From assembly GCA_963674755.2 (NCBI GenBank), contig CAXXVS010000003.1, positions 2,624,001-2,688,000 of the forward strand: a stretch of DNA of 64,000 nt, in the 5' to 3' direction. A program made the position numbers and the translations under genes. The notes under the pieces were generated by a model. The model made no database searches and had not been told where the DNA came from. It saw only the letters and a list, made by a program, of their open reading frames with translations. The first letter of the stretch is position 1, and each line of letters starts with the position of its first letter. This document shows positions 1-64,000 of the stretch, one piece after another. The DNA is from Desulfobacterales bacterium. Lineage in GTDB: Bacteria; Desulfobacterota; Desulfobacteria; Desulfobacterales; UBA5852.

Positions 1-60
1 CGGGAATGGCTGATCGAAGCCGTTGACGCCATCCTGCACAAACTGGACGTCAAGGCCTGA
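1..60 (+). CDS. 3' end of an upstream gene (partial, product unknown)
   Basis: Frame 1 reads REWLIEAVDAILHKLDVKA* and stops 11 nt before the rnj ATG. Confidence 0.55.
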   Translation, partial: REWLIEAVDAILHKLDVKA

Positions 61-71
61 CAGCAGGATCC

Positions 72-1721
72 ATGCTGAAAATAATTCCCCTTGGTGGTTT
101 AGGCGAAATCGGCCTCAACATGATGGTGTTCGAATACCGGGACACCCTGTTCGTCGTCGACTGCGGACTCATGTTCCCGGAGGATTACATGTTGGGGGTG
201 GATTTTGTCATCCCGGACATGGACTATGTCCGGGCCAACCAGCACAAGGTGGCCGCCATCGTTTTGACCCACGCCCATGAAGACCACATCGGAGGCTTGC
301 CCTTTCTGCTGCGCATCGTCAACGCTCCGGTATTCGGGACGCCTTTTACCCTGGGCGTGGTGCGCAACAAGCTGGAAGAATTCGGGCTGACCCAGTCGGC
401 CAAACTCCATGAAATCAAAGCCGGGGGCCGAATCAAGCTGGGGGAGTTTCAGCTCGAGTTCATCCGCGTCCGGCACAGTGTGGTGGATGGCGTCGGGCTG
501 GCCATCGAGACCCCGTTGGGGGTGATTATCCACACGGGTGACTTCAAAATCAGCCATAGCAACCAGGACGGCATGGCCACCGATGTGAACCGCTTCGCCA
601 TGTACGGCCAGAAAGGCACCCTGGCGCTGCTATCCGATTCCACTAATGTGGAAAAAGAAGGCTACACCATTTCGGCCGAAGTTATCGGCGCTGCTTTGGC
701 GCGCGTTACCGAAGGGCGCAAGGGGCGCATTATCATCGCGCTTTTTGCGTCGAACATCACCCGCATCCAGCAGATCGTCAATATCGCCGAAGCGCGGGGC
801 AAAAAGATCGTCTTCAACGGCAGAAGTATCGAGATTTCCGTGAAGCTGGCCAAGGAGCTGGGCTATCTCAAGGTTCCAGCCGACCTGGAAATCGACATCG
901 ACGATATCGGCTACTACCCGGATGATGAGGTCATCCTGGTCACCACGGGCAGCCAGGGTGAGCCCATGTCGGTGTTGGCCCGCATGGCCGCCGGCACCCA
1001 CAAGCACATCAAAATCCGTAAAGAAGACACCATCGTGCTGTCGTCCAAATTTATCCCCGGCAACGAACGCGCCATCGCCGGCATTATCAACCGGCTCTAC
1101 CGTTTGGGGGCCGACGTCATTTACGAGAAGATTTCCGATATCCATGTTTCGGGGCACGCCTTCCGGGAAGAATTGAAACTCATGATCAACCTGACCAAGC
1201 CCCGGTTTTTCATCCCCATCCATGGCGAATACCGTCACTTGACGCTGCACGCGCGCCTGGCCCAGGAGGTCGGCATCCCGCCGGAGCGGATTTTGTTGGC
1301 CGAGAACGGACAGGTAGTCGAATTCGAAGGCCGGGAAGGCCGTATCCGCAACCGTGTGGGCACCGGACGGGTGCTGATCGACGGCAAAGGGGTGGGCGAT
1401 GTGGGGCGCAGTGTGCTCAGAGAGCGGCGCAATCTCTCCGAGCATGGTCTCGTGGTGGTGGCCATGGCACTGGACGAGGACACCGGTACGGTTGTTTACG
1501 GTCCGGAGATTTTCTCCCGGGGATTCGTCTTTGAACTTGAGACGGGGCATTTACTGGACGATGCGGTATGTGTCGTTCTGGAGGTGGTGGAAGATATCGG
1601 TCCGGAAACCCACAACCGCGTGGCCCGGATTCGTTCCCGGCTGCAGACCGTCCTGAAGCAGTATTTTTTCTTCACCATCGCCCGACGACCGGTCATCGTC
1701 CCGATCATCATCGAGGTCTGA
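72..1721 (+). CDS. rnj: Ribonuclease J (MBL/beta-CASP)
   Basis: IIPLGGLGEIGLNM N-terminus, THAHEDHIGG, HTGDFK, TGSQGEP, IHVSGHA, PIHGEYRH, and C-terminal RRPVIVPIIIEV. Confidence 0.97.
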   Translation: MLKIIPLGGLGEIGLNMMVFEYRDTLFVVDCGLMFPEDYMLGVDFVIPDMDYVRANQHKVAAIVLTHAHEDHIGGLPFLLRIVNAPVFGTPFTLGVVRNKLEEFGLTQSAKLHEIKAGGRIKLGEFQLEFIRVRHSVVDGVGLAIETPLGVIIHTGDFKISHSNQDGMATDVNRFAMYGQKGTLALLSDSTNVEKEGYTISAEVIGAALARVTEGRKGRIIIALFASNITRIQQIVNIAEARGKKIVFNGRSIEISVKLAKELGYLKVPADLEIDIDDIGYYPDDEVILVTTGSQGEPMSVLARMAAGTHKHIKIRKEDTIVLSSKFIPGNERAIAGIINRLYRLGADVIYEKISDIHVSGHAFREELKLMINLTKPRFFIPIHGEYRHLTLHARLAQEVGIPPERILLAENGQVVEFEGREGRIRNRVGTGRVLIDGKGVGDVGRSVLRERRNLSEHGLVVVAMALDEDTGTVVYGPEIFSRGFVFELETGHLLDDAVCVVLEVVEDIGPETHNRVARIRSRLQTVLKQYFFFTIARRPVIVPIIIEV

Positions 1722-1816
1722 GACGTTTACCACAACCCCATGCAAGGAGACCGCGTCTCTTCCCTAACCGGCGGCATTGGGGGGGCCGCCTGCGGCAGCG
1801 ACGCTATGAATCGATT

Positions 1817-3970
1817 ATGCGCAAGGAAATTATCGGCATTCTGCTTTTCTTCCTGCTGGTGTTCATCCTAGTCAGCCTGGTTTCCTACCATCCGCAGGAT
1901 CCCTCCTTCAACAATGCCACCTCCGGCCAGACGATCGAAAACCTATTCGGTCTCGTGGGCGCCTATCTGTCCGATGCCCTGATCGGCCTTTTCGGGCTGG
2001 GCGCCTTTTGGGTGCCCCTCCTGCTGTTGTTCCTGAGCATTCAGTTTTTCGCCAGCCGTCCCCCTATCGATTTCGGGTTGACGTCCCTGGGAGGCCTCCT
2101 GTTGATCCTGACCAGCGGGGCCCTGCTGGCGTTTCAGCACAACGACTACATTGTCTTCGGCAACCGCTTCTCATCCGGGGGCTGGATCGGGATTCACCTG
2201 CAAGACGCCCTGGTGCGCTATACCAACCCCACCGGGGCCGGTATCATCCTGGCCATCCTGTGGCTGATCGGATTCATCCTGATGACCGGTTTTTCCCTGC
2301 TGCGCTTCAGCGACCGATGCCGTGGGGCCGTCATGAAAATCGTCGACCGGATCCAAACCGCCTACCTCAAGCGCAAAGAACGCCGCAGCAAGGCCGCCAA
2401 ACGCCAGAACCGGCTCAAGACCCAGAGCGAACACCAGGCGCCGGAGATCAAGATCAAGGCGCCCCAGCCCAAGGTCCTCAAGGCGGCCCCCGCTCCCAAG
2501 CAGGAGGTGTTCGCCTTCATGAAGAAGGAGGGCGGATTCCAGCTGCCGCCGGTAGCCTTCCTGGAAGAACCCGATCACACGCCCACCTCGGCCGATGATG
2601 AGAATCTGCGCATGCTCTCCAAGCTTCTGGAAAAGAAACTCGAGGATTTCAATGTGCACGGCAACGTGGTGGCCGTCTCGCCCGGCCCGGTCATTACGAC
2701 CTTCGAATACGCCCCGGCGGCCGGGGTCAAAATCAACAAGATCGTCACCCTGGCCGACGATCTGGCGCTGACCCTGCGGGCCACCAGTGTGCGCATCGTG
2801 GCCCCGATTCCCGGCAAGGCCGCCATCGGCATCGAGATTCCCAACCAGGAGCGGGAAACGGTTCGCTTCCGCGAAGTGGTGGTTTCACCGGCTTTTGAGA
2901 AATCGCGCTCCAAGCTCACGATTTGCCTGGGCAAGGACATCATCGGCAATCCGGTGGTGGCCGAACTGGAAAAAATGCCCCATTTGCTGATCGCCGGAGC
3001 CACGGGTGCGGGCAAGAGTGTGGCCCTCAATACGATGATCTGCAGCTTCCTCTACAAGGCCAGCCCCGAGGAAGTGAAACTGATCATGGTGGACCCCAAG
3101 CGCATCGAACTGACCATGTATGACGGGATCCCTCATTTGATCACGCCGGTCGTGACCGACGTCAAAAAAGCCACCAATGCCCTTTTCTGGGCCGTGCGCG
3201 AGATGGAGCGCCGCTATGAACTGCTTTCTGAAAAGCGGGTGCGCAACATCGCCCAGTACAATCAGAAAATCGCCAAACTCCCCAAGAAGGAACGCGAAGG
3301 CGAGACACCGCCCGAGAAGCTGCCTCTCATCGTCATCATCATCGACGAGCTGGCCGACCTCATGATGGTGGCCTCCCGGGATGTGGAGGTGGCCCTCACC
3401 CGTCTGGCCCAGATGGCCCGGGCGGCTGGCATTCATCTCATCCTGGCCACCCAGCGGCCTTCGGTGGACGTGCTGACCGGCATCATCAAGGCCAACTTCC
3501 CCACCCGGCTGAGCTTCCAGGTGTCTTCCAAAACCGATTCCCGCACCATTCTGGACACCAACGGGGCCGAAACCCTGCTCGGCAAGGGGGATATGCTCTT
3601 CATGCCCCCCGGGGCCGGCAAATTGCAGCGCATCCACGGGGCCTACATCAGCGAGACGGAACTCAACCAGATCACCGAATTTCTGAAAGCCCAGGGCCAG
3701 CCCGAGTATGACGAAGCCGTAACCGAAGCCGTGCCGGCGGCGGCCGCCGAAGGGGAAGAGACGGAATATGACGAGCGCTACGACGACGCGGTGGCCCTGG
3801 TGACCCAGAACGGACAGGCCTCCATTTCCATGGTACAGCGCCATTTGCGCATTGGCTACAACCGGGCGGCCCGGATCATCGAGGCCATGGAGCGGGAAGG
3901 GATCATCGGTCCGGCCGACGGGGCCAAACCGCGGGAGGTGCTTGTGCGCAACTACGAGGACATGAAGTAG
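1817..3970 (+). CDS. ftsK: DNA translocase FtsK/SpoIIIE
   Basis: N-terminal TM domain (start reassigned to MRKEIIG at 1817), Walker A AGATGAGKS, MVDPKRIEL, IIDELADLMM, ATQRPSVDV, gamma domain LRIGYNRAARII. Confidence 0.97.
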   Translation: MRKEIIGILLFFLLVFILVSLVSYHPQDPSFNNATSGQTIENLFGLVGAYLSDALIGLFGLGAFWVPLLLLFLSIQFFASRPPIDFGLTSLGGLLLILTSGALLAFQHNDYIVFGNRFSSGGWIGIHLQDALVRYTNPTGAGIILAILWLIGFILMTGFSLLRFSDRCRGAVMKIVDRIQTAYLKRKERRSKAAKRQNRLKTQSEHQAPEIKIKAPQPKVLKAAPAPKQEVFAFMKKEGGFQLPPVAFLEEPDHTPTSADDENLRMLSKLLEKKLEDFNVHGNVVAVSPGPVITTFEYAPAAGVKINKIVTLADDLALTLRATSVRIVAPIPGKAAIGIEIPNQERETVRFREVVVSPAFEKSRSKLTICLGKDIIGNPVVAELEKMPHLLIAGATGAGKSVALNTMICSFLYKASPEEVKLIMVDPKRIELTMYDGIPHLITPVVTDVKKATNALFWAVREMERRYELLSEKRVRNIAQYNQKIAKLPKKEREGETPPEKLPLIVIIIDELADLMMVASRDVEVALTRLAQMARAAGIHLILATQRPSVDVLTGIIKANFPTRLSFQVSSKTDSRTILDTNGAETLLGKGDMLFMPPGAGKLQRIHGAYISETELNQITEFLKAQGQPEYDEAVTEAVPAAAAEGEETEYDERYDDAVALVTQNGQASISMVQRHLRIGYNRAARIIEAMEREGIIGPADGAKPREVLVRNYEDMK

Positions 3971-4112
3971 AAGCAACCTCAAAAAAGTCTTTTCGCCCGA
4001 TATCTACGTTGAGGGCTCGTCGCAAGTCCTCGGCATACGAATGTATGCCTGCGGGTTGCACCGAGCCCTCGCCTTGATCTCGAACGAAAATCCAGATTTT
4101 GAGGTTACTTCT
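3969..4112. repeat. ~144-bp palindromic MITE/ERIC-like element
   Basis: Termini AGAAGCAACCTCAAAA / TTTTGAGGTTACTTCT (15/16 inverted match); nested inverted arms TTTTCG/CGAAAA, GAGGGCTCG/CGAGCCCTC, GGCATAC/GTATGCC. Confidence 0.8.
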
Positions 4113-4218
4113 TCAGGCAATTAAATTTTCATTGGTATTGGTGTGCAGAGTATGCTTGCCGTGCCCCCGATTTTGCGGTGCGGAATACCTATAAATGAGG
4201 TGAGTCGTCTTGCTGCCG

Positions 4219-4863
4219 ATGTTGGACACGGCGCTGATCGCGCGGACTAAAGGTTTTCTTGACGAAGAAGAGGGGGGCAAGCTCTACGAGCTCGCCCGGG
4301 AAGTTTCCGGTCGAGGGCCCTGTCTGGAGATTGGGAGCTATTGTGGAAAATCCTCGCTTTACCTGGGCGCGGGCTGCAGGACCAGGGGCGGCATCCTGTT
4401 TTCCATCGACCACCACCAGGGCAATGAGGAACAGCAGCCCGGGGAAGCCTATTGCGATCCCGAGCTCATCGACCCCCGCACCGGCCGCATCAACACCTTG
4501 GATGACTTCCGGCGCACCATCGAAGAGGCTGCCCTGGAGGAAACGGTGGTGCCCGTCGTGAGCCGCTCCCGGACGGTGGCGCGGCACTGGGCCACCCCTT
4601 TGGGCCTGGTGTTCATCGACGGCGGCCACACCTTCGAAGCGGCCTTTAGCGATTATAACGCCTGGGCGGGCCATGTTCTCCCAGGCGGTTACCTTTTGAT
4701 TCACGATATCTTTTTCGACCCGGCCGAGGGCGGTCAGGCGCCCCGTCATATCTACGACCTGGCCTGCCGTTCGGGATTGTTCGACGACCTGGGTGTGTTA
4801 AAAACCCTCGCTGTTTTAAGACGCCGCGACGGTTCCCAATTGCCCGCCGGCCTGCCGACCTGA
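4219..4863 (+). CDS. Class I SAM-dependent methyltransferase (Methyltransf_24-like)
   Basis: LEIGSYCGKS SAM motif, SIDHHQG, FIDGGH, and LIHD motifs. Confidence 0.85.
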   Translation: MLDTALIARTKGFLDEEEGGKLYELAREVSGRGPCLEIGSYCGKSSLYLGAGCRTRGGILFSIDHHQGNEEQQPGEAYCDPELIDPRTGRINTLDDFRRTIEEAALEETVVPVVSRSRTVARHWATPLGLVFIDGGHTFEAAFSDYNAWAGHVLPGGYLLIHDIFFDPAEGGQAPRHIYDLACRSGLFDDLGVLKTLAVLRRRDGSQLPAGLPT

Positions 4864-4868
4864 GAATC

Positions 4869-5734
4869 CTACGCCTTGTTCGATCGCCGCCAGATTTTCA
4901 TTTTCTCCGCTTCCCGGATCAATTCGTCGCGAAAGTCCGGGTGGGCAATCTGGATCAGTTTTTCGGCCCGCATCCAGGTGGGGCAGGCCGTCATGCGGGC
5001 GGCGCCGTACTCCGTGACGATATAGTCCACCATCTGGCGCGGGATGGTCACGGCCGTGCCTTCCGGGAAGCGCGGCAGAATGCGCGACTGCACCACACCT
5101 TCCGCATCGGTGAAGGTCGAACTCAGGCAAATAAAACTTTTGCCGCCCCTGGACCAGGTTGCACCCAGAACGAAATCCCACATGCCGCCGTTGCCCGAGA
5201 TCTGGCTGCCGGCCCGGTTTTCGGCATTGACCTGACTGAGCAGATCGACCTGGACCGCATTGCAGATGCTGATCATGTTGTCGTTGCGGCAGATGACGCG
5301 CGGATCGTTGGTGTAATCCACGTTGTAGGCTGCCAGGGCCGGGTTGTTGTCCATGTGGTGCGGGCATGGTCCCAGGAGCGATAACGCCGTCCGGTGCCCA
5401 AATCACGGTAGTAGGACGGGGCGCGGTGGTACTGGATGGGGGCATAATAGGCCGGGGCCACCTGTTCGTGCATGATGCGCGTCAGTTTGCTCCAGTGCCA
5501 ATCCATGTAGATAAAACTTTCCGGATAGTTGATGACGGCCGGTATGGGGGGGACGGAGACGGCCGTGTAGATGCTCACATCCCGGAGTTCAGGGGACCGC
5601 CGGGCCAGCGCCAGGTCGCAGACCACCGGCTTGCCGTTGAAGAAGCCGTAGTCGACGACATCGCCGGAGGCCACAGCCTGCACCGCCACGTCGGCCGAGA
5701 CGCGCCGACGGGCGTAATCTTGAGTGTAATCCAT
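4869..5734 (-). pseudogene. Acetyl-CoA hydrolase/4-hydroxybutyrate CoA-transferase family, internally deleted and frameshifted
   Basis: N-terminal part (MDYTQDYARRRVSADVAVQAVASGD...) and C-terminal part (YTNDPRVI, AVQVDLLSQVNAE, ISGNGGMWDF, YIVTEYG, IAHPDFRDEL) lie in different frames. Together they give ~280 aa versus ~430 typical, and the central catalytic segment is missing. Confidence 0.8.
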
Positions 5735-5748
5735 GGTATGCTCCTTAG

Positions 5749-5984
5749 GTGTCCGTCCCGAGATGGCATCTTTGAGCCCCTGGCCCGCCGCCGGTAAACC
5801 AATCCACCTTTGGCGGACAAGCCGTCGTTTTCGCCTCCTGTCGGTTTTCGGCGTAGCCGGGCGACGCCGGCGGGCACTAGTCCGCTACGGTTTGTTGAAC
5901 ACCGATGTGTTCAAAAATCAGATGTGAAATCCCGCGTTCTGCGGCGGGGCCAGGAACCAAAAGCTACCATCTCTGGACGTGCAC
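5749..5984. mobile_element. MITE-like element, copy 1
   Basis: Imperfect terminal inverted repeats GTGTCCGTCCCGAGATGGCATCTTTG / CAAAAGCTACCATCTCTGGACGTGCAC; internal similarity to 49238, 56047 and 63559. Confidence 0.8.
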
Positions 5985-6129
5985 GATGTATGATGAAAGG
6001 CGATCGAGAAAAGCTTTTTAGTGTTTACTCAGGTTAAAATCAAGCCTTATTTGAGAGGGGTGAGGGCGGGCTGTGAAGGGCGTCCGTTCAGTGGCGTTAT
6101 CTCTTGAAGATGCAACCGGCCGGGGTATT

Positions 6130-6843
6130 TCAGCAGGGCTTGCGGAAATAGAGGACCAGGCTTTTGCCGAGGATCGGGTTGAGGAAGCGGTCGAGATGCC
6201 GTGTCAGGGGCGGGTGCTGCAGGATGTCCCAGGTCAGAAAACGGTGGTAGAGGTTGACGACCCGGGAATCTTTCCGGGTCGGTCCCACCAGGCATTTGAG
6301 CCACCAATAGGGGGAATGCAGACTGTGGGCATAGTGGATCCGGTAAAGCGTCAGACCGGTCCCCTGGATCATGCGAACCAGGGCGTTTTTGCGATAGATG
6401 CGCACATGGCCCTGGTTGGCCTGGTGGTATTCAGCGGACAGGGCCCAGCAGATGCGCTCCGGGAAATAGCGGGGCACGCTGACCACCAGGTGCCCGCCGG
6501 GCTTTAAAACACGGACCAGTTCCGCGAGAGCCCGGTCGTGGTCGGGAATGTGCTCCATGACTTCGCTGCAGACGACGGCCTGGAAATGGCTGTCCCCAAA
6601 CGGCAGGCGGCGCACATCGGCCGCCGACAGACACCAGCAACCGCCGCCGTGCTCGCCCAGCCGGTCATGGAATTCGAGGCGCTGGCGGGCCTGCATAAGA
6701 TCTTCGCTATTGAGATCCGCCCCCACGGCCACGATGCCTTCCAGGCGATAGGCCTCGGCCGTATGGCGCCCGTTGCCGCAGCCGATGTCGAGCACGTGCT
6801 GCCCGGGTTTTAGGTTCAGACGCTTAAGATCGGCGGTGATCAT
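6130..6843 (-). CDS. Class I SAM-dependent methyltransferase
   Basis: Start reassigned to MITADLKRL; VLDIGCGNGRH, LPFGDSHF, SEVMEHI, RVLKPGG. Overlaps the end of the glycosyltransferase gene. Confidence 0.9.
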   Translation of the reverse strand: MITADLKRLNLKPGQHVLDIGCGNGRHTAEAYRLEGIVAVGADLNSEDLMQARQRLEFHDRLGEHGGGCWCLSAADVRRLPFGDSHFQAVVCSEVMEHIPDHDRALAELVRVLKPGGHLVVSVPRYFPERICWALSAEYHQANQGHVRIYRKNALVRMIQGTGLTLYRIHYAHSLHSPYWWLKCLVGPTRKDSRVVNLYHRFLTWDILQHPPLTRHLDRFLNPILGKSLVLYFRKPC

Positions 6844-8071
6844 CGATGACCTCCCGATAGGCCGCCACCGTTTTCTCGGCCGCCCGCCGCCAGGTGAAAT
6901 GGGTCTGCACCCGTTCATAGCCCTGCTGCCCGATGGCGGCCGCCTTGGCGGGATTGTCGAGCAGATCCTGGATGGCGGCGGCCAGGGCTCCGGCATCCCG
7001 GGGCGGTACCAGGACGCCGGCTTCGCCCACCACTTCCGGCAGGGCACCGCCGGTGGTGGCGATCACCGGCACCCCGCAGGCCATGGCTTCGCCCGCCGGC
7101 AGGCCGAAACCCTCGTAGACCGAAGGCACCACCGCGATCCGGGCGCGGGCGTACTGGCGTATGAAAGCGGCGTGACTGATCCGTCCGGTGAAGGTCACCT
7201 GGGGCGCCAGATCCAGATGCCGTACCATCCGGGCGATGGTGCCGTTGGGTTTGGGCTGGCCGATGACCACCAGCCGAATCGGCCGCTGGCGGCGCAAGCG
7301 GGCGACAGCCTGCAGCAGGTAGGTCAGGCCCTTGAGAGGGGTATCGGCACTGTTGGTGACGATGATCCGGTTGTCGTCCCGGGGGACATCGGACAAGGGG
7401 TGAAAAAGAGCCGTATCGATGCCGTTGGGGACGATTCGAAACCGTTCGCGGGGAATGCCGAAATCACGGCTGATGTCGTCCCGGGCACATTTCGAAACGG
7501 TTAAAACATGGGAAAGCGTCCGGGCCACGCGTTTTTGCATGTGAATGAAAGAGTACCAGCGCAGCTGTTTGAGTTTGCGCCAGAAGCGGGTTTCCGCCTG
7601 AACCGCGATGTGGCGATCCACCGTGATGGGGTGATGGATGGTGGCCAGGGTGGGCAGCCGGCGGCTCACCGCCCAGAGACCATAAGAGAGGCTCTGGTTG
7701 TCGTGAATGACATCATAGCGGTGGCCGTTGTGCTGCAGGAAACGAAAGGCCTGGAAGCCGAACAGGAAGGGCTCCGGGAAGCCCATGGTGGAGACATTCA
7801 CCCATTCGTAGAGGTTTGGCAGCCGCTGCAATTCGTGAAGCCGGGGCAAGCGGAAGGGGTCGGCCGGGTTATAGAGATCCAGGGACGGTACCCGGTGCAC
7901 CGCAATGGCGGCGTCCAGCTGGGGATCCGGCGGCCCCGAGAGCACTTCCACATGGTGGCCCAGGTCCAGCAGGGACCGGCTCAAATGGTCGAGGTAAACC
8001 CCTTGGCCGCCGCAGTGGGGGTTGCTGCGGTAGGAGAGAAGACAAATGCGGAGCGGTCGCGGCATGATCAT
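6824..8071 (-). CDS. Glycosyltransferase family 4
   Basis: GGQGVY N-terminal loop, VPNGID, PSVYEGFGLPAGEAMACGVPVI GT-B signature, FTWRRAA. Confidence 0.92.
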   Translation of the reverse strand: MIMPRPLRICLLSYRSNPHCGGQGVYLDHLSRSLLDLGHHVEVLSGPPDPQLDAAIAVHRVPSLDLYNPADPFRLPRLHELQRLPNLYEWVNVSTMGFPEPFLFGFQAFRFLQHNGHRYDVIHDNQSLSYGLWAVSRRLPTLATIHHPITVDRHIAVQAETRFWRKLKQLRWYSFIHMQKRVARTLSHVLTVSKCARDDISRDFGIPRERFRIVPNGIDTALFHPLSDVPRDDNRIIVTNSADTPLKGLTYLLQAVARLRRQRPIRLVVIGQPKPNGTIARMVRHLDLAPQVTFTGRISHAAFIRQYARARIAVVPSVYEGFGLPAGEAMACGVPVIATTGGALPEVVGEAGVLVPPRDAGALAAAIQDLLDNPAKAAAIGQQGYERVQTHFTWRRAAEKTVAAYREVIDDHRRS

Positions 8072-8402
8072 CCGGGTTTATTGACAACGCGAAGGGCGAT
8101 ACGCATCGCGGTCGGGGTCAAATCGAGCAGGCCGTCTTCCGCCTCCCGAAAACAAGCGCGCAGATTAGCGCCATAGGGGCACCGGGTCAAGGGGTTTCTC
8201 CAGCGATGGAAGCGGCATCATCCGGTGGTTGAATCTCGCGTCTTCCGAGGCTATGATCGGCCGCTAAACCGGCGGCGCTGATTCGGATGGGCCGGCTTGG
8301 GTGCCTCCTCTGCAAATGGCGCGTTTCACCGGCAGCGGTCTGCCAATGGTAGGCGATTTGTGGTTAGACCGCGTTTTTACCTCAGGGAAACGAGATGGAA
8401 CG

Positions 8403-10370
8403 ATGACGAAACTCTCTTCCAAGACGCAGTTCCGGCTGGGCTCCGGACTGATTCTGTTTATGTTTTGTCTGGCGGTGTCGCTGGTGGTCTACCGCGTCGG
8501 CAAGGAGGAGGCCGAGCAGCGCGTCTTCCGGGAAACGGAGATTTACATCGCGGCCGTGGACGCCACGCGCACCTATGTCAAGGATGTCCTGCGACCGCGC
8601 ATGTACGGCCTTATTCCCGAAGACGACTTTGTGGTCGAAGCCATGTCCACTTCTTTCGTGGGGCGTGAAGTGATGCACCGCGTCAACGATCGCTTCCGGA
8701 ATTTCCAGTACAAACGGGCCGCCCTGATTCCCATCAACCCGGAGAGCAAGGCGGACGCCCTGGAAGCGGATTTTATCCAACGCTTCAATGCGGATCCGAA
8801 CCTGCGGGAGTGGTCCGGCTTGATCGAAAAGGACGGGCGCAACTACTATGCCCGTCTGCGGGCCATTTACGCCGAGCGGGAGTGCCTGCGCTGCCATGGC
8901 GATCCGGATGACATTCCCCAGCCCATCGTGGATCTCTACGGGTCCAATCCGGCCCGCCAAGCCTATGATCTCGGGCAGGTGGTGGGGGCGGACATCGTTT
9001 ATATCCCGGTGGACGTGACCTTCGGGCGCATCAAGCGGCTGGCCTGGGTGGCCTTTGTGATCGGGGCCGGCTGCCTGTGCTGCCTGGTGGTGCTGTTTTA
9101 CACGCTTTTCAACCACACGGTGATTTCCGAGCTGAAGGGGCTGCTGGAGACCTTCAAGGGCATTGCCGGGCCGCCCAAGGACCTGGAGCGGCTCAATCCC
9201 CGGCCGCCCGGCCAAACCGACGAATTCGAGCAGCTGAAAACGGCTTTCCAGGAGGCGGCCACCGATTTGAAGACCACCCACGACGAATTGACGGCGTCCG
9301 AGACCAAGTATCGGCAGTTGTTCGAAGCCTCGCGGGATCCGATCCTTATCTGCGATGACGCCGGCGGCATCCGGGACATCAATGCCGCCGGTCTGCAGTT
9401 GTTGGGGTTTGAGGATCGCTACACGGCCCGCCGCACCGGCCGGGTGGCGGACCTGTGCCAGGACCCTTCGGCGGCCTGGCGTTTGCTGGCAGAAGTGGAG
9501 CGGGCGGGCTTCATCAAGGAATACGAAGCCGCTCTCGTGACCGCCCGGGGAGGAACGATCGATGCGTTGCTGACCGTCAACCGGACGACGGCTGCGGATG
9601 AATCCCCCCGGTACGAGGTCTATATCCGCGATATCACCCTGCGCAAGCGTATGGAAAAGCAGATGGCCCGGACGGAAAAAATGGCCTCGATCGGACAACT
9701 GGCCGCCGGGGTGGCCCATGAAATCAATAATCCCCTGAGCGTCATCAGTTGCTATGCCAACCTGATCGATAAAAGCGGCGAGGCCTCGGACGCTGTTCAC
9801 GCGGACCTGGAAAAGATCAAGAAACATACCCTGAGCTGCAAGCGGATCGTCGATTCGTTGCTCAATTTCGCCCGGGTCTCGGAAACCCGCCGCCGCATGG
9901 CGGACGTGAGGTCCGCGCTGGAGTCCGTATTGACGATTCTCGAACAGCAGATGGGCAAGCGACAGGTCGGGATCAGCCGGACCTATGCGGACGAATTGCC
10001 CGTGGTGTCCATCGACGAGGACAAGATGGCGCAGGTCTACATGAACATTCTGCTCAATGCCGTCCAGGCCATCGACGGGGAAGGGGCGGTTGCGATTGCC
10101 ACCGCCTATGATCGGGCCTCCGACATGGTTCGCATTACCATCACGGATACGGGCGCCGGCATCGATACGGCTCATCTCGATAAAATTTTTGACCCCTTCT
10201 TTACCACCAAGAAGGACCAGGAAGGCACGGGGCTCGGGCTTTCGGTCAGCTACGGCATTGTCAAAGAGCACGACGGGGATATCCTGGTGGACAGCCGCCC
10301 GGGCCGGGGCAGTGTTTTCACGATCGTGCTGCCCGCTGTCCATGGGAGTGAATCGGGAGGTGAGGTGTGA
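8403..10370 (+). CDS. Membrane sensor histidine kinase with periplasmic heme-c (DUF3365-like) domain and PAS domain
   Basis: Two TM segments flank a domain containing CLRCH (CxxCH); PAS (KYRQLFEASRDPI); H-box AHEINNPL; HATPase motifs DTGAGI, FFTTK, GTGLGL. Confidence 0.9.
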   Translation: MTKLSSKTQFRLGSGLILFMFCLAVSLVVYRVGKEEAEQRVFRETEIYIAAVDATRTYVKDVLRPRMYGLIPEDDFVVEAMSTSFVGREVMHRVNDRFRNFQYKRAALIPINPESKADALEADFIQRFNADPNLREWSGLIEKDGRNYYARLRAIYAERECLRCHGDPDDIPQPIVDLYGSNPARQAYDLGQVVGADIVYIPVDVTFGRIKRLAWVAFVIGAGCLCCLVVLFYTLFNHTVISELKGLLETFKGIAGPPKDLERLNPRPPGQTDEFEQLKTAFQEAATDLKTTHDELTASETKYRQLFEASRDPILICDDAGGIRDINAAGLQLLGFEDRYTARRTGRVADLCQDPSAAWRLLAEVERAGFIKEYEAALVTARGGTIDALLTVNRTTAADESPRYEVYIRDITLRKRMEKQMARTEKMASIGQLAAGVAHEINNPLSVISCYANLIDKSGEASDAVHADLEKIKKHTLSCKRIVDSLLNFARVSETRRRMADVRSALESVLTILEQQMGKRQVGISRTYADELPVVSIDEDKMAQVYMNILLNAVQAIDGEGAVAIATAYDRASDMVRITITDTGAGIDTAHLDKIFDPFFTTKKDQEGTGLGLSVSYGIVKEHDGDILVDSRPGRGSVFTIVLPAVHGSESGGEV

Positions 10371-11767
10371 GGGACTGCATTCTGGTGGTGGATGACGAAA
10401 AAGATCTCTTGGACGGACTGCGGCGGACCATCGAACTGGAAATGGACTGCCGCGTGCTGGCGGCCGGAAGCGCCCGGGAAGCGCTCGCCATCCTCAAGCG
10501 GGAGCATGTGGATGTGGTCCTGGCGGATATCCGCATGCCGGGCATGGACGGGATGGCCTTGGCGCGTGCGATTCAACAGCAGGATGCCCTGATTACGGTG
10601 ATCCTGATGACGGCCTATGGCACCATCGAGCAGGCCGTAGAGGCGATCAAGGAGGGGGCCTACGACTTTATCCGCAAGCCCTTCGACGAGCAGGATCTGA
10701 TGCGACTGCTGCGCAAAGCCCTGGAGCGCAACCGCCTGTTGCGGGAAAACGTCCGTCTTCAGGAGGCGGTCACTCGCACCGGGCCGCTCCACAAAATGAT
10801 CGGCACGGGCATGAAGATGCAACAGGTTTTTGCCGCCATCCAGATGCTGGCCCGCTCGGACGTGACCGTTCTTCTGCTGGGCGAAAGCGGCACCGGCAAG
10901 GAAATGGCCGCCCGGGCCATTCATGCCTTGAGCCAGCGCAGCGGGCGGGAAATGGTGGTGGTCAACTGTCCGGCGCTGCCGGAATCCATTCTGGAAAGCG
11001 AGCTCTTCGGCTATCGCCAGGGCGCCTTTACGAATGCCGCCCGGGACAAGAAAGGCCTCTTCGAAGAAGCCATCGGGAGCACGATTCTGCTCGATGAAAT
11101 CGGCGATCTGTCCATGGGCCTGCAGACCAAATTGCTGCGGGTGCTGCAGGAGAAAGAGATCAAGCCGCTGGGGTCCACCCGCACGCGCCGGGTGGATGTA
11201 CGCATCATCGCTTCCACCAACCGCGATCTGGCCGCCCGGCTCAGGGAGGGCGCCTTCCGGGAGGATCTTTACTACCGCCTCAATGTGGCCACCCTGACCC
11301 TGCCGCCGCTGCGGGAACGCCGGGAGGATCTGCCCCTGCTGATGGAACATTTCCTGGGAAAAGCCGCCCAGGAACAGGGGGTGCTCCCCAAAGTCCTGTC
11401 CCCCGAAGCCCGCGAAAGCCTGATGCGGCGGCAATGGGCGGGCAATATCCGGGAACTTGAAAACGTCATTCGCGGTATGACCGCCCTGGCGCCCCGATCG
11501 GAAATCGGGCGCGAGCATCTGCCCGAGGAGGCCACCCAACCGGACATCTGCAAAGGGGAAATGGACCTGGCGCGTCCTTACAAGACGCTCAAGGAAGAAG
11601 TGCTGGAACGCTTCACCACCACCTATGTGGTCCAACTGCTCCAGGAAACCCACGGCAATGTCAGCCTGGCCGCCCAGATCAGCGGTATCCAGCGCCAGTC
11701 CCTGCAAAAAATATTCAAGCGCTACAATATCTCCCCGGACAGTTTTCGATCCCGTCCTCAGTGCTGA
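10367..11767 (+). CDS. Sigma54-dependent response regulator (NtrC family)
   Basis: REC domain ([13 protein letters not shown]), [37 protein letters not shown]-terminal Fis-type HTH. Confidence 0.95.
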
Positions 11768-11781
11768 CAGCATGGTCTATT

Positions 11782-11917
11782 GGCAACGGCGGTTGGCATT
11801 GACACCTCAAGTTGCCACTCCTCTGTCCATCCTCATAAGCTATATTTCTATCCGTAATTTAAAGAAAAAACGATTTTCAGCTGAAATTTTCGTGCGAGAG
11901 CGACACCTTTAGTTGTC
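11782..11917. promoter_or_regulatory. Three candidate enhancer (UAS) palindromes GRCAMC-N4-GTTGNC
   Basis: GGCAAC-GGCG-GTTGGC (11782), GACACC-TCAA-GTTGCC (11801) and GACACC-TTTA-GTTGTC (11902), upstream of a sigma54 promoter. Confidence 0.6.
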
Positions 11918-11990
11918 ACTGGGGCGATCGGCATCGGTGGTGATGTTATAAAAAATGAATCATATCGAATAGTTATATTTATAGAGGGGC

Positions 11991-12006
11991 TGGCACGGTA
12001 TTTGTT
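11991..12006 (+). promoter_or_regulatory. Sigma54 -24/-12 promoter
   Basis: TGGCAC-GGTAT-TTGTT (GT in place of GC at -12), preceded by an AT-rich tract and directly downstream of a bEBP gene. Confidence 0.7.
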
Positions 12007-12103
12007 AGATCGCTCACCGGTTATTCGGTGGCCGGCGCCATCGGTTCGGCCTTTTCGGTATTGTGCCATATTCACCCCCAATGTTCTTTAAGGAGGATTG
12101 CTC

Positions 12104-13732
12104 ATGTCTGAGGCCCGCAGCAATGTCCCGCTCTTTATCATGGGCGGCATCATGATTGTCTATGCCCTGATCGTAAACACGGGCGTATTGCTACCCCTGA
12201 TGAAATCCATCGGGACCCACAAGTCCGTGGACCTGCAGGTGACCATGTGCTTTATCGTCGGGGCCATCGGTCTTCTGGCGGCCATTGTCAATTCCATCCG
12301 CAAGCCCCAGAACACCGTACTGGACCGGTTTTTCCTGCAGCCCATGGCCGGCATCATTCTGCTGCTGGGCCTGGCCATGCTGGTCCGCTGGTACGTGGAA
12401 CCCTGGGTGATCATCGGCAGCAAGAAGCTGGCACCGGTGGTCGGCTTCAAGATTTACAAGGTTCTCAACCTCAACTATGTGGTTCTGGGACTTCTGGTGG
12501 GCGTGGTCATCACCAACACCATCGGGATTCCCCGCTTTGCGGCCTCCGGTGTCAAGACCGCCCGCTTCGTTCTCAAGATGGGGGTCATCCTGCTGGGGGC
12601 CCGCTACAGTTTTGCCGAGCTGGCCAAATTGGGCGTCTACAGCATCTGGCTGGTGGGGGGCTTCGTCATGGGGACGGTTTTTCTGGTGCTGTGGCTGGGG
12701 AATATGTTCAAGCAGCCCAAAACCATGACCGGTGTGCTCTCGGCCGGTATGGGGGTGTGCGGTGTCTCCGCCACGGTGGCCGTGGCTCCGGTGGTGCGGG
12801 CCAAGAGCGAGGAAATGGCCTATACCATCGGTACCATTCTTTCCTTCGGCATCATCTGCATGTTCATCTTCCCCACGGTGGGCAAGCTGGTGGGCATGAA
12901 TCCCACCCAGTTCGGCGCCTGGGCCGGCACCGGCATCCTCAACTCCGCCCAAGTGGCCGCCGCGGCCCTGGCCTTCAACGCCGTGGACATCGCGACCCTG
13001 AAAGTCGCTGAGATTTTCAACATCACCCGGGTGCTCTTTCTGCCCATTATCGTGCTCGTACTGGCCACCTGGTTCGGCAAGGAAAGCGGCCAGAAGCTCA
13101 ATTTCAAGTCGGTCGTCATCGACAAGTTCCCCATTTTCATCCTGGGTTTCCTGCTGCTCTTCCTCATGTCTTCGTTGGGCCTTTTTTCCCCGCCCGATCA
13201 TTATAAGGGCAAATATGTCGACTTCTCATACAACGATCGTACCCGCATTACCGATAAGGAGTGGGCGGTTCTCAACGGCGCCCTCGATTCCGGTGCCATC
13301 ACAGGGGCAAATGCCACCGAGATGGCCGCCCTGGAAGATCTCCGCAAGCAACATCAGATTGCCGGCAACTTCGATGACCGCAACAACACGGCCGTTTTCA
13401 ACAAGGCCGGCCGCGACCGCATGACGGCCCTGGAATCCATCCTGGCCCAGCACAAGGCCAAAGAGGTCGAGATGAGCAAGGATGTTACCAGCGTCATCAA
13501 GCATGCCATCCATCAGGTTCACAAGAAATCCAAGACCATCGTGACCTTGACGGACTGCATGATCTGGTTCTTCGCCTTCGGTCTGATCGGGCTGGGCATG
13601 CAGATCACCAAAAAAGCCATGGCCCAGGCCGGCGGCTGGCCCCTGGTGATCGGGATCATCTCCGGCGTGACCAAGGCGGCCCTGTCCTTCTTCGTGGTAT
13701 TGTGGTTTGTCAAGGAAGTTACCCTGAAATAG
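12104..13732 (+). CDS. YeiH/UPF0324 putative sulfate exporter (PSE) family membrane protein with a soluble insertion
   Basis: RBS AAGGAGG; LKMGVILLG, GMGVCGVSATVA, QFGAWAGTGI and AFGLIGLG are family-type motifs; many TM helices; ~110-aa hydrophilic insert near the C-terminus. Confidence 0.85.
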   Translation: MSEARSNVPLFIMGGIMIVYALIVNTGVLLPLMKSIGTHKSVDLQVTMCFIVGAIGLLAAIVNSIRKPQNTVLDRFFLQPMAGIILLLGLAMLVRWYVEPWVIIGSKKLAPVVGFKIYKVLNLNYVVLGLLVGVVITNTIGIPRFAASGVKTARFVLKMGVILLGARYSFAELAKLGVYSIWLVGGFVMGTVFLVLWLGNMFKQPKTMTGVLSAGMGVCGVSATVAVAPVVRAKSEEMAYTIGTILSFGIICMFIFPTVGKLVGMNPTQFGAWAGTGILNSAQVAAAALAFNAVDIATLKVAEIFNITRVLFLPIIVLVLATWFGKESGQKLNFKSVVIDKFPIFILGFLLLFLMSSLGLFSPPDHYKGKYVDFSYNDRTRITDKEWAVLNGALDSGAITGANATEMAALEDLRKQHQIAGNFDDRNNTAVFNKAGRDRMTALESILAQHKAKEVEMSKDVTSVIKHAIHQVHKKSKTIVTLTDCMIWFFAFGLIGLGMQITKKAMAQAGGWPLVIGIISGVTKAALSFFVVLWFVKEVTLK

Positions 13733-13774
13733 ACGACCGGGCCTGCACGTGCCCGAAATGGAGGTATATCTGTC

Positions 13775-13933
13775 ATGAGTAAAAAACCCGAATCCGCTCC
13801 GGCGGATAGCCAGGAAATGGAAGAACGGGCCCTGTCGGTCTTCGCCAGCGAACGCAACGAAGACATTACGGCCCTGATCTTGACCCTGATCACCACCTTT
13901 GTGGTGCTGCTGTTCACCAAGTGGATGGTCTGA
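13775..13933 (+). CDS. 52-aa single-TM small protein (not in ORF track)
   Basis: RBS GGAGG at 13760; MSKKPESAPADSQEMEERALSVFASERNEDITALILTLITTFVVLLFTKWMV*; host-like codon usage. Confidence 0.75.
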   Translation: MSKKPESAPADSQEMEERALSVFASERNEDITALILTLITTFVVLLFTKWMV

Positions 13934-14054
13934 CAAACAATAGCTGCGCCGCGGGTTATGGCTCCCCGCCACCGGAGCGGACAACTTTCCCTCCGCTGGA
14001 GCGCCCGCGGCAGCGACGCTGCTAAGCATCTTGTCATACCCATTGGAAATGGAT

Positions 14055-14098
14055 ATCCTGCCGGGGTGCGCGACGGGCACCCGGCAGGATTTTCATTT
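14055..14098 (+). terminator. Intrinsic terminator-like hairpin
   Basis: ATCCTGCCGGGGTGC-loop-GCACCCGGCAGGAT followed by TTTCATTT. Confidence 0.55.
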
Positions 14099-14156
14099 GC
14101 CGCGTCCGCGGTTGCCCATTTCCACACCCGATGCCCAAAAAAGCGAGCGATCCGCC

Positions 14157-14612
14157 ATGTTCCGACATATTCTGCTCTGTACCCACGGTACGCCCGGCGC
14201 CCGTCAAGCCGAAGCACTCGTCTTCGCAAAGCTCCTGCCGGCCTTTCCCGAGGCCCGCGTGACGGTGCTGACCGTTTTTAACCAAGACTGGGCCCTGATG
14301 ACAGGGGATGACTGGTTGAATACGTCGGCCACCCGCAATACGTTCCGATCCCACGTGGAAAACCAGCTCTCCCAGGAAACGGCGGCCCACTGGGATACCA
14401 TCCGGAAACGCTACCCCGCGGCGTCCCGGCATCATTTCATGCACATCTTCGGTCCGGTGGAAGCCACCATTGCCGAGGTGGCGCGCGATCAGGACTGCGA
14501 TTTGGTGGTCATGGGCGCCTGGCAGAAGAAAAGGGCGCCGGGGTTCAAACACCGGATCACCCCTGAAGGCCTCCATCCCCTTCTATCCGTGCCGCTGATG
14601 ATCGCGCCGTGA
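14157..14612 (+). CDS. Universal stress protein (UspA family)
   Basis: MFRHILLCTHGT N-terminus, GPVEATIAEVA...CDLVVMG, ends VPLMIAP. Confidence 0.85.
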   Translation: MFRHILLCTHGTPGARQAEALVFAKLLPAFPEARVTVLTVFNQDWALMTGDDWLNTSATRNTFRSHVENQLSQETAAHWDTIRKRYPAASRHHFMHIFGPVEATIAEVARDQDCDLVVMGAWQKKRAPGFKHRITPEGLHPLLSVPLMIAP

Positions 14613-14618
14613 GGAGCC

Positions 14619-15173
14619 ATGGAGAAAGATTACAGTCTTGAACTATCCTTAGAGGCGTTCCCGCAGGACCTGCGCGTGGCGCATCTGTTGGCCGGAGAGA
14701 CCCTGCTGCGCCTCCACCCCCATTGGTTCGTCGAGACGTTCACCCAGGAAGCAGAGACGGTCACCGCCGACCTGCGGGATTACGCCAGTGACGAACGCTT
14801 TCGCCTGCGGTATCGTTGCGGGCCGGGCGCCGGCGATCTGCCGCAGCTGATTTTCGAGGAGGGCCCCCTGCGGGAAATCCGGTTTTTTCTCCAGGGGACC
14901 GAACTGCACGCCCGGGTGTGCAGCGATCACCCCCTGGCCGTGCTCGAAGAACGATTCGGCCTGCTGCTGTGGCTGCGCGGCATCCGGGAATACCTGCGCC
15001 TTTATGTCCGCCGCAGTCCCAATACCCTTTTGTTCCGGTTCCTGATGAACCGCGTCATGCTCAGGATGAATCCCTCCCAACGCAAGATCAGCATCATGAT
15101 CACCAAAATTACCGTCGTGGAAATGCTGTTGATTCTGGCCTTGGTGATCGGATTTGTCTATTTCAACCGCTGA
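14619..15173 (+). CDS. Hypothetical protein with C-terminal TM anchor
   Basis: RBS GAGGAG, 6 nt after the usp stop; 184 aa with a hydrophobic C-terminus. Confidence 0.75.
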   Translation: MEKDYSLELSLEAFPQDLRVAHLLAGETLLRLHPHWFVETFTQEAETVTADLRDYASDERFRLRYRCGPGAGDLPQLIFEEGPLREIRFFLQGTELHARVCSDHPLAVLEERFGLLLWLRGIREYLRLYVRRSPNTLLFRFLMNRVMLRMNPSQRKISIMITKITVVEMLLILALVIGFVYFNR

Positions 15174-15182
15174 GGCCATCGC

Positions 15183-15712
15183 CGGTGGACGGGTGCCGAC
15201 GTCGAGTGCCGCCTGGCACGCCAATATAGGCTGCCCCTTGACAGGGTGGTTCTCTTCCGCGGGGAATTGATCGATATCACCGCCTACCGGCATGCACCAC
15301 CAGGGCATGGTTCACCACGCTTTGCGGCCCGCCAATGCCAACGTGCGCCCGGAGGGCGGTCTTGGCCGGCTCGATTTCGGTATCGCCGCCCGGCGAAACC
15401 AGCCCGATCCCGTCACCGCCCGCGGTATGGGCTTCCCGGGTGATGTATGCTATCGGGCCCCGGGACCATGGGCTGGCCAGCGGAGGGATGCCAGGGCCGA
15501 CATCGACACCCTGGGCCTTGTATCGCATGCTGACGGGGTACTTGCCTTATCCGGACAGCAGCCCGCCTGCACCCTCAAGCTTCGCAGCGGCGGCCACATG
15601 CCGCCCCCCTTCCCTCAAAGTCCTGGACTATCCAAGACCCTCGAAAAAGTGATCTTAAACCCCACGGCCGCCGATAGGCAGGCGTACAAGACCTGGGTGC
15701 AAGACCTGGGTG
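15183..15712 (+). pseudogene. Decayed Hanks-type Ser/Thr protein kinase fragment
   Basis: Across three frames it reads LPLDRVVLFRGELIDITAY / MHHQGMVHHALRPAN..LGRLDFGIA..YRAPG..DARADIDTLG / LYRMLTGYLPYP / LSKTLEKVIL, matching kinase subdomains VIa-XI in order. Confidence 0.75.
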
Positions 15713-15725
15713 GAAGACCAGGGAG
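15687..15725 (+). repeat. 13-bp tandem repeat x3
   Basis: CAAGACCTGGGTG CAAGACCTGGGTG GAAGACCAGGGAG. Confidence 0.85.
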
Positions 15726-15896
15726 AGGATTTGGTCGAGGCCGTCCGGAAGTCCGGAGAGCGATCTTGACAAACTGCTATGGATGTGGAATTTTTACAAA
15801 TTACGCGTATTTACTTTGTCGTGAAACGCCCACCGGAATCGATGCCGCCAAGGAACCGATTACGGCCATGCCCACCACGCGGGGTACGACCATACC

Positions 15897-17420
15897 ATGG
15901 ACGATGGACGCCAGAAAGAAACACTGCTCTTTGTCGATGACGAAGAAAATATCCTCGATATCGCCAGCGAATATTTTCAGTTCAAAGGCTTCGAACTCCT
16001 GACCGCCCGCAATGGTCGGGAGGCGGTACGGGTACTGGAAAGCGAGCACGTGGACTGTTGTTTCACCGACATCAATATGCCGGAGATGGACGGCTTGGCC
16101 CTGGCCGAGCATATCCATTACACGGACAACACCATTCCGGTGATTGTCATGACCGGCTATCCCTCCCTCGACAATACGATTGCCACCCTCAAAAACGGGG
16201 TGGTGGACTTTCTCATCAAGCCGGTCAACCTGGAACAGATGGAACTGGCCGTACGCCGGGTCCTGCGCCAGCGGCGGTTGTTCGTGGAGAACATCCTGCT
16301 GCAAAAGGAAGTCGAACAGAAGGAGCGGCTGGAGAAGCTCAATCACGAACTCGTCACCAAGATCGAAGAGCTCAACCTGATCAACCGCATCATGAGCGAT
16401 TTTGCGGCCATCGGTTCGACCACCGATGTCTTCGCGCGGGTGGTGGACCTGGCCCTGGAAATCGCCCACGCGGATTTGGCCCAGTTCCTCGTGATGAACG
16501 AACATGTCGAGCGGCCCTTTGAAGTCGTTTCGGCGGCCAACCCCAAGTACCCCGGGCTGGAAGGAGTCTGCCTGTCGGATGCGCTGGTGGCCGGTGTGGT
16601 GGGTGACGAATTGCCCCTGCTGGTGGACGGCCGTCAGGGGCCGGACATACTGCCCTCCACCATTGGAGCGGCCCTTCTGGTGCCCATGACCATTCGCCAG
16701 AAGGTCTTTGGCGTCCTCACGGCGGCAGTTGGCCGGGGGAATGCCTGCTTTTCGGAAAAAGATCTCTACTACCTGTCCTTCATCGCCCGCAATGCGGCCC
16801 ATGCCATCGAGAACCTGGCCCTCTACGAAAATATTTATCAGAATCTGTTCGCGACCCTGTATGCCTTCGTCAATGCCCTGGAGGCCCGCGATCCCTACAC
16901 CCAGCAGCATTCCGAACGCGTGGCCCGGCTGGCGATTCTGCTGGGGCAGGAGATGGGCTGCACCCCCGAAGAATTGGATATTCTGCATTTCTCGGGGCAC
17001 CTGCACGATATCGGTAAAATCGGTATCCGGGATGACATCCTGCTGAAAAGCAGCGGACTGACCTGCGAAGAATATGAAAAGATCAAGGAGCATCCCCAGA
17101 TCGGCGCCAACATCGTCGGGCAGCTGGGGTTATGGGAGCGTGAAAAGGACATCATCCGCTACCACCATGAGCACTTCGACGGCACGGGCTATCCCGAAGG
17201 GCTGCAGGGAGAGGCCATCCCCTTTCTGTCCCGCCTGTTGGCCGTAGCCGACGTGTTCGATGCCATGGCGTCGGGACGCGCCTATCGCAAGAAAATCGAG
17301 GAGTCCGTCGTCTTGAAAACCATATGCGAGCGGGCCGGAGCCCACTTCGATCCCCGGGTCGTGGATGTCTTGCGGCGTCTTTACGCGGAAGGGCGTCTCC
17401 CCGCCACTTCCGACGCCTGA
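15897..17420 (+). CDS. REC-GAF-HD-GYP c-di-GMP phosphodiesterase response regulator
   Basis: VDDE/DINMPEMDG receiver, GAF-like middle region, YTQQHSERVA, LHDIGKIG, HHEHFDGTGYP, VADVFDAM. Confidence 0.93.
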   Translation: MDDGRQKETLLFVDDEENILDIASEYFQFKGFELLTARNGREAVRVLESEHVDCCFTDINMPEMDGLALAEHIHYTDNTIPVIVMTGYPSLDNTIATLKNGVVDFLIKPVNLEQMELAVRRVLRQRRLFVENILLQKEVEQKERLEKLNHELVTKIEELNLINRIMSDFAAIGSTTDVFARVVDLALEIAHADLAQFLVMNEHVERPFEVVSAANPKYPGLEGVCLSDALVAGVVGDELPLLVDGRQGPDILPSTIGAALLVPMTIRQKVFGVLTAAVGRGNACFSEKDLYYLSFIARNAAHAIENLALYENIYQNLFATLYAFVNALEARDPYTQQHSERVARLAILLGQEMGCTPEELDILHFSGHLHDIGKIGIRDDILLKSSGLTCEEYEKIKEHPQIGANIVGQLGLWEREKDIIRYHHEHFDGTGYPEGLQGEAIPFLSRLLAVADVFDAMASGRAYRKKIEESVVLKTICERAGAHFDPRVVDVLRRLYAEGRLPATSDA

Positions 17421-17541
17421 GCCGAGCCGGCCCGCGACGCGCCCCTTCGCAACCCCCCCTTCGGCACTCCACCACCGATTCAGCGCTACCTGGCCATCTT
17501 CCCGGAAATCCATTCCGGACGACAGCTCCCTGATGTTGGCC

Positions 17542-17826
17542 CTAGAGGCGTTTCAGAATCTGGCTGCGTTCCCCGCGATCGAGGTCGTCCAGGGCAAACG
17601 CCAATGCGGCCTCCAGCAGGTTGGATTTGTTGTCGATGGCGGCGCCGGCCAGTTTCAGTTCGTGGAACTTGCGGTCGAAACGTTCGATCAGCTGCACAGA
17701 GAGATAAAAACCGGCCTTTTTCTTGGGTTTGGGGGGTGCGGCCGGGGACGTGCCCGTGGCCGAGCGCATCGGATCGACCGGCGAGTTTTCGAAAAAATCC
17801 GGCAGGTCTTTGGCATCAGGCATCAT
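17542..17826 (-). CDS. Small ParA partner, possible ribbon-helix-helix protein
   Basis: Overlaps the parA stop; disordered Pro/Lys-rich N-terminus, then KKAGFYLS strand and two helices (NKSNLLEAAL). Confidence 0.7.
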   Translation of the reverse strand: MMPDAKDLPDFFENSPVDPMRSATGTSPAAPPKPKKKAGFYLSVQLIERFDRKFHELKLAGAAIDNKSNLLEAALAFALDDLDRGERSQILKRL

Positions 17827-18580
17827 GGGTTATCCTCCGTACCAGCTGGTTGTAATCCATTGCGCCGGCGGCATGGCGGCTGTACTCGAAGATGCTCTGG
17901 CCGCTGGAAGGCGCTTCGGTCAAACGGACATTATAGTGGATGGGTTCGCAGATCTGTTTGCGGAACAGACGCCGCAGGATGTTGTAGATTTCTTCGCTGT
18001 GACGGGTACGTCGGTCATACAGGGTGGGCAGGACATACTTCAGCTGAAGCTCCTGGTTCAGGCGCTGGGCGGACATCAGGTAGCCGAAAAAGGTCTTCAG
18101 GCCTTCCAGGGCCGGTCCTTGCAGGGCCACCGGGCAAAGCACTTCCGTGGCCGCCATCAGGATGTTGACGCTGAGGACGTCCCACCCCGGAGCGCAGTCG
18201 AATATAAGGTAGTCCAGGGCGCCGTCCCGCGGGACCAGGGCTTGGGCCAGGACGGATTGGCGAATATCCCGGGGCTGCTCCCCCAGCCAGTTTTTCAATT
18301 CCACCAGACTGATGCCGCCCCCCAGTAGCCACAGATTTTCCCGCGCCGGGAAAAGCGCTTCCTTTTTAGCCACAGTCTTGCCCTGGACATCCGCCCCGGT
18401 GATGAATTCGTACAGACCGTAGGGCGGGGCGACCCCCAGGAATTTGGCTGTTTGTCCCTGGGTATCGCAGTCCACGATCAGGACCCGATGACCTGCCAGG
18501 GCCAGGCCATGGGCCAGATTGACGGCCGTGGTGGTCTTGCCGACGCCGCCCTTGGCCATTGCAACCGCAAGTTTACGCAT
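17816..18580 (-). CDS. ParA/Soj family ATPase
   Basis: Deviant Walker A KGGVGKTTT, VDCDTQG, IFDCAPG, PTLYDRRT, VRLTEAPS. Confidence 0.92.
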   Translation of the reverse strand: MRKLAVAMAKGGVGKTTTAVNLAHGLALAGHRVLIVDCDTQGQTAKFLGVAPPYGLYEFITGADVQGKTVAKKEALFPARENLWLLGGGISLVELKNWLGEQPRDIRQSVLAQALVPRDGALDYLIFDCAPGWDVLSVNILMAATEVLCPVALQGPALEGLKTFFGYLMSAQRLNQELQLKYVLPTLYDRRTRHSEEIYNILRRLFRKQICEPIHYNVRLTEAPSSGQSIFEYSRHAAGAMDYNQLVRRITHDA

Positions 18581-18842
18581 GGTTTCGCAAGCCTCCCTCT
18601 TCCCTTGTAGAATTCTTCTGTTATACTATTCGCACCCACATGACAATCCCTTTCTATCGTCAGGCGCCTTCGGGCAACGGCCGTCCCGCCCGAGACCCCA
18701 AGCCATGTTATCCGGCCATGGGTCTGGAAGCCTTCGGTTGACACGAATGGCATTCAAAAATATAAAGTGGCCTAACGCCGGTTGACCACCTGTTTTACAG
18801 GTCGCCCTTCACTTATTTTGCATTTCCGGGACATCGCTTCGC

Positions 18843-21107
18843 ATGACTTACGATAAAAAGGCCTCCCCTCAGATGTCTGCGGAAATGCCTGGAGGCGCGG
18901 CAACACCCGCTCGTTCCCCGCGTCCAGACATCGGTGGAACGACGGATATCGATTTGACCCGTCTGCAGCGGGAACGCCAGGCCTTCCACATCTTGACCGA
19001 GGCGGCTATTTCCCAGGACGATTTGCCGGCGATCTGTCACAAGGTTCTCGCCGACCTTCTGGATGTACTCGGTTTCGATTGCGCCACCCTGTGGCTTTAC
19101 GATCCGGTAACCCGTTTGCTGAACCCGATCGCTGTTCTGGATCACCGGGAACAGCGGATGAGGGACCAATTCCCCCCCCAATCCATTGACGATCAGCACT
19201 ACATCGGGGCGTTAGTGGCCCGGCAGGGCGAGCCGGTGTTCGCGCCGGATGTGAAGGCGCATCCCATCGGCCAGACCCATGCCCTGCGGATCCGGGAGCT
19301 GGGGTTCAGAAGTTTCATTGCCTTTCCCATTGCCGATGCGTCCGGGGCGCTGATCGGCGTGGTTCAGATCAATGCCAGCCAGGCGCGTTCCTTCAGCCCG
19401 GGCGACCGCACGTTTTTCGAGGCGGTGGCCCGGATGTTCGGCACGATCATCGAACACCGCCAGGCGGTGGACGCCCTCAGGAAGAGCGAGGCAAGTTATC
19501 GCACCCTTTTCGAGAACGCTCCGGCCGCCCTGTGGGTGGAGGACTTGTCCGGCGTCAAACGCTACCTCAATGAGCTGCGGGCGGCGGGGGTCACCGACCT
19601 GGCCGAACATTTCAAGCGTCATCCGGGCGCCGTGGCGGAATGTGCCGCCCTGATCCGGATACTCGATGTCAATCGGCAGTCCCTCGAACTTTATCAGGCC
19701 CGGGACAAAAAGGCGCTCATGACGGGCCTGCCTAAAATTATGACCCCCCAGGCGCTCGATGGCCTGACCAGGGAACTGGTGGCCATCGATGCCGGCCAAA
19801 CCCGTTCCGCCACAGAGGTGGAGAATCTCACCCTGACGGGCGAGAAGCGGCAGCTGGTGATGCAGTGGTTCGTGGCGCCGGGCCATGAGAACGATTACGG
19901 GCGCGTGCTCCTGTCATTTCTGGATGTGACCGCTACCCGGGCCTTGGAGGCCCAGCTGCTGCAGTCCCAGAAGATGGAATCCGTGGGCACGCTGGCCGGC
20001 GGGATCGCGCACGATTTCAACAATATCATGCAGGCCATCAGCGGCTACACCCAGCTGATGCTGTGGGATCGCGGGCCGGACGATCCGGATTACGCCAACC
20101 TGTGTGCTATCGAGCAGGCCGCCGAACGGGCCAGCAAACTGACGCGCCAGCTGCTGACCTTCAGCCGCAAGGTGCCCAGCGCACTGAAGCCGGTGAACCT
20201 CAACGTGGAAATCGAGAATGTCGGCAAAATCCTGGCCCACACCATTCCCAAAATGATTCGCATCGAGCAGCGCCTGGCAGGGGATCTTTGCATGGTCAAT
20301 GCCGATCGTTCCCAACTCGAACTGGTTCTGATGAACCTCGGCATCAACGCCAGCAATGCCATGCCCGATGGCGGGCACCTCGTTTTCGAGACCCGCAACG
20401 TTTTCCTTCACCAGGACGACCCCTCGGCCTCGCATCTCGTGGACGGGGAGGGCGCCTATGTGCTGCTGTCCGTCTCCGATACCGGGCACGGCATGGATAG
20501 GGAAACCCGGGGGCGGATATTCGAGCCCTTTTTTACGACCCGGGATATCGGCCAGGGGTCCGGTCTGGGACTCGCCATGGTCTATGGGATCATCAAGAAC
20601 CACCACGGCCACATTCTGTGCACCAGCGAACCGGGGCAGGGGGCCTGCTTCGCCATCTATCTGCCGGCCATTCCCGCGCCGCGGGTCGTGGGGGGCGATC
20701 AGATGCCCGTGGAAGCGACACAGCCCGCGGGCCGTGAAACCATATTGGTGGTCGACGACGAAGCCGCGATCCTGGACCTGGCCGAGACCCTGCTGGGACG
20801 TTTCGGCTACCGGGTCCTGCGGGCCGAAAACGGTGAGCAGGCCTTAACGGTCATGGCTGCCCAGGAAAAGCCCGTGGACCTCGTCATCCTGGATCTCAAC
20901 ATGCCCGGCATGGGCGGGCATCAGTGTCTGGCAACCCTGCGGGCGGATTACCCCCGGGTGCCGGTCCTGGTGGCCAGCGGTTATTCTCCCGACGGATCGG
21001 GTGGCGAATCTCAGGTGGCCGGGGCCGCCGGATTCATCGGAAAACCCTACCACCTCAAGGAAATGCTGCGCGTGGTGCGTAACGTCATCGATACCGGCGC
21101 GCCCTAA
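18843..21107 (+). CDS. Cytoplasmic hybrid histidine kinase (GAF-PAS-HisKA-HATPase-REC)
   Basis: AGGIAHDFNN H-box, DTGHGM, GSGLGL, C-terminal receiver DLNMPGMGG. Confidence 0.92.
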   Translation: MTYDKKASPQMSAEMPGGAATPARSPRPDIGGTTDIDLTRLQRERQAFHILTEAAISQDDLPAICHKVLADLLDVLGFDCATLWLYDPVTRLLNPIAVLDHREQRMRDQFPPQSIDDQHYIGALVARQGEPVFAPDVKAHPIGQTHALRIRELGFRSFIAFPIADASGALIGVVQINASQARSFSPGDRTFFEAVARMFGTIIEHRQAVDALRKSEASYRTLFENAPAALWVEDLSGVKRYLNELRAAGVTDLAEHFKRHPGAVAECAALIRILDVNRQSLELYQARDKKALMTGLPKIMTPQALDGLTRELVAIDAGQTRSATEVENLTLTGEKRQLVMQWFVAPGHENDYGRVLLSFLDVTATRALEAQLLQSQKMESVGTLAGGIAHDFNNIMQAISGYTQLMLWDRGPDDPDYANLCAIEQAAERASKLTRQLLTFSRKVPSALKPVNLNVEIENVGKILAHTIPKMIRIEQRLAGDLCMVNADRSQLELVLMNLGINASNAMPDGGHLVFETRNVFLHQDDPSASHLVDGEGAYVLLSVSDTGHGMDRETRGRIFEPFFTTRDIGQGSGLGLAMVYGIIKNHHGHILCTSEPGQGACFAIYLPAIPAPRVVGGDQMPVEATQPAGRETILVVDDEAAILDLAETLLGRFGYRVLRAENGEQALTVMAAQEKPVDLVILDLNMPGMGGHQCLATLRADYPRVPVLVASGYSPDGSGGESQVAGAAGFIGKPYHLKEMLRVVRNVIDTGAP

Positions 21108-21198
21108 ATCCGTGGAGAGGGGACGCCGATGCCCCATCGGGATCATGAAGGCCAACAGCCTTCCTTGGGATCAACCTGAATGTTAGCCGAGCCACTGG

Positions 21199-22953
21199 AT
21201 GCCCAGCGCCGTCAGTTATAAGGATATTTTCGACACCACCAGCAATGGCGTTCTGGTCACCGATGCCAAAGGCTGCCTGACCCATATCAACCCGCAGGCC
21301 GAAAAAATACTGGGATTCAATGCCCGCCGCCATGTCGGCCGCCTCATCTCCGACCTGCTGCCCCTGACCGGCCCCCAGGTCATGACTTGTATCGCCAGCG
21401 GTGAATCCAACCTGGGGCACATGATCAAGGGCAAGGTCGTCGACCTGGTTTTGTTTATTACCCCCATCAAGACGGCCGACGGACACGTGCGCGGCGCCAT
21501 GTGCACCTTTCAGGAGATGGGGCAGTTCGAGCTGTCAGTGCGCAAGATGGAATCCTATCAGCGGCTGAACCGTGAGCTGGCCGCGATCTTCGATGCCTCC
21601 TCGGACGGACTCTGGGTGTGCGACCACGAGGGGCAGGTGATCAACATCAACAAAGCCTCGGCCCAGCTCAACGGGATCAAGGCCGAGGAAATCATCGGCC
21701 AGCACATCGGTGACCTGGTGGCCAGGGGGTTTTTCGACCGGTCGGTCACCCTGGAGGTGATCGAGACCCGGCGCCAGGTCAGCATCATGCAGTTTGTCAA
21801 ACGGACCAACCGCTATCTCCTGGCAACGGGCACCCCGGTCTTCGACGATCAGGGGCAGCTGCACATTATCGTGGTCAACGAACGGGACATGACCCAGTTG
21901 AACGTTATCCGCCAGGAACTCGAGCAGACCCAGATGGTCACGGAAAAAATGCGCGACGAGTTGACCGAGCTGCGCTTGATGGCGCTCAAGGATCAGGCCA
22001 TCATCGCCGAAAGCAAGGAAATGCGCGGCGTCCTGACAGCGGCCCTGAAGCTGGCCCGGCTGGACGCCTCCAACATCCTGCTTTTGGGAGAGTCCGGAAC
22101 GGGCAAGGGCTTGATGGCCCGGTTCATCCACATGAACGGCAGCCGGCGCAAAAAGCCCTTTATCCCCATCAATTGTGCGGCCCTGCCGGAAAGTCTGCTG
22201 GAGGCGGAGCTTTTCGGCTATGAGCGCGGTGCTTTTACCGGAGCCCGTGAGCAGGGCAAAGCCGGATTGTTCGAGCTGGCCCACGAGGGCACGCTCTTCC
22301 TGGACGAAATCGGCGATTTGCCGCTGCCCCTGCAGGCCAAGCTGCTTAAATATCTGGACGATCACGAAATCCTGCGTCTGGGCGGGGTGAAGGCACGCAC
22401 CATCGACTGCTCGATCATCGCCGCCACCAACCGGGATATCGAGGGGCTGGTGAAACGCCGTCAGTTTCGCGAGGATCTCTATTTTCGTCTGAATGCCTTT
22501 ACACTGCGGATACCCCCTCTGCGCGCACGCCCCGAAGACATCTTCGAGCTGATCCGTTTCTATCTGCAACGCTACAGCCGGACCTACCGGACCCGGCGCA
22601 AGCTCATGCCGGAAACTCTTGAGAAACTCCAGAACTATGCCTTTCCGGGCAATGTCCGGGAACTGAAGAACCTCATCAAGCGGGCCGTCGTCATGGGGGA
22701 GAGCGAGATGCTGGACGGCTTCCTCAACCGGAGCCTGGAGGCGGTGCACGCTTCGGGAAAATCCGATCGGTTGGCTCCCTCCGGCCGCACCTCGCTGACC
22801 GACGAGGTGAATGCTTACGAAAAGCAACTTTTCCAGAGCGCCGTCCGCCAGTGCCGAACCACCCGCGAGTTGTCAGCCGCCCTGGGTATCAGCCAACCTA
22901 CGGTGGTGCGGAAAATGAAAAAATACGGGTTGGGCTTTGCGATTGATTCATAA
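21199..22953 (+). CDS. PAS-PAS sigma54-dependent transcriptional activator
   Basis: Two PAS repeats, [32 protein letters not shown], TyrR-like HTH (LGISQPTVVRKMKKYG). Confidence 0.93.
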   Translation: MPSAVSYKDIFDTTSNGVLVTDAKGCLTHINPQAEKILGFNARRHVGRLISDLLPLTGPQVMTCIASGESNLGHMIKGKVVDLVLFITPIKTADGHVRGAMCTFQEMGQFELSVRKMESYQRLNRELAAIFDASSDGLWVCDHEGQVININKASAQLNGIKAEEIIGQHIGDLVARGFFDRSVTLEVIETRRQVSIMQFVKRTNRYLLATGTPVFDDQGQLHIIVVNERDMTQLNVIRQELEQTQMVTEKMRDELTELRLMALKDQAIIAESKEMRGVLTAALKLARLDASNILLLGESGTGKGLMARFIHMNGSRRKKPFIPINCAALPESLLEAELFGYERGAFTGAREQGKAGLFELAHEGTLFLDEIGDLPLPLQAKLLKYLDDHEILRLGGVKARTIDCSIIAATNRDIEGLVKRRQFREDLYFRLNAFTLRIPPLRARPEDIFELIRFYLQRYSRTYRTRRKLMPETLEKLQNYAFPGNVRELKNLIKRAVVMGESEMLDGFLNRSLEAVHASGKSDRLAPSGRTSLTDEVNAYEKQLFQSAVRQCRTTRELSAALGISQPTVVRKMKKYGLGFAIDS

Positions 22954-23085
22954 ATGAATCATGAAAATGGTTCAACTATTTGAATTCTTAACTAAAAATA
23001 TATAATCGTATATGATCTGATTATGAATCTATAAAAAAATAAATAAATTAAATAGGTTATATTTTTTAAGATTCTATTATGAATC
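22945..23085. promoter_or_regulatory. Three candidate enhancer palindromes GATTCA-N4-TGAATC in an AT-rich spacer
   Basis: GATTCA-TAAA-TGAATC (22945), GATCTG-ATTA-TGAATC (23014) and GATTCT-ATTA-TGAATC (23070). Confidence 0.65.
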
Positions 23086-23159
23086 ACCGCTCCGGTCGTC
23101 ACCCTATTCCATGCCGTTGAATCCCTGCTATGTCCTGCCCATGGCCGCTTCGCCAGACC

Positions 23160-23175
23160 TGGCCCGCAAGTTGCA
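23160..23175 (+). promoter_or_regulatory. Sigma54 -24/-12 promoter of the polyamine operon
   Basis: TGGCCC-GCAAG-TTGCA, close to consensus TGGCAC-N5-TTGCW, 54 nt before the gabT start. Confidence 0.85.
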
Positions 23176-23229
23176 GCGCGGTACGGTTTTCAATCACCAC
23201 CCAAACGGTTTGCCATCAGAGGAGGCACA

Positions 23230-24540
23230 ATGGAAGCAACATCCCCAACGGAAGCGTTAGGCCGGACCCGGGCGCAGGTGATGGCCAAAGGATACGCCAG
23301 CGGCACGGCCACCTATGTGGATCATGCCCGGGGCGCGATGCTCTACGACATCGAGGGGCGCGAATACATCGACTTCGCCGGCGGCATCGCCGTGATGAAT
23401 GTGGGCCACTCCCACCCCAAAGTCGTTGCGGCGATCCAGGATCAGGCGGCCAAATTCACCCATACCTGTTTCATGGTGCTGCCCTATGCCCCGGCCGTCG
23501 ATCTGGCCGAGCGTCTCTGCGGGCTGGTCCCGGGGGACTTCGACAAAGCCGCCATGTTTATCAACAGCGGCGCCGAAGCCGTGGAGAACGCCGTCAAGAT
23601 CGCCCGCTACGCGACCAAACGCCAAGGCATCATCTGCTTCGACAACGCCTTTCACGGCCGGACGCTCATGGGCATGAGCCTCACCAGCAAGGTCAAACCC
23701 TACAAATTCGGTTTCGGCCCCTTTGCGCCTGAAATCTATCGCATGCCTTACGCCTACTGCTACCGCTGCCCCTTCGGGTTGCACTATCCGGACTGCCAGA
23801 CCGCCTGTGCGGACCACCTGGAGTCGTTTCTGATCTCCCATGTGGCCCCCGAGAATACGGCCGCCCTCATAGCCGAGCCGATTCAGGGGGAGGGCGGCTT
23901 TATCACCCCGCCGCCGGAATACTTCCCCAAGCTCAAGCGCATCTGCGAGAAGTACGGCATCCTGTTTGTCGCCGACGAGATCCAGACCGGCATCGGGCGC
24001 ACCGGCAAGATGTTCGCCATGGAGCACTGGGGGGTGGCGGCCGATATCACCACGGTGGCCAAGAGCCTGGCGGCGGGAATGCCGCTGAGCGCCGTGGTGG
24101 GCCGCAAGGACATCATGGACAGCGTGCATCTCTCTGGCGTCGGCGGGACATACGGGGGCAATCCCCTGTCCTGTCGGGCGGCCCTGGCCGTGCTGGAGAT
24201 CTTCGAAACCGAAGATCTCCTTGCCAAAGGTCAGGCCCTGGGAGAAAAGCTGCGTCAGCGATTTGATCAGTTTCAGAACCAATTCGAGATCATTGGCGAC
24301 GTGCGGGGCATCGGGCCCATGCTGGCCCTCGAATTGGTGGAAGACCGGGAAACCAAAACCCCCGCCGGGGATGCCGCCAAAAAGCTGGTGGCCTACTGCC
24401 ACGAAAAGGGGCTGATCCTCCTGGCGTGCGGCGGCTACGGCAATGTCATCCGGGTGCTGATGCCTCTGGTGATTACGGACGAACAACTGGAAAAGGGGCT
24501 GGCCATCATGGCCGACGGGCTGGCGGCCCTGACCAACTGA
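23230..24540 (+). CDS. gabT: 4-aminobutyrate (or 5-aminovalerate) aminotransferase
   Basis: IDFAGGIAVMNVGHSHP, NSGAEAVENAVKIAR, FHGRT, LTSKVKPYKFGFGP, EPIQGEGG, ADEIQTG, AKSLAAGMPLS. Confidence 0.92.
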   Translation: MEATSPTEALGRTRAQVMAKGYASGTATYVDHARGAMLYDIEGREYIDFAGGIAVMNVGHSHPKVVAAIQDQAAKFTHTCFMVLPYAPAVDLAERLCGLVPGDFDKAAMFINSGAEAVENAVKIARYATKRQGIICFDNAFHGRTLMGMSLTSKVKPYKFGFGPFAPEIYRMPYAYCYRCPFGLHYPDCQTACADHLESFLISHVAPENTAALIAEPIQGEGGFITPPPEYFPKLKRICEKYGILFVADEIQTGIGRTGKMFAMEHWGVAADITTVAKSLAAGMPLSAVVGRKDIMDSVHLSGVGGTYGGNPLSCRAALAVLEIFETEDLLAKGQALGEKLRQRFDQFQNQFEIIGDVRGIGPMLALELVEDRETKTPAGDAAKKLVAYCHEKGLILLACGGYGNVIRVLMPLVITDEQLEKGLAIMADGLAALTN

Positions 24541-24541
24541 T

Positions 24542-24871
24542 ATGAATCGATTCTCCCTCGGAGAAGCCTGCTCCTGGATCGAGATCAAGCGCCGCCTTGA
24601 TCCGGCCTGGAGCTATGTGGTGATCGAAACAACGGCGGCGACATCCGGTGCCGATATTTTTGACAGCATCGTGACGCTCCTTTCGGAACATGCCGACGGG
24701 ATCCGGTCCCAGGAGATCTGCCGGGAAAGGGAATCCGGTAAATTGTTGCTGCTGGTGCAACTGAATCCGAATAAGGCCGAGGCGGTGAAAGAGGTGCTGC
24801 TCGATCCGCGGCTGCCGCCATCGGTTACGGTTTATTTTTACAACCATTCCCTGCACGGGGAACAATGCTGA
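24542..24871 (+). CDS. Hypothetical protein in the polyamine operon
   Basis: 109 aa, starts 1 nt after the gabT stop; no motif recognised. Confidence 0.65.
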   Translation: MNRFSLGEACSWIEIKRRLDPAWSYVVIETTAATSGADIFDSIVTLLSEHADGIRSQEICRERESGKLLLLVQLNPNKAEAVKEVLLDPRLPPSVTVYFYNHSLHGEQC

Positions 24872-24918
24872 CGGCATCCCTGAGGTGCCTGGAGAAACCC
24901 TAGAAAGGAGTATTTATT

Positions 24919-26268
24919 ATGCCGCGAGACGTGGCCCTGGCCCTATCTGAAACTGAGCGCATGGTGAACCTGATCGTGACCCCGGATACCGAGGTGACTG
25001 AGGAGGATCGGCGCCGGATCGCCAAGGAGACCGTCGAAAATTTTGGCAACCACATCAACAAAGGTTTTCTGGAATACCGGAAGTCCGTCACCGAAACGAG
25101 TGATTTTGCCGTCACCGAGTGGTATGGCCAGGGATCCAAGATGGTCGACGCGCTGGGCCGGGAATTCATTGACATGCTGGGCGGGTTCGGCCTCTATACA
25201 GCCGGCATCCGTCATCCCAAGATCATCGCCGCGGTCAAGGCCCAACTGGACCGCAGCCCCCAGTACAGCCAGGAGATGCTCGATCCCCTGCGGGCCCATC
25301 TGGCCAAAGTGCTGGCCCTGCTGACGCCGGGGGATATCCAGTACGGATTTTTTGCCAACAGCGGCACCGAGGGGGTGGAGGGTGCCATGAAACTGGCCAA
25401 GCTCTACACCCGCAAAAAAGGATTCATCTCGATGCTCAAGGGATTTCACGGCAAGACCCTGGGCGCCCTGTCCCTGATGGGAAAATCCGTCTTTCGCGAA
25501 CCCCTGCTGCCGCTGCTGGAGGGGGTGCGGCACGTCCCCTTCGGGGATGCCGAGGCCGTGGAGACCATGCTGGCTTCGGCCAAGGCCGTGGGCAGCGGAA
25601 TCGCCGCCGTGGTGGCCGAGCCCATCCAGGGGGAAGCCGGCGCCATCGTACCGCCCGACGACTTCTGGCCGCGCTTGCGGGAATTGTGCGACTATTACGG
25701 GGTCTTGCTGATCGCCGATGAAGTCCAGACCGGATTCGGACGCACCGGCAAGATCTTCGGAGTCGACCACTGGGATGTGGCCCCGGATATCATGTGTCTC
25801 GGCAAAGCGCTGGGGGGCGGGGTCGTTCCCATGTCGGCCTTCCTGTCCACCCCCAAGATTTGGTCCTGCCTGGAACCCAATCCGTTTATGCATACCACCA
25901 CCACGGGGGGCAATCCGCTGGCCTGCGCCGCGGCCCTGGCTCAGATCAACGTGCTCCTTGCCGAGGATCTCGCGGGTCAGGCGGCGACCAAAGGTGCCTA
26001 TATTATAGAAAAATTGAACGGATTGAAGCAACAGTATCCGGGCATTCTGGCGGATGCCCATGGCAAGGGCCTGCTGATCGGTATGGAATTTCCTTCGGAC
26101 ACGACCGGCTACGCGGTGGCTTCGGGCCTGTTCAGCCGCGGTGTGTTGACGGCCGGCACCCTGACCAACTCCAAGACGATCCGCATCGAACCGGCGCTCA
26201 ATGTGCCCATGGAGATCGTCGACGAGATGCTCAACCGGCTGGAAGACACGTTCAAGAGCATTTCCTAA
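24919..26268 (+). CDS. patA: Putrescine aminotransferase
   Basis: HINKGFLEYRKSVT, SQEMLDPLRAHLAKVLALLTPGD, NSGTEGVEGAMKLAK, NPFMHTTT, AGTLTNSKTIRIEP; these closely follow PatA/YgjG. Confidence 0.9.
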   Translation: MPRDVALALSETERMVNLIVTPDTEVTEEDRRRIAKETVENFGNHINKGFLEYRKSVTETSDFAVTEWYGQGSKMVDALGREFIDMLGGFGLYTAGIRHPKIIAAVKAQLDRSPQYSQEMLDPLRAHLAKVLALLTPGDIQYGFFANSGTEGVEGAMKLAKLYTRKKGFISMLKGFHGKTLGALSLMGKSVFREPLLPLLEGVRHVPFGDAEAVETMLASAKAVGSGIAAVVAEPIQGEAGAIVPPDDFWPRLRELCDYYGVLLIADEVQTGFGRTGKIFGVDHWDVAPDIMCLGKALGGGVVPMSAFLSTPKIWSCLEPNPFMHTTTTGGNPLACAAALAQINVLLAEDLAGQAATKGAYIIEKLNGLKQQYPGILADAHGKGLLIGMEFPSDTTGYAVASGLFSRGVLTAGTLTNSKTIRIEPALNVPMEIVDEMLNRLEDTFKSIS

Positions 26269-26312
26269 TGGTTTGGTGTACCCCCCGGGGCGGCCCGGGA
26301 AAGGAGGCCCTG

Positions 26313-28040
26313 ATGAAACTGATCAAAGTCGATCTGACAGCGAAAACCATTCAAACCGAGGATCTCCCTTCCGCATACGAAGGACTTGGCGGTCGGGCCC
26401 TGACCTCGAACTACATCAACGACCATGTGCCCGCCGGGTGTGATCCCCTGGGGCCGGAAAACCTGCTGATCTTCGCCCCAGGCTATTTCAGCGGCACGCC
26501 CCTGGTCAACACCAGCCGGCTTTCCGTGGGCGCCAAGAGCCCGCTGACCGGCGGCATCAAGGAAAGCAACGTGGGGGGCACGGCGGCGGCCGCTTTGGCC
26601 AACCTGGGCATTTCGGCCCTCGTGGTGGAGGGTCAGGCCCCCGAAGGGGAGTCCTGGCTGCTCAAGATCGATGCGCAAGGGCAGGTAGCGTTGCTGGACG
26701 GTGCCGACTGCCGCGGCCTGCGCACCTATGCCCTGGCGGAGAAGCTTCTCGCGGCCCACGGCCCCAAGAACAATATCACCTGCATCGGGCCGGCGGGAGA
26801 GGATCTGCTGAGTGCGGCCTCCATCCAGACCACCGACCTGGACGACCATCCCTGCCGGGCGGCCGGCCGCGGCGGCCTGGGGGCGGTCATGGGCTCCAAG
26901 GGACTCAAAGCGCTGATCGTCAGCCGTTCGGGCAAGGCCGCCGATCCTCTGGCCGATCCGGCGGCCTTCAAGGCGGCGGCCAAGGCTTACGCCCAGGCGG
27001 TCAAGGCCGACGAATTCAGCGGCGAGATCCTGCCCGAGCTGGGCTCGGCCTGCCTGGTGGAGGCCATCAACGAGGTGGGGGCCTTTCCGACCCGCAATGC
27101 CCGGGAGGGCCAGTTCGAGGACGCCGACAAGATCAGCGGGGAGGCCATGGCCCGCATCATTCGTGAGCGCGGCGGCAAGACCACCCACAAGGGCTGCGCC
27201 CAGTGCATCATCGACTGCTCCAACGAGTACGTGGATGCGGACGGCAAGTATGTCACTTCTTCGCTGGAGTACGAGACCATCTGGTCCATGGGCGGCATGA
27301 TCGGCAACGGCGACCTGGACGCCATCGCCCGGCTCGATTTCCTCTGCGACGACATCGGGCTGGACACCATCAGTACCGGGGTGGCCATCGCCGTGGCCAT
27401 GGATGCCGGCTACAAATCCTTCGGCGACGCCCAGGCCGCCATCGCCATGGTGGAGGAAGTGGCGCAAGGCACCGCCTTCGGCAAAATCATCGGCAGCGGG
27501 CCGGCGGCTGTGGGCAAGCACTTCAACCATGAGCGGGTGCCGGTCATGAAGGGCCAGAGCATGGCGGCCTACGACCCCCGCGCCATCCAGGGTATGGCGG
27601 TCACCTATGCCACCTCGCCCATGGGGGGCGACCATACGGCCGGCTGGGTGGTGGACCAGAACCTGGAAGCCTTCGGCGGCACCCTCGACCGGTTTTCGGC
27701 CGAAGGGCAGGTGGAGGCCTCCCGCAACACCCAGATTCACATGGCAGCGGTAGATACGGTGGGCATCTGTGATTTTGCCCAGTCCGGCCTGGCCGCCGAG
27801 GGGGGGATGGACAACGTCTACCGGATGGTGGCCGCCAAATCCGGCCAGCCCTTCGGCGAAGACGACTGGCAGGCACTGGGGCTGCGGGTGCTGAAGGCCG
27901 AGCGGGCCTTCAACCGGCGGGCCGGCTTCACGGCGGCCGACGACCACCTGCCGCGCATGTTCTATGAAGAACCCCTGCCGCCCCACAACAAGGTGGTGGT
28001 CATCAGTCCGGAGGAGCTTGAAAATACCTTTGATTTCTAA
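26313..28040 (+). CDS. Aldehyde:ferredoxin oxidoreductase family (W/Mo-pterin), copy 1
   Basis: RBS AAGGAGG; AKSPLTGGIKESNVGG, GRGGLGAVMGSKGLKA, CAQCIIDC, EYET, DDIGLDT, AYDPRA. Confidence 0.93.
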   Translation: MKLIKVDLTAKTIQTEDLPSAYEGLGGRALTSNYINDHVPAGCDPLGPENLLIFAPGYFSGTPLVNTSRLSVGAKSPLTGGIKESNVGGTAAAALANLGISALVVEGQAPEGESWLLKIDAQGQVALLDGADCRGLRTYALAEKLLAAHGPKNNITCIGPAGEDLLSAASIQTTDLDDHPCRAAGRGGLGAVMGSKGLKALIVSRSGKAADPLADPAAFKAAAKAYAQAVKADEFSGEILPELGSACLVEAINEVGAFPTRNAREGQFEDADKISGEAMARIIRERGGKTTHKGCAQCIIDCSNEYVDADGKYVTSSLEYETIWSMGGMIGNGDLDAIARLDFLCDDIGLDTISTGVAIAVAMDAGYKSFGDAQAAIAMVEEVAQGTAFGKIIGSGPAAVGKHFNHERVPVMKGQSMAAYDPRAIQGMAVTYATSPMGGDHTAGWVVDQNLEAFGGTLDRFSAEGQVEASRNTQIHMAAVDTVGICDFAQSGLAAEGGMDNVYRMVAAKSGQPFGEDDWQALGLRVLKAERAFNRRAGFTAADDHLPRMFYEEPLPPHNKVVVISPEELENTFDF

Positions 28041-28051
28041 AGGTGGCATTG

Positions 28052-28291
28052 ATGCAGGTGCAGGTTAAACTTTACGGCACCCTGGGCAAGCAGGTGCCCG
28101 GCTACGACCACCGGCAGGGTTTGGCGGTGGAGGTGGCCGAGGGAGCTAACGTGGCGGATCTCATGGCCCGGATCGGCGTTCCCTTGAAGAAGATCGGGAT
28201 GGTCTCCCTGGACGGTCGTCTGGCCGGCCGGGAAGCCAGCCTGCAAGCCAATATGCTGGTCAAGGTTTTTCATCCGATTTTCGGCGGTTAG
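28052..28291 (+). CDS. MoaD/ThiS sulfur-carrier family protein
   Basis: VQVKLYGTL beta-grasp start and C-terminal GG; lies between two AOR genes. Confidence 0.88.
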   Translation: MQVQVKLYGTLGKQVPGYDHRQGLAVEVAEGANVADLMARIGVPLKKIGMVSLDGRLAGREASLQANMLVKVFHPIFGG

Positions 28292-28306
28292 TAAGGAGAA
28301 GGTGGA

Positions 28307-30067
28307 ATGGACGGCTGTTACGGCCAGGTTTTAAAAATCGATCTCAACACCCGGCAGTGGCGGGTGGAAGAAGTCCCGGAGGATATCCAGCAGACGTATC
28401 TGGGGGGCAAGGGGCTGGCCACTCACCTGCTTCTGGAGAACAATCCGGCCGGGGTCGATCCGCTGGCGCCGGAAAACACCCTCATCTTCGCCACCGGTCC
28501 GGCCACGGGCAGCGCCGTGTGGGGCGGCTGCCGCTACGGGGTGTACACCAAATCCCCCCAGACGGGCTTTTATGCGGAATCCTACTCCGGCGGCAAGGTG
28601 CCCGAGGCCATAGCCGCCACCGGGTACGATGCGGTGCTGATCCAGGGGGCCTGTGCCGCTCCGACGGTCCTGGCGATCTACCCGGACCGGGTGGATTTTC
28701 ACGACGCCGGCGATCTCTGGGGCCAGGATACCTATGCCAGCGAGGATGCCGTTCTGGCGCGCTTCCGGCGCGATGATGCCGGCTACAAGCGTCCGGGGGC
28801 GGTGGTCATCGGCCCGGCGGCCGAAAAGGGGATCCGTTTTGCCCTGATCAAGAACGACCGCTGGCGCAGCGCCGGGCGCACCGGGGTGGGCGCGGTCCTG
28901 GGCGCCAAACGGGTCAAGGGGATTCTCTTCCAGGGCGACCGCCAACGGCCCCTGCACGACGGGGAGGCGGTGCGCGCCTTGGCCAAGAACCTGGTGAAAG
29001 AGGGCAAGGACAACCCGGGGGTCAAGGCCTACAAGGCCATGGGAACCTCCCAGATGGTCAAGATCATGAATGCGGCCAAGGCCTTTCCCACCCGCTACTG
29101 GTCCCGGGGGACCTGCCCGCACTGGGAGGAGATCGGCGCCGACGCCCTGCACACGCGCTGCGAAGTCGAGCCCCACGCCTGCTTGAAGTGCTTCATGGCC
29201 TGCGGTCGGATGAGTCGGGTCAAGGAAGGGCCCCATGCCGGGCTCACGATCGAAGGACCGGAATACGAGACCATATACGCCTTCGGCGGTCTGTGCATGA
29301 TCGATTCCATCGAAGGGATCATCTACCTCAACGACATCTGCGACCGTCTGGGCATGGACACCATCACGGCCGGCAACCTGTGTGCCTTTACCATCGAGGC
29401 GGTACGTCGGGGCAAGGTCAATTTCGCGGTGGATTACGGCGATGTCGACGGCGTGGCCGCCTTGCTGCGGCTGATTGCCGCCCGGGAAGGCCTCGGCGCG
29501 GTGCTGGCCGAGGGACTGCGCCATGCCGCCGCCCGGTGGGACCTCGAAGACATCGCGGTGCATGTCAAGGGCATGGAGCCGGCCGGCTACGATCCGCGCC
29601 CCCTCAAAGGCATGGGGCTGGCCTACGCCACTTCCGACCGAGGGGCCTGCCACCTGCGGACGACGTTTTACAAGCCCGAACTCAGCGGGATGATCGATCC
29701 GGGCCAGGTGGAGGGCAAGGCCGAGCTGTTCATCGACTTCGAGGACCGCTTGACCCTTTTCGACACCCTTATTTTGTGCCGGTTTTACCGGGATCTTTAT
29801 CCCTGGGAGGCCCTCCGGGAGATGCTGAAGGCCCTCACCGGGATCGACGAGGATATTGCCGGCCTGCGCCAAAGGGCGGCGGCCATCGCCACCCTCACAC
29901 GGCGCTTCAACATCCGGGAGGGTCTGACCTCCCAGGACGACCGTCTGCCCCGCCAGTTGCATCGCCGCCTGGAAGATTCGGAGCAGGTGGTCACTGAGGA
30001 AGAGATTCATACCATGGTGCAGGACTACTACCGGTTGCGCGGTTGGGATGCGCAGGGCTCGCCCTAA
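28307..30067 (+). CDS. Aldehyde:ferredoxin oxidoreductase family (W/Mo-pterin), copy 2
   Basis: TKSPQTG, GRTGVGAVLGAKRVK, CLKCFMAC, EGPEYET, DRLGMDT, TSDRGACH, YYRLRGWD. Confidence 0.95.
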   Translation: MDGCYGQVLKIDLNTRQWRVEEVPEDIQQTYLGGKGLATHLLLENNPAGVDPLAPENTLIFATGPATGSAVWGGCRYGVYTKSPQTGFYAESYSGGKVPEAIAATGYDAVLIQGACAAPTVLAIYPDRVDFHDAGDLWGQDTYASEDAVLARFRRDDAGYKRPGAVVIGPAAEKGIRFALIKNDRWRSAGRTGVGAVLGAKRVKGILFQGDRQRPLHDGEAVRALAKNLVKEGKDNPGVKAYKAMGTSQMVKIMNAAKAFPTRYWSRGTCPHWEEIGADALHTRCEVEPHACLKCFMACGRMSRVKEGPHAGLTIEGPEYETIYAFGGLCMIDSIEGIIYLNDICDRLGMDTITAGNLCAFTIEAVRRGKVNFAVDYGDVDGVAALLRLIAAREGLGAVLAEGLRHAAARWDLEDIAVHVKGMEPAGYDPRPLKGMGLAYATSDRGACHLRTTFYKPELSGMIDPGQVEGKAELFIDFEDRLTLFDTLILCRFYRDLYPWEALREMLKALTGIDEDIAGLRQRAAAIATLTRRFNIREGLTSQDDRLPRQLHRRLEDSEQVVTEEEIHTMVQDYYRLRGWDAQGSP

Positions 30068-30139
30068 TTGGCGCTTTGCTCTGCCGCATCCTTTGGCAAA
30101 CGTCCATCAACTTCACTACGACCTGGAATTTAGGGACCT

Positions 30140-31193
<1,054 letters not shown>

Positions 31194-31201
<8 letters not shown>

Positions 31202-32102
31202 TGCGCTTTTATCCTGGTACGGGGAGCTGACGACCCGCGGGCGCCTCCTCAAACGCGGTTCCGCGCTGCTGATGCCGGGCATGCTGTGGCTGATGCTGTT
31301 TCTGGTCCTGCCGGGCTTGGTGCTCGTGGTGGTGAGCTTCGCCACCCGCGGCGCCTACGGTCAGCTGGAATGGACCTTTACGGTGGAAAACTACCAGCGT
31401 CTAGCCGGGTTCTCGCTTTTCGGCTGGACATCAGACTACCTGATCATCCTGTGGCGCTCGGTGGTGGTGGCCCTGGTCACCACCCTGGTTTCGGTAGTGC
31501 TCTCCTATCCGCTGTGTTTCTTCATTGCGGCCCGCTCGGAGCGCAGCCGCTACATGTGGCTGACCCTGGTGATCATTCCCTTCTGGACCAACATGGTCAT
31601 CCGAGCCTACGCTTGGTTTCTGATCCTGGCGCCGGAAATGCCCTTTGCCAAAATCGCCGCCTTTTTCGGATTCATCCCGGACGGCATGCCGCTCTACCCC
31701 AATGCTTTTGCGGTCTACCTCGGCATGGTCTCCATGTTTCTGCCGTTTGTGACCTTACCCCTTTTCGCCAGTGTCGAACGGATCGACTGGGCCCTGGTGG
31801 AGGCCGCCCAGGACCTCTACGCCTCGCCGGTGCGGGTTTTCACCCAGGCCATTTTGCCCCAGACCATGCCCGGGCTTTCCGTGGGCATCATCCTGACTTT
31901 CGTGCCGGCCATGGGGATGTTCGTGGTGCCGGACCTGCTGGGCGGCGCCAAATACATGCTGGTGGGCAACCTTATCCAGCAACAGTTCGGGTCCAGCCGC
32001 GACTGGCCCTTCGGGGCGGCCATCAGCATGGGCCTCATGGTGCTCACCATGATCGGGCTGCACATCTACCGGCGCAAGGGCAAGGAGATCGAATACGTAT
32101 GA
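31194..32102 (+). CDS. potB: Polyamine ABC transporter permease
   Basis: IIPFWTNMVIRAYAW, LVEAAQDL, PDLLGG, GNLIQQQFGSSRDWPFGAA. Confidence 0.88.
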
Positions 32103-32899
32103 GACGCAATCACCTGATCACGGTTACCCTGTCCCTGATGACCATGGCATTTTTGTATCTGCCCTTGATCGGGGTGGCCGTCTTTTCCGTCAACAGTGCC
32201 CGGCGGGGGCTGGTCTGGAAGGGGTTCACCCTGAGTTGGTACACCAAGCTCTTCGAGAACGAGTGGATCTTGGAGGCGGCCTGGAACACCCTGGTGCTGG
32301 CCCTGGTTTCGACGGTCATCGCGACGGTTCTGGGGACGATCCTGGCCATCGGCATGGACCGCTTCCCCTGGAGCAAGCGCACCAACGGCTTTCTCGATAT
32401 CATTCTCCACATCCCCGTGGTCATCCCGGACATCATCTTGGCCGCCGCTCTGGTGGTGGCCTTCGGTCTGCTGCGGGTGGTTTCCTCGATTTTTGAACCG
32501 GGACTGATCAACATGATCATCGGACACATCACCTTCCAACTGGCTTTCGTGGCGCTGGTGGTGCGCAGCCGCCTGGTGGCCATCGGCAGCGAGGTGGAGG
32601 AAGCCGCCCGGGATCTTTTCGCCAGCAACTGGTATCTTCTGCGCAAGGTCATGCTGCCCCTGCTCATGCCCGGCATCATTGCCGGCGGCATGCTGGCCTT
32701 TACGCTTTCGCTGGATGATTTTGTGATCAGCTTTTTTACGGCCGGCCCTGAATCCCAGACCCTGCCGCTCTTCATTTTTGCCGCCGTGCGACGCGGGGTG
32801 ACGCCCCAGATTCATGCCCTGTCTACCCTGGTCATGTTGATTACGGTCGTGCTGGTGGTGGCGACCGAACGATTTACGCGCAGTAAGGAGAAAGAATAA
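32099..32899 (+). CDS. potC: Polyamine ABC transporter permease
   Basis: FLYLPL, WKGFTLSWY, EEAARDL, AFTLSLDDFVISFF, TLPLFIF. Confidence 0.88.
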   Translation: MRRNHLITVTLSLMTMAFLYLPLIGVAVFSVNSARRGLVWKGFTLSWYTKLFENEWILEAAWNTLVLALVSTVIATVLGTILAIGMDRFPWSKRTNGFLDIILHIPVVIPDIILAAALVVAFGLLRVVSSIFEPGLINMIIGHITFQLAFVALVVRSRLVAIGSEVEEAARDLFASNWYLLRKVMLPLLMPGIIAGGMLAFTLSLDDFVISFFTAGPESQTLPLFIFAAVRRGVTPQIHALSTLVMLITVVLVVATERFTRSKEKE

Positions 32900-32916
32900 C
32901 AACGGGCGCACCGGAC

Positions 32917-32968
32917 ATCGCGATCGGGATCGCCATCGAAAATTCGATTCCGATAGCGATTTCGATTT
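32917..32968. repeat. Hexamer-periodic palindrome (ATCGNN)4-(CGATNN)4
   Basis: ATCGCG ATCGGG ATCGCC ATCGAA AATT CGATTC CGATAG CGATTT CGATTT, between potC and potD. Confidence 0.75.
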
Positions 32969-33042
32969 GGATGGGATATTATGCGTTGATTTTTACGAGG
33001 GAGAGGCAATCACAGGCAACCTGATAGGGAAGGAGAAGGAAG

Positions 33043-34092
33043 ATGCGCAAGTTGACGCTGTTCGTGGTGGTTCTGGCATTGTTGGCCGTACCGTTGGCGG
33101 CCGTCGCCGAAGAGCTCAGGATCTTCACCTGGTCGGAGTACATGGACGAGGAGAAAATGCCGGCGGACTTCGAGGCCAAGTACGGCATCAAGGTCCGGCT
33201 CGACATTTACGAAAATAACGAGGAAATGGTGGCCAAGCTCCAGGCCGGCGGCGTGAGCCAGTACGACATCATCGTGCCGTCGGACTACATCATGCCGGTG
33301 CTGATCAATCAGCACCTCATCCAGCCCCTGGACCACTCCAAAATCCCCAATCTGAAAAACCTCAAACCGATTTTCCGCAACACCACCTATGATCCCGGCA
33401 ACAAGTATTCCGTGGCCTACCAGTGGGGCACGGTGGGTCTGATGTATCGCAAGGACAAGGTTTCGGAAGACGCTGTCAAGTCCTGGTCGGTGCTCTTCGA
33501 CCCTGCCAAGCAGCCCGGGCCCTTCTGGCTCATCGATTCGGTGCGCGAGATGATGGGGATTGCGCTGCTTTACGAAGGCTACGATTTCAACAGCACCGTT
33601 CCCAAAGAGTTGAAGGCCGCCGCCGACATGCTGGTGGCCACCAAAAAGACCGCGGACTGCCTGGGCTTCAAGCCCGGTGTGGGCGGCAAGAACGATGTCG
33701 TGGCCGGTACGGCCGTAGCGGCCATCGTCTACAACGGGGATGCCATTCAGTCGGTGACGGAAAACCCGGACGTGCTGGGCTTCACGATTCCCAAAGAGGG
33801 CAGCGAGATCTGGTACGATTCCATGTGCATCCCGGCCAAGGCGCCCAACCCGGATGCGGCCCTCAAGTGGATCAACTGGATCCTGGATCCCAAGGTGGGG
33901 GCGGAGCTCTCCAACTACAACCAGTATGCCACCCCCAATGCCGCGGCCGAGCAGTACATTACGCCCGAAGATCTTCAGAATCCGGGCATCTATCCCACCC
34001 CGGAGGTTATGGAAAAGCTGCACTTCACCAAGGATCTGGGGAAAGAAAATCGTATCATGGATGAAGCCTGGACCCGGGCCAAGTCCCACTGA
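33043..34092 (+). CDS. potD: Polyamine-binding periplasmic protein
   Basis: Signal peptide, FTWSEYM, YDIIVPSDY, YDPGNKYSVAYQWGTVG, IPKEGSEIWYD. Confidence 0.9.
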   Translation: MRKLTLFVVVLALLAVPLAAVAEELRIFTWSEYMDEEKMPADFEAKYGIKVRLDIYENNEEMVAKLQAGGVSQYDIIVPSDYIMPVLINQHLIQPLDHSKIPNLKNLKPIFRNTTYDPGNKYSVAYQWGTVGLMYRKDKVSEDAVKSWSVLFDPAKQPGPFWLIDSVREMMGIALLYEGYDFNSTVPKELKAAADMLVATKKTADCLGFKPGVGGKNDVVAGTAVAAIVYNGDAIQSVTENPDVLGFTIPKEGSEIWYDSMCIPAKAPNPDAALKWINWILDPKVGAELSNYNQYATPNAAAEQYITPEDLQNPGIYPTPEVMEKLHFTKDLGKENRIMDEAWTRAKSH

Positions 34093-34142
34093 GACAACAA
34101 CGGCGCGTCGGTGATCGGCTGACCGGCCGTTGGTAAGCCCTG

Positions 34143-34179
34143 CAAGGCCTGATTCCGTACGCGAATCAGGCCTTGTTTT
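34143..34179 (+). terminator. Strong hairpin between potD and aguA
   Basis: Perfect 13-bp stem CAAGGCCTGATTC / GAATCAGGCCTTG, 7-nt loop, followed by TTTT. Confidence 0.7.
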
Positions 34180-34194
34180 CAGAGGATTGAAGCG

Positions 34195-35310
34195 ATGGCG
34201 CAGACCTTCCCAAAACAAACACCCCGCGGCGACGGGTTCCGCATGCCGGGTGAATTCGAGCCCCATGCCGGCTGCTGGATCCTGTGGCCCGAGCGGAGCG
34301 ACAACTGGCGCTTGGGGGCCAAACCGGCCCAAAATTGCTTTGTGGCGGTGGCCACGGGCATTGCCCGTTTCGAGCCTGTGACCGTAGGGGTTACCCGAGC
34401 CCATTTCGAAGATGCCCGTCACCAGCTTCCCGACCATATCCGGCTCGTGGAGATGACCCATGACGATGCCTGGATGCGCGACGTGGGGCCGACCTTTGTG
34501 GTCAACGACGCCCGGGGATTGCTGCGCGGGATCGACTGGGAGTTCAACGCCTGGGGCGGCCTGGCCGGCGGGCTCTATTTCCCCTGGCACGACGACGATC
34601 TCGTGGCCGGCAAGGTGCTGGAGATCGAGCGGACCGACGGCTACCGGGCGCCCCTGGTCCTGGAAGGCGGTTCGATCCATGTGGACGGGGAGGGGACATT
34701 GCTCACCACCGAGGAGTGTCTTCTCAATCCGAACCGGAATCCTGCGCTCTCAAGAAGCGCAATCGAAGCCCATTTGCGGGACTACCTGAATGTAGAGCGC
34801 ATCATCTGGCTGCCCCGAGGCGTTTATATGGACGAAACCGACGGCCATGTGGACAACCTGTGCTGCCTGGCCCGGCCCGGGGTCGTGCTGCTCACCTGGA
34901 GCGACGACCCCGAGGATCCGGTCTACAAGATCTGCCGGGAGGCCCATGCGATCCTCTCCCGGGAGTGCGACGCCCGGGGGCGGGCCTTCGAAATCCAGCC
35001 TGTCCATCAGCCCGGCCCGCTGTTCATGACCGAAGAAGAAAGCATCGGGCTGTCCTATTCCCGTTCAGCCAAACCGCGGCGCCCGGGGGACCGGCTGGCG
35101 GGCTCCTACATCAATTTCTACATCGCTAACGGCGGGGTGGTGATGCCGCTGTTCGACGATCCCCACGACGCGACAGCCCTGGAAACCGTGCAGGCCTGTT
35201 TTCCAGAGCGAGAGGTGGTGGGGGTGCCGGCCCGGGAGATCCTCCTGGGGGGCGGCAACATCCACTGCATCACCCAACAACAGCCGGCCGTATCAAATTA
35301 TCGAACGTAA
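34195..35310 (+). CDS. aguA: Agmatine deiminase
   Basis: [59 protein letters not shown]. Confidence 0.96.
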
Positions 35311-35359
35311 TCTTAAGCGGGAGCGGCTTGTTACGCTCCGCTGAAAGAGATTGTAAACG
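35300..35359 (-). mobile_element. Integron attC-like site (60 bp, degenerate R'')
   Basis: Minus strand reads CGTTTAC-AATCT-CTTTCAGC-[GGAGCG...CGCTCCC]-GCTTAAG-ATTAC-GTTCGAT, giving R''/L''/L'/R' spacing 7-5-8-21-7-5-7. It starts 2 nt after the flavin reductase stop. Confidence 0.65.
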
Positions 35360-35361
35360 CA

Positions 35362-35982
35362 TTATTGCTTTTTCAGTAAAGGCCGTTTCAGCTCAAATAG
35401 TTCTCGTGTATATGAATAATAATCGCCACCCATCTTCCCTACTGCATCAAGGAATTTGGGATTAATCGATCTATTGAGAAAAATTCTATCATCAATATGG
35501 ATGCCGATGACATCAAGCAGCATCAATTTGCCGCCTCTGATTGAATCCGAAATGGAGATCACTTCCTTCAATCGGCATTCATAGCGTACTTTTGAATCTT
35601 TTACGCCAAGGGGAGAAACTGATACGCTGTGCACTTGTTCGACTCCGGCAATCGAAAACTCGCTGGCATCATGGGGATAGTCAGCACAGGTTATATTCAT
35701 TTTATCCACTTGTTCGGAGCTGACGATGTTGACAACACATTCCTTTGTTTCTTGTAGATTAATGAGCGTATCCTTTGCCAAACGATCCATAGGTGTTATA
35801 TGGGTGATACTAAGAACTGGCGGATTACAACTGGCGACCGTGAAAAAAGAGTAGGGAGCGAGGTTCATCACCCCTTTTGAACTCTGCGAACTTATCCAAG
35901 CGATGGGACGTGGACAAACACCTCCGATCAGGAGGTGATAAATTTCCTGTGATGTATCTATTTTTGCAATCTCCAAGAACAA
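35362..35982 (-). CDS. Flavin reductase-like (DIM6/NTAB family) FMN-binding protein, AT-rich
   Basis: PRPIAWISS, NLAPYSFF, KDTLINL, ECVVNIV, DAVGKMGG; probable TTG start after RBS AAGGAGA. Confidence 0.88.
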   Translation of the reverse strand: MFLEIAKIDTSQEIYHLLIGGVCPRPIAWISSQSSKGVMNLAPYSFFTVASCNPPVLSITHITPMDRLAKDTLINLQETKECVVNIVSSEQVDKMNITCADYPHDASEFSIAGVEQVHSVSVSPLGVKDSKVRYECRLKEVISISDSIRGGKLMLLDVIGIHIDDRIFLNRSINPKFLDAVGKMGGDYYSYTRELFELKRPLLKKQ

Positions 35983-36560
35983 GGCTGTTCTCCTTTTAAC
36001 AAATACTATTTTTCTTAAATCAGTGAATAAAAGTAGCAAAATATGCTACCTTAAAGTTCACCTCCTTATCTTCAATAGAACTCGTAAATCACGTGAGAAT
36101 AAGTTAAACAAATATGAAATATTTCTTGATTAGCTAGATCACAACAGATGTTACATAGCCAACAAATAGACTCGTATTGCCTAGGGAAGTATACCCTTTA
36201 TTTAAGTTGTCGGAATTTGAAAGCGGCCCTCGCGGTTTCATTGGCATTGGCAGCTAACAAGGAATCTAATGATACATCTTGATCTATTTGAACAAGCGAC
36301 TGGGCCAGACGAGGTTTAATCCAAGTATAGATAAATTACCAATTCGATTGATTTGTTTGGCGTGACACATAGACATGTTGGCAATGAACATCTAAGAGAT
36401 TATTCCGCCCGAGAGATGTTCGCAAACCGTCAAAGCCCGTAGCATTCAGCTGCATAGTACCTACTTTGAGTTGGATATTCCCGGTTACGGCACTGATCAG
36501 ACCGATGCAGCCCTATCAGTTCGCCCTAAGCCATTCCATTTAGTATTGGTGAAAAGCTCG

Positions 36561-37382
36561 TCAGGATTTTGAGAGGAAATCCATTACGGCAGCAGAAAAT
36601 TTTTCTTCCTGCTCCAGATTGGATAGATGGGCGGCATCCAATTCAACGAATTCGGCACCGGCAATTGCTTCCACTAGAAAACGACCATCCGACGGCGGTG
36701 TCGCCGGGTCGGCGCTGCCCGATATGACAAGGGTTGGTGCCTTGATATGGCCGATACGGTCGCGCAGATCCACCTCGCGGATGGCGAGGCAGCTTGCAGC
36801 ATATCCTTCGGCAGGCGTATCCACAAGCATCCTATGTAGCGCGTCTGCCAGCTCGGGTCTGGCCTTGGCGAATCCAGGTGTCAACCAGACCGACAGCACT
36901 TTGTCAGCGATCGCCGATAGACCGTCCTGGCGGACGATTTGAACACGCGAGGTCCAGTTGTCAGGCGGCCCGATATAAGCCGCCGTGTTGGCCAGGACCA
37001 GTTTGTCAATGCGATCGGCGTGGTCCAAGGCGAGGCACATGCCCGTCAGGCCACCCATCGACAGGCCGCAGAAAGAAAAGCGGTCGATTTGCAGATGATC
37101 CACAAGTGAGATGATGTCGTTCCCCAACTGTGCAAGCGTATAAGGCCCTGAAGGGACCGATGAACGGCCGTGGCCCCGCGTGTCGTAGCAGACGACACGA
37201 TACCGGGCTGTGAGTCGTTTGATCTGGGGCTCCCACATTTTCATATTGGTTCCAAGGGAATTGGATAATACGATCACAGGGCGTGACTCATCGCCATGCA
37301 GTTCGTGGTGCAGACGCACTTCAGGTAACTGTGCAAAAAGTGAAGGCATGGTGGGCAGGTTCCTTTCTGCTTCGGATGTCAT
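36561..37382 (-). CDS. pcaD: 3-oxoadipate enol-lactonase
   Basis: VLSNSLGT, YDTRGHGRS, GLSMGG nucleophile elbow, NTAAYIG, EGYAASC, AAHLSNLEQ. Confidence 0.88.
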   Translation of the reverse strand: MTSEAERNLPTMPSLFAQLPEVRLHHELHGDESRPVIVLSNSLGTNMKMWEPQIKRLTARYRVVCYDTRGHGRSSVPSGPYTLAQLGNDIISLVDHLQIDRFSFCGLSMGGLTGMCLALDHADRIDKLVLANTAAYIGPPDNWTSRVQIVRQDGLSAIADKVLSVWLTPGFAKARPELADALHRMLVDTPAEGYAASCLAIREVDLRDRIGHIKAPTLVISGSADPATPPSDGRFLVEAIAGAEFVELDAAHLSNLEQEEKFSAAVMDFLSKS

Positions 37383-37385
37383 ATG

Positions 37386-37682
37386 TCACAGATAATTTTG
37401 TCCGGCCAGATAGGCTTTGCGCCAGCGCACGATAGTGATACGCTCAAACAAGCCGGCCTTGAAAAAGGGGTCGGCGGCGATAAAAGCTTCGGCTTCTTTG
37501 CGGGTGTCGACATCCAGAATATAGATGCCGCCGCCGGCATCGGCACCGCCGTCTTCGAGCTTGGCGCCGCAGGCGAGCAGTTTGTCCTTGTTTTCCTCCA
37601 GAAAGACGAGATGTTCGGGCCGCACGTCTCGACGCATCTGCCTGTGGTCAGGCTTGTCGAAAGTTTCGATAAGAAAAGGCAT
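37386..37682 (-). CDS. YciI family protein
   Basis: DKPD...RRDVRPEHLVFL, LLACG, ADPFFKAGLF. Confidence 0.85.
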   Translation of the reverse strand: MPFLIETFDKPDHRQMRRDVRPEHLVFLEENKDKLLACGAKLEDGGADAGGGIYILDVDTRKEAEAFIAADPFFKAGLFERITIVRWRKAYLAGQNYL

Positions 37683-37703
37683 CGGTTATTCTCCAAGACG
37701 TCT

Positions 37704-37988
37704 TCAATTGTCGGCGATCGCTGACGGATGTTGGGCCAGCGGAATGACACTGATTTGCATGAACGGGAAAAGCGGCAGCGCGCTGATCAGGTCGTGCAGT
37801 TCATCGTGCGTGCTCACATCAAATACACTGTAATTGGCATACTGACCGGCGACACGCCACAAATGGCGCCATTTTCCCTCACGCTGCAGTCGCTGGGCCA
37901 TTTCCTTCTCCTTGCGTTTGAGTTCTTCGGCGGCATCCTGATCGAGATCGTTTGGAATCTCAACGTTCATATGGACTAGATAAAGCAC
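37704..37988 (-). CDS. catC: Muconolactone delta-isomerase
   Basis: GTG start after AAGGAGG; EKEMAQRLQREGKWRHLWRVAGQYANYSVFDV and LPLFPFMQISVIPLAQHPS match CatC. Confidence 0.93.
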   Translation of the reverse strand: MLYLVHMNVEIPNDLDQDAAEELKRKEKEMAQRLQREGKWRHLWRVAGQYANYSVFDVSTHDELHDLISALPLFPFMQISVIPLAQHPSAIADN

Positions 37989-38050
37989 GGCATCCTCCTT
38001 TTTGTCGGGATGAAAAAGCAGTCGCCGGCAGTGTTGCTGCCGGCGTAGCG

Positions 38051-39322
38051 TTACGCGGACAGCGATTCGACAACGGCTGCAATGCCGTGGCCGCCGCCGC
38101 CGCAAATGGTTTCAAGGCCGTATGTGCCACCGCGCCTTCGCAGCTCGTACAACAGGGTCACCAGCCGCATGGTGCCGGTGGCTGCAATTGGATGACCCAG
38201 GGATATGCCGGAGCCGTTGACGTTCACCTTGGCGTCGCAGTCAGCTGCCGAAAGGCCCATCAGTTTGGCATCGGCCAGCACCTGGGCGGCAAACGCTTCC
38301 TGAATTTCGATCAGGTCTATCCGGTCAATCCCCATGTCGATGCGTTCCAGCGCTTTGGTTACCGAAGCCGGAACGGCCGGATAGGTCAGGGTCGGATCCG
38401 AGGCGGCAACCGCAAAGGAGAGAAGCCTTGCCATGGGCTGAAGGCCGAGCTGACGGGCCTTCTCGGCGGACATCATCAGCACCGCGGCGGCCCCGTCGTT
38501 TTCCGTGGAGGAATTTCCCGCTGTGCAGATGCCGTCGGGATAAACGGTGCGAAGGCGCGCTAGCTTTTCGATGTTCGTGTCGGGCCGTGGCGGTTCATCC
38601 TGATCCACGATCAGGTCCGCTCCTTTTTTCTGGGGAAGGTTCAGCGGGACGATCTCGTCCTTGAATCGGCCCGCAGCGATCGCTGCACAGGCCTTCTGAT
38701 GGCTGCCAAGCGCCCATTGGTCGGCGTCTTGCCGCGAGATGCCCTCCTGGGCAGCGGCGGCTTCGGCCCAGCTCATCATGGAGTTGAGTTCGCCGAACCG
38801 TTCGACGGGCTGCGACATGACCCGGGCGCGCTGGATCCGGTCAAACATGGGGATTCCCCACATGGGAAGAGCTCCGTGGCCCTTGGGCATCAACCCCCAT
38901 TTGGGATCGACCTTTCCCCCCATGCCCCATTTGATCAGTTCTCCGGGAATATAAAATTCGGCGCGACTCATGCTTTCGATGCCGCCGGCCACGATGACGT
39001 CGGCATAGCCGCTCATGATTTTCATCGCGCCGAAGCAGATGGCATCCAGCCCGCTGCAGCATCGCCGGTCCAGCGTGATGCCCGGAATTTCCACGGGCCA
39101 GTCGGCCGTTAGCAGCGCCATGCGGGCCACGTTGACCGACTCGCCGTTCTGGTAGGATTGGCCCACGATGACGTCATCGACGTCGGTAGGGGAAACGCCG
39201 GCGCGGGTGACCACGGCATCGAGGACCCGGGCCCCCAGCTTATAGGCGGGGATATCTTTCAGGCCTCCCAGATAACTTCCGATGGGGGTTCGGGCGGCCG
39301 ATACGATAACGATCTCTTGCAT
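38051..39322 (-). CDS. Thiolase (acetyl-CoA C-acyltransferase)
   Basis: VSAARTPIG, RRCCSG, TAGNSS..NDGAAA, QEAFAAQ, SLGHPIAATG, ICGGGG. Confidence 0.93.
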   Translation of the reverse strand: MQEIVIVSAARTPIGSYLGGLKDIPAYKLGARVLDAVVTRAGVSPTDVDDVIVGQSYQNGESVNVARMALLTADWPVEIPGITLDRRCCSGLDAICFGAMKIMSGYADVIVAGGIESMSRAEFYIPGELIKWGMGGKVDPKWGLMPKGHGALPMWGIPMFDRIQRARVMSQPVERFGELNSMMSWAEAAAAQEGISRQDADQWALGSHQKACAAIAAGRFKDEIVPLNLPQKKGADLIVDQDEPPRPDTNIEKLARLRTVYPDGICTAGNSSTENDGAAAVLMMSAEKARQLGLQPMARLLSFAVAASDPTLTYPAVPASVTKALERIDMGIDRIDLIEIQEAFAAQVLADAKLMGLSAADCDAKVNVNGSGISLGHPIAATGTMRLVTLLYELRRRGGTYGLETICGGGGHGIAAVVESLSA

Positions 39323-39378
39323 GATGAAAACTCCCTGTAGTCGGCGTCCGCGAACCGCTGGCACCGGCGATAGCATAT

Positions 39379-40053
39379 TTATTGGAGGTACTCCGTCAGA
39401 TCCGCACTCACCTCGAAGTCGGCCTCGGTTTGCCGACGAAGGGTCTCCAGATCGACGCCCGGAAAGATTTCGACCAAGGTTAGCTTTTTGTCAATGAACC
39501 GGAATACGGCCAGTTCGGTGACGATCATGTCGGCCTCTCCGTAGCCGGTCACCGGCAAAGAGCATGAGCGGACGATTTTCGGCTTGCCCTTTCCGGTGCG
39601 GTGAATCATGGCGACAATCACCTGGCCGGCCCCACTGACAAGGTCCATAGCGCCGCCGACCCCGAGCTGCCGGCCGTTTGGAATCACCCAGTTGGCGATA
39701 TTGCCATCGGCGTCCACCTGGAAGGCTCCGATAACGGTGGCATTCACATGGCCGCCGCGGATCATGCCGAAGGATTCGGCACTGTCAAAGTAGCAGCAGC
39801 CTGGCGTTTGCGTTACCGGTTCGCGGCCGGCGTTGATGAGCAAAGGATCAATTTCAGTTTCCACGGCCTTGCGCCCCACACCCAGCATCCCGTTTTCCGC
39901 CTGGATGAAAACGAGTTCAGAGCGGATGTAGTTGGCCACCATCGTGGGAATGCCAACGCCGAGATTGATAATCATCCTTTGTTGCGAATGATTGAATTCG
40001 CGGGCGATGCGTTTGGCAATGCGCGTTCTCTCTTCAATCTCAGGCGTCGGCAT
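39379..40053 (-). CDS. 3-oxoacid CoA-transferase subunit B
   Basis: NLGVGIPTMVA, QAENG (catalytic Glu), SFGMIRGGH, GVGGAMDLV, IVTELAVF. Confidence 0.92.
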   Translation of the reverse strand: MPTPEIEERTRIAKRIAREFNHSQQRMIINLGVGIPTMVANYIRSELVFIQAENGMLGVGRKAVETEIDPLLINAGREPVTQTPGCCYFDSAESFGMIRGGHVNATVIGAFQVDADGNIANWVIPNGRQLGVGGAMDLVSGAGQVIVAMIHRTGKGKPKIVRSCSLPVTGYGEADMIVTELAVFRFIDKKLTLVEIFPGVDLETLRRQTEADFEVSADLTEYLQ

Positions 40054-40717
40054 GGGGAGGCTTCCTTTCGATGATGTAATCGACATACAGGTGCGGCGTT
40101 ACGATGCACTCCGGATCCAGCGCCCCGGCCGGGAGCACCTCTTCCACCTCGACGATGGTGACTTTGGCCGCCATGGCCATCAGCGGGTTGAAGTTGCGGG
40201 CGGTCTTGTAGTAGGTCAGATTTCCCAGCGCATCAGCCCGGTAAGCCCATATCAAGGCCACATCGGCATACAGCGCCTTTTCCAGCAGGCAGGTACGGCC
40301 GTTGAAAACCCGTGTCTCCTTGCCTTCGGCCAGGTCGGTGCCCACACCGGTGGGCGTAAAGAAGGCCGGAATGCCTACCCCGCCGGCGCGAATCGCCTCT
40401 GCAAAAGTTCCCTGGGGTAGAAGGGTCACGTCGATTTTCTTGCTGAAATAGGCCTCCGGGACCTCAGGGTTCCAGTTGTAGTAATTGCCCACAAGCGCTT
40501 TGATCTGCCCGTTTCTCAGCAGGCGCCCCAGGCCCTTGCCAGGGGTTCCCAGGTCGTTGGAGATGATGGTCAGATCCTTGGCGCCCGAATCGACCAGAGC
40601 CTGGATTAGCAGGGCCGGTAGCCCTGACATGCCGAAGTTGCCGATCATGATTCGATTGCCGGATTCTACGGCCCCTATGGCCTCCTGCAATCCCACGATT
40701 TTCGATGGATGTTTCAT
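40040..40717 (-). CDS. 3-oxoacid CoA-transferase subunit A
   Basis: DLTIISND, PQGTFAEAIRAGGVGIPAFFTPTGVGT, ARNFNPLMA, IVTPHLYVD. Confidence 0.92.
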   Translation of the reverse strand: MKHPSKIVGLQEAIGAVESGNRIMIGNFGMSGLPALLIQALVDSGAKDLTIISNDLGTPGKGLGRLLRNGQIKALVGNYYNWNPEVPEAYFSKKIDVTLLPQGTFAEAIRAGGVGIPAFFTPTGVGTDLAEGKETRVFNGRTCLLEKALYADVALIWAYRADALGNLTYYKTARNFNPLMAMAAKVTIVEVEEVLPAGALDPECIVTPHLYVDYIIERKPPHADA

Positions 40718-40747
40718 TGTTCTCCTCATTACGATTCAGCCAAGGAC

Positions 40748-41428
40748 TTACGCTTCAATGGCAATGGCCCGTATCGGCGAGCCGCTGGCGCCCTTGATTT
40801 TAAGGGGAAGTCCGATGAACTGAAACCGGCTCTCCCTAAGCTCGCCCAGGTGGGCGAGGTTTTCAATGATCGGTATTTCATTCTCGACCAGCAGGAACAT
40901 GTGCACGGGGCGCGCCATGTCGTCGGACCCGGTTTCCAGAATACCCATGTCGGTTCCGATGGCCTTGACACCGTTTTCGATCAAGAAATTGGCCCCGGAA
41001 AGGGAAAGGCCCCTAGCGTGGTGATAATCGCCCTCGCCCCATTCGCCTTTCCAGCAGCGCACGATGGCGATATCGCCGGTTTTTAAGGCCAGTCCCTTGC
41101 GGGCAAGATAGGCCTTGATCATCTCCGCATCGATCGGCTGGTCGAGGCCCTTGTCGCTGACATCGACTAGAATCCCATCCCCCATCATGTTATCGAGAGG
41201 GACAGCCTCCACGGTTTTACCCTCAGGATCGAAATGGAACGGTGCATCCACATGGGTCCCCATGTGATCGGAAGTGAGAATGAGCATTGATGCATAGCCG
41301 ACGCAGGGCGGGATATACCTCGGTGCCGAGAAACTGTGGGTAACCGCATCCATCATCGTCATTTTGGGATGGGTAGGAAACGAACGAAAACCGTCATACA
41401 ACTCAATGGTCAGATCGACGATCCGCAT
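40748..41428 (-). CDS. Cyclase/kynurenine formamidase-family metal-dependent hydrolase
   Basis: MRIVDLT, HMGTHVDAPFH (HxGTHxDxPxH), IIENL, PLKIKGASGSPIRAIA. Confidence 0.9.
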   Translation of the reverse strand: MRIVDLTIELYDGFRSFPTHPKMTMMDAVTHSFSAPRYIPPCVGYASMLILTSDHMGTHVDAPFHFDPEGKTVEAVPLDNMMGDGILVDVSDKGLDQPIDAEMIKAYLARKGLALKTGDIAIVRCWKGEWGEGDYHHARGLSLSGANFLIENGVKAIGTDMGILETGSDDMARPVHMFLLVENEIPIIENLAHLGELRESRFQFIGLPLKIKGASGSPIRAIAIEA

Positions 41429-41534
41429 TTTGAAACCCTCCGCCTGTTTGGCCGGTGGCAGCGCCACCGGCCAAATGGATTGTCTCCCTGAGGCTGCGCC
41501 TCCAGAGACGGTTTTTATTGGATTCCCGATTTTT

Positions 41535-43115
41535 CTAAGGGGCCACTTTCGAGCCGAACCACACGGCAAAGGCAAGCACCGCGACGCCCACCGCCGCCGT
41601 TGAGTAGGTAAAAGAGACCAGCGATTTTTTGGGGGTGCTCAGCTCGATTTCAGGGTTGATGGTATTGCACTGTTGGAACACCATAAGTTGGCTTTCCGAG
41701 GGACGGGTGGCGGCGCTGACCGCATACAGAACAATAAAGGCGCCGACCACGCTCCAGATGACGGGATGAATGCCGAAAGGCAGATACCCGCTCCAGGCCA
41801 GTTTCTGGCCCATAAAAACCGGGATGATGCTCAAGAGGGTATCCAGAATCAGCCCCGTCAGCATGGAGGCCACCGCTCCCTGTCGGGTGCAGCCGGACCA
41901 CCAGAGCCCCATGATCAGAACCGGAAAAAAGGCGGCAGCAAAAACAGAACTGCCGAAATTTCCTACCAGAAGAACGATCGTCGGTCGGCCCCAGGCGATC
42001 ACCACGGACAGCACAGCGATAAGCGCGATGGAGCCCCGGGCGACTTTCAGCAATTTCTTTTCGGCTTCGGCGCCAGCCTCTTTGAGAAAAAAGGTTTCAT
42101 AGATATCCCGGGAGATGCTGAAGCCCAGCGTTAATATTTGCGTGGAGGCAGTGGAAAGCACCGCGGCGAACAGACCGGCGATGGCCAGCGCGCCTACGAT
42201 CGGCGTTACGAGATCGGTGGCGGCCCACACCAGAACCGAAGAGGGGTTGGCTAGATCCGGATTGACCACATGAACCGCACCGGCGGCCAGGTGAGAAAGC
42301 CACACCACCGGGATCGTGATCATCAGTGCCAGCATGATCGCTTCGGTCCAGGTCCGGGCGTCCTTGGCAAGATAGGCCCGTGTTATGGCCGCCGGGTTGG
42401 CGGCGTTTCCCAGGCCCCAGAGAACCTGCCAGCCGATAATTGTCCCCCAGCCGACGACCCCGCCTGTGGCCGTGAAAAAAGTCGGGTTGGATTTGGCAAA
42501 GGCGCTGATGTTTTCCATTCCCACCTTAGCGAGGATCATGGGTGAAAAAAACATGCCGATGAATACGCATACCATGGCGAACATGATGGTGTCGGTTACG
42601 GTTACGCTTCTAGCGCCACCGGTGATGGCGATAATCGCAAAGACGATCACCATCAGCGGAAGCATGATGTTAAAGGGGATGCCAAGCACACCCTCGGTGA
42701 TGACGGCGCTTCCCACTAATTGGCTGATGAAATAGGCGCCGAGGCCGACCAACGTAACAACGGAGGAGAGAATCCGGATAAAGGGGCTGTCAAAGCGGGC
42801 CTGAAAGTAGTCACCCAGCGTCACCTGGCCGAAACGCCTCAGTTTGGGTCCGATAAAGAAGGCTGAAATAATAAATCCGGTGAACGCCCCCCAGATCAGG
42901 ATTGCCATGAGCGGCCCGCTTTTGTAAGCGGCACCGGTGATGCCGACCATCCCGACGGCACTAACCCATGTGGCCGTGTAAGTACCGGCAATCAGCCACG
43001 GCCCGGCCGTTCCTCCCATGACGTAAAAATCGTTCAGGCCCTTTGACTTTCGCCCCAAATAGACGGACACAAACAGGAAAATGAAGATGAAGCAAAAGAA
43101 GATGATTTTGAACAT
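41535..43115 (-). CDS. Sodium:solute symporter family transporter
   Basis: DFYVMG, TLGDYFQARFDS, GGARSVTVTD, AAVLSTAS, GLWW...GAVASM; about 13 TM segments. Confidence 0.9.
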   Translation of the reverse strand: MFKIIFFCFIFIFLFVSVYLGRKSKGLNDFYVMGGTAGPWLIAGTYTATWVSAVGMVGITGAAYKSGPLMAILIWGAFTGFIISAFFIGPKLRRFGQVTLGDYFQARFDSPFIRILSSVVTLVGLGAYFISQLVGSAVITEGVLGIPFNIMLPLMVIVFAIIAITGGARSVTVTDTIMFAMVCVFIGMFFSPMILAKVGMENISAFAKSNPTFFTATGGVVGWGTIIGWQVLWGLGNAANPAAITRAYLAKDARTWTEAIMLALMITIPVVWLSHLAAGAVHVVNPDLANPSSVLVWAATDLVTPIVGALAIAGLFAAVLSTASTQILTLGFSISRDIYETFFLKEAGAEAEKKLLKVARGSIALIAVLSVVIAWGRPTIVLLVGNFGSSVFAAAFFPVLIMGLWWSGCTRQGAVASMLTGLILDTLLSIIPVFMGQKLAWSGYLPFGIHPVIWSVVGAFIVLYAVSAATRPSESQLMVFQQCNTINPEIELSTPKKSLVSFTYSTAAVGVAVLAFAVWFGSKVAP

Positions 43116-43163
43116 TATACCTCCTCAGAGCTTTCGTATAAGGGATTCGCTAAACCGTCGGGC

Positions 43164-43262
43164 TTACAAACGCCCGGTTTTCATGAAATAAAAGGCCAGC
43201 CCTACACAGATCATGTACAATGAGAAGTGATACAGCCCCACGCCGAGAAAGCCCATGTTCAT
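43164..43262 (-). CDS. 32-aa hydrophobic small protein preceding the SSS gene (not in ORF track)
   Basis: RBS AAAGGAGA; MNMGFLGVGLYHFSLYMICVGLAFYFMKTGRL*. Confidence 0.6.
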   Translation of the reverse strand: MNMGFLGVGLYHFSLYMICVGLAFYFMKTGRL

Positions 43263-43345
43263 TGTCGTTCTCCTTTGGTTGATGCGCTTGAGATGAAAAG
43301 AGGTTTTACCCTCGTGCCGTTATTGAATCCCATGCTTGTGCCCGC

Positions 43346-44377
43346 TCATGCGACGGTCAAGACCGGTTTGGCCACCTTCTGCTGCAGCGCATCGCTAAAC
43401 GCTTGCAGCGCGTCATCCAGATCGTACATCTCAAGAAGCGGCGCGATCACCAGCTTCTTTTGTTCGATCAGGGCCAATGTGTCTTCATAGTTTTTCCATC
43501 CCGAGGTATAGCTGGTGGTCAGATTCCACTCGTTTCGGATGGCGTCCGAAAAGGGGAATCCCATCTTAGGCAAAAGCCCGAGGAAGAGCAGCTCGCCGCC
43601 TTTGCGCAAAAGCGGCAGCGCCGACAGGACCGCTCCGGGCGATCCGGAGCATTCGATGATGATGTCGGCCGGGTGATTTCCCGCAATATGCCGAAACGCT
43701 GTTTGCAGTTCGGTTTTATCCACGTTGATCGTTGCAAATCCGAGTTGCTCGGCCAGCTTCAGGCGCGAAAATGCGTCGCTGTCTTTGCCCACCACGATGA
43801 CGTTCCTCGCCCCTTTGAGCAAGGCCATCTGTGCGGCCGCTAGGCCAACAATGCCGGGTCCCATGACAACCGCGATATCGCAGGGGCGCATTACCGAACG
43901 GTCAAATAAGGCATGGGCGCTGACCGTGCATGCCTGGGCGGCCGCCGCCTCGGCCGAGGAGAGCGTCTCCGGTACGCGGTGAAGATATCGGTCGCCGATC
44001 CGAACGTATTCGGACATGACGCCGTCGATGCTCAGGCCCCGCATCCGATTGTTGAGGCAGATATGTGTTTTACCCTGGCGGCAGTTGGCGCAATGGCCGC
44101 AGGACAGATTGGATTCTCCCATCACCCGGTCTCCGACCCGGAACCGGGCCTCGGGACCTGCCTCGACAATCTTTCCGCAAAACTCATGCCCCAGAACTAC
44201 GGGGACGCTCATCCAGTGGTAATTAGGCGGGTATTCGTAGGCATGCAGATCGCTTCCGCAGACGGCTGCACACTCAACAGATACAATCAAATCATCGGGG
44301 GACTGGATAACCGGCTCAGGCCGAGTGACGATGCCGGCGCTGTTTTGCGTCCGTTCGGTTTTTGCGACAGCCCTCAT
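43346..44377 (-). CDS. Zn-dependent medium-chain dehydrogenase (threonine/polyol dehydrogenase-like)
   Basis: CGSDLH, LGHEFCG, CGHCANC...C, GPGIVG. Confidence 0.92.
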   Translation of the reverse strand: MRAVAKTERTQNSAGIVTRPEPVIQSPDDLIVSVECAAVCGSDLHAYEYPPNYHWMSVPVVLGHEFCGKIVEAGPEARFRVGDRVMGESNLSCGHCANCRQGKTHICLNNRMRGLSIDGVMSEYVRIGDRYLHRVPETLSSAEAAAAQACTVSAHALFDRSVMRPCDIAVVMGPGIVGLAAAQMALLKGARNVIVVGKDSDAFSRLKLAEQLGFATINVDKTELQTAFRHIAGNHPADIIIECSGSPGAVLSALPLLRKGGELLFLGLLPKMGFPFSDAIRNEWNLTTSYTSGWKNYEDTLALIEQKKLVIAPLLEMYDLDDALQAFSDALQQKVAKPVLTVA

Positions 44378-44441
44378 GTGTCAACTCCTCTATTTGTGGC
44401 AGCAGCTATTCGTTAAAAAATGGTCAATAATTTGAAAAAAG

Positions 44442-45215
44442 TTAGTCGACCAGTCTTCCGCCTTCGATGAAGATTGTCTGCCCGGTGATGTAGGCGGCGC
44501 CTTCTGATGCCAAAAAAAGAACGGTGGAAGCGATTTCTTCCGGTCGGCCGAACCGTTTCATGGGGATTCTTTCCAGCAGGGCCTTTTTGATCTCAGGCTG
44601 GTTTAGATACTGCGCGGTTTGCTGGGTCAGCACATAACCAGGACCCACGGCGTTGACCGTGATGTTGTAAGGGGCCCATTCATGGGCGAGCACCTTGGTG
44701 TATTGATGGATTCCCCCTTTGGTGGCCGCATAGATCGACAGATTCTTATGCCCCCTGACTGCCGATACGGAAGCGGTGTTGATGATGCGCCCGCCGCCGT
44801 TTGCGATCATGGTGCGACCGACTTTCTGGGCCGTGAAGTAGGAACCCCGTAAATTCAGGTCGACAATGGTTTCCCATTCGCTCGGCGTATAGTCCGCGGC
44901 AGGTTTGCGGATATTCAGACCGGCATGGTTGCAAAGGACGTCTACCTTGCCAAAGGTTGCAACGGTCTGCTGGACCATTGTTTCGATGCTGTCGATATCG
45001 CGTAAATCAACCTGGAGCGATTCGGCCCGACCAGCACACGATTGCCGGTGGCAGGCTTCGACGGTTTCCCTGGATGCTTCTGGGTTGATGTCAGCAACCA
45101 TGATATCGGCACCGCATCGGTAAAATGCCTTGGCAAATTCTCTCCCGAGGGTTCCTCCACCACCGGTAATTAAAACGGTGTGGCCGGTGAAGTTAAAAAG
45201 ATTTCTGTAGTCCAT
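44442..45215 (-). CDS. Short-chain dehydrogenase/reductase (gluconate 5-dehydrogenase/KduD-like)
   Basis: TGGGGTLG, NHAG, YAATKGG, LAHEWA..NITVNAVGPG, YITGQ. Confidence 0.92.
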   Translation of the reverse strand: MDYRNLFNFTGHTVLITGGGGTLGREFAKAFYRCGADIMVADINPEASRETVEACHRQSCAGRAESLQVDLRDIDSIETMVQQTVATFGKVDVLCNHAGLNIRKPAADYTPSEWETIVDLNLRGSYFTAQKVGRTMIANGGGRIINTASVSAVRGHKNLSIYAATKGGIHQYTKVLAHEWAPYNITVNAVGPGYVLTQQTAQYLNQPEIKKALLERIPMKRFGRPEEIASTVLFLASEGAAYITGQTIFIEGGRLVD

Positions 45216-45334
45216 CGATTTCCTCTTTTCTGTTCAGGCCGGCTATGTTGTAATTTTCGTTGGGAGAGACGGCCGGAATCGTTCCCCTTCAGGATGCGCC
45301 GGAAACCCCAAAAAAACAGACTGCCGGTATACAG

Positions 45335-45350
45335 AGCAAGATCAATACCA
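45335..45350 (-). promoter_or_regulatory. Sigma54 -24/-12 promoter for the leftward catabolic operon
   Basis: Minus strand TGGTAT-TGATC-TTGCT, ~120 nt upstream of the SDR start and divergent from a bEBP gene. Confidence 0.8.
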
Positions 45351-45580
45351 GATATAGGAAAATTGCTTCGTTGTGGTCATAAAGGGGGGCGGCGGCGTCC
45401 TCCAATTAAACCCCTATGAAATAACGCACTATAAATTCAGGGTATTGTGGTCATTAGAGAGGCCAGGTAGTCATGATTATAGAATCAGGCGCTGAATCGC
45501 TGCCTTGACTTTTTAGGTTTTTTGGGATTTTCTTTCTGGCCGTTTAGGTAGCCTAAAATTTTCCCAAATGAGGGAGGAAA

Positions 45581-47668
45581 GTGATGCCGGCGGGAAAGTG
45601 CCTTTTGATTTTGTCCCTTGATTCCAAGGTGCATGCCCATCTCAAGCGGATTGTAGGCGAGATCATCGGAGACCAGGTTCGTATTCACGATATGTCGATC
45701 AATGATCCGGATATCTTGCACGTTGCGCCAGATGTCATCCTGGTTTCCGGTCCGTTTCTGGCCCCTGAGGCTTCCCGGTTTTTTCCCAATACGCCTATTA
45801 TCGCCCCTGTCAGGACCATCACCGGCCACAATCTGGAAAAGGTCGTGCGCATTCCAAGCAGGAAGCGGGCGCTTGTGGTCACAAGCCACCAGGAGGCTGT
45901 CGAAGGCACCATCAACGGTCTTCTCCGGCTCGGCATCGATCACATCGACTATGTCCCATACTGGGGTGAGCAGGAGATTGATCCAACCACGATCGATGTC
46001 GCCATTACACCAGGGATGTCCTACCTGGTGCCTGACGGTATCAAGTGTGTCATCGACATCGGCCCACGGGAAATCAGCATTTACACGTTTCTTCGGCTTC
46101 TGAAGGCGCTTGATCTCGACACGGCCCTCATTGAGGATTTCGCCGACCAGTACCTCCGGCATTTGATGGAGTTCACCTGGAAGCTGGTCGAGGTCCTCGA
46201 CGGCTCCGAGCTGCAGCGAAAATTCAAAGAGGTCGTCATCAATGAATTTGAAGATGGGGTTCTTTCGGTGAACAATGCCGGTATCATCACCCTGGTCAAC
46301 AATGCGGCGTTGAAGATACTCGGCCGGGAGTCGGCCCAGCTGATACAATCACCTTATGCTGAGCTCAAGGTTAAATTCGAGAAACTTGCCGATATCCGGA
46401 TCGGACCCAATAGGCCGGATAAAATTTCAGGGATATTCGCATTTGAAGGGAAAAAGGTGGTGCTGTCCAAAATTCCCGTCGAAAGTGAAAACCAAAGATC
46501 CACCATCATCACCTTGAGGGAAATCGATACCCTCCAGCGAATTGAAGAAAAGGTACGGTTGGAGTTGTCGCGGAAAGGCTTTGTCGCCAAATATCGATTC
46601 ACGGATATTCATACGACCTCGCCGTCGGTCGAGCTGATTATCAAAAAGGCGAAAAAATTCGCCCGCACCGGGAAGAACATACTGATAACAGGAGAGAGCG
46701 GCACCGGAAAAGAACTATTCGCACATGCGATCCACCGCAATTCGCCTCAGAAAAGCGGCCCTTTTGTGGCGGTCAATTTCGCGGGGCTCCCCGAAAGCCT
46801 GATCGAAAGCGAGCTTTTTGGCTATGAGACGGGCGCTTTCACAGGGGCGCTCAAAGGTGGCAAGAAAGGTTATTTCGAGCAGGCTCACGGCGGCACCATT
46901 TTTTTGGATGAAGTCGGCGATGCGCCTTTGAGCCTTCAGAAACGGCTATTACGCGTTCTGCAGGAAAAAGAGGTAATGCGGTTGGGCAGCTCCAAAATTA
47001 TTCCCGTGAAGGTTCGCGTGATCGCGGCAACGAATACCAGGCTGCACGATGCGATTTGTGCGGGAAGATTTAGGCAAGATCTTTACTATCGGCTGAACAC
47101 ACTGCCGATTGAGATCCCCCCGCTGCGTCATCGACAGGAAGATATCATGCTGATACTGGCGCTTCATTTGCGCAAAAATTACGGCATAGTTAAACATTAC
47201 AGTCCCGCTGCGCAACAATGCCTTCAGGACTACCCATGGCCCGGCAACATCCGAGAATTGATCAACGCTGCAGAATATATCACCTTTTCATCGGATGACC
47301 GGGAGTTGATTCAGCAGGAAGATTTGCCGCCGTACATTTTCTCGCCCGAAAAAATGCCCATCCCGACAGACGCCCGTGCCCTGAAGTCGGTCCAGGAGCT
47401 TGCCGAAAGTATTGCGGAAACTGACCATCATAAAAAACTGGTTTACCACTGCTTGCATTCTTTATACCTTCGTCCCGGAGTCGGACGGAATCAGCTGGTC
47501 CTGGATTTGGCAAAATGCCGGGTCGAGGCAACTGAAGGCAGAATCCGGTCGCTTTTAATCTGGTTCAAAAGCCATGGGTTAATAAAGGTGGGTAAAACAA
47601 AGCAGGGCACAATGATCACCGAACGGGGAACGTCGATGTTACGATTGCTTTCGGAGCAGGTTACATAA
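45581..47668 (+). CDS. Sigma54-dependent activator with N-terminal sensory and PAS domains and a C-terminal winged helix
   Basis: [48 protein letters not shown]-terminus GLIKVGKTKQGTMITERG. Confidence 0.92.
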   Translation: MMPAGKCLLILSLDSKVHAHLKRIVGEIIGDQVRIHDMSINDPDILHVAPDVILVSGPFLAPEASRFFPNTPIIAPVRTITGHNLEKVVRIPSRKRALVVTSHQEAVEGTINGLLRLGIDHIDYVPYWGEQEIDPTTIDVAITPGMSYLVPDGIKCVIDIGPREISIYTFLRLLKALDLDTALIEDFADQYLRHLMEFTWKLVEVLDGSELQRKFKEVVINEFEDGVLSVNNAGIITLVNNAALKILGRESAQLIQSPYAELKVKFEKLADIRIGPNRPDKISGIFAFEGKKVVLSKIPVESENQRSTIITLREIDTLQRIEEKVRLELSRKGFVAKYRFTDIHTTSPSVELIIKKAKKFARTGKNILITGESGTGKELFAHAIHRNSPQKSGPFVAVNFAGLPESLIESELFGYETGAFTGALKGGKKGYFEQAHGGTIFLDEVGDAPLSLQKRLLRVLQEKEVMRLGSSKIIPVKVRVIAATNTRLHDAICAGRFRQDLYYRLNTLPIEIPPLRHRQEDIMLILALHLRKNYGIVKHYSPAAQQCLQDYPWPGNIRELINAAEYITFSSDDRELIQQEDLPPYIFSPEKMPIPTDARALKSVQELAESIAETDHHKKLVYHCLHSLYLRPGVGRNQLVLDLAKCRVEATEGRIRSLLIWFKSHGLIKVGKTKQGTMITERGTSMLRLLSEQVT

Positions 47669-47966
47669 ACCAGGCTTGCTATGCAAGGCGCCAGCAGAGG
47701 GGCCGATATTGTATCGAGCTGAGATTTTATCCCATACATCAACCGCGTTTTGACAGAAAATTACTGACGTTTTCCCCAAGTAACAAGGAAAGACTTGCTA
47801 TTTTTTTGCAGGATATGCCACTCATTGCCTGACAAAACCTTAGTCATTCCTGGGGAAATCTTGAGCAGCGCAAATCCGGCAGAGCGTCGCAGCGAAGTTG
47901 ATGAGGAAGGGGCGTCCATAGAATACGCCCTATAATGAGATCGGATTGGAAGGTGTTGCACGGACA

Positions 47967-48803
47967 TCATTTTGCTCGACCTCCGTCCGGCAAAGAAGGC
48001 TCGCTTTTCTCTTCAACGAATTCCTTTTCGACATAGTGGTTGACCGCCTTCATCATTGCTTTCACCTTTTCTGAGGCGGGCAACGCCTTACAGATGTCAT
48101 CGATATAGTTCCGGGAAATGACCGCATCGAGAGTGGGTTTGAAGTTCACGTCAAAAACCCAGCCGATCTGGAGCACCTTGAAATCGCTAAGCGTCTGAAT
48201 ATGGTGAAAATCGACAATCTTTTTGTTCATTACCGCGTCATACACCCTGTCCGATATTTCCGGGGTATCCGGCAGTTCCAGTTCAAGGGCACTGTTTGAA
48301 CTGTGGTCCGAGCAGCGGTAATGGCGGATCAGGACTCTCCATATATCCAGTTTGTCCGCATCCCGAAGCAATTTTGCATAGAACAAACATGGCTCCGTCT
48401 CTCCATCGGGGAGGGCGGGGCGATTATGGTATGATATAATCCGGTAGGCGAGATCTTTTAACGAATCGTTCAGGCAATCGAGAACGCCATGATCTTTGAG
48501 GGTTTTTACACTCAATGCGGCATGATTCTCGGATTTATAATCGACAAAAGTGCGATACAGGACATATTGTTCGAACCGCCCGACATCATGAAACAAAGCG
48601 GTAATTTCAGCAAACCGAAGCGATTCCCCTGATAGACCGAGGCTTTTGCCAATCCGTAAGATTTCTCCACAGACACGTTTCGAGTGACTTTTTTTTAGAA
48701 GAATATTCTCCCGGATATCGCCTCGATCGGTACAAAACGTCTCTGCATATCCATTAAACCACTTTCGCAGGGACTGTATCAATTCATCGCCGATATAGGC
48801 CAT
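47967..48803 (-). CDS. HD-domain metal-dependent phosphohydrolase
   Basis: KKSHSKRV, ALFHDVGRFEQY, NHAALS, YHNR, LRDADKLDI. Confidence 0.88.
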   Translation of the reverse strand: MAYIGDELIQSLRKWFNGYAETFCTDRGDIRENILLKKSHSKRVCGEILRIGKSLGLSGESLRFAEITALFHDVGRFEQYVLYRTFVDYKSENHAALSVKTLKDHGVLDCLNDSLKDLAYRIISYHNRPALPDGETEPCLFYAKLLRDADKLDIWRVLIRHYRCSDHSSNSALELELPDTPEISDRVYDAVMNKKIVDFHHIQTLSDFKVLQIGWVFDVNFKPTLDAVISRNYIDDICKALPASEKVKAMMKAVNHYVEKEFVEEKSEPSLPDGGRAK

Positions 48804-48976
48804 TGAACCATTTCCTCAAGTATCGTCTTCGCTCGAACCGTTGACGCCCTTACCGGCAGTGTAGGCCACCCGGTCCAATTGCGCCGATAGTCGGGCGATC
48901 ATTCGGGTGGCCAAGGTCAAGGCCCGTTGCAGACCAGGCACCAATACGAAGACAAGCAATGTTGGTAGGATTCGCT

Positions 48977-49222
48977 TCATTCCTTCCGATCCTGAAACGG
49001 TGTCGGCTGTCGCATGCGATCGACATCGGCCGGCTGAAGTCGCAACCGGCTGTCTACCGTCGGCTGCAAGATGCCGATGGGCGCATTGTCGAACAAATCC
49101 CTATATTTGTCAGCTCCTTTTTCAGCTCCCGAACCCCCCCGACGTACATCGCCCGATGTTTTGGATGGCGGCTGTTTGGTCCTTCCGGGCTTGCGATGAT
49201 TTTGATGGCATTTTCCTGCCAT
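48977..49222 (-). pseudogene. Remnant of a PAS-domain signalling gene
   Basis: EKGADKYRDLFDNAPIGILQPTVDSRL resembles the start of a PAS domain and then degenerates; adjacent to MITE copy 2. Confidence 0.5.
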
Positions 49223-49237
49223 ACGGCGCACTCCTCA

Positions 49238-49435
49238 GTGTCCATCCCTATAGGGCATCTTTTGGCCCCTGGCGGCGTTCGCGCCTCCTGTCGGTCCTCG
49301 GCGCAGCCGGGCTACGTCTGTGGGCGCCCGTCGGCTGCGGTTTGTTGAACACCAATGTAGTTAACAAATCAGACGCGAAATCCTGCGCTGTGCGGCGGGA
49401 CCGGAAAGCAAAATTTACCACCTATAGATGGACAC
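49238..49435. mobile_element. MITE-like element, copy 2
   Basis: Perfect terminal GTGTCCATC / GATGGACAC; internal CGGTTTGTTGAACACC..AAATCAGA..GAAATCC shared with copy 1. Confidence 0.8.
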
Positions 49436-50021
49436 GCCTTGGCTGGCTGGGTGTGTGGGGCAACTGTCGTTGGGTCAATTTTGACACAATATGTGTATTA
49501 GGATGCCTAGTGGCTATTAGCCTGGGTCAAGGTAAATTGCAACTTCTTTCAGAGTCCGGTCGCATGCCAACCGGCAGCCTGGGAGGGGGCTGAAACCGAC
49601 CCACCGACCGTCGAGACTGGCCTGCGAAGGATTGCGCCGACGCCATCATTTAAGCCTGCCTGACCAGGAACGGCGGCCAAGAAGAAGCGTTTGCGTGCCG
49701 CACCCGGAAGGATCGACCGTTTCCTTCCAGCGCGTGGGCTGGTTTCGCAAGGGCCTGCCATCCGGAGCGCTTGACGTTTGCGACACGTTCGCCGTTGCCA
49801 ATCCCTGAGAGATCTAATGCTAAGAAAATCTTGACAAAATGAAATGTCTTTCAGTATCTACAGCTAATTCTCCTAAACATCGTACCGCTTTCAGTTCCTG
49901 CGCCTTCCTTTTACGATGACCGAAGTTTTTCCTGATCCGACCGCTATCCGCCAGGTTCGCCGCTCTTTCTTTCCAGCTATCTCAGCCATCCCTTCAACAA
50001 CCCCAACGAATAGGTGCCATC

Positions 50022-50345
50022 ATGGATGCCAAAGATAACCAAAGAAAAGAGGAGCGGCGCATGTTCAAGTCATCTGCAAAAATCGCCTTTTATGTGCCAC
50101 TGGAATATGAAGCCTGCTATGGGGTGAATTGTTTCAAAGCAGAGATTACCGATTTTACTGAAAAAGGGTTTGGCATCCTACTGGGCGATGAACTGGAAGA
50201 AAATACAGCCGTCAATATTATGCCAGATCAGGAATGCCCATCGGCAGGCAATAGGCCTACCCCGCAAGTATATCAATCTGTGATTAAATGGATAAAAAAG
50301 ACAGGTCCGGAAACCTTCAGAATCGGTGTTCAACATATTCGTTAA
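50022..50345 (+). CDS. Single PilZ-domain protein
   Basis: QRKEERR (RxxxR), DFTEKG (D/NxS/TxxG), VIKW, RIGVQ. Confidence 0.75.
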   Translation: MDAKDNQRKEERRMFKSSAKIAFYVPLEYEACYGVNCFKAEITDFTEKGFGILLGDELEENTAVNIMPDQECPSAGNRPTPQVYQSVIKWIKKTGPETFRIGVQHIR

Positions 50346-50433
50346 CCGACTGAGCTCACCTATTGATGGTTTGATGGCGGTAATTCAAAATCGATACCCA
50401 GCTAAATGACAATTTCCGGCCGGGGAGTTTTCA

Positions 50434-52080
50434 ATGAAACATGAGCGATCATATGATTATGTGGTTATCGGTTCGGGTTTTGGGGGCAGCATTTCAGCCA
50501 TGCGGTTGGCGGAAAAAGGATTCGATGTGCTGGTTGTTGAGCGTGGTAAACGATACGCCGACAAGGATTTTGCAAAACGGGACTGGAACATACGGCGCTT
50601 TTTATGGTCCCCGGCTTTGCGCTGCTTCGGGATATTTCAAACCACTTTTCTAAACGATATCATGGTGCTGCATGGCAGTGGCGTCGGCGGCGGCAGCCTC
50701 GTCTATGCCAATGTGTTGATGAAACCCGACGACAGGCTATTTGAATCTTCCGGCTGGCGGCATTTGGCTGATTGGAAAACACTATTGGCCCCTCACTTTG
50801 AAACAGCCCAAAAAATGCTTGGGGTCGCGGAAAATCCATTGCTTGAAGCTGCTGATAAGGCCCTTGAAAGCATTGCCGCGAAATTCGGAAAAGGGGAAAC
50901 ATTTCGTCCCACTGAGGTTGGGGTCTATTTCAATACGGAAAAACCCGGCGAGCTGGTTCAAGACCCCTACTTTGGCGGTGCCGGTCCTGACCGGCGCGGC
51001 TGCGATTATTGCGGTGCCTGCATGGTTGGATGCCGGACCAACGCCAAGAACACGCTGATGAAAAACTACCTCTATTTTGCTGTAAAATTTGGTGCCGATA
51101 TCCTGGCTGAAGCGACGGTCTACGATATACGGCCCTTGCCTGAAAACCAGCCGGATGGGGCCCGCTTTATCGTCAGCTACGGCAAAACAGGCGCCCTGCC
51201 GCGGCCCATTACCCGGAAGATCAGGGCGCAAAATGTCATCGTGGCCGCCGGGGCGGTCAATACGAACAGGCTTTTGTTGAAATGCAGGGAAGTAAGGCGT
51301 TCGCTGCCCAAGATTTCAGCGAAACTTGGCCATAATGTGCGTACCAACAGTGAATCCCTGACCGGTGTCGCCACCCGAAAAGGTACGCAAGATTTTTCCA
51401 AAGGGGTTTGTATCGGTTCCATCTTTCAGGCCGATGACGTTACCCAAATCGAGCCTGTGCGCTTTCCGGACGGATCGGGCTTTACATATGCCATGCTGAA
51501 CGCTCCCCTGGTGGCGCCCAATGAAAAGTGTGCGGTCCGCGTGAGGGATACCCTTTTCCAAATCATGCAACATCCGCTTGATTTTTTACGCACCAAGGTT
51601 TTCCCGGGAACGGCCAGGCGAACCATCGTGCTTTTGACGATGCAAACCAAAGACAATCGCATGCGTTTGAAGTTGGGCCGAAATATTTTCACCTTCTTCC
51701 GAAAGGACCTGGTGTGCGTGCCGGATGAACAACAGCCGATCAACGCCGTTGTGGATATCGCCCATGCGGTTACGACGTCATTGGCCAAAGACTTAAATGG
51801 CATTCCCCTGGCGGGGATCAATGAAAGTTTGCTGAACATCCCCGGTACAGCGCATTTCATGGGGGGGGTCCCTTTTGGCAAGAATGCCGAAGACGGCGTC
51901 ATCGGATTAAACTGCGAGGTTCACAATTATCCCGGTCTTTTTGTTGTTGATGGTTCAATCATGCCCGCTAATCCCGGTGTTAATCCGACGCTGACGATTT
52001 CAGCGTTAGCCGAATACGCCATGTCCCATATTCCGGCGAAAGAGGGCGTCTTACCGCGAAAGCCAATAATGATTGATTAA
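50434..52080 (+). CDS. GMC flavoprotein oxidoreductase, cholesterol oxidase (ChoD)-like
   Basis: VIGSGFGGSISA FAD motif, GVGGGSLVYAN, CDYCGACMVGC..NAKNTL..NYL, TAHFMGG, VVDGS.MPANPGVNPTLTISALAE. Confidence 0.88.
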   Translation: MKHERSYDYVVIGSGFGGSISAMRLAEKGFDVLVVERGKRYADKDFAKRDWNIRRFLWSPALRCFGIFQTTFLNDIMVLHGSGVGGGSLVYANVLMKPDDRLFESSGWRHLADWKTLLAPHFETAQKMLGVAENPLLEAADKALESIAAKFGKGETFRPTEVGVYFNTEKPGELVQDPYFGGAGPDRRGCDYCGACMVGCRTNAKNTLMKNYLYFAVKFGADILAEATVYDIRPLPENQPDGARFIVSYGKTGALPRPITRKIRAQNVIVAAGAVNTNRLLLKCREVRRSLPKISAKLGHNVRTNSESLTGVATRKGTQDFSKGVCIGSIFQADDVTQIEPVRFPDGSGFTYAMLNAPLVAPNEKCAVRVRDTLFQIMQHPLDFLRTKVFPGTARRTIVLLTMQTKDNRMRLKLGRNIFTFFRKDLVCVPDEQQPINAVVDIAHAVTTSLAKDLNGIPLAGINESLLNIPGTAHFMGGVPFGKNAEDGVIGLNCEVHNYPGLFVVDGSIMPANPGVNPTLTISALAEYAMSHIPAKEGVLPRKPIMID

Positions 52081-52087
52081 GGATGCC

Positions 52088-53770
52088 CTATTGGTTGCCT
52101 GACTGTAACGGGGCCAGATGGCGTTCGATCTGTTCGGCCGCCTCCGGCGAGACAATCGTCAACAGGTGGTCGCCGGGTTGCAGGTGGGCATTGTCATGGG
52201 GCAGCAGCAGCCGTTCCCCCCGCAAGACAGCGATAACCTCATTTTCCGGCCCGAGCGATGCCTGGTATGGGGCCCCGATCGGTTGCCCGACCCAGGGGCT
52301 GTCAGGCTTGAGCACGCCGATCGTCAGTTTCTTGCCCTGGGCCAGATTGACGGCCACCCCGGATTTCAGCAGGTCCAGCAAATCCAGGTGACAGACCGCT
52401 TGCGATTCTGAAGACCAGGGCTCACACATCAGGTTCAGTGCGACGCAAATGTTGTCCAGATGATGCGCGGGGGAGTCGGCCCGATAGGGCACCTGCGCCT
52501 CGTACAGGCTTTTGTATTTTATCCGGGACGAGAGCAGCTTCTGGATCAGACAACTGAGGCTCACGGCCAATGCGGCCGGCACCAGCAACTGATAGCCGCC
52601 GGTCATTTCCGTAACCATCAGCAAGGTCGCAATGGGGACCCGGGCCGCACCGCCGAAGACCGCCGCCATGCCCACCACCACCATGGCCGCGGGGGGCTGC
52701 CGAAAAAGGTCGGCCATCACGCCCCCCACCATGGCACCGACAAACAGGGTGGGCGCAAAGACGCCTCCGGAACCGCCCGACGAGACTGTCAATGAGAAGG
52801 CCAGCAGTTTGGCGAGCACCAGAACAAGCATGATGGTCAGCGGCAGGCGGCCGTCCATGGCCTCTTGAATCCAACCGTAGCCCCCGCCCAGCACCTGCGG
52901 CAAAGCAACGGCCAACAGCCCGACCACCAGTCCGCCTAAGGCGGGTTTCAATTGAGGCGCTATCGGCAGTTTATGAAACAAATCCCGCAGACCGTAAAAC
53001 ACCACCGGAATCAGGGTGGCAACCAGCCCGCTGCCCGCACCCAGCACCAGGTACCAGGCGTAATCCATGAATTGGGGAACATTTAGACCGGCGGGTACCT
53101 GGAAAAGCGGCTGCCAGCCCACAAAGAGACCGTTGATGACGTAAGCCACCAACGATGCCAGCAGGGTGTAAAGCAACGGGCTGGCCTCGAACTCCATGTC
53201 CGAATAGAGCACCTCGACGGCGAAGATCGCCGTTCCGATGGGTGACCGGAATATGGCCGAGAGTCCGGCCGCCATGCCGATCAGCACCAGCAGGCGCCTT
53301 TCCGCTTCGGAGCGTTTGAACAGGTTGGCATAGATCGAACCGACCCCGGCGCTGATCAAGGCGGTGGGACCCTCGCGGCCTGCCGCGCCGCCGGAGCCGA
53401 TGGTGATGGCGGAGGCCAGCGTCTTGAGCGGCGCCACGCGTTTGCGGATAAAGCCACCGGCCCGATGGAAGGCCTTCACGGCCGTATCCGTTCCATGCCC
53501 TTCGGCTTCCGGCGCGAAGGTATACACGAGATAGCCTGATATCAGCCCCCCCAGGGTGGTGGCCAGCGGCACAAGCCACAGCCCGTGGGGACCGATGATC
53601 TGCTTGAGAACCCCGCCTTCCTCGGGGAGCCCGGGCGGTGCATATCCGGCCATCGTGTGCAGGAACAGAAATTGCGCACTCTTTAACAAATACGTAAAAA
53701 TCTGAGCGCTAAGGGCACCTACCACGCCCAAAAACAATGTGTCGAGAATCAGCCACCGTTTTTGCGTCAT
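52088..53770 (-). CDS. ClC chloride channel/antiporter family protein with C-terminal TrkA-C (RCK_C)-like domain
   Basis: APEAEGHGTD, GREGP, GGVFAP, EMTGGY, SLYEAQ; C-terminal SPWVGQ..AVLRG..LQPGDHL. Confidence 0.9.
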   Translation of the reverse strand: MTQKRWLILDTLFLGVVGALSAQIFTYLLKSAQFLFLHTMAGYAPPGLPEEGGVLKQIIGPHGLWLVPLATTLGGLISGYLVYTFAPEAEGHGTDTAVKAFHRAGGFIRKRVAPLKTLASAITIGSGGAAGREGPTALISAGVGSIYANLFKRSEAERRLLVLIGMAAGLSAIFRSPIGTAIFAVEVLYSDMEFEASPLLYTLLASLVAYVINGLFVGWQPLFQVPAGLNVPQFMDYAWYLVLGAGSGLVATLIPVVFYGLRDLFHKLPIAPQLKPALGGLVVGLLAVALPQVLGGGYGWIQEAMDGRLPLTIMLVLVLAKLLAFSLTVSSGGSGGVFAPTLFVGAMVGGVMADLFRQPPAAMVVVGMAAVFGGAARVPIATLLMVTEMTGGYQLLVPAALAVSLSCLIQKLLSSRIKYKSLYEAQVPYRADSPAHHLDNICVALNLMCEPWSSESQAVCHLDLLDLLKSGVAVNLAQGKKLTIGVLKPDSPWVGQPIGAPYQASLGPENEVIAVLRGERLLLPHDNAHLQPGDHLLTIVSPEAAEQIERHLAPLQSGNQ

Positions 53771-53952
53771 ATCTCATCCCGGTATTGTCGAGAGAGTTGT
53801 CACAATGTTACCCGCTGTCAAAGCGACCATACTGAAATTCCGACGGTGGAAGCAAGTCATGCGATCTACTGCCCAGCATTATGGGGTCTATGAGGGGGAG
53901 AAATAAACGCTAACCACTATCGGACTCTTTTGCTTCTTATCGTTCAGGCCCT

Positions 53953-55296
53953 TCAGGACCGCGATTGGTTTCTTAGAATGTCATAGTAATTCAGGATGTG
54001 GGTGACGAAGCGCACCGGTTCGAGGCCGCGGGCGTAGCCGTACTGGGTCTTGCGGTAGTATTTGCGCTGGCGCAGGAGGGGCAGGGTTTCCTTGAGGGAG
54101 GACCATTTGTCCGGGGGCAGATCCAAGTCCCGGGCGATCTGCTGAGCGTCCCGGACGTGGCCGTAGCCCACATTGTAGCTGGCCAGGGTGAAGAGCATAC
54201 GGTCCAGGCCCTGGATGTCGTCGAAGCGGGCGTAGATGTCCGCCAGGTATTGGACCCCTCCCTGGATGCTGGCCTCGGGATCGAGGCGGTTTTCGATGCC
54301 CATATCGGCGGCGGTCTCCAAGGTCAGCTGCATCAGGCCGCGCACCCCGGTGTGGCTGCGGGCATGGGGGTTGAAGTGGGATTCCTGGTAGATGGTGGCG
54401 GCGATCAGGCGCCAGTCGAAGCCGTGGCGTTTGGCTTCCCGGCGGATCAGGTTCTTGTACGGCGGCAGGCGCTCTTCCACGGCATTGTGGAAGCTGATCA
54501 CATCCACGTAGTCGAAATTCTGCACGCCGGTATAATACTTTCGGTAAATCTTATCAAAGGTGCCGTCGGCCTTGATGGCCTTCCAGAAGGCATCGATCTC
54601 CTTCAGCAGGGAGGTATTGCCCTTGCGCACCGCCCAGGCCAGGGATTCCTGGTCGGCAATCGCAAAGCCGATGGCCACGGCCGGGTAGTAGCGCCGGTTC
54701 AATTTAGCGATGTTCGAGTCGGCCACGGTGAGGGCGATTTCCTCTTCGGCCACCTGGCGGATGAGCTCCTCGGTGGGAACGTTCGGGTGCAGGACCAGGT
54801 TCAGGGCGATACCGTCCTTTTGCAGCTGCTCCAGGCGTTCCTGATATGACGATCCCCGGCGTACATGAATCGTGCGTCCGGCCAGATCGGCGAGCGCGTG
54901 CGGGGCGGGGTTGCCGCGATTATAGATGATATGCTGGCGGATCGACAGGTAGGGGTCCGAGAAATCCGCTTCGGACCGGCGTTGATCCGTAATCGTCAGG
55001 CTGGCGGCCACAACATCGCCACGCCCTCTTTGCAATGCCTTAAACAGCCCGTCCCAGCCGGGGGTGATCACGCGGAGTTCGACCCCCAGACGGTCGGCCA
55101 GGGCCTTGGCCAGATCATATTCGAAGCCCATGGCCTTGCCGCGGTAGGTGTAGTAGCAGTTGGCGTTGTTGTCGGTGATCACTACCAGGCGGCCGGAGCG
55201 CCGGATGCCCTCCAGCGTGCTGTCGCGTGCGCAGCCGGCCACAAGCAATGCCAGAACCACTCCCCCCAGCAGGAGCCGTCGCGGGAAGGCGCTCAT
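53953..55296 (-). CDS. mltF: Membrane-bound lytic murein transglycosylase F
   Basis: Lipobox LVAGC, PBP domain (GFEYDLA), SLT domain YQESHFNPHARSHTGVRGLMQLT, SYNVGYGHVRDA, YGYARG.EP. Confidence 0.92.
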   Translation of the reverse strand: MSAFPRRLLLGGVVLALLVAGCARDSTLEGIRRSGRLVVITDNNANCYYTYRGKAMGFEYDLAKALADRLGVELRVITPGWDGLFKALQRGRGDVVAASLTITDQRRSEADFSDPYLSIRQHIIYNRGNPAPHALADLAGRTIHVRRGSSYQERLEQLQKDGIALNLVLHPNVPTEELIRQVAEEEIALTVADSNIAKLNRRYYPAVAIGFAIADQESLAWAVRKGNTSLLKEIDAFWKAIKADGTFDKIYRKYYTGVQNFDYVDVISFHNAVEERLPPYKNLIRREAKRHGFDWRLIAATIYQESHFNPHARSHTGVRGLMQLTLETAADMGIENRLDPEASIQGGVQYLADIYARFDDIQGLDRMLFTLASYNVGYGHVRDAQQIARDLDLPPDKWSSLKETLPLLRQRKYYRKTQYGYARGLEPVRFVTHILNYYDILRNQSRS

Positions 55297-55422
55297 GGTG
55301 GTGCAAACACTCCGCTGGATTGATCCTGAACGGCGGTCGGCTTCATCATCCGCAGTTTGACCTTTCGCATGCAATGGGTGACATAAATCGCCTCATCATA
55401 GCGGAATCCGTTCAAAAATCAA

Positions 55423-56025
55423 TCAATCGGCCACATAATAGCCGTATTCGCGGGCGTTGACGTTGTGGCGTTTCTCCCATCCCAGGGTCGAAGAGGGCGT
55501 CGGACCGTAGTCATGGCCCGGCCAGACCACGGTATCCTCGGGCAGTTCCATCAAGCGCCGGATGGAAGCGCTCAAAGTAGGCCGGTCGCCGCCGGGCAGG
55601 TCGGTGCGGCCGCTGTCGCCGACGAAAAGGGTGTCCCCCGTGAAGAGATGGCCCTGGGCGTGCAGGCAGATGCCCCCGGGGGTGTGGCCGGGGGTATGAA
55701 TCACGTCGAAGGTGATATCCCCCAATTGAAGCGTTTTCTCGTTTTTCAGCCGCACGTCCGCCTCGGGATAGCCCGGGGCATCCTCCTCGTGGAGCACGAT
55801 TGGGGCGCCTGTCAGGGCTTTCAGGCGGGCGTTGCCGGCTGTGTGGTCGCCATGGGTGTGGGTGTTGACGATCATTTCAATGACCAGGCCCTCCGCCGCC
55901 GCGGCCGCCGTGATCCGGTCCACCTCGGGGCCGGGATCGATGACCAGCGCTTTGCGGGTGGCCTCACAGCCCACGATATAGCTGAAATTGTCCATGGCTC
56001 CGATCGCCATTTGCTTGATGATCAT
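55423..56025 (-). CDS. MBL-fold metallo-hydrolase (glyoxalase II-like)
   Basis: RBS AGGAGG; THTHGDH, HTPGHT, FTGDTLF, PGHDYG. Confidence 0.9.
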   Translation of the reverse strand: MIIKQMAIGAMDNFSYIVGCEATRKALVIDPGPEVDRITAAAAAEGLVIEMIVNTHTHGDHTAGNARLKALTGAPIVLHEEDAPGYPEADVRLKNEKTLQLGDITFDVIHTPGHTPGGICLHAQGHLFTGDTLFVGDSGRTDLPGGDRPTLSASIRRLMELPEDTVVWPGHDYGPTPSSTLGWEKRHNVNAREYGYYVAD

Positions 56026-56046
56026 CTTTAACCTCCTAAGTCGAGT

Positions 56047-56293
56047 TTGTTCATCCCTAAATGGCATCTTGCGGCCCCTGGCCCGCCGCCGGTGGACCGG
56101 GTTCCCGAATGGGGATAAGTCCACCTTTGGCGGACAAGCCGGCGTTCTCGCGCTTCGGAAATCCTTGCCGTAGCCCAGCTACGCCTCCGGTTCCCACCCA
56201 CAGCGGGGTTGGATCAGGCGGCAAGTCCCCCAATGTGGGACAAATCACGGCGGCCTTGGCCGAAACCAAAATCTACCATTTATGGATGAACAC
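56047..56293. mobile_element. MITE-like element, copy 3
   Basis: Termini TTGTTCATCCCTAAATGGCATCTT / AAAATCTACCATTTATGGATGAACAC; shares CCCGCCGCCGG..CCACCTTTGGCGGACAAG with copy 1. Confidence 0.8.
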
Positions 56294-56647
56294 GAAGTTG
56301 TTCGATTGGTCATTACTTAGCATGAAAATTGCATTAAATCCGATTTCCGGAGACCGGCAAACGCACCTTGACGTTGGGGATAACCATTGCCACCTATAAG
56401 CGTTGGGCTTAGTGCTCTTTTTCACCAACACACGGGTCTTCGGCCGTCAATTCATCTTCTCGGAAGGCGTTGCGCAGGCAGGGCTTTTCCCGCATAGCCC
56501 TTGGTTTTCGCGCCGCGTACGCCAGGCACTTTAAGGCAGGCCATCAATACGTCGCCGGGATTTTGAACAGGCCCCCTTTACGACCGACCGTCAATTTATC
56601 AACGGTCGGTGTGTTTGACATCGACAATCGTCATGAAGGGATACGAT

Positions 56648-56872
56648 ATGGACAATCAACGCATTTATCAACTGGGTCAGACCATCAAGCAGATTTATAA
56701 GGACGAGGTGGGGGGCGACCCCGAGGATTTGATCCGCATCTGGGACGACGGTGCCTGGTACTACGTCGTGCGCAACGACGATACCCAGGCGACGGTACCG
56801 GCCCGCGACCTGGCCGAAAACCGCCGGGACCGGATCGTCGAGGCCTTGCGGCGGTTTCAGCCCATCCGCTGA
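56648..56872 (+). CDS. Hypothetical 74-aa protein
   Basis: RBS-like AAGGGA; host-like codon usage; MDNQRIYQLGQTIKQIYKDEVGG... Confidence 0.6.
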   Translation: MDNQRIYQLGQTIKQIYKDEVGGDPEDLIRIWDDGAWYYVVRNDDTQATVPARDLAENRRDRIVEALRRFQPIR

Positions 56873-56925
56873 CCACCGTCTATCCATTCTCACCAAACTG
56901 CACCGAAAGGACAGAGAGGACTTCC

Positions 56926-59388
56926 ATGCACCGGTTGCCCCGCGCCCTGGCCATGACGTTGGCCGGTATGATCGTTTTAGTCGGGATTACGATGCCTTAT
57001 CCCTTAGCGTACGCAAGCGACACGCCCTTTCCCCGCTACAGGGAGATCGAACCCAATGTCGCCTTCTGGATCGACATCTATTCCAAATATACCACCCTTC
57101 AGGCCGTGATCCATGACAGCCGCGATTTAAGCGTGGTCTACGACGTGATTGCCGTCAAGCCCTATGATGCACCGGGGGCCCGCAAAATCAACCGCCGCCG
57201 CATGAAGCGCGCCAAGGCCAAATATGAGGCCATCTTGAAGCGCCTGGCGGCCGATCCCCACTGCAAGGATGAAGACTGTAAACGGGTGGCGCAATTATTC
57301 GGGGACCGGGCCGACGTCGGAGCCTTCCGACGGGCCAGCCGGCAGGTGCGCAGCCAACTCGGGCAGAAAGACCGTTTCCAGGAAGGCGTCATCCGCTCCG
57401 GGGCCTATCTGGATGAAATCCGGGCCATTCTGAAATCCTATGGGGTACCCGAGGACCTGGCCTATCTGCCCCATGTGGAATCCTCCTTCAACCCCGGCGC
57501 CTACAGCAAATTCGGGGCGGCCGGCATCTGGCAGTTCACCCGTTCCACCGGCCGGCGCTATATGTCGGTGGACTATGTCCTGGACGAACGCCGGGATCCC
57601 ATCCGTGCTACCTATGCCGCGGCCCTGCTTCTCAAGGACAATTATGCGAAGCTGGGCAGTTGGCCCCTGGCGATCACGGCCTACAACCACGGTGCGGCCG
57701 GCATGGCCCGGGCCCGGAAGAAGCATGGCGCCTACCCGGCCATCTTTGCCGCCTACCGCAGCCGCACCTTCAAATTCGCATCGCGCAATTTTTATTCCGA
57801 ATTCCTGGCCGCCCGTCACGTGGCCGCGCACCATGAAACCTATTTCGGTCCCCTGACCCTGGACGCCCCCCGGCCGTCCCATACCATTGCCTTAAAGGGG
57901 TTTGTGCGCTTGGAGGATCTCTGCGCCCACTATGACGTGGTGCCGGACGTCCTCCGGGAAATGAATCCGGCCCTGCGCCCCCCCGTGTTCAGCGATCAGA
58001 AATATGTGCCCAAGGGCTACCATCTGCGGCTGCCCGCCAAGATCGCCGTGCGTGCTGCGGACCTGGCGCCCCTTCCGGCGTCCCTCATGAAGGCCGCCCA
58101 ACGGCCCAGCCGTTTCTACACGGTCCAGCGGGGGGACACCGCCGGCCGGATCGCCCGCCGCCATGGGGTGCGGCTCGATGATCTGATCCTGGCCAACAAC
58201 TTGAACCGGCGCGCCACCATCTACCCCCGCCAGACCCTGCGCATCCCCCTGCCGGGTGAGAAGGTTGCGCCGCCCGAACCCCAGGCGCCGGTGATTGTGG
58301 CCAAGGAGGCGCCGGTCCTTGTGGCGGCTCTGGAAAAGGAAAAACCGGTTGCCACGGCGACACCGGAAACCGGCAAGGCGAAAAACAATAGGCCTGCCTC
58401 GGAGGACGGCGCATCAGAATCGGCCCCGATACCGGCCCGTCCGGCAGCGTCACCCGTCCCCATGGAGGCCGATGGGTCGCAAAAGGCTTTGTTGGCATCC
58501 AAGTCCGCCGACACCCAGGAAGCTCAATCCGCGATGATGACTGCTTCCGAAAAGGCGGCCGAATCTTCTGAAATCCAATCCCCTGAAAGCGAAGGCATCA
58601 AGGAAACCCCGGTGGCGCAGGAACCCATCGCTCATGAAGCTCCTGCCCAAGCGGAAACGCCGGCCGATGAACCCGGGAAGCCTCAGGAAACGGCTGCTGA
58701 CGAGACCCCTGAACCGGACGAATTCGAAGCACCGCAACCGCCGTTGCCCTCCGTGCCGGATGTTGCTCCGGAACAACAGGTGGCCTCGCTTGACGTTCCG
58801 GCCGGGCAGGCCGAGTCCCAGGGCATACCCACGCTGGTGACGCCCAATACGGAGATCGTCTCCATCGATGTGCGCTTCGAAACGATGACCAAAGACCAGA
58901 AGGGACCGGTGGGGGTTCTGCGGGTGGAGGTGGAGGAGACCCTGGGCCACTACGCCGAGTGGGCCGGTGTGCGCACCCAGCAGATCAGGCGCCTGAACGG
59001 CCTGCGCTACGGCCGCACCCTGCGTCTGGGGCAGAAGGTTAAAATTCCCCTGGACAAGGTCGACGCCGCGGTTTTTGAAGAGCAGCGCTACGAATATCAC
59101 AAGCGGCTGCAGGAAGACTTTTTCGCGGTCTATCGCGTCAGCGAGCTGGAGCCCTACCGGGTCCAGCGGGGTGACAATATCTGGACCCTGTGCCGGGAAA
59201 CGTTCGGCGTGCCCATGTGGCTCCTGAAGCATTACAACATGGACGTGGATTTGGCCAATCTGCACATCCAGGACAAGATCATGATGCCCGTTATCCAGGA
59301 GACGACCGCCGGGGAACCGGGGACGGTGACTGACGAAACCGATCCCGAGGAAGATGCGACCGGATCATCCGGAAACGGCCCGGCCTGA
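56926..59388 (+). CDS. MltD-like lytic transglycosylase with LysM domains and a long low-complexity linker
   Basis: LPHVESSFNP.AYSKFGAAGIWQF, DERRDP, LAITAYNHG, LysM motifs YTVQRGDT and YRVQRGDN. Confidence 0.9.
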   Translation: MHRLPRALAMTLAGMIVLVGITMPYPLAYASDTPFPRYREIEPNVAFWIDIYSKYTTLQAVIHDSRDLSVVYDVIAVKPYDAPGARKINRRRMKRAKAKYEAILKRLAADPHCKDEDCKRVAQLFGDRADVGAFRRASRQVRSQLGQKDRFQEGVIRSGAYLDEIRAILKSYGVPEDLAYLPHVESSFNPGAYSKFGAAGIWQFTRSTGRRYMSVDYVLDERRDPIRATYAAALLLKDNYAKLGSWPLAITAYNHGAAGMARARKKHGAYPAIFAAYRSRTFKFASRNFYSEFLAARHVAAHHETYFGPLTLDAPRPSHTIALKGFVRLEDLCAHYDVVPDVLREMNPALRPPVFSDQKYVPKGYHLRLPAKIAVRAADLAPLPASLMKAAQRPSRFYTVQRGDTAGRIARRHGVRLDDLILANNLNRRATIYPRQTLRIPLPGEKVAPPEPQAPVIVAKEAPVLVAALEKEKPVATATPETGKAKNNRPASEDGASESAPIPARPAASPVPMEADGSQKALLASKSADTQEAQSAMMTASEKAAESSEIQSPESEGIKETPVAQEPIAHEAPAQAETPADEPGKPQETAADETPEPDEFEAPQPPLPSVPDVAPEQQVASLDVPAGQAESQGIPTLVTPNTEIVSIDVRFETMTKDQKGPVGVLRVEVEETLGHYAEWAGVRTQQIRRLNGLRYGRTLRLGQKVKIPLDKVDAAVFEEQRYEYHKRLQEDFFAVYRVSELEPYRVQRGDNIWTLCRETFGVPMWLLKHYNMDVDLANLHIQDKIMMPVIQETTAGEPGTVTDETDPEEDATGSSGNGPA

Positions 59389-59628
59389 GAGCCTTGCCGC
59401 CTGCGGCTTCCTGCGGGTGACGAGGATTGCTTGCGGCCCCTCGGGAATCTTTTGGGGATCGGTCGCCACCGGCCGACTGGAGCGCCGCATTCCCCCTTGC
59501 GTCTTCCTAAATGATTCCCGTGGCGCGCGTGTTTCGTGCTTTGCATTTTTTATCGATTTGCATTAAATAGAAGGGCTTCGACAGCGATCTCAACCAGATA
59601 TGCCATCACTCCTGAGGGAATTAGCCAC

Positions 59629-60546
59629 ATGCCACGGATGATGATGCCAGCCAAGGCTTGCCGGATCCCCCCGGGCGGCGCACTGCGGCCCGCAACGATC
59701 ATTCTGCAATGCCTGCTGCTCCTGTCCCTGATGATGCTGCCGGCCTGCAGCCACCTGGTCGCCCGGGCCACCGACAACCTGGCCGACAACCTTTCCCAGG
59801 CGATCGCCAATAATGACGATCCCGCCACTGTGGCAGCCGGAGGGCCGGCCTATCTCCTCATGCTGGACGGCATGGTGCAGGGCGATCCCGGCAACGAAAA
59901 TCTCCTCGTCCAGGCGGCGACCCTTTACAGCACTTACAGTTCGGCCTTTGTGGACGACCCGGAGCGGGCCGCCAAACTTTCCCAGCGCGCCCTCGATTAC
60001 GCCGAGCGGGCCCTCTGCGTCCGGCGTCCGGAGGACTGCGGCCTGCGGCAGGCCGATTTCGATGTATTTGAAGACCGTCTTCAGAAGATGGATATAGCGG
60101 ACGTACCCGTTTTTTATACCCTGGGCGCCGCCTGGGCCGGGTGGATTCAGGCCCGGCAGGATGATTTGGAAGCGGTGGCGGAGCTGGCCCGGGTGGAAGC
60201 GATCATGACGCGCATCGTTGCGCTGGACGAGGGCTATCGCCAGGGCGGCGCCCATCTTTACCTGGGCACCCTTGCCATCCTTGTGCCGCCGGCCCTGGGG
60301 GGCAAACCGGACGTGGCCCGGATGCATTTCGAGCGGGCCATTGCCCTGTCCAATGGCACCAACCTGATGGCCAAAGTGCTTTATGCCCAATACTACGCCC
60401 GCATGCTTTACGATCGCGAACTCCACGACCGTCTGCTGACGGAAGTCCTGGCGGCCGATCCCCATGTCCCGGGCCTGGTGCTCCAGAACACCCTGGCCCA
60501 GGAGCGCGCGCGGGAACTGTTAGCCAGCGCCGATGCTTACTTTTAA
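59629..60546 (+). CDS. TRAP-associated TPR lipoprotein (TatT family); start uncertain
   Basis: Lipobox LPAC, PAYLLMLDG, PPALGGKPDVARMHFERAI, YYARMLYDRELHDRLL; directly upstream of dctPQM-like genes. Confidence 0.8.
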   Translation: MPRMMMPAKACRIPPGGALRPATIILQCLLLLSLMMLPACSHLVARATDNLADNLSQAIANNDDPATVAAGGPAYLLMLDGMVQGDPGNENLLVQAATLYSTYSSAFVDDPERAAKLSQRALDYAERALCVRRPEDCGLRQADFDVFEDRLQKMDIADVPVFYTLGAAWAGWIQARQDDLEAVAELARVEAIMTRIVALDEGYRQGGAHLYLGTLAILVPPALGGKPDVARMHFERAIALSNGTNLMAKVLYAQYYARMLYDRELHDRLLTEVLAADPHVPGLVLQNTLAQERARELLASADAYF

Positions 60547-60603
60547 ACGGACTTGGCCGGTCGGGCGAAGTCTGAAATTTTGGTACCGGAAGGAAGGACC
60601 ACG

Positions 60604-61617
60604 ATGGGTTTGAAGCTGTTGCGGATTACAACGATGGCCCTGGTGCTGACCTTTGCGCTGACGGCTCAGGCGGTTGAACTGAAGCTGGCGACCCTTTCCC
60701 CCGAGGGGTCCAGCTGGATGAAGAAAATGCGGGAAGGCGCCCAGCGGGTCGCCCAAGCCACCGACAACCGGGTCAAGTTCAAATTCTACCCTGGTGGGGT
60801 CATGGGCAACGATCAGGCCGTCCTGCGCAAAATCCGCATCGGCCAGTTGCATGGCGGCGCCTTTTCCGGGGGGACGCTGTCGGGCTACTACCCCGACGCC
60901 CAGATTTATGCCATGCCCCTCAAATTCCAGTCCCTGGAAGAAGTCTATTTTGTCCGTCGGCACATGGACCCCCTCATTCAGGAAGGGCTGGAGAAAAACG
61001 GCTTTGTCACGTTCGGACTGGCCGACGGCGGATTTTCCTACATCATGTCCAACCAGCCGGTGGAAAAGGTGGACACCCTGAGAAAGCTGAAGGTATGGAT
61101 TCCGGCCCACGACAAAATGATCATGGAGGCCATGAAGGGGTTCGGCATCAACCCCATCTCGCTGCCCATCGCTGATGTGCGCACCGGCCTGCAGACCGGC
61201 CTGATCGATACGGTGGCCATCAGTCCGGTGGGGGCCATCGTGCTCCAGTGGCACACCCAGGTCAAATACCTCACAGAACTGCCGGTCGTCTATATCTACG
61301 GCATCCTGGCCATCGATCGCCGGGCCTTCGGCCGCATTGCCCCTGCGGACCAGACCGTGGTGCGGGATATCATGGGCCAGGCCTGGACAGAGATGGACAC
61401 CATGAACCGCGCGGACAATGTCAAAGCCCTCCAGGCCATCCGGAAGCAGGGCATCCAGTTTATCGAACCATCACCGGAAATCCGGAAGGGCTGGTACGAT
61501 TTGGCCGCCTCGGTTGACCGACAAATCGTCAGCGCCGGCTATTTTACCCCGGGCATGGTCAGCACGCTCGACGATTACCTCGCGGAGTACCGCTCCCGAC
61601 AGGCCGCCAATCCATGA
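60604..61617 (+). CDS. dctP: TRAP transporter substrate-binding protein
   Basis: Signal peptide, LKLATLSPEGSSW, FYPGGVMG, LRKIRIGQLHG, LQTGLID. Confidence 0.88.
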   Translation: MGLKLLRITTMALVLTFALTAQAVELKLATLSPEGSSWMKKMREGAQRVAQATDNRVKFKFYPGGVMGNDQAVLRKIRIGQLHGGAFSGGTLSGYYPDAQIYAMPLKFQSLEEVYFVRRHMDPLIQEGLEKNGFVTFGLADGGFSYIMSNQPVEKVDTLRKLKVWIPAHDKMIMEAMKGFGINPISLPIADVRTGLQTGLIDTVAISPVGAIVLQWHTQVKYLTELPVVYIYGILAIDRRAFGRIAPADQTVVRDIMGQAWTEMDTMNRADNVKALQAIRKQGIQFIEPSPEIRKGWYDLAASVDRQIVSAGYFTPGMVSTLDDYLAEYRSRQAANP

Positions 61618-62123
61618 CGACCAGTGCCGCTCCCCGGGGTCTGCGACGGCTGCAGCAGATTTTGCACAGGCTGGAAGATCTCATCATTGCCGGTCTCCTC
61701 ACCGCCACCATGGGGTTGGCCCTCTACCAGATCGTCCTGCGCAATGTGATGGGCGCGGGCATCGTATGGGGCGACATCCTGATCCGTCTGATGGTGCTGT
61801 GGCTCGGCATGGCCGGGGCCATGGTCGCCACCCGCCAGCGCAAACACATCAGTGTCGATCTGGTCACCCGCTACCTGTCCGCCGGATGGCGGCGGGCCGC
61901 GGAAAGCCTGACCACATTGTTCGCCGGGGCGATTTGCCTGATTGCCTTTTACACCAGCCTGCAGTTCGTCATCAGTGAACGCGCCTTCGGCAGCCTGGCC
62001 TTTGCCCAGGTGCCCTACTGGGTCTGTGTCAGCATTCTGCCCGCGGCCTTTTTGGTCATTGCCGTGCGGTATTTGATCCAGTTTTGGCTGACCCTGACCC
62101 GCAGTCCAAAGGCGGCATCGTGA
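61614..62123 (+). CDS. dctQ: TRAP transporter small permease
   Basis: Four TM segments, QIVLRN, HISVDL. Confidence 0.88.
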   Translation: MTTSAAPRGLRRLQQILHRLEDLIIAGLLTATMGLALYQIVLRNVMGAGIVWGDILIRLMVLWLGMAGAMVATRQRKHISVDLVTRYLSAGWRRAAESLTTLFAGAICLIAFYTSLQFVISERAFGSLAFAQVPYWVCVSILPAAFLVIAVRYLIQFWLTLTRSPKAAS

Positions 62124-63400
62124 CGGCCACGGTTCTTTTCGTGCTCCTGCTTGGCGTGGCCGTCCTGGGGGCTCCCCTGTTTGCCGTGCTGCTGGCGGTG
62201 GCCATGATGGGTTTCTACTCCCGGGGCATCGATCTATCGGCGGTGGCTATTGAAATCTACCGCATCGCCGACATGCCCCTGCTGCTGGCCCTCCCGTTTT
62301 TTGCCTTTGCCGGCTATGTCGTCGCTGCCAGCCGGACGTCCGAACGCCTGGTCCGCCTAACGCGGCTCTTCCTGGGGTGGATGCCCGGAGGCCTGGCCAT
62401 CGTCTCCCTGGTGGCCTGCGCCCTTTTCACGGCGTTTACGGGCGCCTCGGGCGTCACCATCGTGGCCCTGGGGGCGCTGCTCTATCCCGCGCTCACCCAG
62501 GACGGCTACGGGGAACGCTTCAGTCTGGGACTGGTGACGTCTTCCGGCAGTCTGGGACTGCTGTTTCCGCCTTCGGTACCGCTCATCCTGTACGGCGTCA
62601 TCGCCCAGCAACTGGGGGTGGGGCCTTTTTTTGCCATCGAAGAGCTTTTCTGGGCGGGTTTGCTGCCGGGCCTGCTGATGCTGGTACTGCTGTCCGGCTG
62701 GAGTCTCTGGACCAACCGCCACATGGCACGTCCCCGGCAGACGTTTTCTTCCGGCGAGCTTTTCGCCGCCGTGCGTGAAGCGATCTGGGAACTCCCCTTG
62801 CCGGTTTTCCTGATCGCAGGCATCTACGGCGGGTACATGGCCGTGTCCGAAGCGGCCATCATCACGGCCGCCTACGTCGTGGTGGTGGAGGTCTTTATCT
62901 ACCGGGAGATCCGGATCTGCCAGCTGCCGGAGATCATGCGGGATTCCATGGTGATGGTGGGGGGCATCCTGCTGATTCTGGGGGTTTCGCTGGCCTTCAC
63001 CAATTATCTGATCGATGCCGAAGTGCCCATGCGCCTCTTCAATTTGATCCAGCGCCTGGTGGCCGACAAGATCGTTTTCCTGATCCTGCTCAATATCCTG
63101 CTGCTGATCCTGGGGGCGATCCTGGACATTTTTTCCGCCCTGGTCATCATGGTGCCCCTGATCCTGCCCGTAGCGGTCAGCTACGGGATCGACCCCGTGC
63201 ACCTGGGCATCATTTTCCTCGCCAACATGCAGATCGGCTACTTCACGCCGCCCGTGGGGATGAACCTCTTCATTGCCAGCTACCGCTTCGAAAAACCGGT
63301 GGCCGAACTCTACCGGGCCACGATTCCCTTTATGGTGGTGCTGCTGGCGGCCGTGCTGGTGATCACCTACTGGCCGCAGCTGAGCCTGTTCTTCCGTTAA
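62120..63400 (+). CDS. dctM: TRAP transporter large permease
   Basis: LALPFF, MPGGLA, GSLGLLFPPSVPLILY, YGIDPVHLG, TPPVGMNLF. Confidence 0.92.
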   Translation: MTATVLFVLLLGVAVLGAPLFAVLLAVAMMGFYSRGIDLSAVAIEIYRIADMPLLLALPFFAFAGYVVAASRTSERLVRLTRLFLGWMPGGLAIVSLVACALFTAFTGASGVTIVALGALLYPALTQDGYGERFSLGLVTSSGSLGLLFPPSVPLILYGVIAQQLGVGPFFAIEELFWAGLLPGLLMLVLLSGWSLWTNRHMARPRQTFSSGELFAAVREAIWELPLPVFLIAGIYGGYMAVSEAAIITAAYVVVVEVFIYREIRICQLPEIMRDSMVMVGGILLILGVSLAFTNYLIDAEVPMRLFNLIQRLVADKIVFLILLNILLLILGAILDIFSALVIMVPLILPVAVSYGIDPVHLGIIFLANMQIGYFTPPVGMNLFIASYRFEKPVAELYRATIPFMVVLLAAVLVITYWPQLSLFFR

Positions 63401-63558
63401 ACCGCGCTTACGAATCCCATTGTGCGGCAGCGTGCCATAGGAATGACCGCGGCCCGGATTGGCGCTTTTCAACCGCGGCTAGAAATCCCCATTATTGGCA
63501 GCCAAGGGTTGAAGCCGCCGAGGTTTCCCTCTATAGTCAGGTGCAGGAAACGCTAATC

Positions 63559-63748
63559 GGGCCCACCTATAAATGGCATCTTGCGGCCCCTGGGCGGTGT
63601 TCTCGCTTGTTTCCAATCCTCGCAATAGCGGGCTATTCCCCCGGTTGACACCCACCGTTCGGAATAGATCAGACGGGAAGTCCCGCGGAGCGGGAAAACA
63701 CGCTCGGGCCTTGCCAGGAACCAAAGTCCACCAGTTAGGAACGGGCAT
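63559..63748. mobile_element. MITE-like element, copy 4 (more diverged)
   Basis: TAAATGGCATCTTGCGGCCCCTGG is identical to copy 3; shares CACCCAC..GATCAG.CGG.AAGTCCC with copy 3; right end GGAACCAAAGTCCACCAGTTAGGAACGGGCAT. Confidence 0.7.
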
Positions 63749-63792
63749 TAATCTATCTTTAACAAGTTAAAACCAATGAGCGGAGACTGATT

Positions 63793-64000
63793 GTGGGGTT
63801 TTTTAAAACATCCAGGGATTCATCGATCGATCTTCCCGCGGGTAAGGAAGCATTCCAGCGGGCCGTTGAAAAGGAGCGCTACCGGTCGGATCGCAGCAAC
63901 CAAACCTATTCGCTTCTGATCCTGTCGCTGGCGATTGAAAACGAATCAGACGAGCGCATTCACCAGGCCATCGCCACGATCCGCGAGCGCATCCGGACCA
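63793..64000 (+). CDS. Partial CDS with a degenerate GGDEF-like N-terminus (runs off the window)
   Basis: GGAG RBS, GTG start; FQRAVEKERYRSDRSNQTYSLLIL...IRERIRT is open to the window end. Confidence 0.55.
   Translation, partial: MGFFKTSRDSSIDLPAGKEAFQRAVEKERYRSDRSNQTYSLLILSLAIENESDERIHQAIATIRERIRT

Follow-up and report, generated by a model that had tools for sequence, protein, structure and literature searches.

Gene content and organization of the locus

The window analyzed here (the whole 64,000-nt stretch of a Desulfobacterales genome, C3:2624001-2688000) contains a block of genes that all lie on the + strand (21199..35310), in the order sigma-54 activator, gabT, a hypothetical gene, patA, AOR1, a moaD-like gene, AOR2, the Pot-type ABC genes and aguA (Table 1). 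The co-oriented gabT-to-aguA cluster with a sigma-54 promoter, as described in an earlier note on this DNA, was confirmed. Since the activator gene is located upstream of the promoter, the operon starts at gabT (23230). Contigs of the public runs X4 and X6 span patA-AOR1, AOR1-moaD-AOR2 and AOR2-potA piecewise. RNA run X1 contains a fraction of 0.06 of the locus words, and its assembled pieces are merely 151-262 nt long with a depth of 2-3.7.

The genome has 13 PF00171 matches, all of them outside the window, in agreement with the note's remark that an aldehyde dehydrogenase (ALDH) gene is missing here. Its count of exactly two AORs is also correct at the locus, but the genome as a whole has 11 AFOR_C matches and encodes a PatD-type dehydrogenase at another site, which confines both statements to the locus.

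Table 1. Features of the locus (positions within the window).
Feature	Position	Strand	Basis or remark
Sigma-54 enhancer-binding activator (PAS-PAS-AAA+-HTH)	21199..22953	+	Pfam domains
Candidate upstream activator site 1, palindrome GATTC-N6-GAATC	22945..22960	.	overlaps activator stop codon
Candidate upstream activator site 2, same palindrome	23070..23085	.	motif search
Sigma-54 -24/-12 promoter, predicted	23160..23175	+	one mismatch to consensus
gabT, 4-aminobutyrate transaminase	23230..24540	+	TIGR00700 551 vs cut-off 506.65
Conserved hypothetical, 109 aa	24542..24871	+	3' of gabT in close relatives
patA, putrescine/cadaverine aminotransferase	24919..26268	+	NF008570 654 vs cut-off 612
AOR1, single-subunit WOR-family enzyme, predicted amino-aldehyde (4-aminobutanal) oxidoreductase	26313..28040	+	start refined to 26313
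MoaD/ThiS-like sulfur carrier, WorX type, Gly-Gly end	28043..28291	+	ThiS E 2.7e-4
AOR2, single-subunit WOR-family enzyme, predicted succinate/glutarate semialdehyde oxidoreductase	28307..30067	+	Arg481 + Arg492
Pot-type ABC importer	30140..34092	+	Pot families top for permeases and binding protein, sub-cut-off
Pot-type ATPase	30140-31201	+	
Pot-type permeases	31194-32102 and 32099-32899	+	
Pot-type binding protein	33043-34092	+	PDB matches nearly all polyamine binders
aguA, agmatine deiminase	34195..35310	+	TIGR03380 566.6 vs cut-off 381.8; NF010070 also over cut-off

The top NCBIfam match of the activator is PrdR, below the cut-off. Its orthologues sit before gabT in relatives, and it is likely a local polyamine-responsive regulator. 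Site 1 is one of three perfect GATTC-N6-GAATC sites in the genome, and gabT of this locus is the only one among 5462 called genes with two upstream palindromes. Among 114 related gabT and patA genes, 11 are preceded by the motif, six of them by at least two copies. By eye, a third, degenerate copy can be made out at 23014-23029. The promoter was missed by a strict pattern and recovered when one mismatch to the -24/-12 consensus was allowed. Its spacing to gabT is identical in loci L018, L098 and L069. A scan for sigma-70 promoters and terminators remained at chance level (3 vs 4.5 and 18 vs 12.4).

Transaminases, agmatine deiminase and importer

E. coli GabT is the top PDB match of the gabT product, which does not reach the NF005376 cut-off and likely also takes 5-aminovalerate. 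PatA stays under the TIGR03372 cut-off (506 vs 658.65), contains the PLP lysine motif and matches the structure of E. coli PatA (4uox) with an E-value of 4.7e-143. The hypothetical protein between them has 39 homologues, none with a Pfam domain; a faint ACT_6 signal appears in 4/18 family members (best E 0.032), and searches against Atlas and PDB returned no match. The designation potABCD in the earlier note stands insofar as the transporter is Pot-like and its binding protein resembles polyamine binders; every Pot model cut-off is missed. The aguB gene, needed between aguA and patA, is absent from the cluster and located at C1:1089306 (over model cut-off). The agmatine deiminase route is thus complete by genes, with aguA in the operon and aguB unlinked.

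Sequence features of AOR1 and AOR2

Both AORs have the PF02730+PF01314 (AFOR_N + AFOR_C) architecture, and they are indeed divergent, with a mutual identity of only 28%. The four 4Fe-4S cysteines, the pterin-binding motifs and the second-shell Thr, Glu, Tyr and His are intact in both, as checked against residue roles given in excerpts of PMC12096430 and bioRxiv 2023.01.23.525143. The GAPOR model scores only 30-38 bits on either enzyme. No WorS polyferredoxin or WorN flavin subunit is encoded adjacent to AOR1 or AOR2. The MoaD/ThiS-like gene accompanies the AOR1 clade, directly 3' of AOR1 in most loci.

By alignment, the two enzymes carry opposite charges at a position that is probably close to the active site. 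This position, which follows the fourth Fe-S cysteine, is Asp in 25/25 sequences of the AOR1 clade and in 32/32 of a clade of PatA-fused AORs, and Arg or Lys in 18/18 sequences of the AOR2 clade. Out of sample, Asp was found in all 18 AOR1 relatives with at least 70% identity and the double Arg of AOR2 in 6/6 and 29/29 sequences, while a sister group at 55-63% identity to AOR1 is hydrophobic at the Asp position (15/15). Among 148 WOR representatives this position varies (Lys/Arg in 47, Asp/Glu in 17), and a double Arg/Lys occurs in only four. The AOR clades were taken from a quick tree that carries long-branch warnings.

Exchange of AORs and dehydrogenases in related loci

The gene after patA was recorded in 80 related loci, which on the PatA tree reduce to about five changes of partner, with a single origin of the fusion and two switches between AOR and ALDH: it is an AOR1-clade gene in 27, a PatA-fused AOR in 31, another AOR in 2, a PatD-type ALDH in 10 and another gene in 10. 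All four ALDHs tested directly 3' of patA exceed the NF010000 cut-off. For gabT, 30 cases were available, with an AOR2-clade gene next in 13, an ALDH in 4 and another gene or a contig edge in 13; one of these four ALDHs is over the TIGR01780 cut-off, and three have the succinate-semialdehyde dehydrogenase (SSADH) model NF006915 as best match, sub-cut-off. The synteny survey that the note had proposed therefore shows AORs swapping with PatD- and SSADH-type dehydrogenases in the same slots. AOR2-clade genes lie within 10 kb of gabT in 30/92 matches, against 0/110 for a control AOR clade; close AOR1 relatives stand directly beside a strong patA in only 3/21.

The AORs fused to PatA form a clade unrelated to AOR1, with the architecture PF00202-PF02730-PF01314 in 120/120 among the clusters listed. 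These fused relatives often adjoin a 181-aa polyferredoxin. A metagenome scan yielded 11 fused-clade loci and no wider taxa. Three further, AOR1-like fusions (P0121-P0123), considered as a second PatA fusion, were left out of the support since they carry an aminotransferase other than PatA (37% to GabT) and Leu occupies the diagnostic position.

Gene order is variable in some loci. Locus L098, of the same genus, reads gabT-hypothetical-AOR1-moaD-pot-aguA without patA or AOR2, and L107 reads AOR2-gabT-AOR1, so AOR1 can follow gabT. PatD-type genes share a locus with PatA-AORs in L054 and L073. These arrangements bear on two other readings. A one-to-one assignment would be wrong if AOR1 oxidized both aldehydes or hydroxylated 1-pyrroline to the lactam 2-pyrrolidone. 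In L098 and L102 AOR1 is indeed downstream of gabT with AOR2 absent, and 4-aminobutanal cyclizes spontaneously, which counts for the lactam variant. We nevertheless consider this very unlikely: the Asp of AOR1, next to a substrate-contacting Phe position, is a poor fit for a carboxylate, the L098 genome holds elsewhere a GabD between two AOR2 paralogues, and no lactam hydrolase was recognized in the operon.

Putrescine might instead be a minor substrate, with AOR1 acting on 3-aminopropanal, guanidinobutanal or aminopropyl-aminobutanal (from spermidine, agmatine and N-carbamoylputrescine) and AOR2 on other anionic aldehydes such as sulfo-aldehydes. Such a scheme would suit an operon without aguB, the AOR1 relatives found beside other class III aminotransferases and Pot importers (L100, L102, L108), the joint presence of PatD-type and AOR1 genes in L054, and the AOR2 relatives that in 10/29 loci lie 3' of an Fe-alcohol dehydrogenase whose top sub-cut-off match is sulfoacetaldehyde reductase. 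It appears improbable, however, as the genome does contain aguB, which many related loci carry next to aguA, and as the AORs trade places with dehydrogenases for aminobutyraldehyde and succinate semialdehyde.

Genome-level co-occurrence and other genes of this genome

In 200 order-level genomes, 20 had a strong PatA and 170 had no PatA-like match. An AOR1-clade or fused AOR was present in 20/20 of the strong-PatA genomes and in merely 3/170 of those without; GabT occurred in 20/20, AOR2 in 16/20, and PatD-type and GabD enzymes in 1/20 each. Neither AOR2 nor GabD was detected in 4/20. AOR2 was also present in 32/129 genomes without a GabT match, and exclusion of GabD by AOR2 was not seen at genome level, with 10 gabT genomes carrying both.

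The genome studied here encodes a PatD-type ALDH at C3:2270222 (639.8 vs cut-off 615) near a second Pot-type importer, and no GabD over the TIGR01780 cut-off. The objection foreseen in the note, that patD and gabD elsewhere carry the flux, thus has a candidate for the first enzyme and, at this cut-off, none for the second. In a related reading, the AORs would be broad-range scavengers or back-ups, with the main flux passing through the unlinked PatD-type ALDH and with succinate semialdehyde reduced to 4-hydroxybutyrate. Besides this ALDH, a 91% gabT paralogue followed by an Fe-alcohol dehydrogenase gene and an HpaB/AbfD-family gene fit such a role, and the characterized Class I WORs are mostly detoxifiers according to PMC13328260. 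We judge it unlikely nonetheless: PatD-type enzymes are absent from 19/20 PatA genomes, the fusion and the invariant charged residues are left unexplained, and the Fe-alcohol dehydrogenase is not assignable as a 4-hydroxybutyrate dehydrogenase.

Comparison with known systems

The transaminase route of E. coli degrades putrescine via PatA/YgjG, PatD/YdcW, GabT or PuuE, and GabD or Sad. The locus has in common with it PatA and GabT orthologues, Pot-type import and sigma-54 control, but has WOR-family genes at both NAD(P)-linked steps and agmatine entry via AguA; in Desulfovibrio-type relatives, the corresponding slots still hold genes of the PatD and SSADH types. A literature search found no description of AOR-based polyamine breakdown of this kind.

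For AOR2, the formaldehyde:ferredoxin oxidoreductase (FOR) of Pyrococcus furiosus offers a parallel. FOR (1b25) has Arg at both double-Arg positions, Arg481/Arg492 in each protein being aligned, whereas generic AORs have Leu, Ile or Val at the second; the two FOR arginines are presumably the glutarate contacts. Oxidation of glutaric semialdehyde by FOR has been proposed, and glutarate was seen in a crystal (1b25, 1b4n; excerpt of PMC12096430), with the physiological role of FOR itself unproven according to PMC12318220. AOR2 is not nearest to FOR (269.7 bits vs 271-341 bits for generic AORs, 1b25 ranking fifth of five), so at most it may work like FOR and is not classed as one. The amino-aldehyde step of AOR1 has no known FOR-like precedent.

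GAPOR and GOR are substrate-specific WORs that replace NAD-linked GAPDH and reduce ferredoxin (PMC13328260). The locus AORs would likewise stand in for NAD-linked dehydrogenases, but in another pathway and clade. With Class I WORs accompanied by WorX (PfAOR, BmWOR, CsWOR87) they share a single large subunit, four Fe-S cysteines and a ThiS-like neighbour. Those enzymes are broad-range detoxifiers, and in the members with aligned structures the fourth cysteine is followed by a hydrophobic residue, whereas the locus AORs have a charged residue there and belong to a dedicated catabolic operon.

Proposed pathway

The earlier note proposed that each AOR replaces PatD or GabD, and argued from two transaminases matched by two AORs. 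The count is weak by itself amid 11 AOR matches, but the same assignment is supported by the slot exchange, the PatA-AOR fusion, the near-absence of PatD from PatA-bearing genomes and the opposite charges at a position probably near the active site. Slot exchange, co-occurrence with PatA and the charged residues together suggest that AOR1 likely acts on 4-aminobutanal and AOR2 on succinate or glutarate semialdehyde. We therefore favor, with a probability of about 0.7, a sigma-54-type operon for polyamine import and breakdown in which AOR1 would take over the PatD step, oxidizing the amino-aldehyde from PatA, and AOR2 the GabD step, oxidizing the acid semialdehyde from GabT.

In this pathway, the ABC importer would bring in agmatine, putrescine or cadaverine. 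AguA, assigned by family, would convert agmatine to N-carbamoylputrescine and the unlinked AguB, likewise assigned, would release putrescine. PatA would yield 4-aminobutanal or 5-aminopentanal, which AOR1 would oxidize to GABA or 5-aminovalerate, Asp487 pairing with the substrate amine. GabT would form succinate or glutarate semialdehyde, and AOR2 would oxidize these to the diacid, with Arg481 and Arg492 holding the distal carboxylate. As no small Fe-S subunit for either AOR is encoded in the operon, both fit the Class I type and would have free ferredoxin as acceptor, by analogy with known WORs. Their metal is probably tungsten; a tupABC-like operon is present (C2:2366-2369.5 kb), with TupA (387.4 vs 400) and TupB (289.6 vs 320) just below cut-off.

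We give an even chance to a broader proposal, in which three WOR clades would constitute a NAD-independent, tungsten-dependent polyamine pathway of anaerobes. Amino-aldehyde:ferredoxin oxidoreductases would have arisen convergently twice via one Asp, once fused to PatA so as to channel the aldehyde before it cyclizes, and the widespread double-Arg clade would be the general acid-semialdehyde:ferredoxin oxidoreductase of Desulfobacterota. If true, the substrate class of a WOR could be read, as a charge code, from the residue that follows its fourth Fe-S cysteine.

Significance

According to PMC13328260, a defined physiological role is known for a member of only five of 92 WOR clades; the locus suggests substrates for three further WOR groups. 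With potentials of -520 mV for aldehyde/acid, about -500 mV for ferredoxin and about -280 mV for NAD (PMC12318220), the use of ferredoxin instead of NAD would save, by our arithmetic, approximately 42 kJ for each mole of aldehyde. Every diamine would bring this gain two times, a relevant amount for a sulfate reducer, and this genome does carry dsrA. The related loci include those of cultured carriers (Desulfopila aestuarii, Desulforhopalus singaporensis and Desulfacinum infernum), and the findings point to sulfate reducers as probable polyamine degraders.

Operon and control region

The host genome (G000; 6.7 Mb, 97% complete) carries dsrA, and the records that hold its nearest patA loci belong to Desulfobacteraceae and Desulfobacterales. 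The co-oriented cluster behind a sigma-54 promoter described in an earlier note is borne out by twelve genes on one strand and a -24/-12 site. Intergenic gaps downstream of gabT are at most 143 nt, and the gap upstream of it has 39.5% G+C. Perfect GATTC-N6-GAATC palindromes occur three times genome-wide, two of them at or inside this upstream gap, and gabT alone among 5462 called genes has two such upstream sites (≤ 1 mismatch). Among 114 gabT or patA genes from related loci, 11 have the motif upstream; it may be the site of the adjoining sigma-54 activator. Past the operon, G+C is 53.7% vs about 60%. In the same-genus locus L098, lysS directly follows aguA; in the window it lies 40 kb further downstream.

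Coordinates of the gene cluster and of related regions in the host genome; the window spans C3:2624001-2688000
Feature	Position	Strand	Content
Gene cluster (operon from 23230)	window 21199-35310	+	sigma-54 activator with PAS-PAS, gabT, hypothetical gene (109 aa), patA, AOR1, MoaD/ThiS-like gene, AOR2, four Pot-like ABC genes, aguA
Sigma-54 -24/-12 site	window 23160-23175		in the 276-nt gap 5' of gabT
AOR1	window 26313-28040	+
AOR2	window 28307-30067	+
Downstream region	window 35362-50000		3-oxoadipate enol-lactonase, cyclase, sodium:solute symporter, dehydrogenases
Region of the second AOR1 copy (L013)	C3:2326431-2333231		AOR1 copy at 97% DNA identity
Repeated block	C3:2225876-2230135		Mop-type gene, DsrC-like and cysteine desulfurase-like genes
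Further gabT (L117)	C1:667870-669180
Further gabT (L116)	C3:2309944-2311254
L007	C2:1683-1690 kb		glutamine-synthetase-like gene, aldehyde dehydrogenase, polyamine-type binding protein

Partner exchange after patA and gabT

A patA+gabT+AOR synteny survey, proposed in the earlier note, reveals that aldehyde:ferredoxin oxidoreductases (AORs) and dehydrogenases exchange in the same slots. In the best 80 of 227 confirmed PatA-query loci (72-91% identity), the gene after patA is an AOR1-clade gene (27), an in-frame fused AOR (31), another AOR (2), a PatD-type dehydrogenase (10) or something else (10); in three of the last, an AOR (L023, L024) or a PatD-type gene (L057) follows 1-1.7 kb further downstream. 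The aminobutyraldehyde dehydrogenase model NF010000 was passed by all four tested dehydrogenases directly 3' of patA and by that of L057. In the same loci, gabT is followed by an AOR2-clade gene in 13/30 cases and by a dehydrogenase in 4/30, one passing the GabD model TIGR01780 and three having an SSADH model as best, sub-cut-off match. These 80 loci are not independent, since the four partner states need just five changes on a FastTree of 81 PatA rows (fusion one, AOR versus dehydrogenase two).

We estimate a probability of roughly 0.7 that AOR1 replaces PatD, on 4-aminobutanal or 5-aminopentanal, and AOR2 replaces GabD, on succinate or glutarate semialdehyde; both would use a tungsten cofactor and reduce ferredoxin.

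The PatA-AOR fusion has the order PF00202-PF02730-PF01314 in 120/120 listed of 167 clusters. A 181-187-aa polyferredoxin gene follows it in 10 of 11 metagenome loci (L138-L148, e.g. L145:7945-8490), so the fused clade is probably two-subunit. In other fusions (P0121-P0130) the AOR is joined to class III aminotransferases other than PatA, to a PLP decarboxylase, to AMP-binding enzymes or to a 3-hydroxyacyl-CoA dehydrogenase-like domain, and each partner may point to a further WOR substrate.

AOR phylogeny and active-site residues

The earlier note also suggested placing both AORs in the WOR phylogeny. A quick IQ-TREE of 63 of 82 AOR sequences (10 of 29 fused kept) recovers three distant groups, AOR1 (support 96; 100 when nested with its control sister), fused (100) and AOR2 (100), while the deeper joins carry long-branch warnings. 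Free-standing members of the fused group occur in Desulfacinum. In all three clades the four cysteines of the Fe-S cluster are conserved, as is the second shell of Thr, Glu, Tyr and His.

Directly after the fourth cysteine, the AOR1 (25/25) and fused (32/32) clades have Asp, and AOR2 has Arg or Lys (18/18); AOR2 also has Arg ten residues before that cysteine (18/18). In loci picked by AOR similarity, Asp is found in 18/18 AOR1 relatives of at least 70% and in 0/15 of a 55-63% sister group (class III aminotransferase near 2/15), the double Arg in 6/6 and 29/29 AOR2 sequences; 119 of 120 listed fusions have Asp. Asp was therefore probably gained twice, each time in the PatA partner.

Counted along the alignment, Pyrococcus furiosus formaldehyde:ferredoxin oxidoreductase (FOR) has Arg481 and Cys491-Arg492 in the same register, and with the same numbers, as AOR2. 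Hu et al. in 1999 reportedly saw these two FOR arginines hold glutarate. The diagnostic position is at the active site, because in Aromatoleum AOR Phe511, one residue past it, touches bound benzoate and Val510, its counterpart, is listed as a pterin contact (bioRxiv 2023.01.23.525143); in AOR1 and AOR2 its side chain may act on the substrate. A ten-sequence profile scored 148 background WOR representatives: 47 have Lys/Arg at the position, 17 have Asp/Glu, and 4 have double Arg/Lys; a single Arg is hence weak evidence, and the double Arg and twice-gained Asp are moderate evidence.

Distribution in the order

Across 200 genomes of the order, where a missing gene means 'not found with this query' because many are fragmented, 20 have a strong PatA, all with GabT and a fused AOR (16) or an AOR1 of at least 70%; AOR2 occurs in 16 of them, a PatD-type match in one and GabD in one. 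Either amino-type AOR clade occurs in 3 of the 170 genomes without a PatA-like match. Of 92 AOR2-clade matches listed (30 weaker ones left out), 30 have gabT no more than 10 kb away, against 0/110 for a widespread control AOR clade.

Other counts speak against strict pairing. Strong patA directly adjoins only 3/21 close AOR1 relatives, and L098 lacks patA and AOR2, its AOR1 coming behind gabT and the 109-aa gene's counterpart, as expected if labour were divided differently between AOR1 and AOR2; the residue classes favour the assignment proposed here. AOR2 occurs in 47/71 gabT genomes but also in 32/129 others, and AOR2 and GabD occur together in 10 of the 71. In another, less likely reading the AORs serve the breakdown of other amines.

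At L105:5326-16806, AOR1, Pot genes and aguA adjoin a putrescine carbamoyltransferase-like gene (sub-cut-off), a carbamate-kinase-like gene and a 54% PatA relative, so that an agmatine route yielding ATP may feed into the AOR route there. At L102:8524 and L108:1299, AOR1 and Pot genes have as a neighbour a class III aminotransferase resembling glutamate-semialdehyde aminomutase, a candidate for another polyamine transaminase.

Related genes elsewhere in the host genome

G000 has 11 AFOR_C and 13 aldehyde dehydrogenase matches. Of the patD and gabD elsewhere that the earlier note saw as a threat to its proposal, a PatD-type gene is present, one dehydrogenase passing NF010000; no G000 protein exceeds the TIGR01780 cut-off (best 414.9 vs 646.35), and selected proteins fall far under Sad-type cut-offs. 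A less likely reading is that the AORs are scavengers or back-ups; the near-absence of PatD-type matches from strong-PatA genomes favours replacement by the AORs. GabD adjoins AOR2 in G029 and, over cut-off, is flanked by two AOR2-clade genes at G168:C43:4003-13579.

An aguB gene is unlinked to the operon, and a tupABC-like operon scores slightly under cut-off. The second AOR1 copy follows an internally deleted AOR2 remnant, both flanked by two Mop-type molybdenum aldehyde oxidoreductase genes; beyond lies a 4.26-kb block 97.9% identical to the repeated block. This duplication is either recent recombination or an assembly artefact. One further gabT is 91% identical, and behind it come a gene related to the 109-aa one and an Fe-alcohol dehydrogenase; the other lies behind a related activator, followed by glutamate dehydrogenase and P-II. 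L007 is possibly a glutamylation route for amines.

Discussion

No description of WOR in polyamine catabolism was found in the literature searched, most subscription papers being outside reach. A term search of the 2026 WOR classification (PMC13328260) showed that its main text mentions neither putrescine nor polyamine, aminotransferase or semialdehyde. The three supplements searched contain none of the words putrescine, aminotransferase and transaminase; the paper's large table of gene neighbourhoods, outside that search, may list them. Other sources propose a glutaric semialdehyde role for FOR (PMC12096430), give redox potentials for an aldehyde/ferredoxin/NAD comparison (PMC12318220), and confirm anaerobic putrescine fermentation in Anaerovorax with enzymes not named (PMC11362086). 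The AOR-based polyamine operon is a real, conserved variant of the textbook pathway, apparently undescribed so far and open to specific, cheap tests.

Follow-up and report, generated by a model that had tools for sequence, protein, structure and literature searches.

Introduction

The closest described system is the catechol branch of the lower β-ketoadipate pathway, in which CatC, PcaD, PcaIJ and PcaF convert muconolactone to succinyl-CoA plus acetyl-CoA, normally after O2-dependent ring cleavage. The pathway is treated as an O2-dependent marker, and catC or pcaD matches in metagenomes are taken as aerobic aromatic degradation. The window analyzed here is a 64,000-nt stretch from a Desulfobacterales bacterium (GCA_963674755.2, contig CAXXVS010000003.1, positions 2,624,001–2,688,000, forward strand). 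Similarly to that branch, it encodes a true CatC and PcaD, then a 3-oxoacid CoA-transferase and a thiolase. However, its anaerobic host lacks CatA/CatB and PcaGH/PcaB, the unit is under predicted sigma54 control, the thiolase is not PcaF, and an SDR, a Zn-ADH, a cyclase-family hydrolase, YciI and an SSS symporter are additional.

A proteobacterial cluster (AtoE, yciI, catC and a long cyclase, with pcaD, SDR, 3HCDH or BKACE in some cases) has in common with the window the YciI clade, catC, pcaD, a cyclase-family hydrolase and dehydrogenases, with no oxygenase nearby. It ends in a 3-oxoadipate:acetyl-CoA acetyltransferase (NF053568) and carries a 335-aa cyclase and AtoE, whereas the window has CoA-transferase plus thiolase, a 226-aa cyclase, an SSS symporter, a Zn-ADH and a different SDR clade. 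We found no entry substrate for this cluster in print. The Bacillales catechol ortho operons without catC, in Peribacillus (L106) and Priestia (L107), resemble the window in a short cyclase of one broad clade (35–38%), the CoA-transferase (49–54%) and the thiolase, but possess an intradiol dioxygenase and catB (457 > 335), with dual-CMD and DUF3870 genes at the place of catC/pcaD.

In the oxidative deoxyribonate pathway, attributed to Price et al. in 2019, a dehydrogenase reportedly yields a free 3-oxo acid, which is taken by CoA-transferase plus thiolase or by BKACE. The window would share this order of steps but lacks the glycerate step, and CatC/PcaD are not used there. The anaerobic phloroglucinol pathway (PGR, DPGC, TfD, TAL), as given in excerpts of PMC10470551, likewise combines an SDR, a Mn-type cyclase-family hydrolase, a dehydrogenase and 3-oxoacid cleavage in anaerobes; the window differs in the DPGC substrate residues, in its SDR, which is not PGR-like, and in having catC/yciI/pcaD.

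Results and Discussion

Gene Order and Predicted Promoter

Eleven minus-strand genes run from 45215 to 36561 with intergenic gaps of −14 to 106 nt, in the order of Table 1. The first-pass annotation had described an 11-gene leftward unit with a −24/−12 site and a divergent activator, and both gene calls and the promoter scan bore this out. The site has three mismatches to the strict consensus and is absent from the five matches at two or fewer mismatches. A looser pattern, YTGGYA-N6-TTGCW, picked after the site had been seen, occurs 50 times in the genome, with 0.0014 expected in this 365-bp gap. Among the related loci examined, each of the five that encode a sigma54 activator had a site at the matching place (L007, L012, L122, L123, L124). 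The window's AAA+ activator showed 47–49% identity to those of the congener operons L122–L124 and 35% to that of L012. Site and activator together make a predicted sigma54-dependent promoter.

Table 1. Coordinates of genes and other features in the window, from the activator to pcaD.
Feature	Position	Strand	Evidence or remark
Sigma54-dependent activator (PAS + AAA+)	45581..47668	+	PF00158 223 bits; divergent; predicted regulator of unit
Sigma54 −24/−12 site CTGGTATTGATCTTGCT (predicted)	45335..45351	-	about 120 nt upstream of SDR start
SDR dehydrogenase, KduD/gluconate-5-dehydrogenase-like	44442..45215	-	clade motifs common to L007–L009, L024, L033
Zn-dependent dehydrogenase, distinct clade	43346..44377	-	46–48% to L007–L009 and L014
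32-aa hydrophobic small protein	43164..43262	-	ribosome-binding site; 41–53% homologs before symporter in L007–L009
Sodium:solute symporter (SSS), uncharacterised clade	41535..43115	-	PF00474
Double hairpin, symporter/cyclase intergenic (module junction)	41429..41534	-	z −4.26; 0/200 shuffles fold as well
Cyclase-family metal hydrolase, short 226-aa type	40748..41428	-	PF04199
3-oxoacid CoA-transferase subunit A	40040..40717	-	TIGR02429 246 > 128.5
3-oxoacid CoA-transferase subunit B	39379..40053	-	TIGR02428 255 > 243.6
Thiolase with insertion	38051..39322	-	TIGR01930 399 > 241
9-bp GC-rich hairpin between thiolase and catC	38023..38045	-	z −2.39; 6/200 shuffles
catC, muconolactone delta-isomerase	37704..37988	-	TIGR03221 146 > 130.6; Glu27, His87, Ser89 as in 1MLI
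yciI, PRK12863.1-3 clade	37386..37682	-	NF009503 160 > 145
pcaD, 3-oxoadipate enol-lactonase	36561..37382	-	TIGR02427 318 > 255.9; 2XUA E 1.5e-77

Absence of an Upper Pathway in the Host Genome

With dsrA over its cut-off in the profile search, the host is a sulfate reducer, in agreement with the earlier description of a probable anaerobe. That description had also noted no upper pathway, and this held genome-wide. Neither PF00775 (intradiol dioxygenase) nor PF00848 (Rieske) had a match, the two enolase-family proteins scored 162 and 119 bits against the catB cut-off of 335, none of three pcaB candidates was over cut-off, and tblastn of the genome with three catA proteins and BenA gave no match. 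As the genome is 97.4% complete, these absences support the entry of a lactone into the unit without O2. The unit might instead complete a conventional aerobic ortho-cleavage pathway whose upper genes are at another locus or fell into a gap of the assembly; the unclosed genome leaves some room for this, and three heme-copper oxidase family matches and one LigB-family protein would fit it. We regard this as close to negligible in view of the negative searches; moreover, the LigB-family gene stands alone and extradiol cleavage yields no muconolactone. Seven CMD-family matches were found in the genome, all outside the window.

CatC, YciI and PcaD

Curated family models and conserved residues identify the two genes as catC and pcaD, in line with the first annotation. 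Glu27, His87 and Ser89 of CatC are presumably its functional residues; in the alignment to 1MLI and ClcF, position 89 is Ser in the window and Ala in ClcF. PcaD, aligned to 2XUA, keeps Ser108, Asp225 and His252, which we take to be the catalytic triad, and Arg146, which presumably binds the carboxylate. Its true start is probably Met12 at 37349.

The clade of YciI comprises 1035 or more clusters at E ≤ 1e-20. Its match to the dehydrochlorinase TftG is distant (E 4e-10), and this identity was rejected given its NF009503 clade and the lack of a chlorohydroxyquinol context; a role as second isomerase or as eliminase may be considered. Among the closest plasmid yciI homologs (at least 55%), all seven fetched loci carried catC, a 335-aa cyclase and an AtoE-type transporter, with pcaD in five, an SDR in four and a 3-hydroxyacyl-type dehydrogenase in three. 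No catA/catB lay within 8–12 kb of any of the seven; these aerobes may carry them elsewhere in the genome. Two yciI loci at 50% identity or less showed none of catC, long cyclase, AtoE, pcaD, SDR, 3-hydroxyacyl-type dehydrogenase or catA/catB. The BKACE of the Sulfitobacter yciI cluster passed the NF053568 model (468 > 350). AtoE, at 47–60%, was common to the catC/yciI and the cyclase/CMD cluster types, and in a pattern spotted post hoc, CatC/YciI, dual CMD and OYE flavin reductase never occurred together among the loci tabulated. The seven close loci, the Sulfitobacter BKACE, the AtoE link and this exclusivity all support lactone entry.

Front Module

The SDR has an acidic residue following strand 2 and is predicted on this ground to prefer NAD. 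The 32-aa protein is likely a symporter accessory; small-ORF homologs preceded the symporter in L007, L008, L009 and L010 (E 2e-6 to 4e-3). The Zn-ADH has Gln in place of the usual third-ligand Glu. These three genes and the symporter (43 homologs at E ≤ 1e-40, seven genome loci) resemble Bacillota/Synergistota clusters without catC: it was missing from all seven symporter loci and from each of the five of their genomes that were searched, all incomplete MAGs. In four of the seven loci the neighbours included IlvD, enolase-type dehydratases, a DHDPS-family enzyme and a nickel-pincer isomerase, which suggests sugar acids. Both the catC-free modules and these neighbours weaken lactone entry, while the SDRs of L033 and L024 (45–46%), which carry identical clade motifs, support it.

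This module would suit a C6 acid or lactone in a higher oxidation state, either one of the sugar-acid or aldarate kind or 3,4-dihydroxyadipate derived from muconic dilactone. The SDR and then the Zn-ADH would act in series, elimination of water by YciI would supply CatC/PcaD with a butenolide, and a hydroxylated 3-oxoacyl-CoA would be cleaved by the thiolase. The nearest SDR types (KduD, gluconate 5-dehydrogenase, HpsO), the best named plasmid matches of the Zn-ADH (annotated RhcE, 2-keto-3-deoxy-L-rhamnonate dehydrogenase, 34%), the symporter neighbours and the kinship of YciI to the eliminase TftG all agree with it. However, IlvD, enolase and aldolase are all missing from the unit, a homolog of the L010 enolase is absent from the genome, and CatC and PcaD keep canonical residues, so we consider this substrate an unlikely though serious candidate.

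CoA-Transferase and Thiolase

These enzymes had been named PcaIJ and PcaF, which proved too specific. The CoA-transferase passed subfamily models only (pcaI/scoA and pcaJ/scoB), and the thiolase fell below the PcaF cut-offs (TIGR02430 322 < 597; NF006551 326 < 605). Because a genuine Bacillales catechol operon encodes a thiolase that is also under the cut-off (412 < 597), this result lowers membership, not function. The top three of 819 plasmid matches to the CoA-transferase were Bacillales catechol-operon enzymes, but in the tree it grouped apart from these, with L007, L008 and L122–L124 (support 99). The closest relatives of CoA-transferase, thiolase (74–76% to congener thiolases) and activator lie in an aminotransferase/AOR operon of three congeners (L122–L124). 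The separate clade and these relatives weaken lactone entry.

Cyclase-Family Hydrolase

His55, His59, Asp61, His176 and Glu189 were invariant (alignment A2), and the structure model (pLDDT 94) has a predicted KynB/isatin-hydrolase fold. The fold, the HxGTHxD metal motif and the catalytic His and Glu residues make the protein a cyclase-family member; its lactonase role is our inference. Kynurenine formamidase KynB was rejected (TIGR03035 72 < 223). The excerpts of PMC10470551 describe family members as amide and C–C hydrolases.

The Bacillales catechol-operon cyclases form one 54-row clade (SH-aLRT 93) with the window cyclase and with those of the oxygenase-free loci L020, L052 and L033, where the CMD and DUF3870 of those operons recur (40–60%) beside cyclase, dehydrogenases, CoA-transferase and thiolase. 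This shared clade supports lactone entry. Lactone entry is weakened by the loss of several clade-specific residues in the catechol-operon cyclases (His20, Ser34, Arg37, Tyr38, Met171), by many clade loci without such neighbours, often on short contigs, and by the BKACEs adjoining the short cyclase in L019 and L136, which are below the 3-oxoadipate cut-off (244 and 232 < 350).

A phloroglucinol-like route would also employ a cyclase: SDR reduction or double oxidation would give a cyclic 1,3-diketone, retro-Claisen hydrolysis by the cyclase a triacetate-type acid, and CoA-transferase plus thiolase would follow. The C. scatologenes cluster in the PMC10470551 excerpts is built of the same families (SDR, cyclase, dehydrogenase, BKACE or CoA-transferase plus thiolase), and L019, L135 and L136 contain cyclase, SDR, 3-hydroxyacyl-type dehydrogenase and BKACE. 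The DPGC substrate positions Trp20/Tyr22 in those excerpts are, by motif mapping, Arg15/Phe17 in the window, phloroglucinol reductase 5G4L is absent from the best 60 of 86 PDB matches of the SDR, and catC and pcaD would be left unexplained. Membership of this pathway was rejected on the DPGC positions and the SDR, and we hold even a similar route to be very improbable.

Proposed Route

Judged from the sequence, oxygen-free uptake of C6 dicarboxylic lactones and their breakdown via 3-oxoadipate has about an even chance of being correct. An end product of 3-oxoadipate or a substituted form is fairly probable, while the exact scheme of two lactones and two enantiomers is doubtful. A lactone such as muconolactone, or its open acid, would be imported by the symporter. 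CatC would convert muconolactone to the enol-lactone and PcaD the enol-lactone to 3-oxoadipate. The cyclase would open a saturated lactone (3-hydroxyadipate 3,6-lactone, dihydromuconolactone) or a hydroxylated analogue, and the 3-hydroxy acid so released would be oxidised with NAD+, in both its stereoisomers, by SDR and Zn-ADH. CoA-transferase and thiolase, as non-orthologous stand-ins for PcaIJ/PcaF, would yield succinyl-CoA and acetyl-CoA from 3-oxoadipate. More speculatively, YciI might take a muconolactone form closed to CatC (the R enantiomer or a dilactone), and the lactones might be produced by aerobes or form by abiotic lactonisation where oxic and anoxic zones meet. According to the excerpts of PMC11638912, muconic acid gives muconolactone and dilactone in hot acid; this abiotic lactonisation supports the route, but its conditions of 80 °C in acid weaken it.

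The O2-independent entry of a lactone or hydroxy acid proposed at first thus stands in part, given a sulfate reducer without an upper pathway and catC, yciI, pcaD and cyclase in oxygenase-free clusters ending in 3-oxoadipate; a heterocycle as substrate was dropped, as the unit has no nitrogen-handling gene. This entry and muconolactone scavenging, initially alternatives, probably merge into one route, and related gene sets in aerobic and anaerobic bacteria suggest a scavenging route that has probably gone undescribed. A far broader proposal, which we think improbable as a whole, is widespread salvage of racemic and reduced muconolactone without O2 by swappable parts, sulfate reducers included. 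In it, YciI would isomerise (R)-muconolactone or act as a dilactone eliminase, dual-domain CMD proteins would fill the vacant place of CatC in Bacillota, OYE reductases would offer a third solution, and cyclase-family proteins would serve as lactonases.

If an O2-free feeder operates in a sulfate reducer, ring-cleavage products would be cross-fed into anoxic sediment and catC/pcaD annotation would change. The broader salvage, if real, would link sulfate respiration to the ring opening, whether aerobic or abiotic, of aromatics derived from lignin, and it would assign functions to four families that are now orphans (the PRK12863 clade of YciI, two clades of cyclases, and dual CMD/DUF3870). The comparison offers cheap tests in the YciI clade, the two cyclase clades and the catC-less Bacillales catechol operon, and enzymes clearing muconolactone isomers would be useful for muconate and adipate bioproduction.

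Origin of the Unit

By its differing relatives, the unit is a mosaic of modules. Its lower GC than the flanks, seen at first by eye, was confirmed (55.5% vs. about 61%), but as an argument for acquisition it failed, lying at the 22nd percentile of same-size genome windows. The GC evidence is weak; patchy distribution is stronger, with catC over cut-off in one of 401 genomes of the phylum. Two unrelated modules might have been joined by chance: the front eight genes would degrade some 3-hydroxy or 3-oxo acid, and catC-yciI-pcaD would have come separately from Proteobacteria, borrowing CoA-transferase and thiolase or persisting as weakly expressed passengers. Besides that rarity and the catC-free front modules elsewhere, the GC3 of the trio (0.60–0.65, vs. 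0.68–0.74 in the middle genes) and the hairpin upstream of catC, the longest terminator-like stem in the region and possibly a partial terminator or RNA-stabilising stem, fit such a joining. The stable hairpins at two module junctions weaken the lactone route.

Chance joining is nevertheless rather unlikely in our estimate. The trio is intact with catalytic residues, donor clusters already pair yciI/catC with cyclase and dehydrogenases, and no promoter-like site was found in the 62-nt thiolase–catC gap. For the best homologs of yciI, cyclase and symporter (91–96%), the longest contig listed is in each case 20,047 bp, a shared length that suggests an identical hybrid in another lineage. In one independent run (X3), a single contig of 12,874 bp carried the unit and showed 42 differences.

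Gene organization and assembly

ORF listing and family scans confirmed what the first-pass annotation had described, an 11-gene leftward unit with its own −24/−12 promoter and a divergent activator, with intergenic gaps of −14 to 106 nt. A looser −24/−12 pattern, picked after the site had been seen, is rare in the genome (50 occurrences), and a −24/−12 site was present at the matching position in all five examined related loci having a sigma54 activator. Strong hairpins lie at the symporter–cyclase and thiolase–catC junctions, and the latter may limit read-through into catC.

Features of the unit and its surroundings
Feature	Window position	Remarks
AOR-like, transporter and agmatine-deiminase-like genes	28307-35310	named by eye
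Low-depth segment in run X3	35260-48131	probably variable
Flavin-reductase-like gene and non-coding DNA	35362-36560	after pcaD
Eleven-gene unit	45215-36561	minus strand; order: SDR, Zn-dependent dehydrogenase, 32-aa small protein, sodium:solute symporter, cyclase-family protein, CoA-transferase A, CoA-transferase B, thiolase, catC, yciI, pcaD
−24/−12 site	45351-45335	3 mismatches vs strict consensus
Sigma54 activator	45581-47668	divergent from unit
Stretch matched in parts by X3 contig	47904-48131	490-bp contig
Repeat element	~49230-49440	probably REP- or MITE-like
GMC oxidoreductase	50434-52080	cholesterol-oxidase-like by eye

The independent sequencing run X3 carried the whole unit within one 12,874-bp contig, which shows that the assembly is real. 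Its depth over the segment was 6.65 vs 9.7 in both flanks, so the segment is probably variable within that population. A 490-bp X3 contig matched only parts of the segment's upper end, which together with the depth suggests alternative alleles. Within the segment, pcaD is followed by a flavin-reductase-like gene of 43% GC, with some 590 bp of non-coding, AT-rich sequence. No convincing boundary repeats or attachment site were found around it. Short pieces near-identical to the unit were present in rhizosphere run X7, and those in marsh run X10 were mostly more divergent.

Host genome and upper pathway

The host genome (6.7 Mb, 97.4% complete) has dsrA above cut-off and three heme-copper oxidase family matches. 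The earlier statement that the window holds no catA, catB, pcaGH or pcaB extends to the whole genome. Family searches returned neither PF00775 nor PF00848, pcaB had no match above cut-off, and BenA and three catA proteins used as tblastn queries gave no match. A hidden catB was rejected, both enolase-family proteins being far under cut-off. The search for ring-cleavage dioxygenases gave one LigB-family gene, standing alone, which by eye we take to resemble a lone DODA-type protein. An HpaB-like match (20%) presumably resembles 4-hydroxybutyryl-CoA dehydratase, again by eye. Lacking an intradiol or Rieske oxygenase, catB and pcaB, the cell cannot make muconolactone by the known route. Benzoyl-CoA ring hydrolase was also considered and dismissed (0 of 10 matches above cut-off).

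Identity of the single genes

The assignments of catC and pcaD held, both proteins scoring above the curated cut-offs (146 > 130.6 and 318 > 255.9, respectively). Alignment to 1MLI showed Glu27, His87 and Ser89 kept in CatC, and alignment to 2XUA showed Ser108, Asp225, His252 and Arg146 kept in PcaD, all of them canonical residues of these enzymes. The thiolase fell below the PcaF cut-off (322 < 597), as does the one encoded in a genuine catechol operon of Bacillales. The CoA-transferase passed subfamily models and none more specific. The cyclase-family protein has a conserved metal motif and a predicted fold like that of KynB and isatin hydrolase; a fold search and the ESM Atlas returned the cyclase family only, and KynB itself was ruled out by profile scan. 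Neither SDR nor Zn-ADH matched an equivalog model; among named enzymes, those with sugar acids and hydroxy-sulfonates as substrates came closest.

Mosaic ancestry and distribution

Acquisition had been argued from a lower GC content. The value of 55.5% is the 22nd percentile of the genome, so composition says little on acquisition and is weak as proof of it; distribution is more informative. SDR and catC were absent from all 12 same-genus genomes, and a single genome of 401 from the phylum had a catC above cut-off. Of 401 genomes of the order, 1 had the symporter clade, and 3 of 351 from the class had the cyclase clade.

From sequence relationships (FastTree trees of 7–21 rows; a quick tree for the cyclase), the unit is a meeting of three ancestries. 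SDR, Zn-ADH, small protein and symporter occur together in three Bacillota and Synergistota loci (L007, L008 and L009; 46–62%), which have an amidohydrolase in place of the cyclase and no catC; L007 and L008 also carry CoA-transferase and thiolase. The activator (47–49%), CoA-transferase (65–70%) and insertion-type thiolase (74–76%) are closest to those of an operon in three congeners. The third group, catC, yciI and pcaD, is of proteobacterial affinity.

The congener operon (L122:4036-17047; L123:3663-16723; L124:3176-17981) also encodes a class III aminotransferase, an aldehyde:ferredoxin oxidoreductase and a Liv-type ABC transporter, and L124 adds a P5C-dehydrogenase-like enzyme. One idea is that it would convert beta-lysine or 3-aminoadipate to 3-oxoadipate. 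A Bacillota survey with the cyclase profile gave 5 hits of 401, all in another clade (32–34%) and with no common context. Weak MIase-like matches in relatives (L004–L006, L102–L105) had no cluster resembling the unit within about 3 kb.

Proposed route

The unit is real and intact and has a patchy distribution. In a reading we hold with middling confidence, it is probably an O2-free feeder into 3-oxoadipate. By family membership, CatC and PcaD would convert muconolactone via enol-lactone to 3-oxoadipate. CatC is specific for the S enantiomer and belongs to the same fold class as YciI; speculatively, YciI could isomerise the opposite enantiomer of muconolactone or act as a dilactone eliminase. 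Muconate leaked from aerobes may be a source. Muconolactone and dilactone formation is described, in hot acid, in PMC11638912, and lactone hydrolysis by a cyclase-family enzyme is stated in the discussion of PMC12135135.

Several findings stand against a feeder. The front module (SDR, Zn-ADH, small protein and symporter) lacks catC in all seven symporter loci, and in four the symporter adjoins IlvD, enolase, DHDPS-family or nickel-pincer enzymes, neighbours that would fit sugar acids. The window CoA-transferase falls in a separate FastTree clade from catechol-operon enzymes, although these are the top 3 of its 819 plasmid matches. BKACEs adjacent to the short cyclase are under the 3-oxoadipate cut-off. 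Catechol-operon cyclases lack several clade-specific residues, and a hairpin precedes catC.

The symporter clade occurs with IlvD and enolase dehydratases, a DHDPS-family enzyme and a nickel-pincer isomerase (group 22) in L008:537-14905, L010, L011 and L013, which also have OYE and an EF0837-like amidohydrolase. These loci are likely other, putative C6-acid pathways.

Related clusters

Nine of the 20 listed yciI plasmid matches were examined, including 7 of the 12 listed at ≥55% identity; left out at that level were four same-species or sister-strain repeats and one C. campinensis locus. With identity thresholds applied to neighbour genes, all seven loci shared catC, an AtoE-type transporter and a cyclase of 335 aa; pcaD was present in five, SDR in four, 3-hydroxyacyl-type dehydrogenase in three and BKACE in one. 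None had catA or catB within 8–12 kb; in L130, an enolase-family member some 7 kb away from yciI (26% to catB) did not count as catB. The two examined loci at ≤50% lacked catC, the 335-aa cyclase, AtoE and the other partners. The BKACE of the yciI–catC cluster passed the 3-oxoadipate:acetyl-CoA acetyltransferase model (468 > 350), and BKACE groups acting on beta-ketoadipate are cited in PMC8963497 and PMC4922564.

Homologs of the short cyclase occur in plasmid catechol ortho operons of Peribacillus and Priestia (L106:7930-15363; L107:6562-15379). These have catB and intradiol dioxygenases, lack catC and a PcaD-type hydrolase, and carry dual CMD and DUF3870, which together with the cyclase may be non-homologous counterparts of CatC and PcaD. 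Dual CMD and DUF3870 accompany cyclase, dehydrogenases, CoA-transferase and thiolase in the oxygenase-free L020, L052 and L033. The AtoE of L014, L020 and L052 is 47–60% identical to proteobacterial AtoE. Cyclase, two SDRs, 3-hydroxyacyl-type dehydrogenase, OYE, BKACE and an ABC transporter are clustered in two sulfate-reducer relatives (L135:1-11043; L136:1-11013), whose genomes lack catC, and in L019:650-11716; the BKACE of this cluster type passes no curated cut-off. Among tabulated loci, CatC/YciI (window plus seven), dual CMD (five) and OYE (six) were mutually exclusive, a pattern noticed post hoc among related loci that are not independent; L009, L014 and L024 had none of the three.

In L117:2-9806 and L121:482-10154, another cyclase clade adjoins bacterial microcompartment shell genes and UbiD/UbiX, alongside genes that by eye resemble adenine deaminase and formiminotransferase.

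Comparison with known systems

The unit would work like the lower beta-ketoadipate pathway, yet is no member of the aerobic pathway. It is similar in family make-up to the phloroglucinol pathway (PMC10470551). That assignment was rejected, since by motif-based mapping the DPGC residues described there are not kept, and PGR is not among the 60 best of 86 PDB matches of the SDR. The cluster is not described in the literature searched, whose coverage largely excludes subscription papers, nor in the available parts of PMC6449761 and the GapMind preprint.

Other observations in the window

The repeat element (100–200 bp) has many copies in congeners G004 and G005 (80–93% identity). The GMC oxidoreductase has 52% GC and occurs in G001 as well. 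At 28307-35310 lie an aldehyde:ferredoxin oxidoreductase-like gene, a polyamine-type ABC transporter and an agmatine-deiminase-like gene; the last two genes of this stretch are conserved in congeners, where different genes come next.
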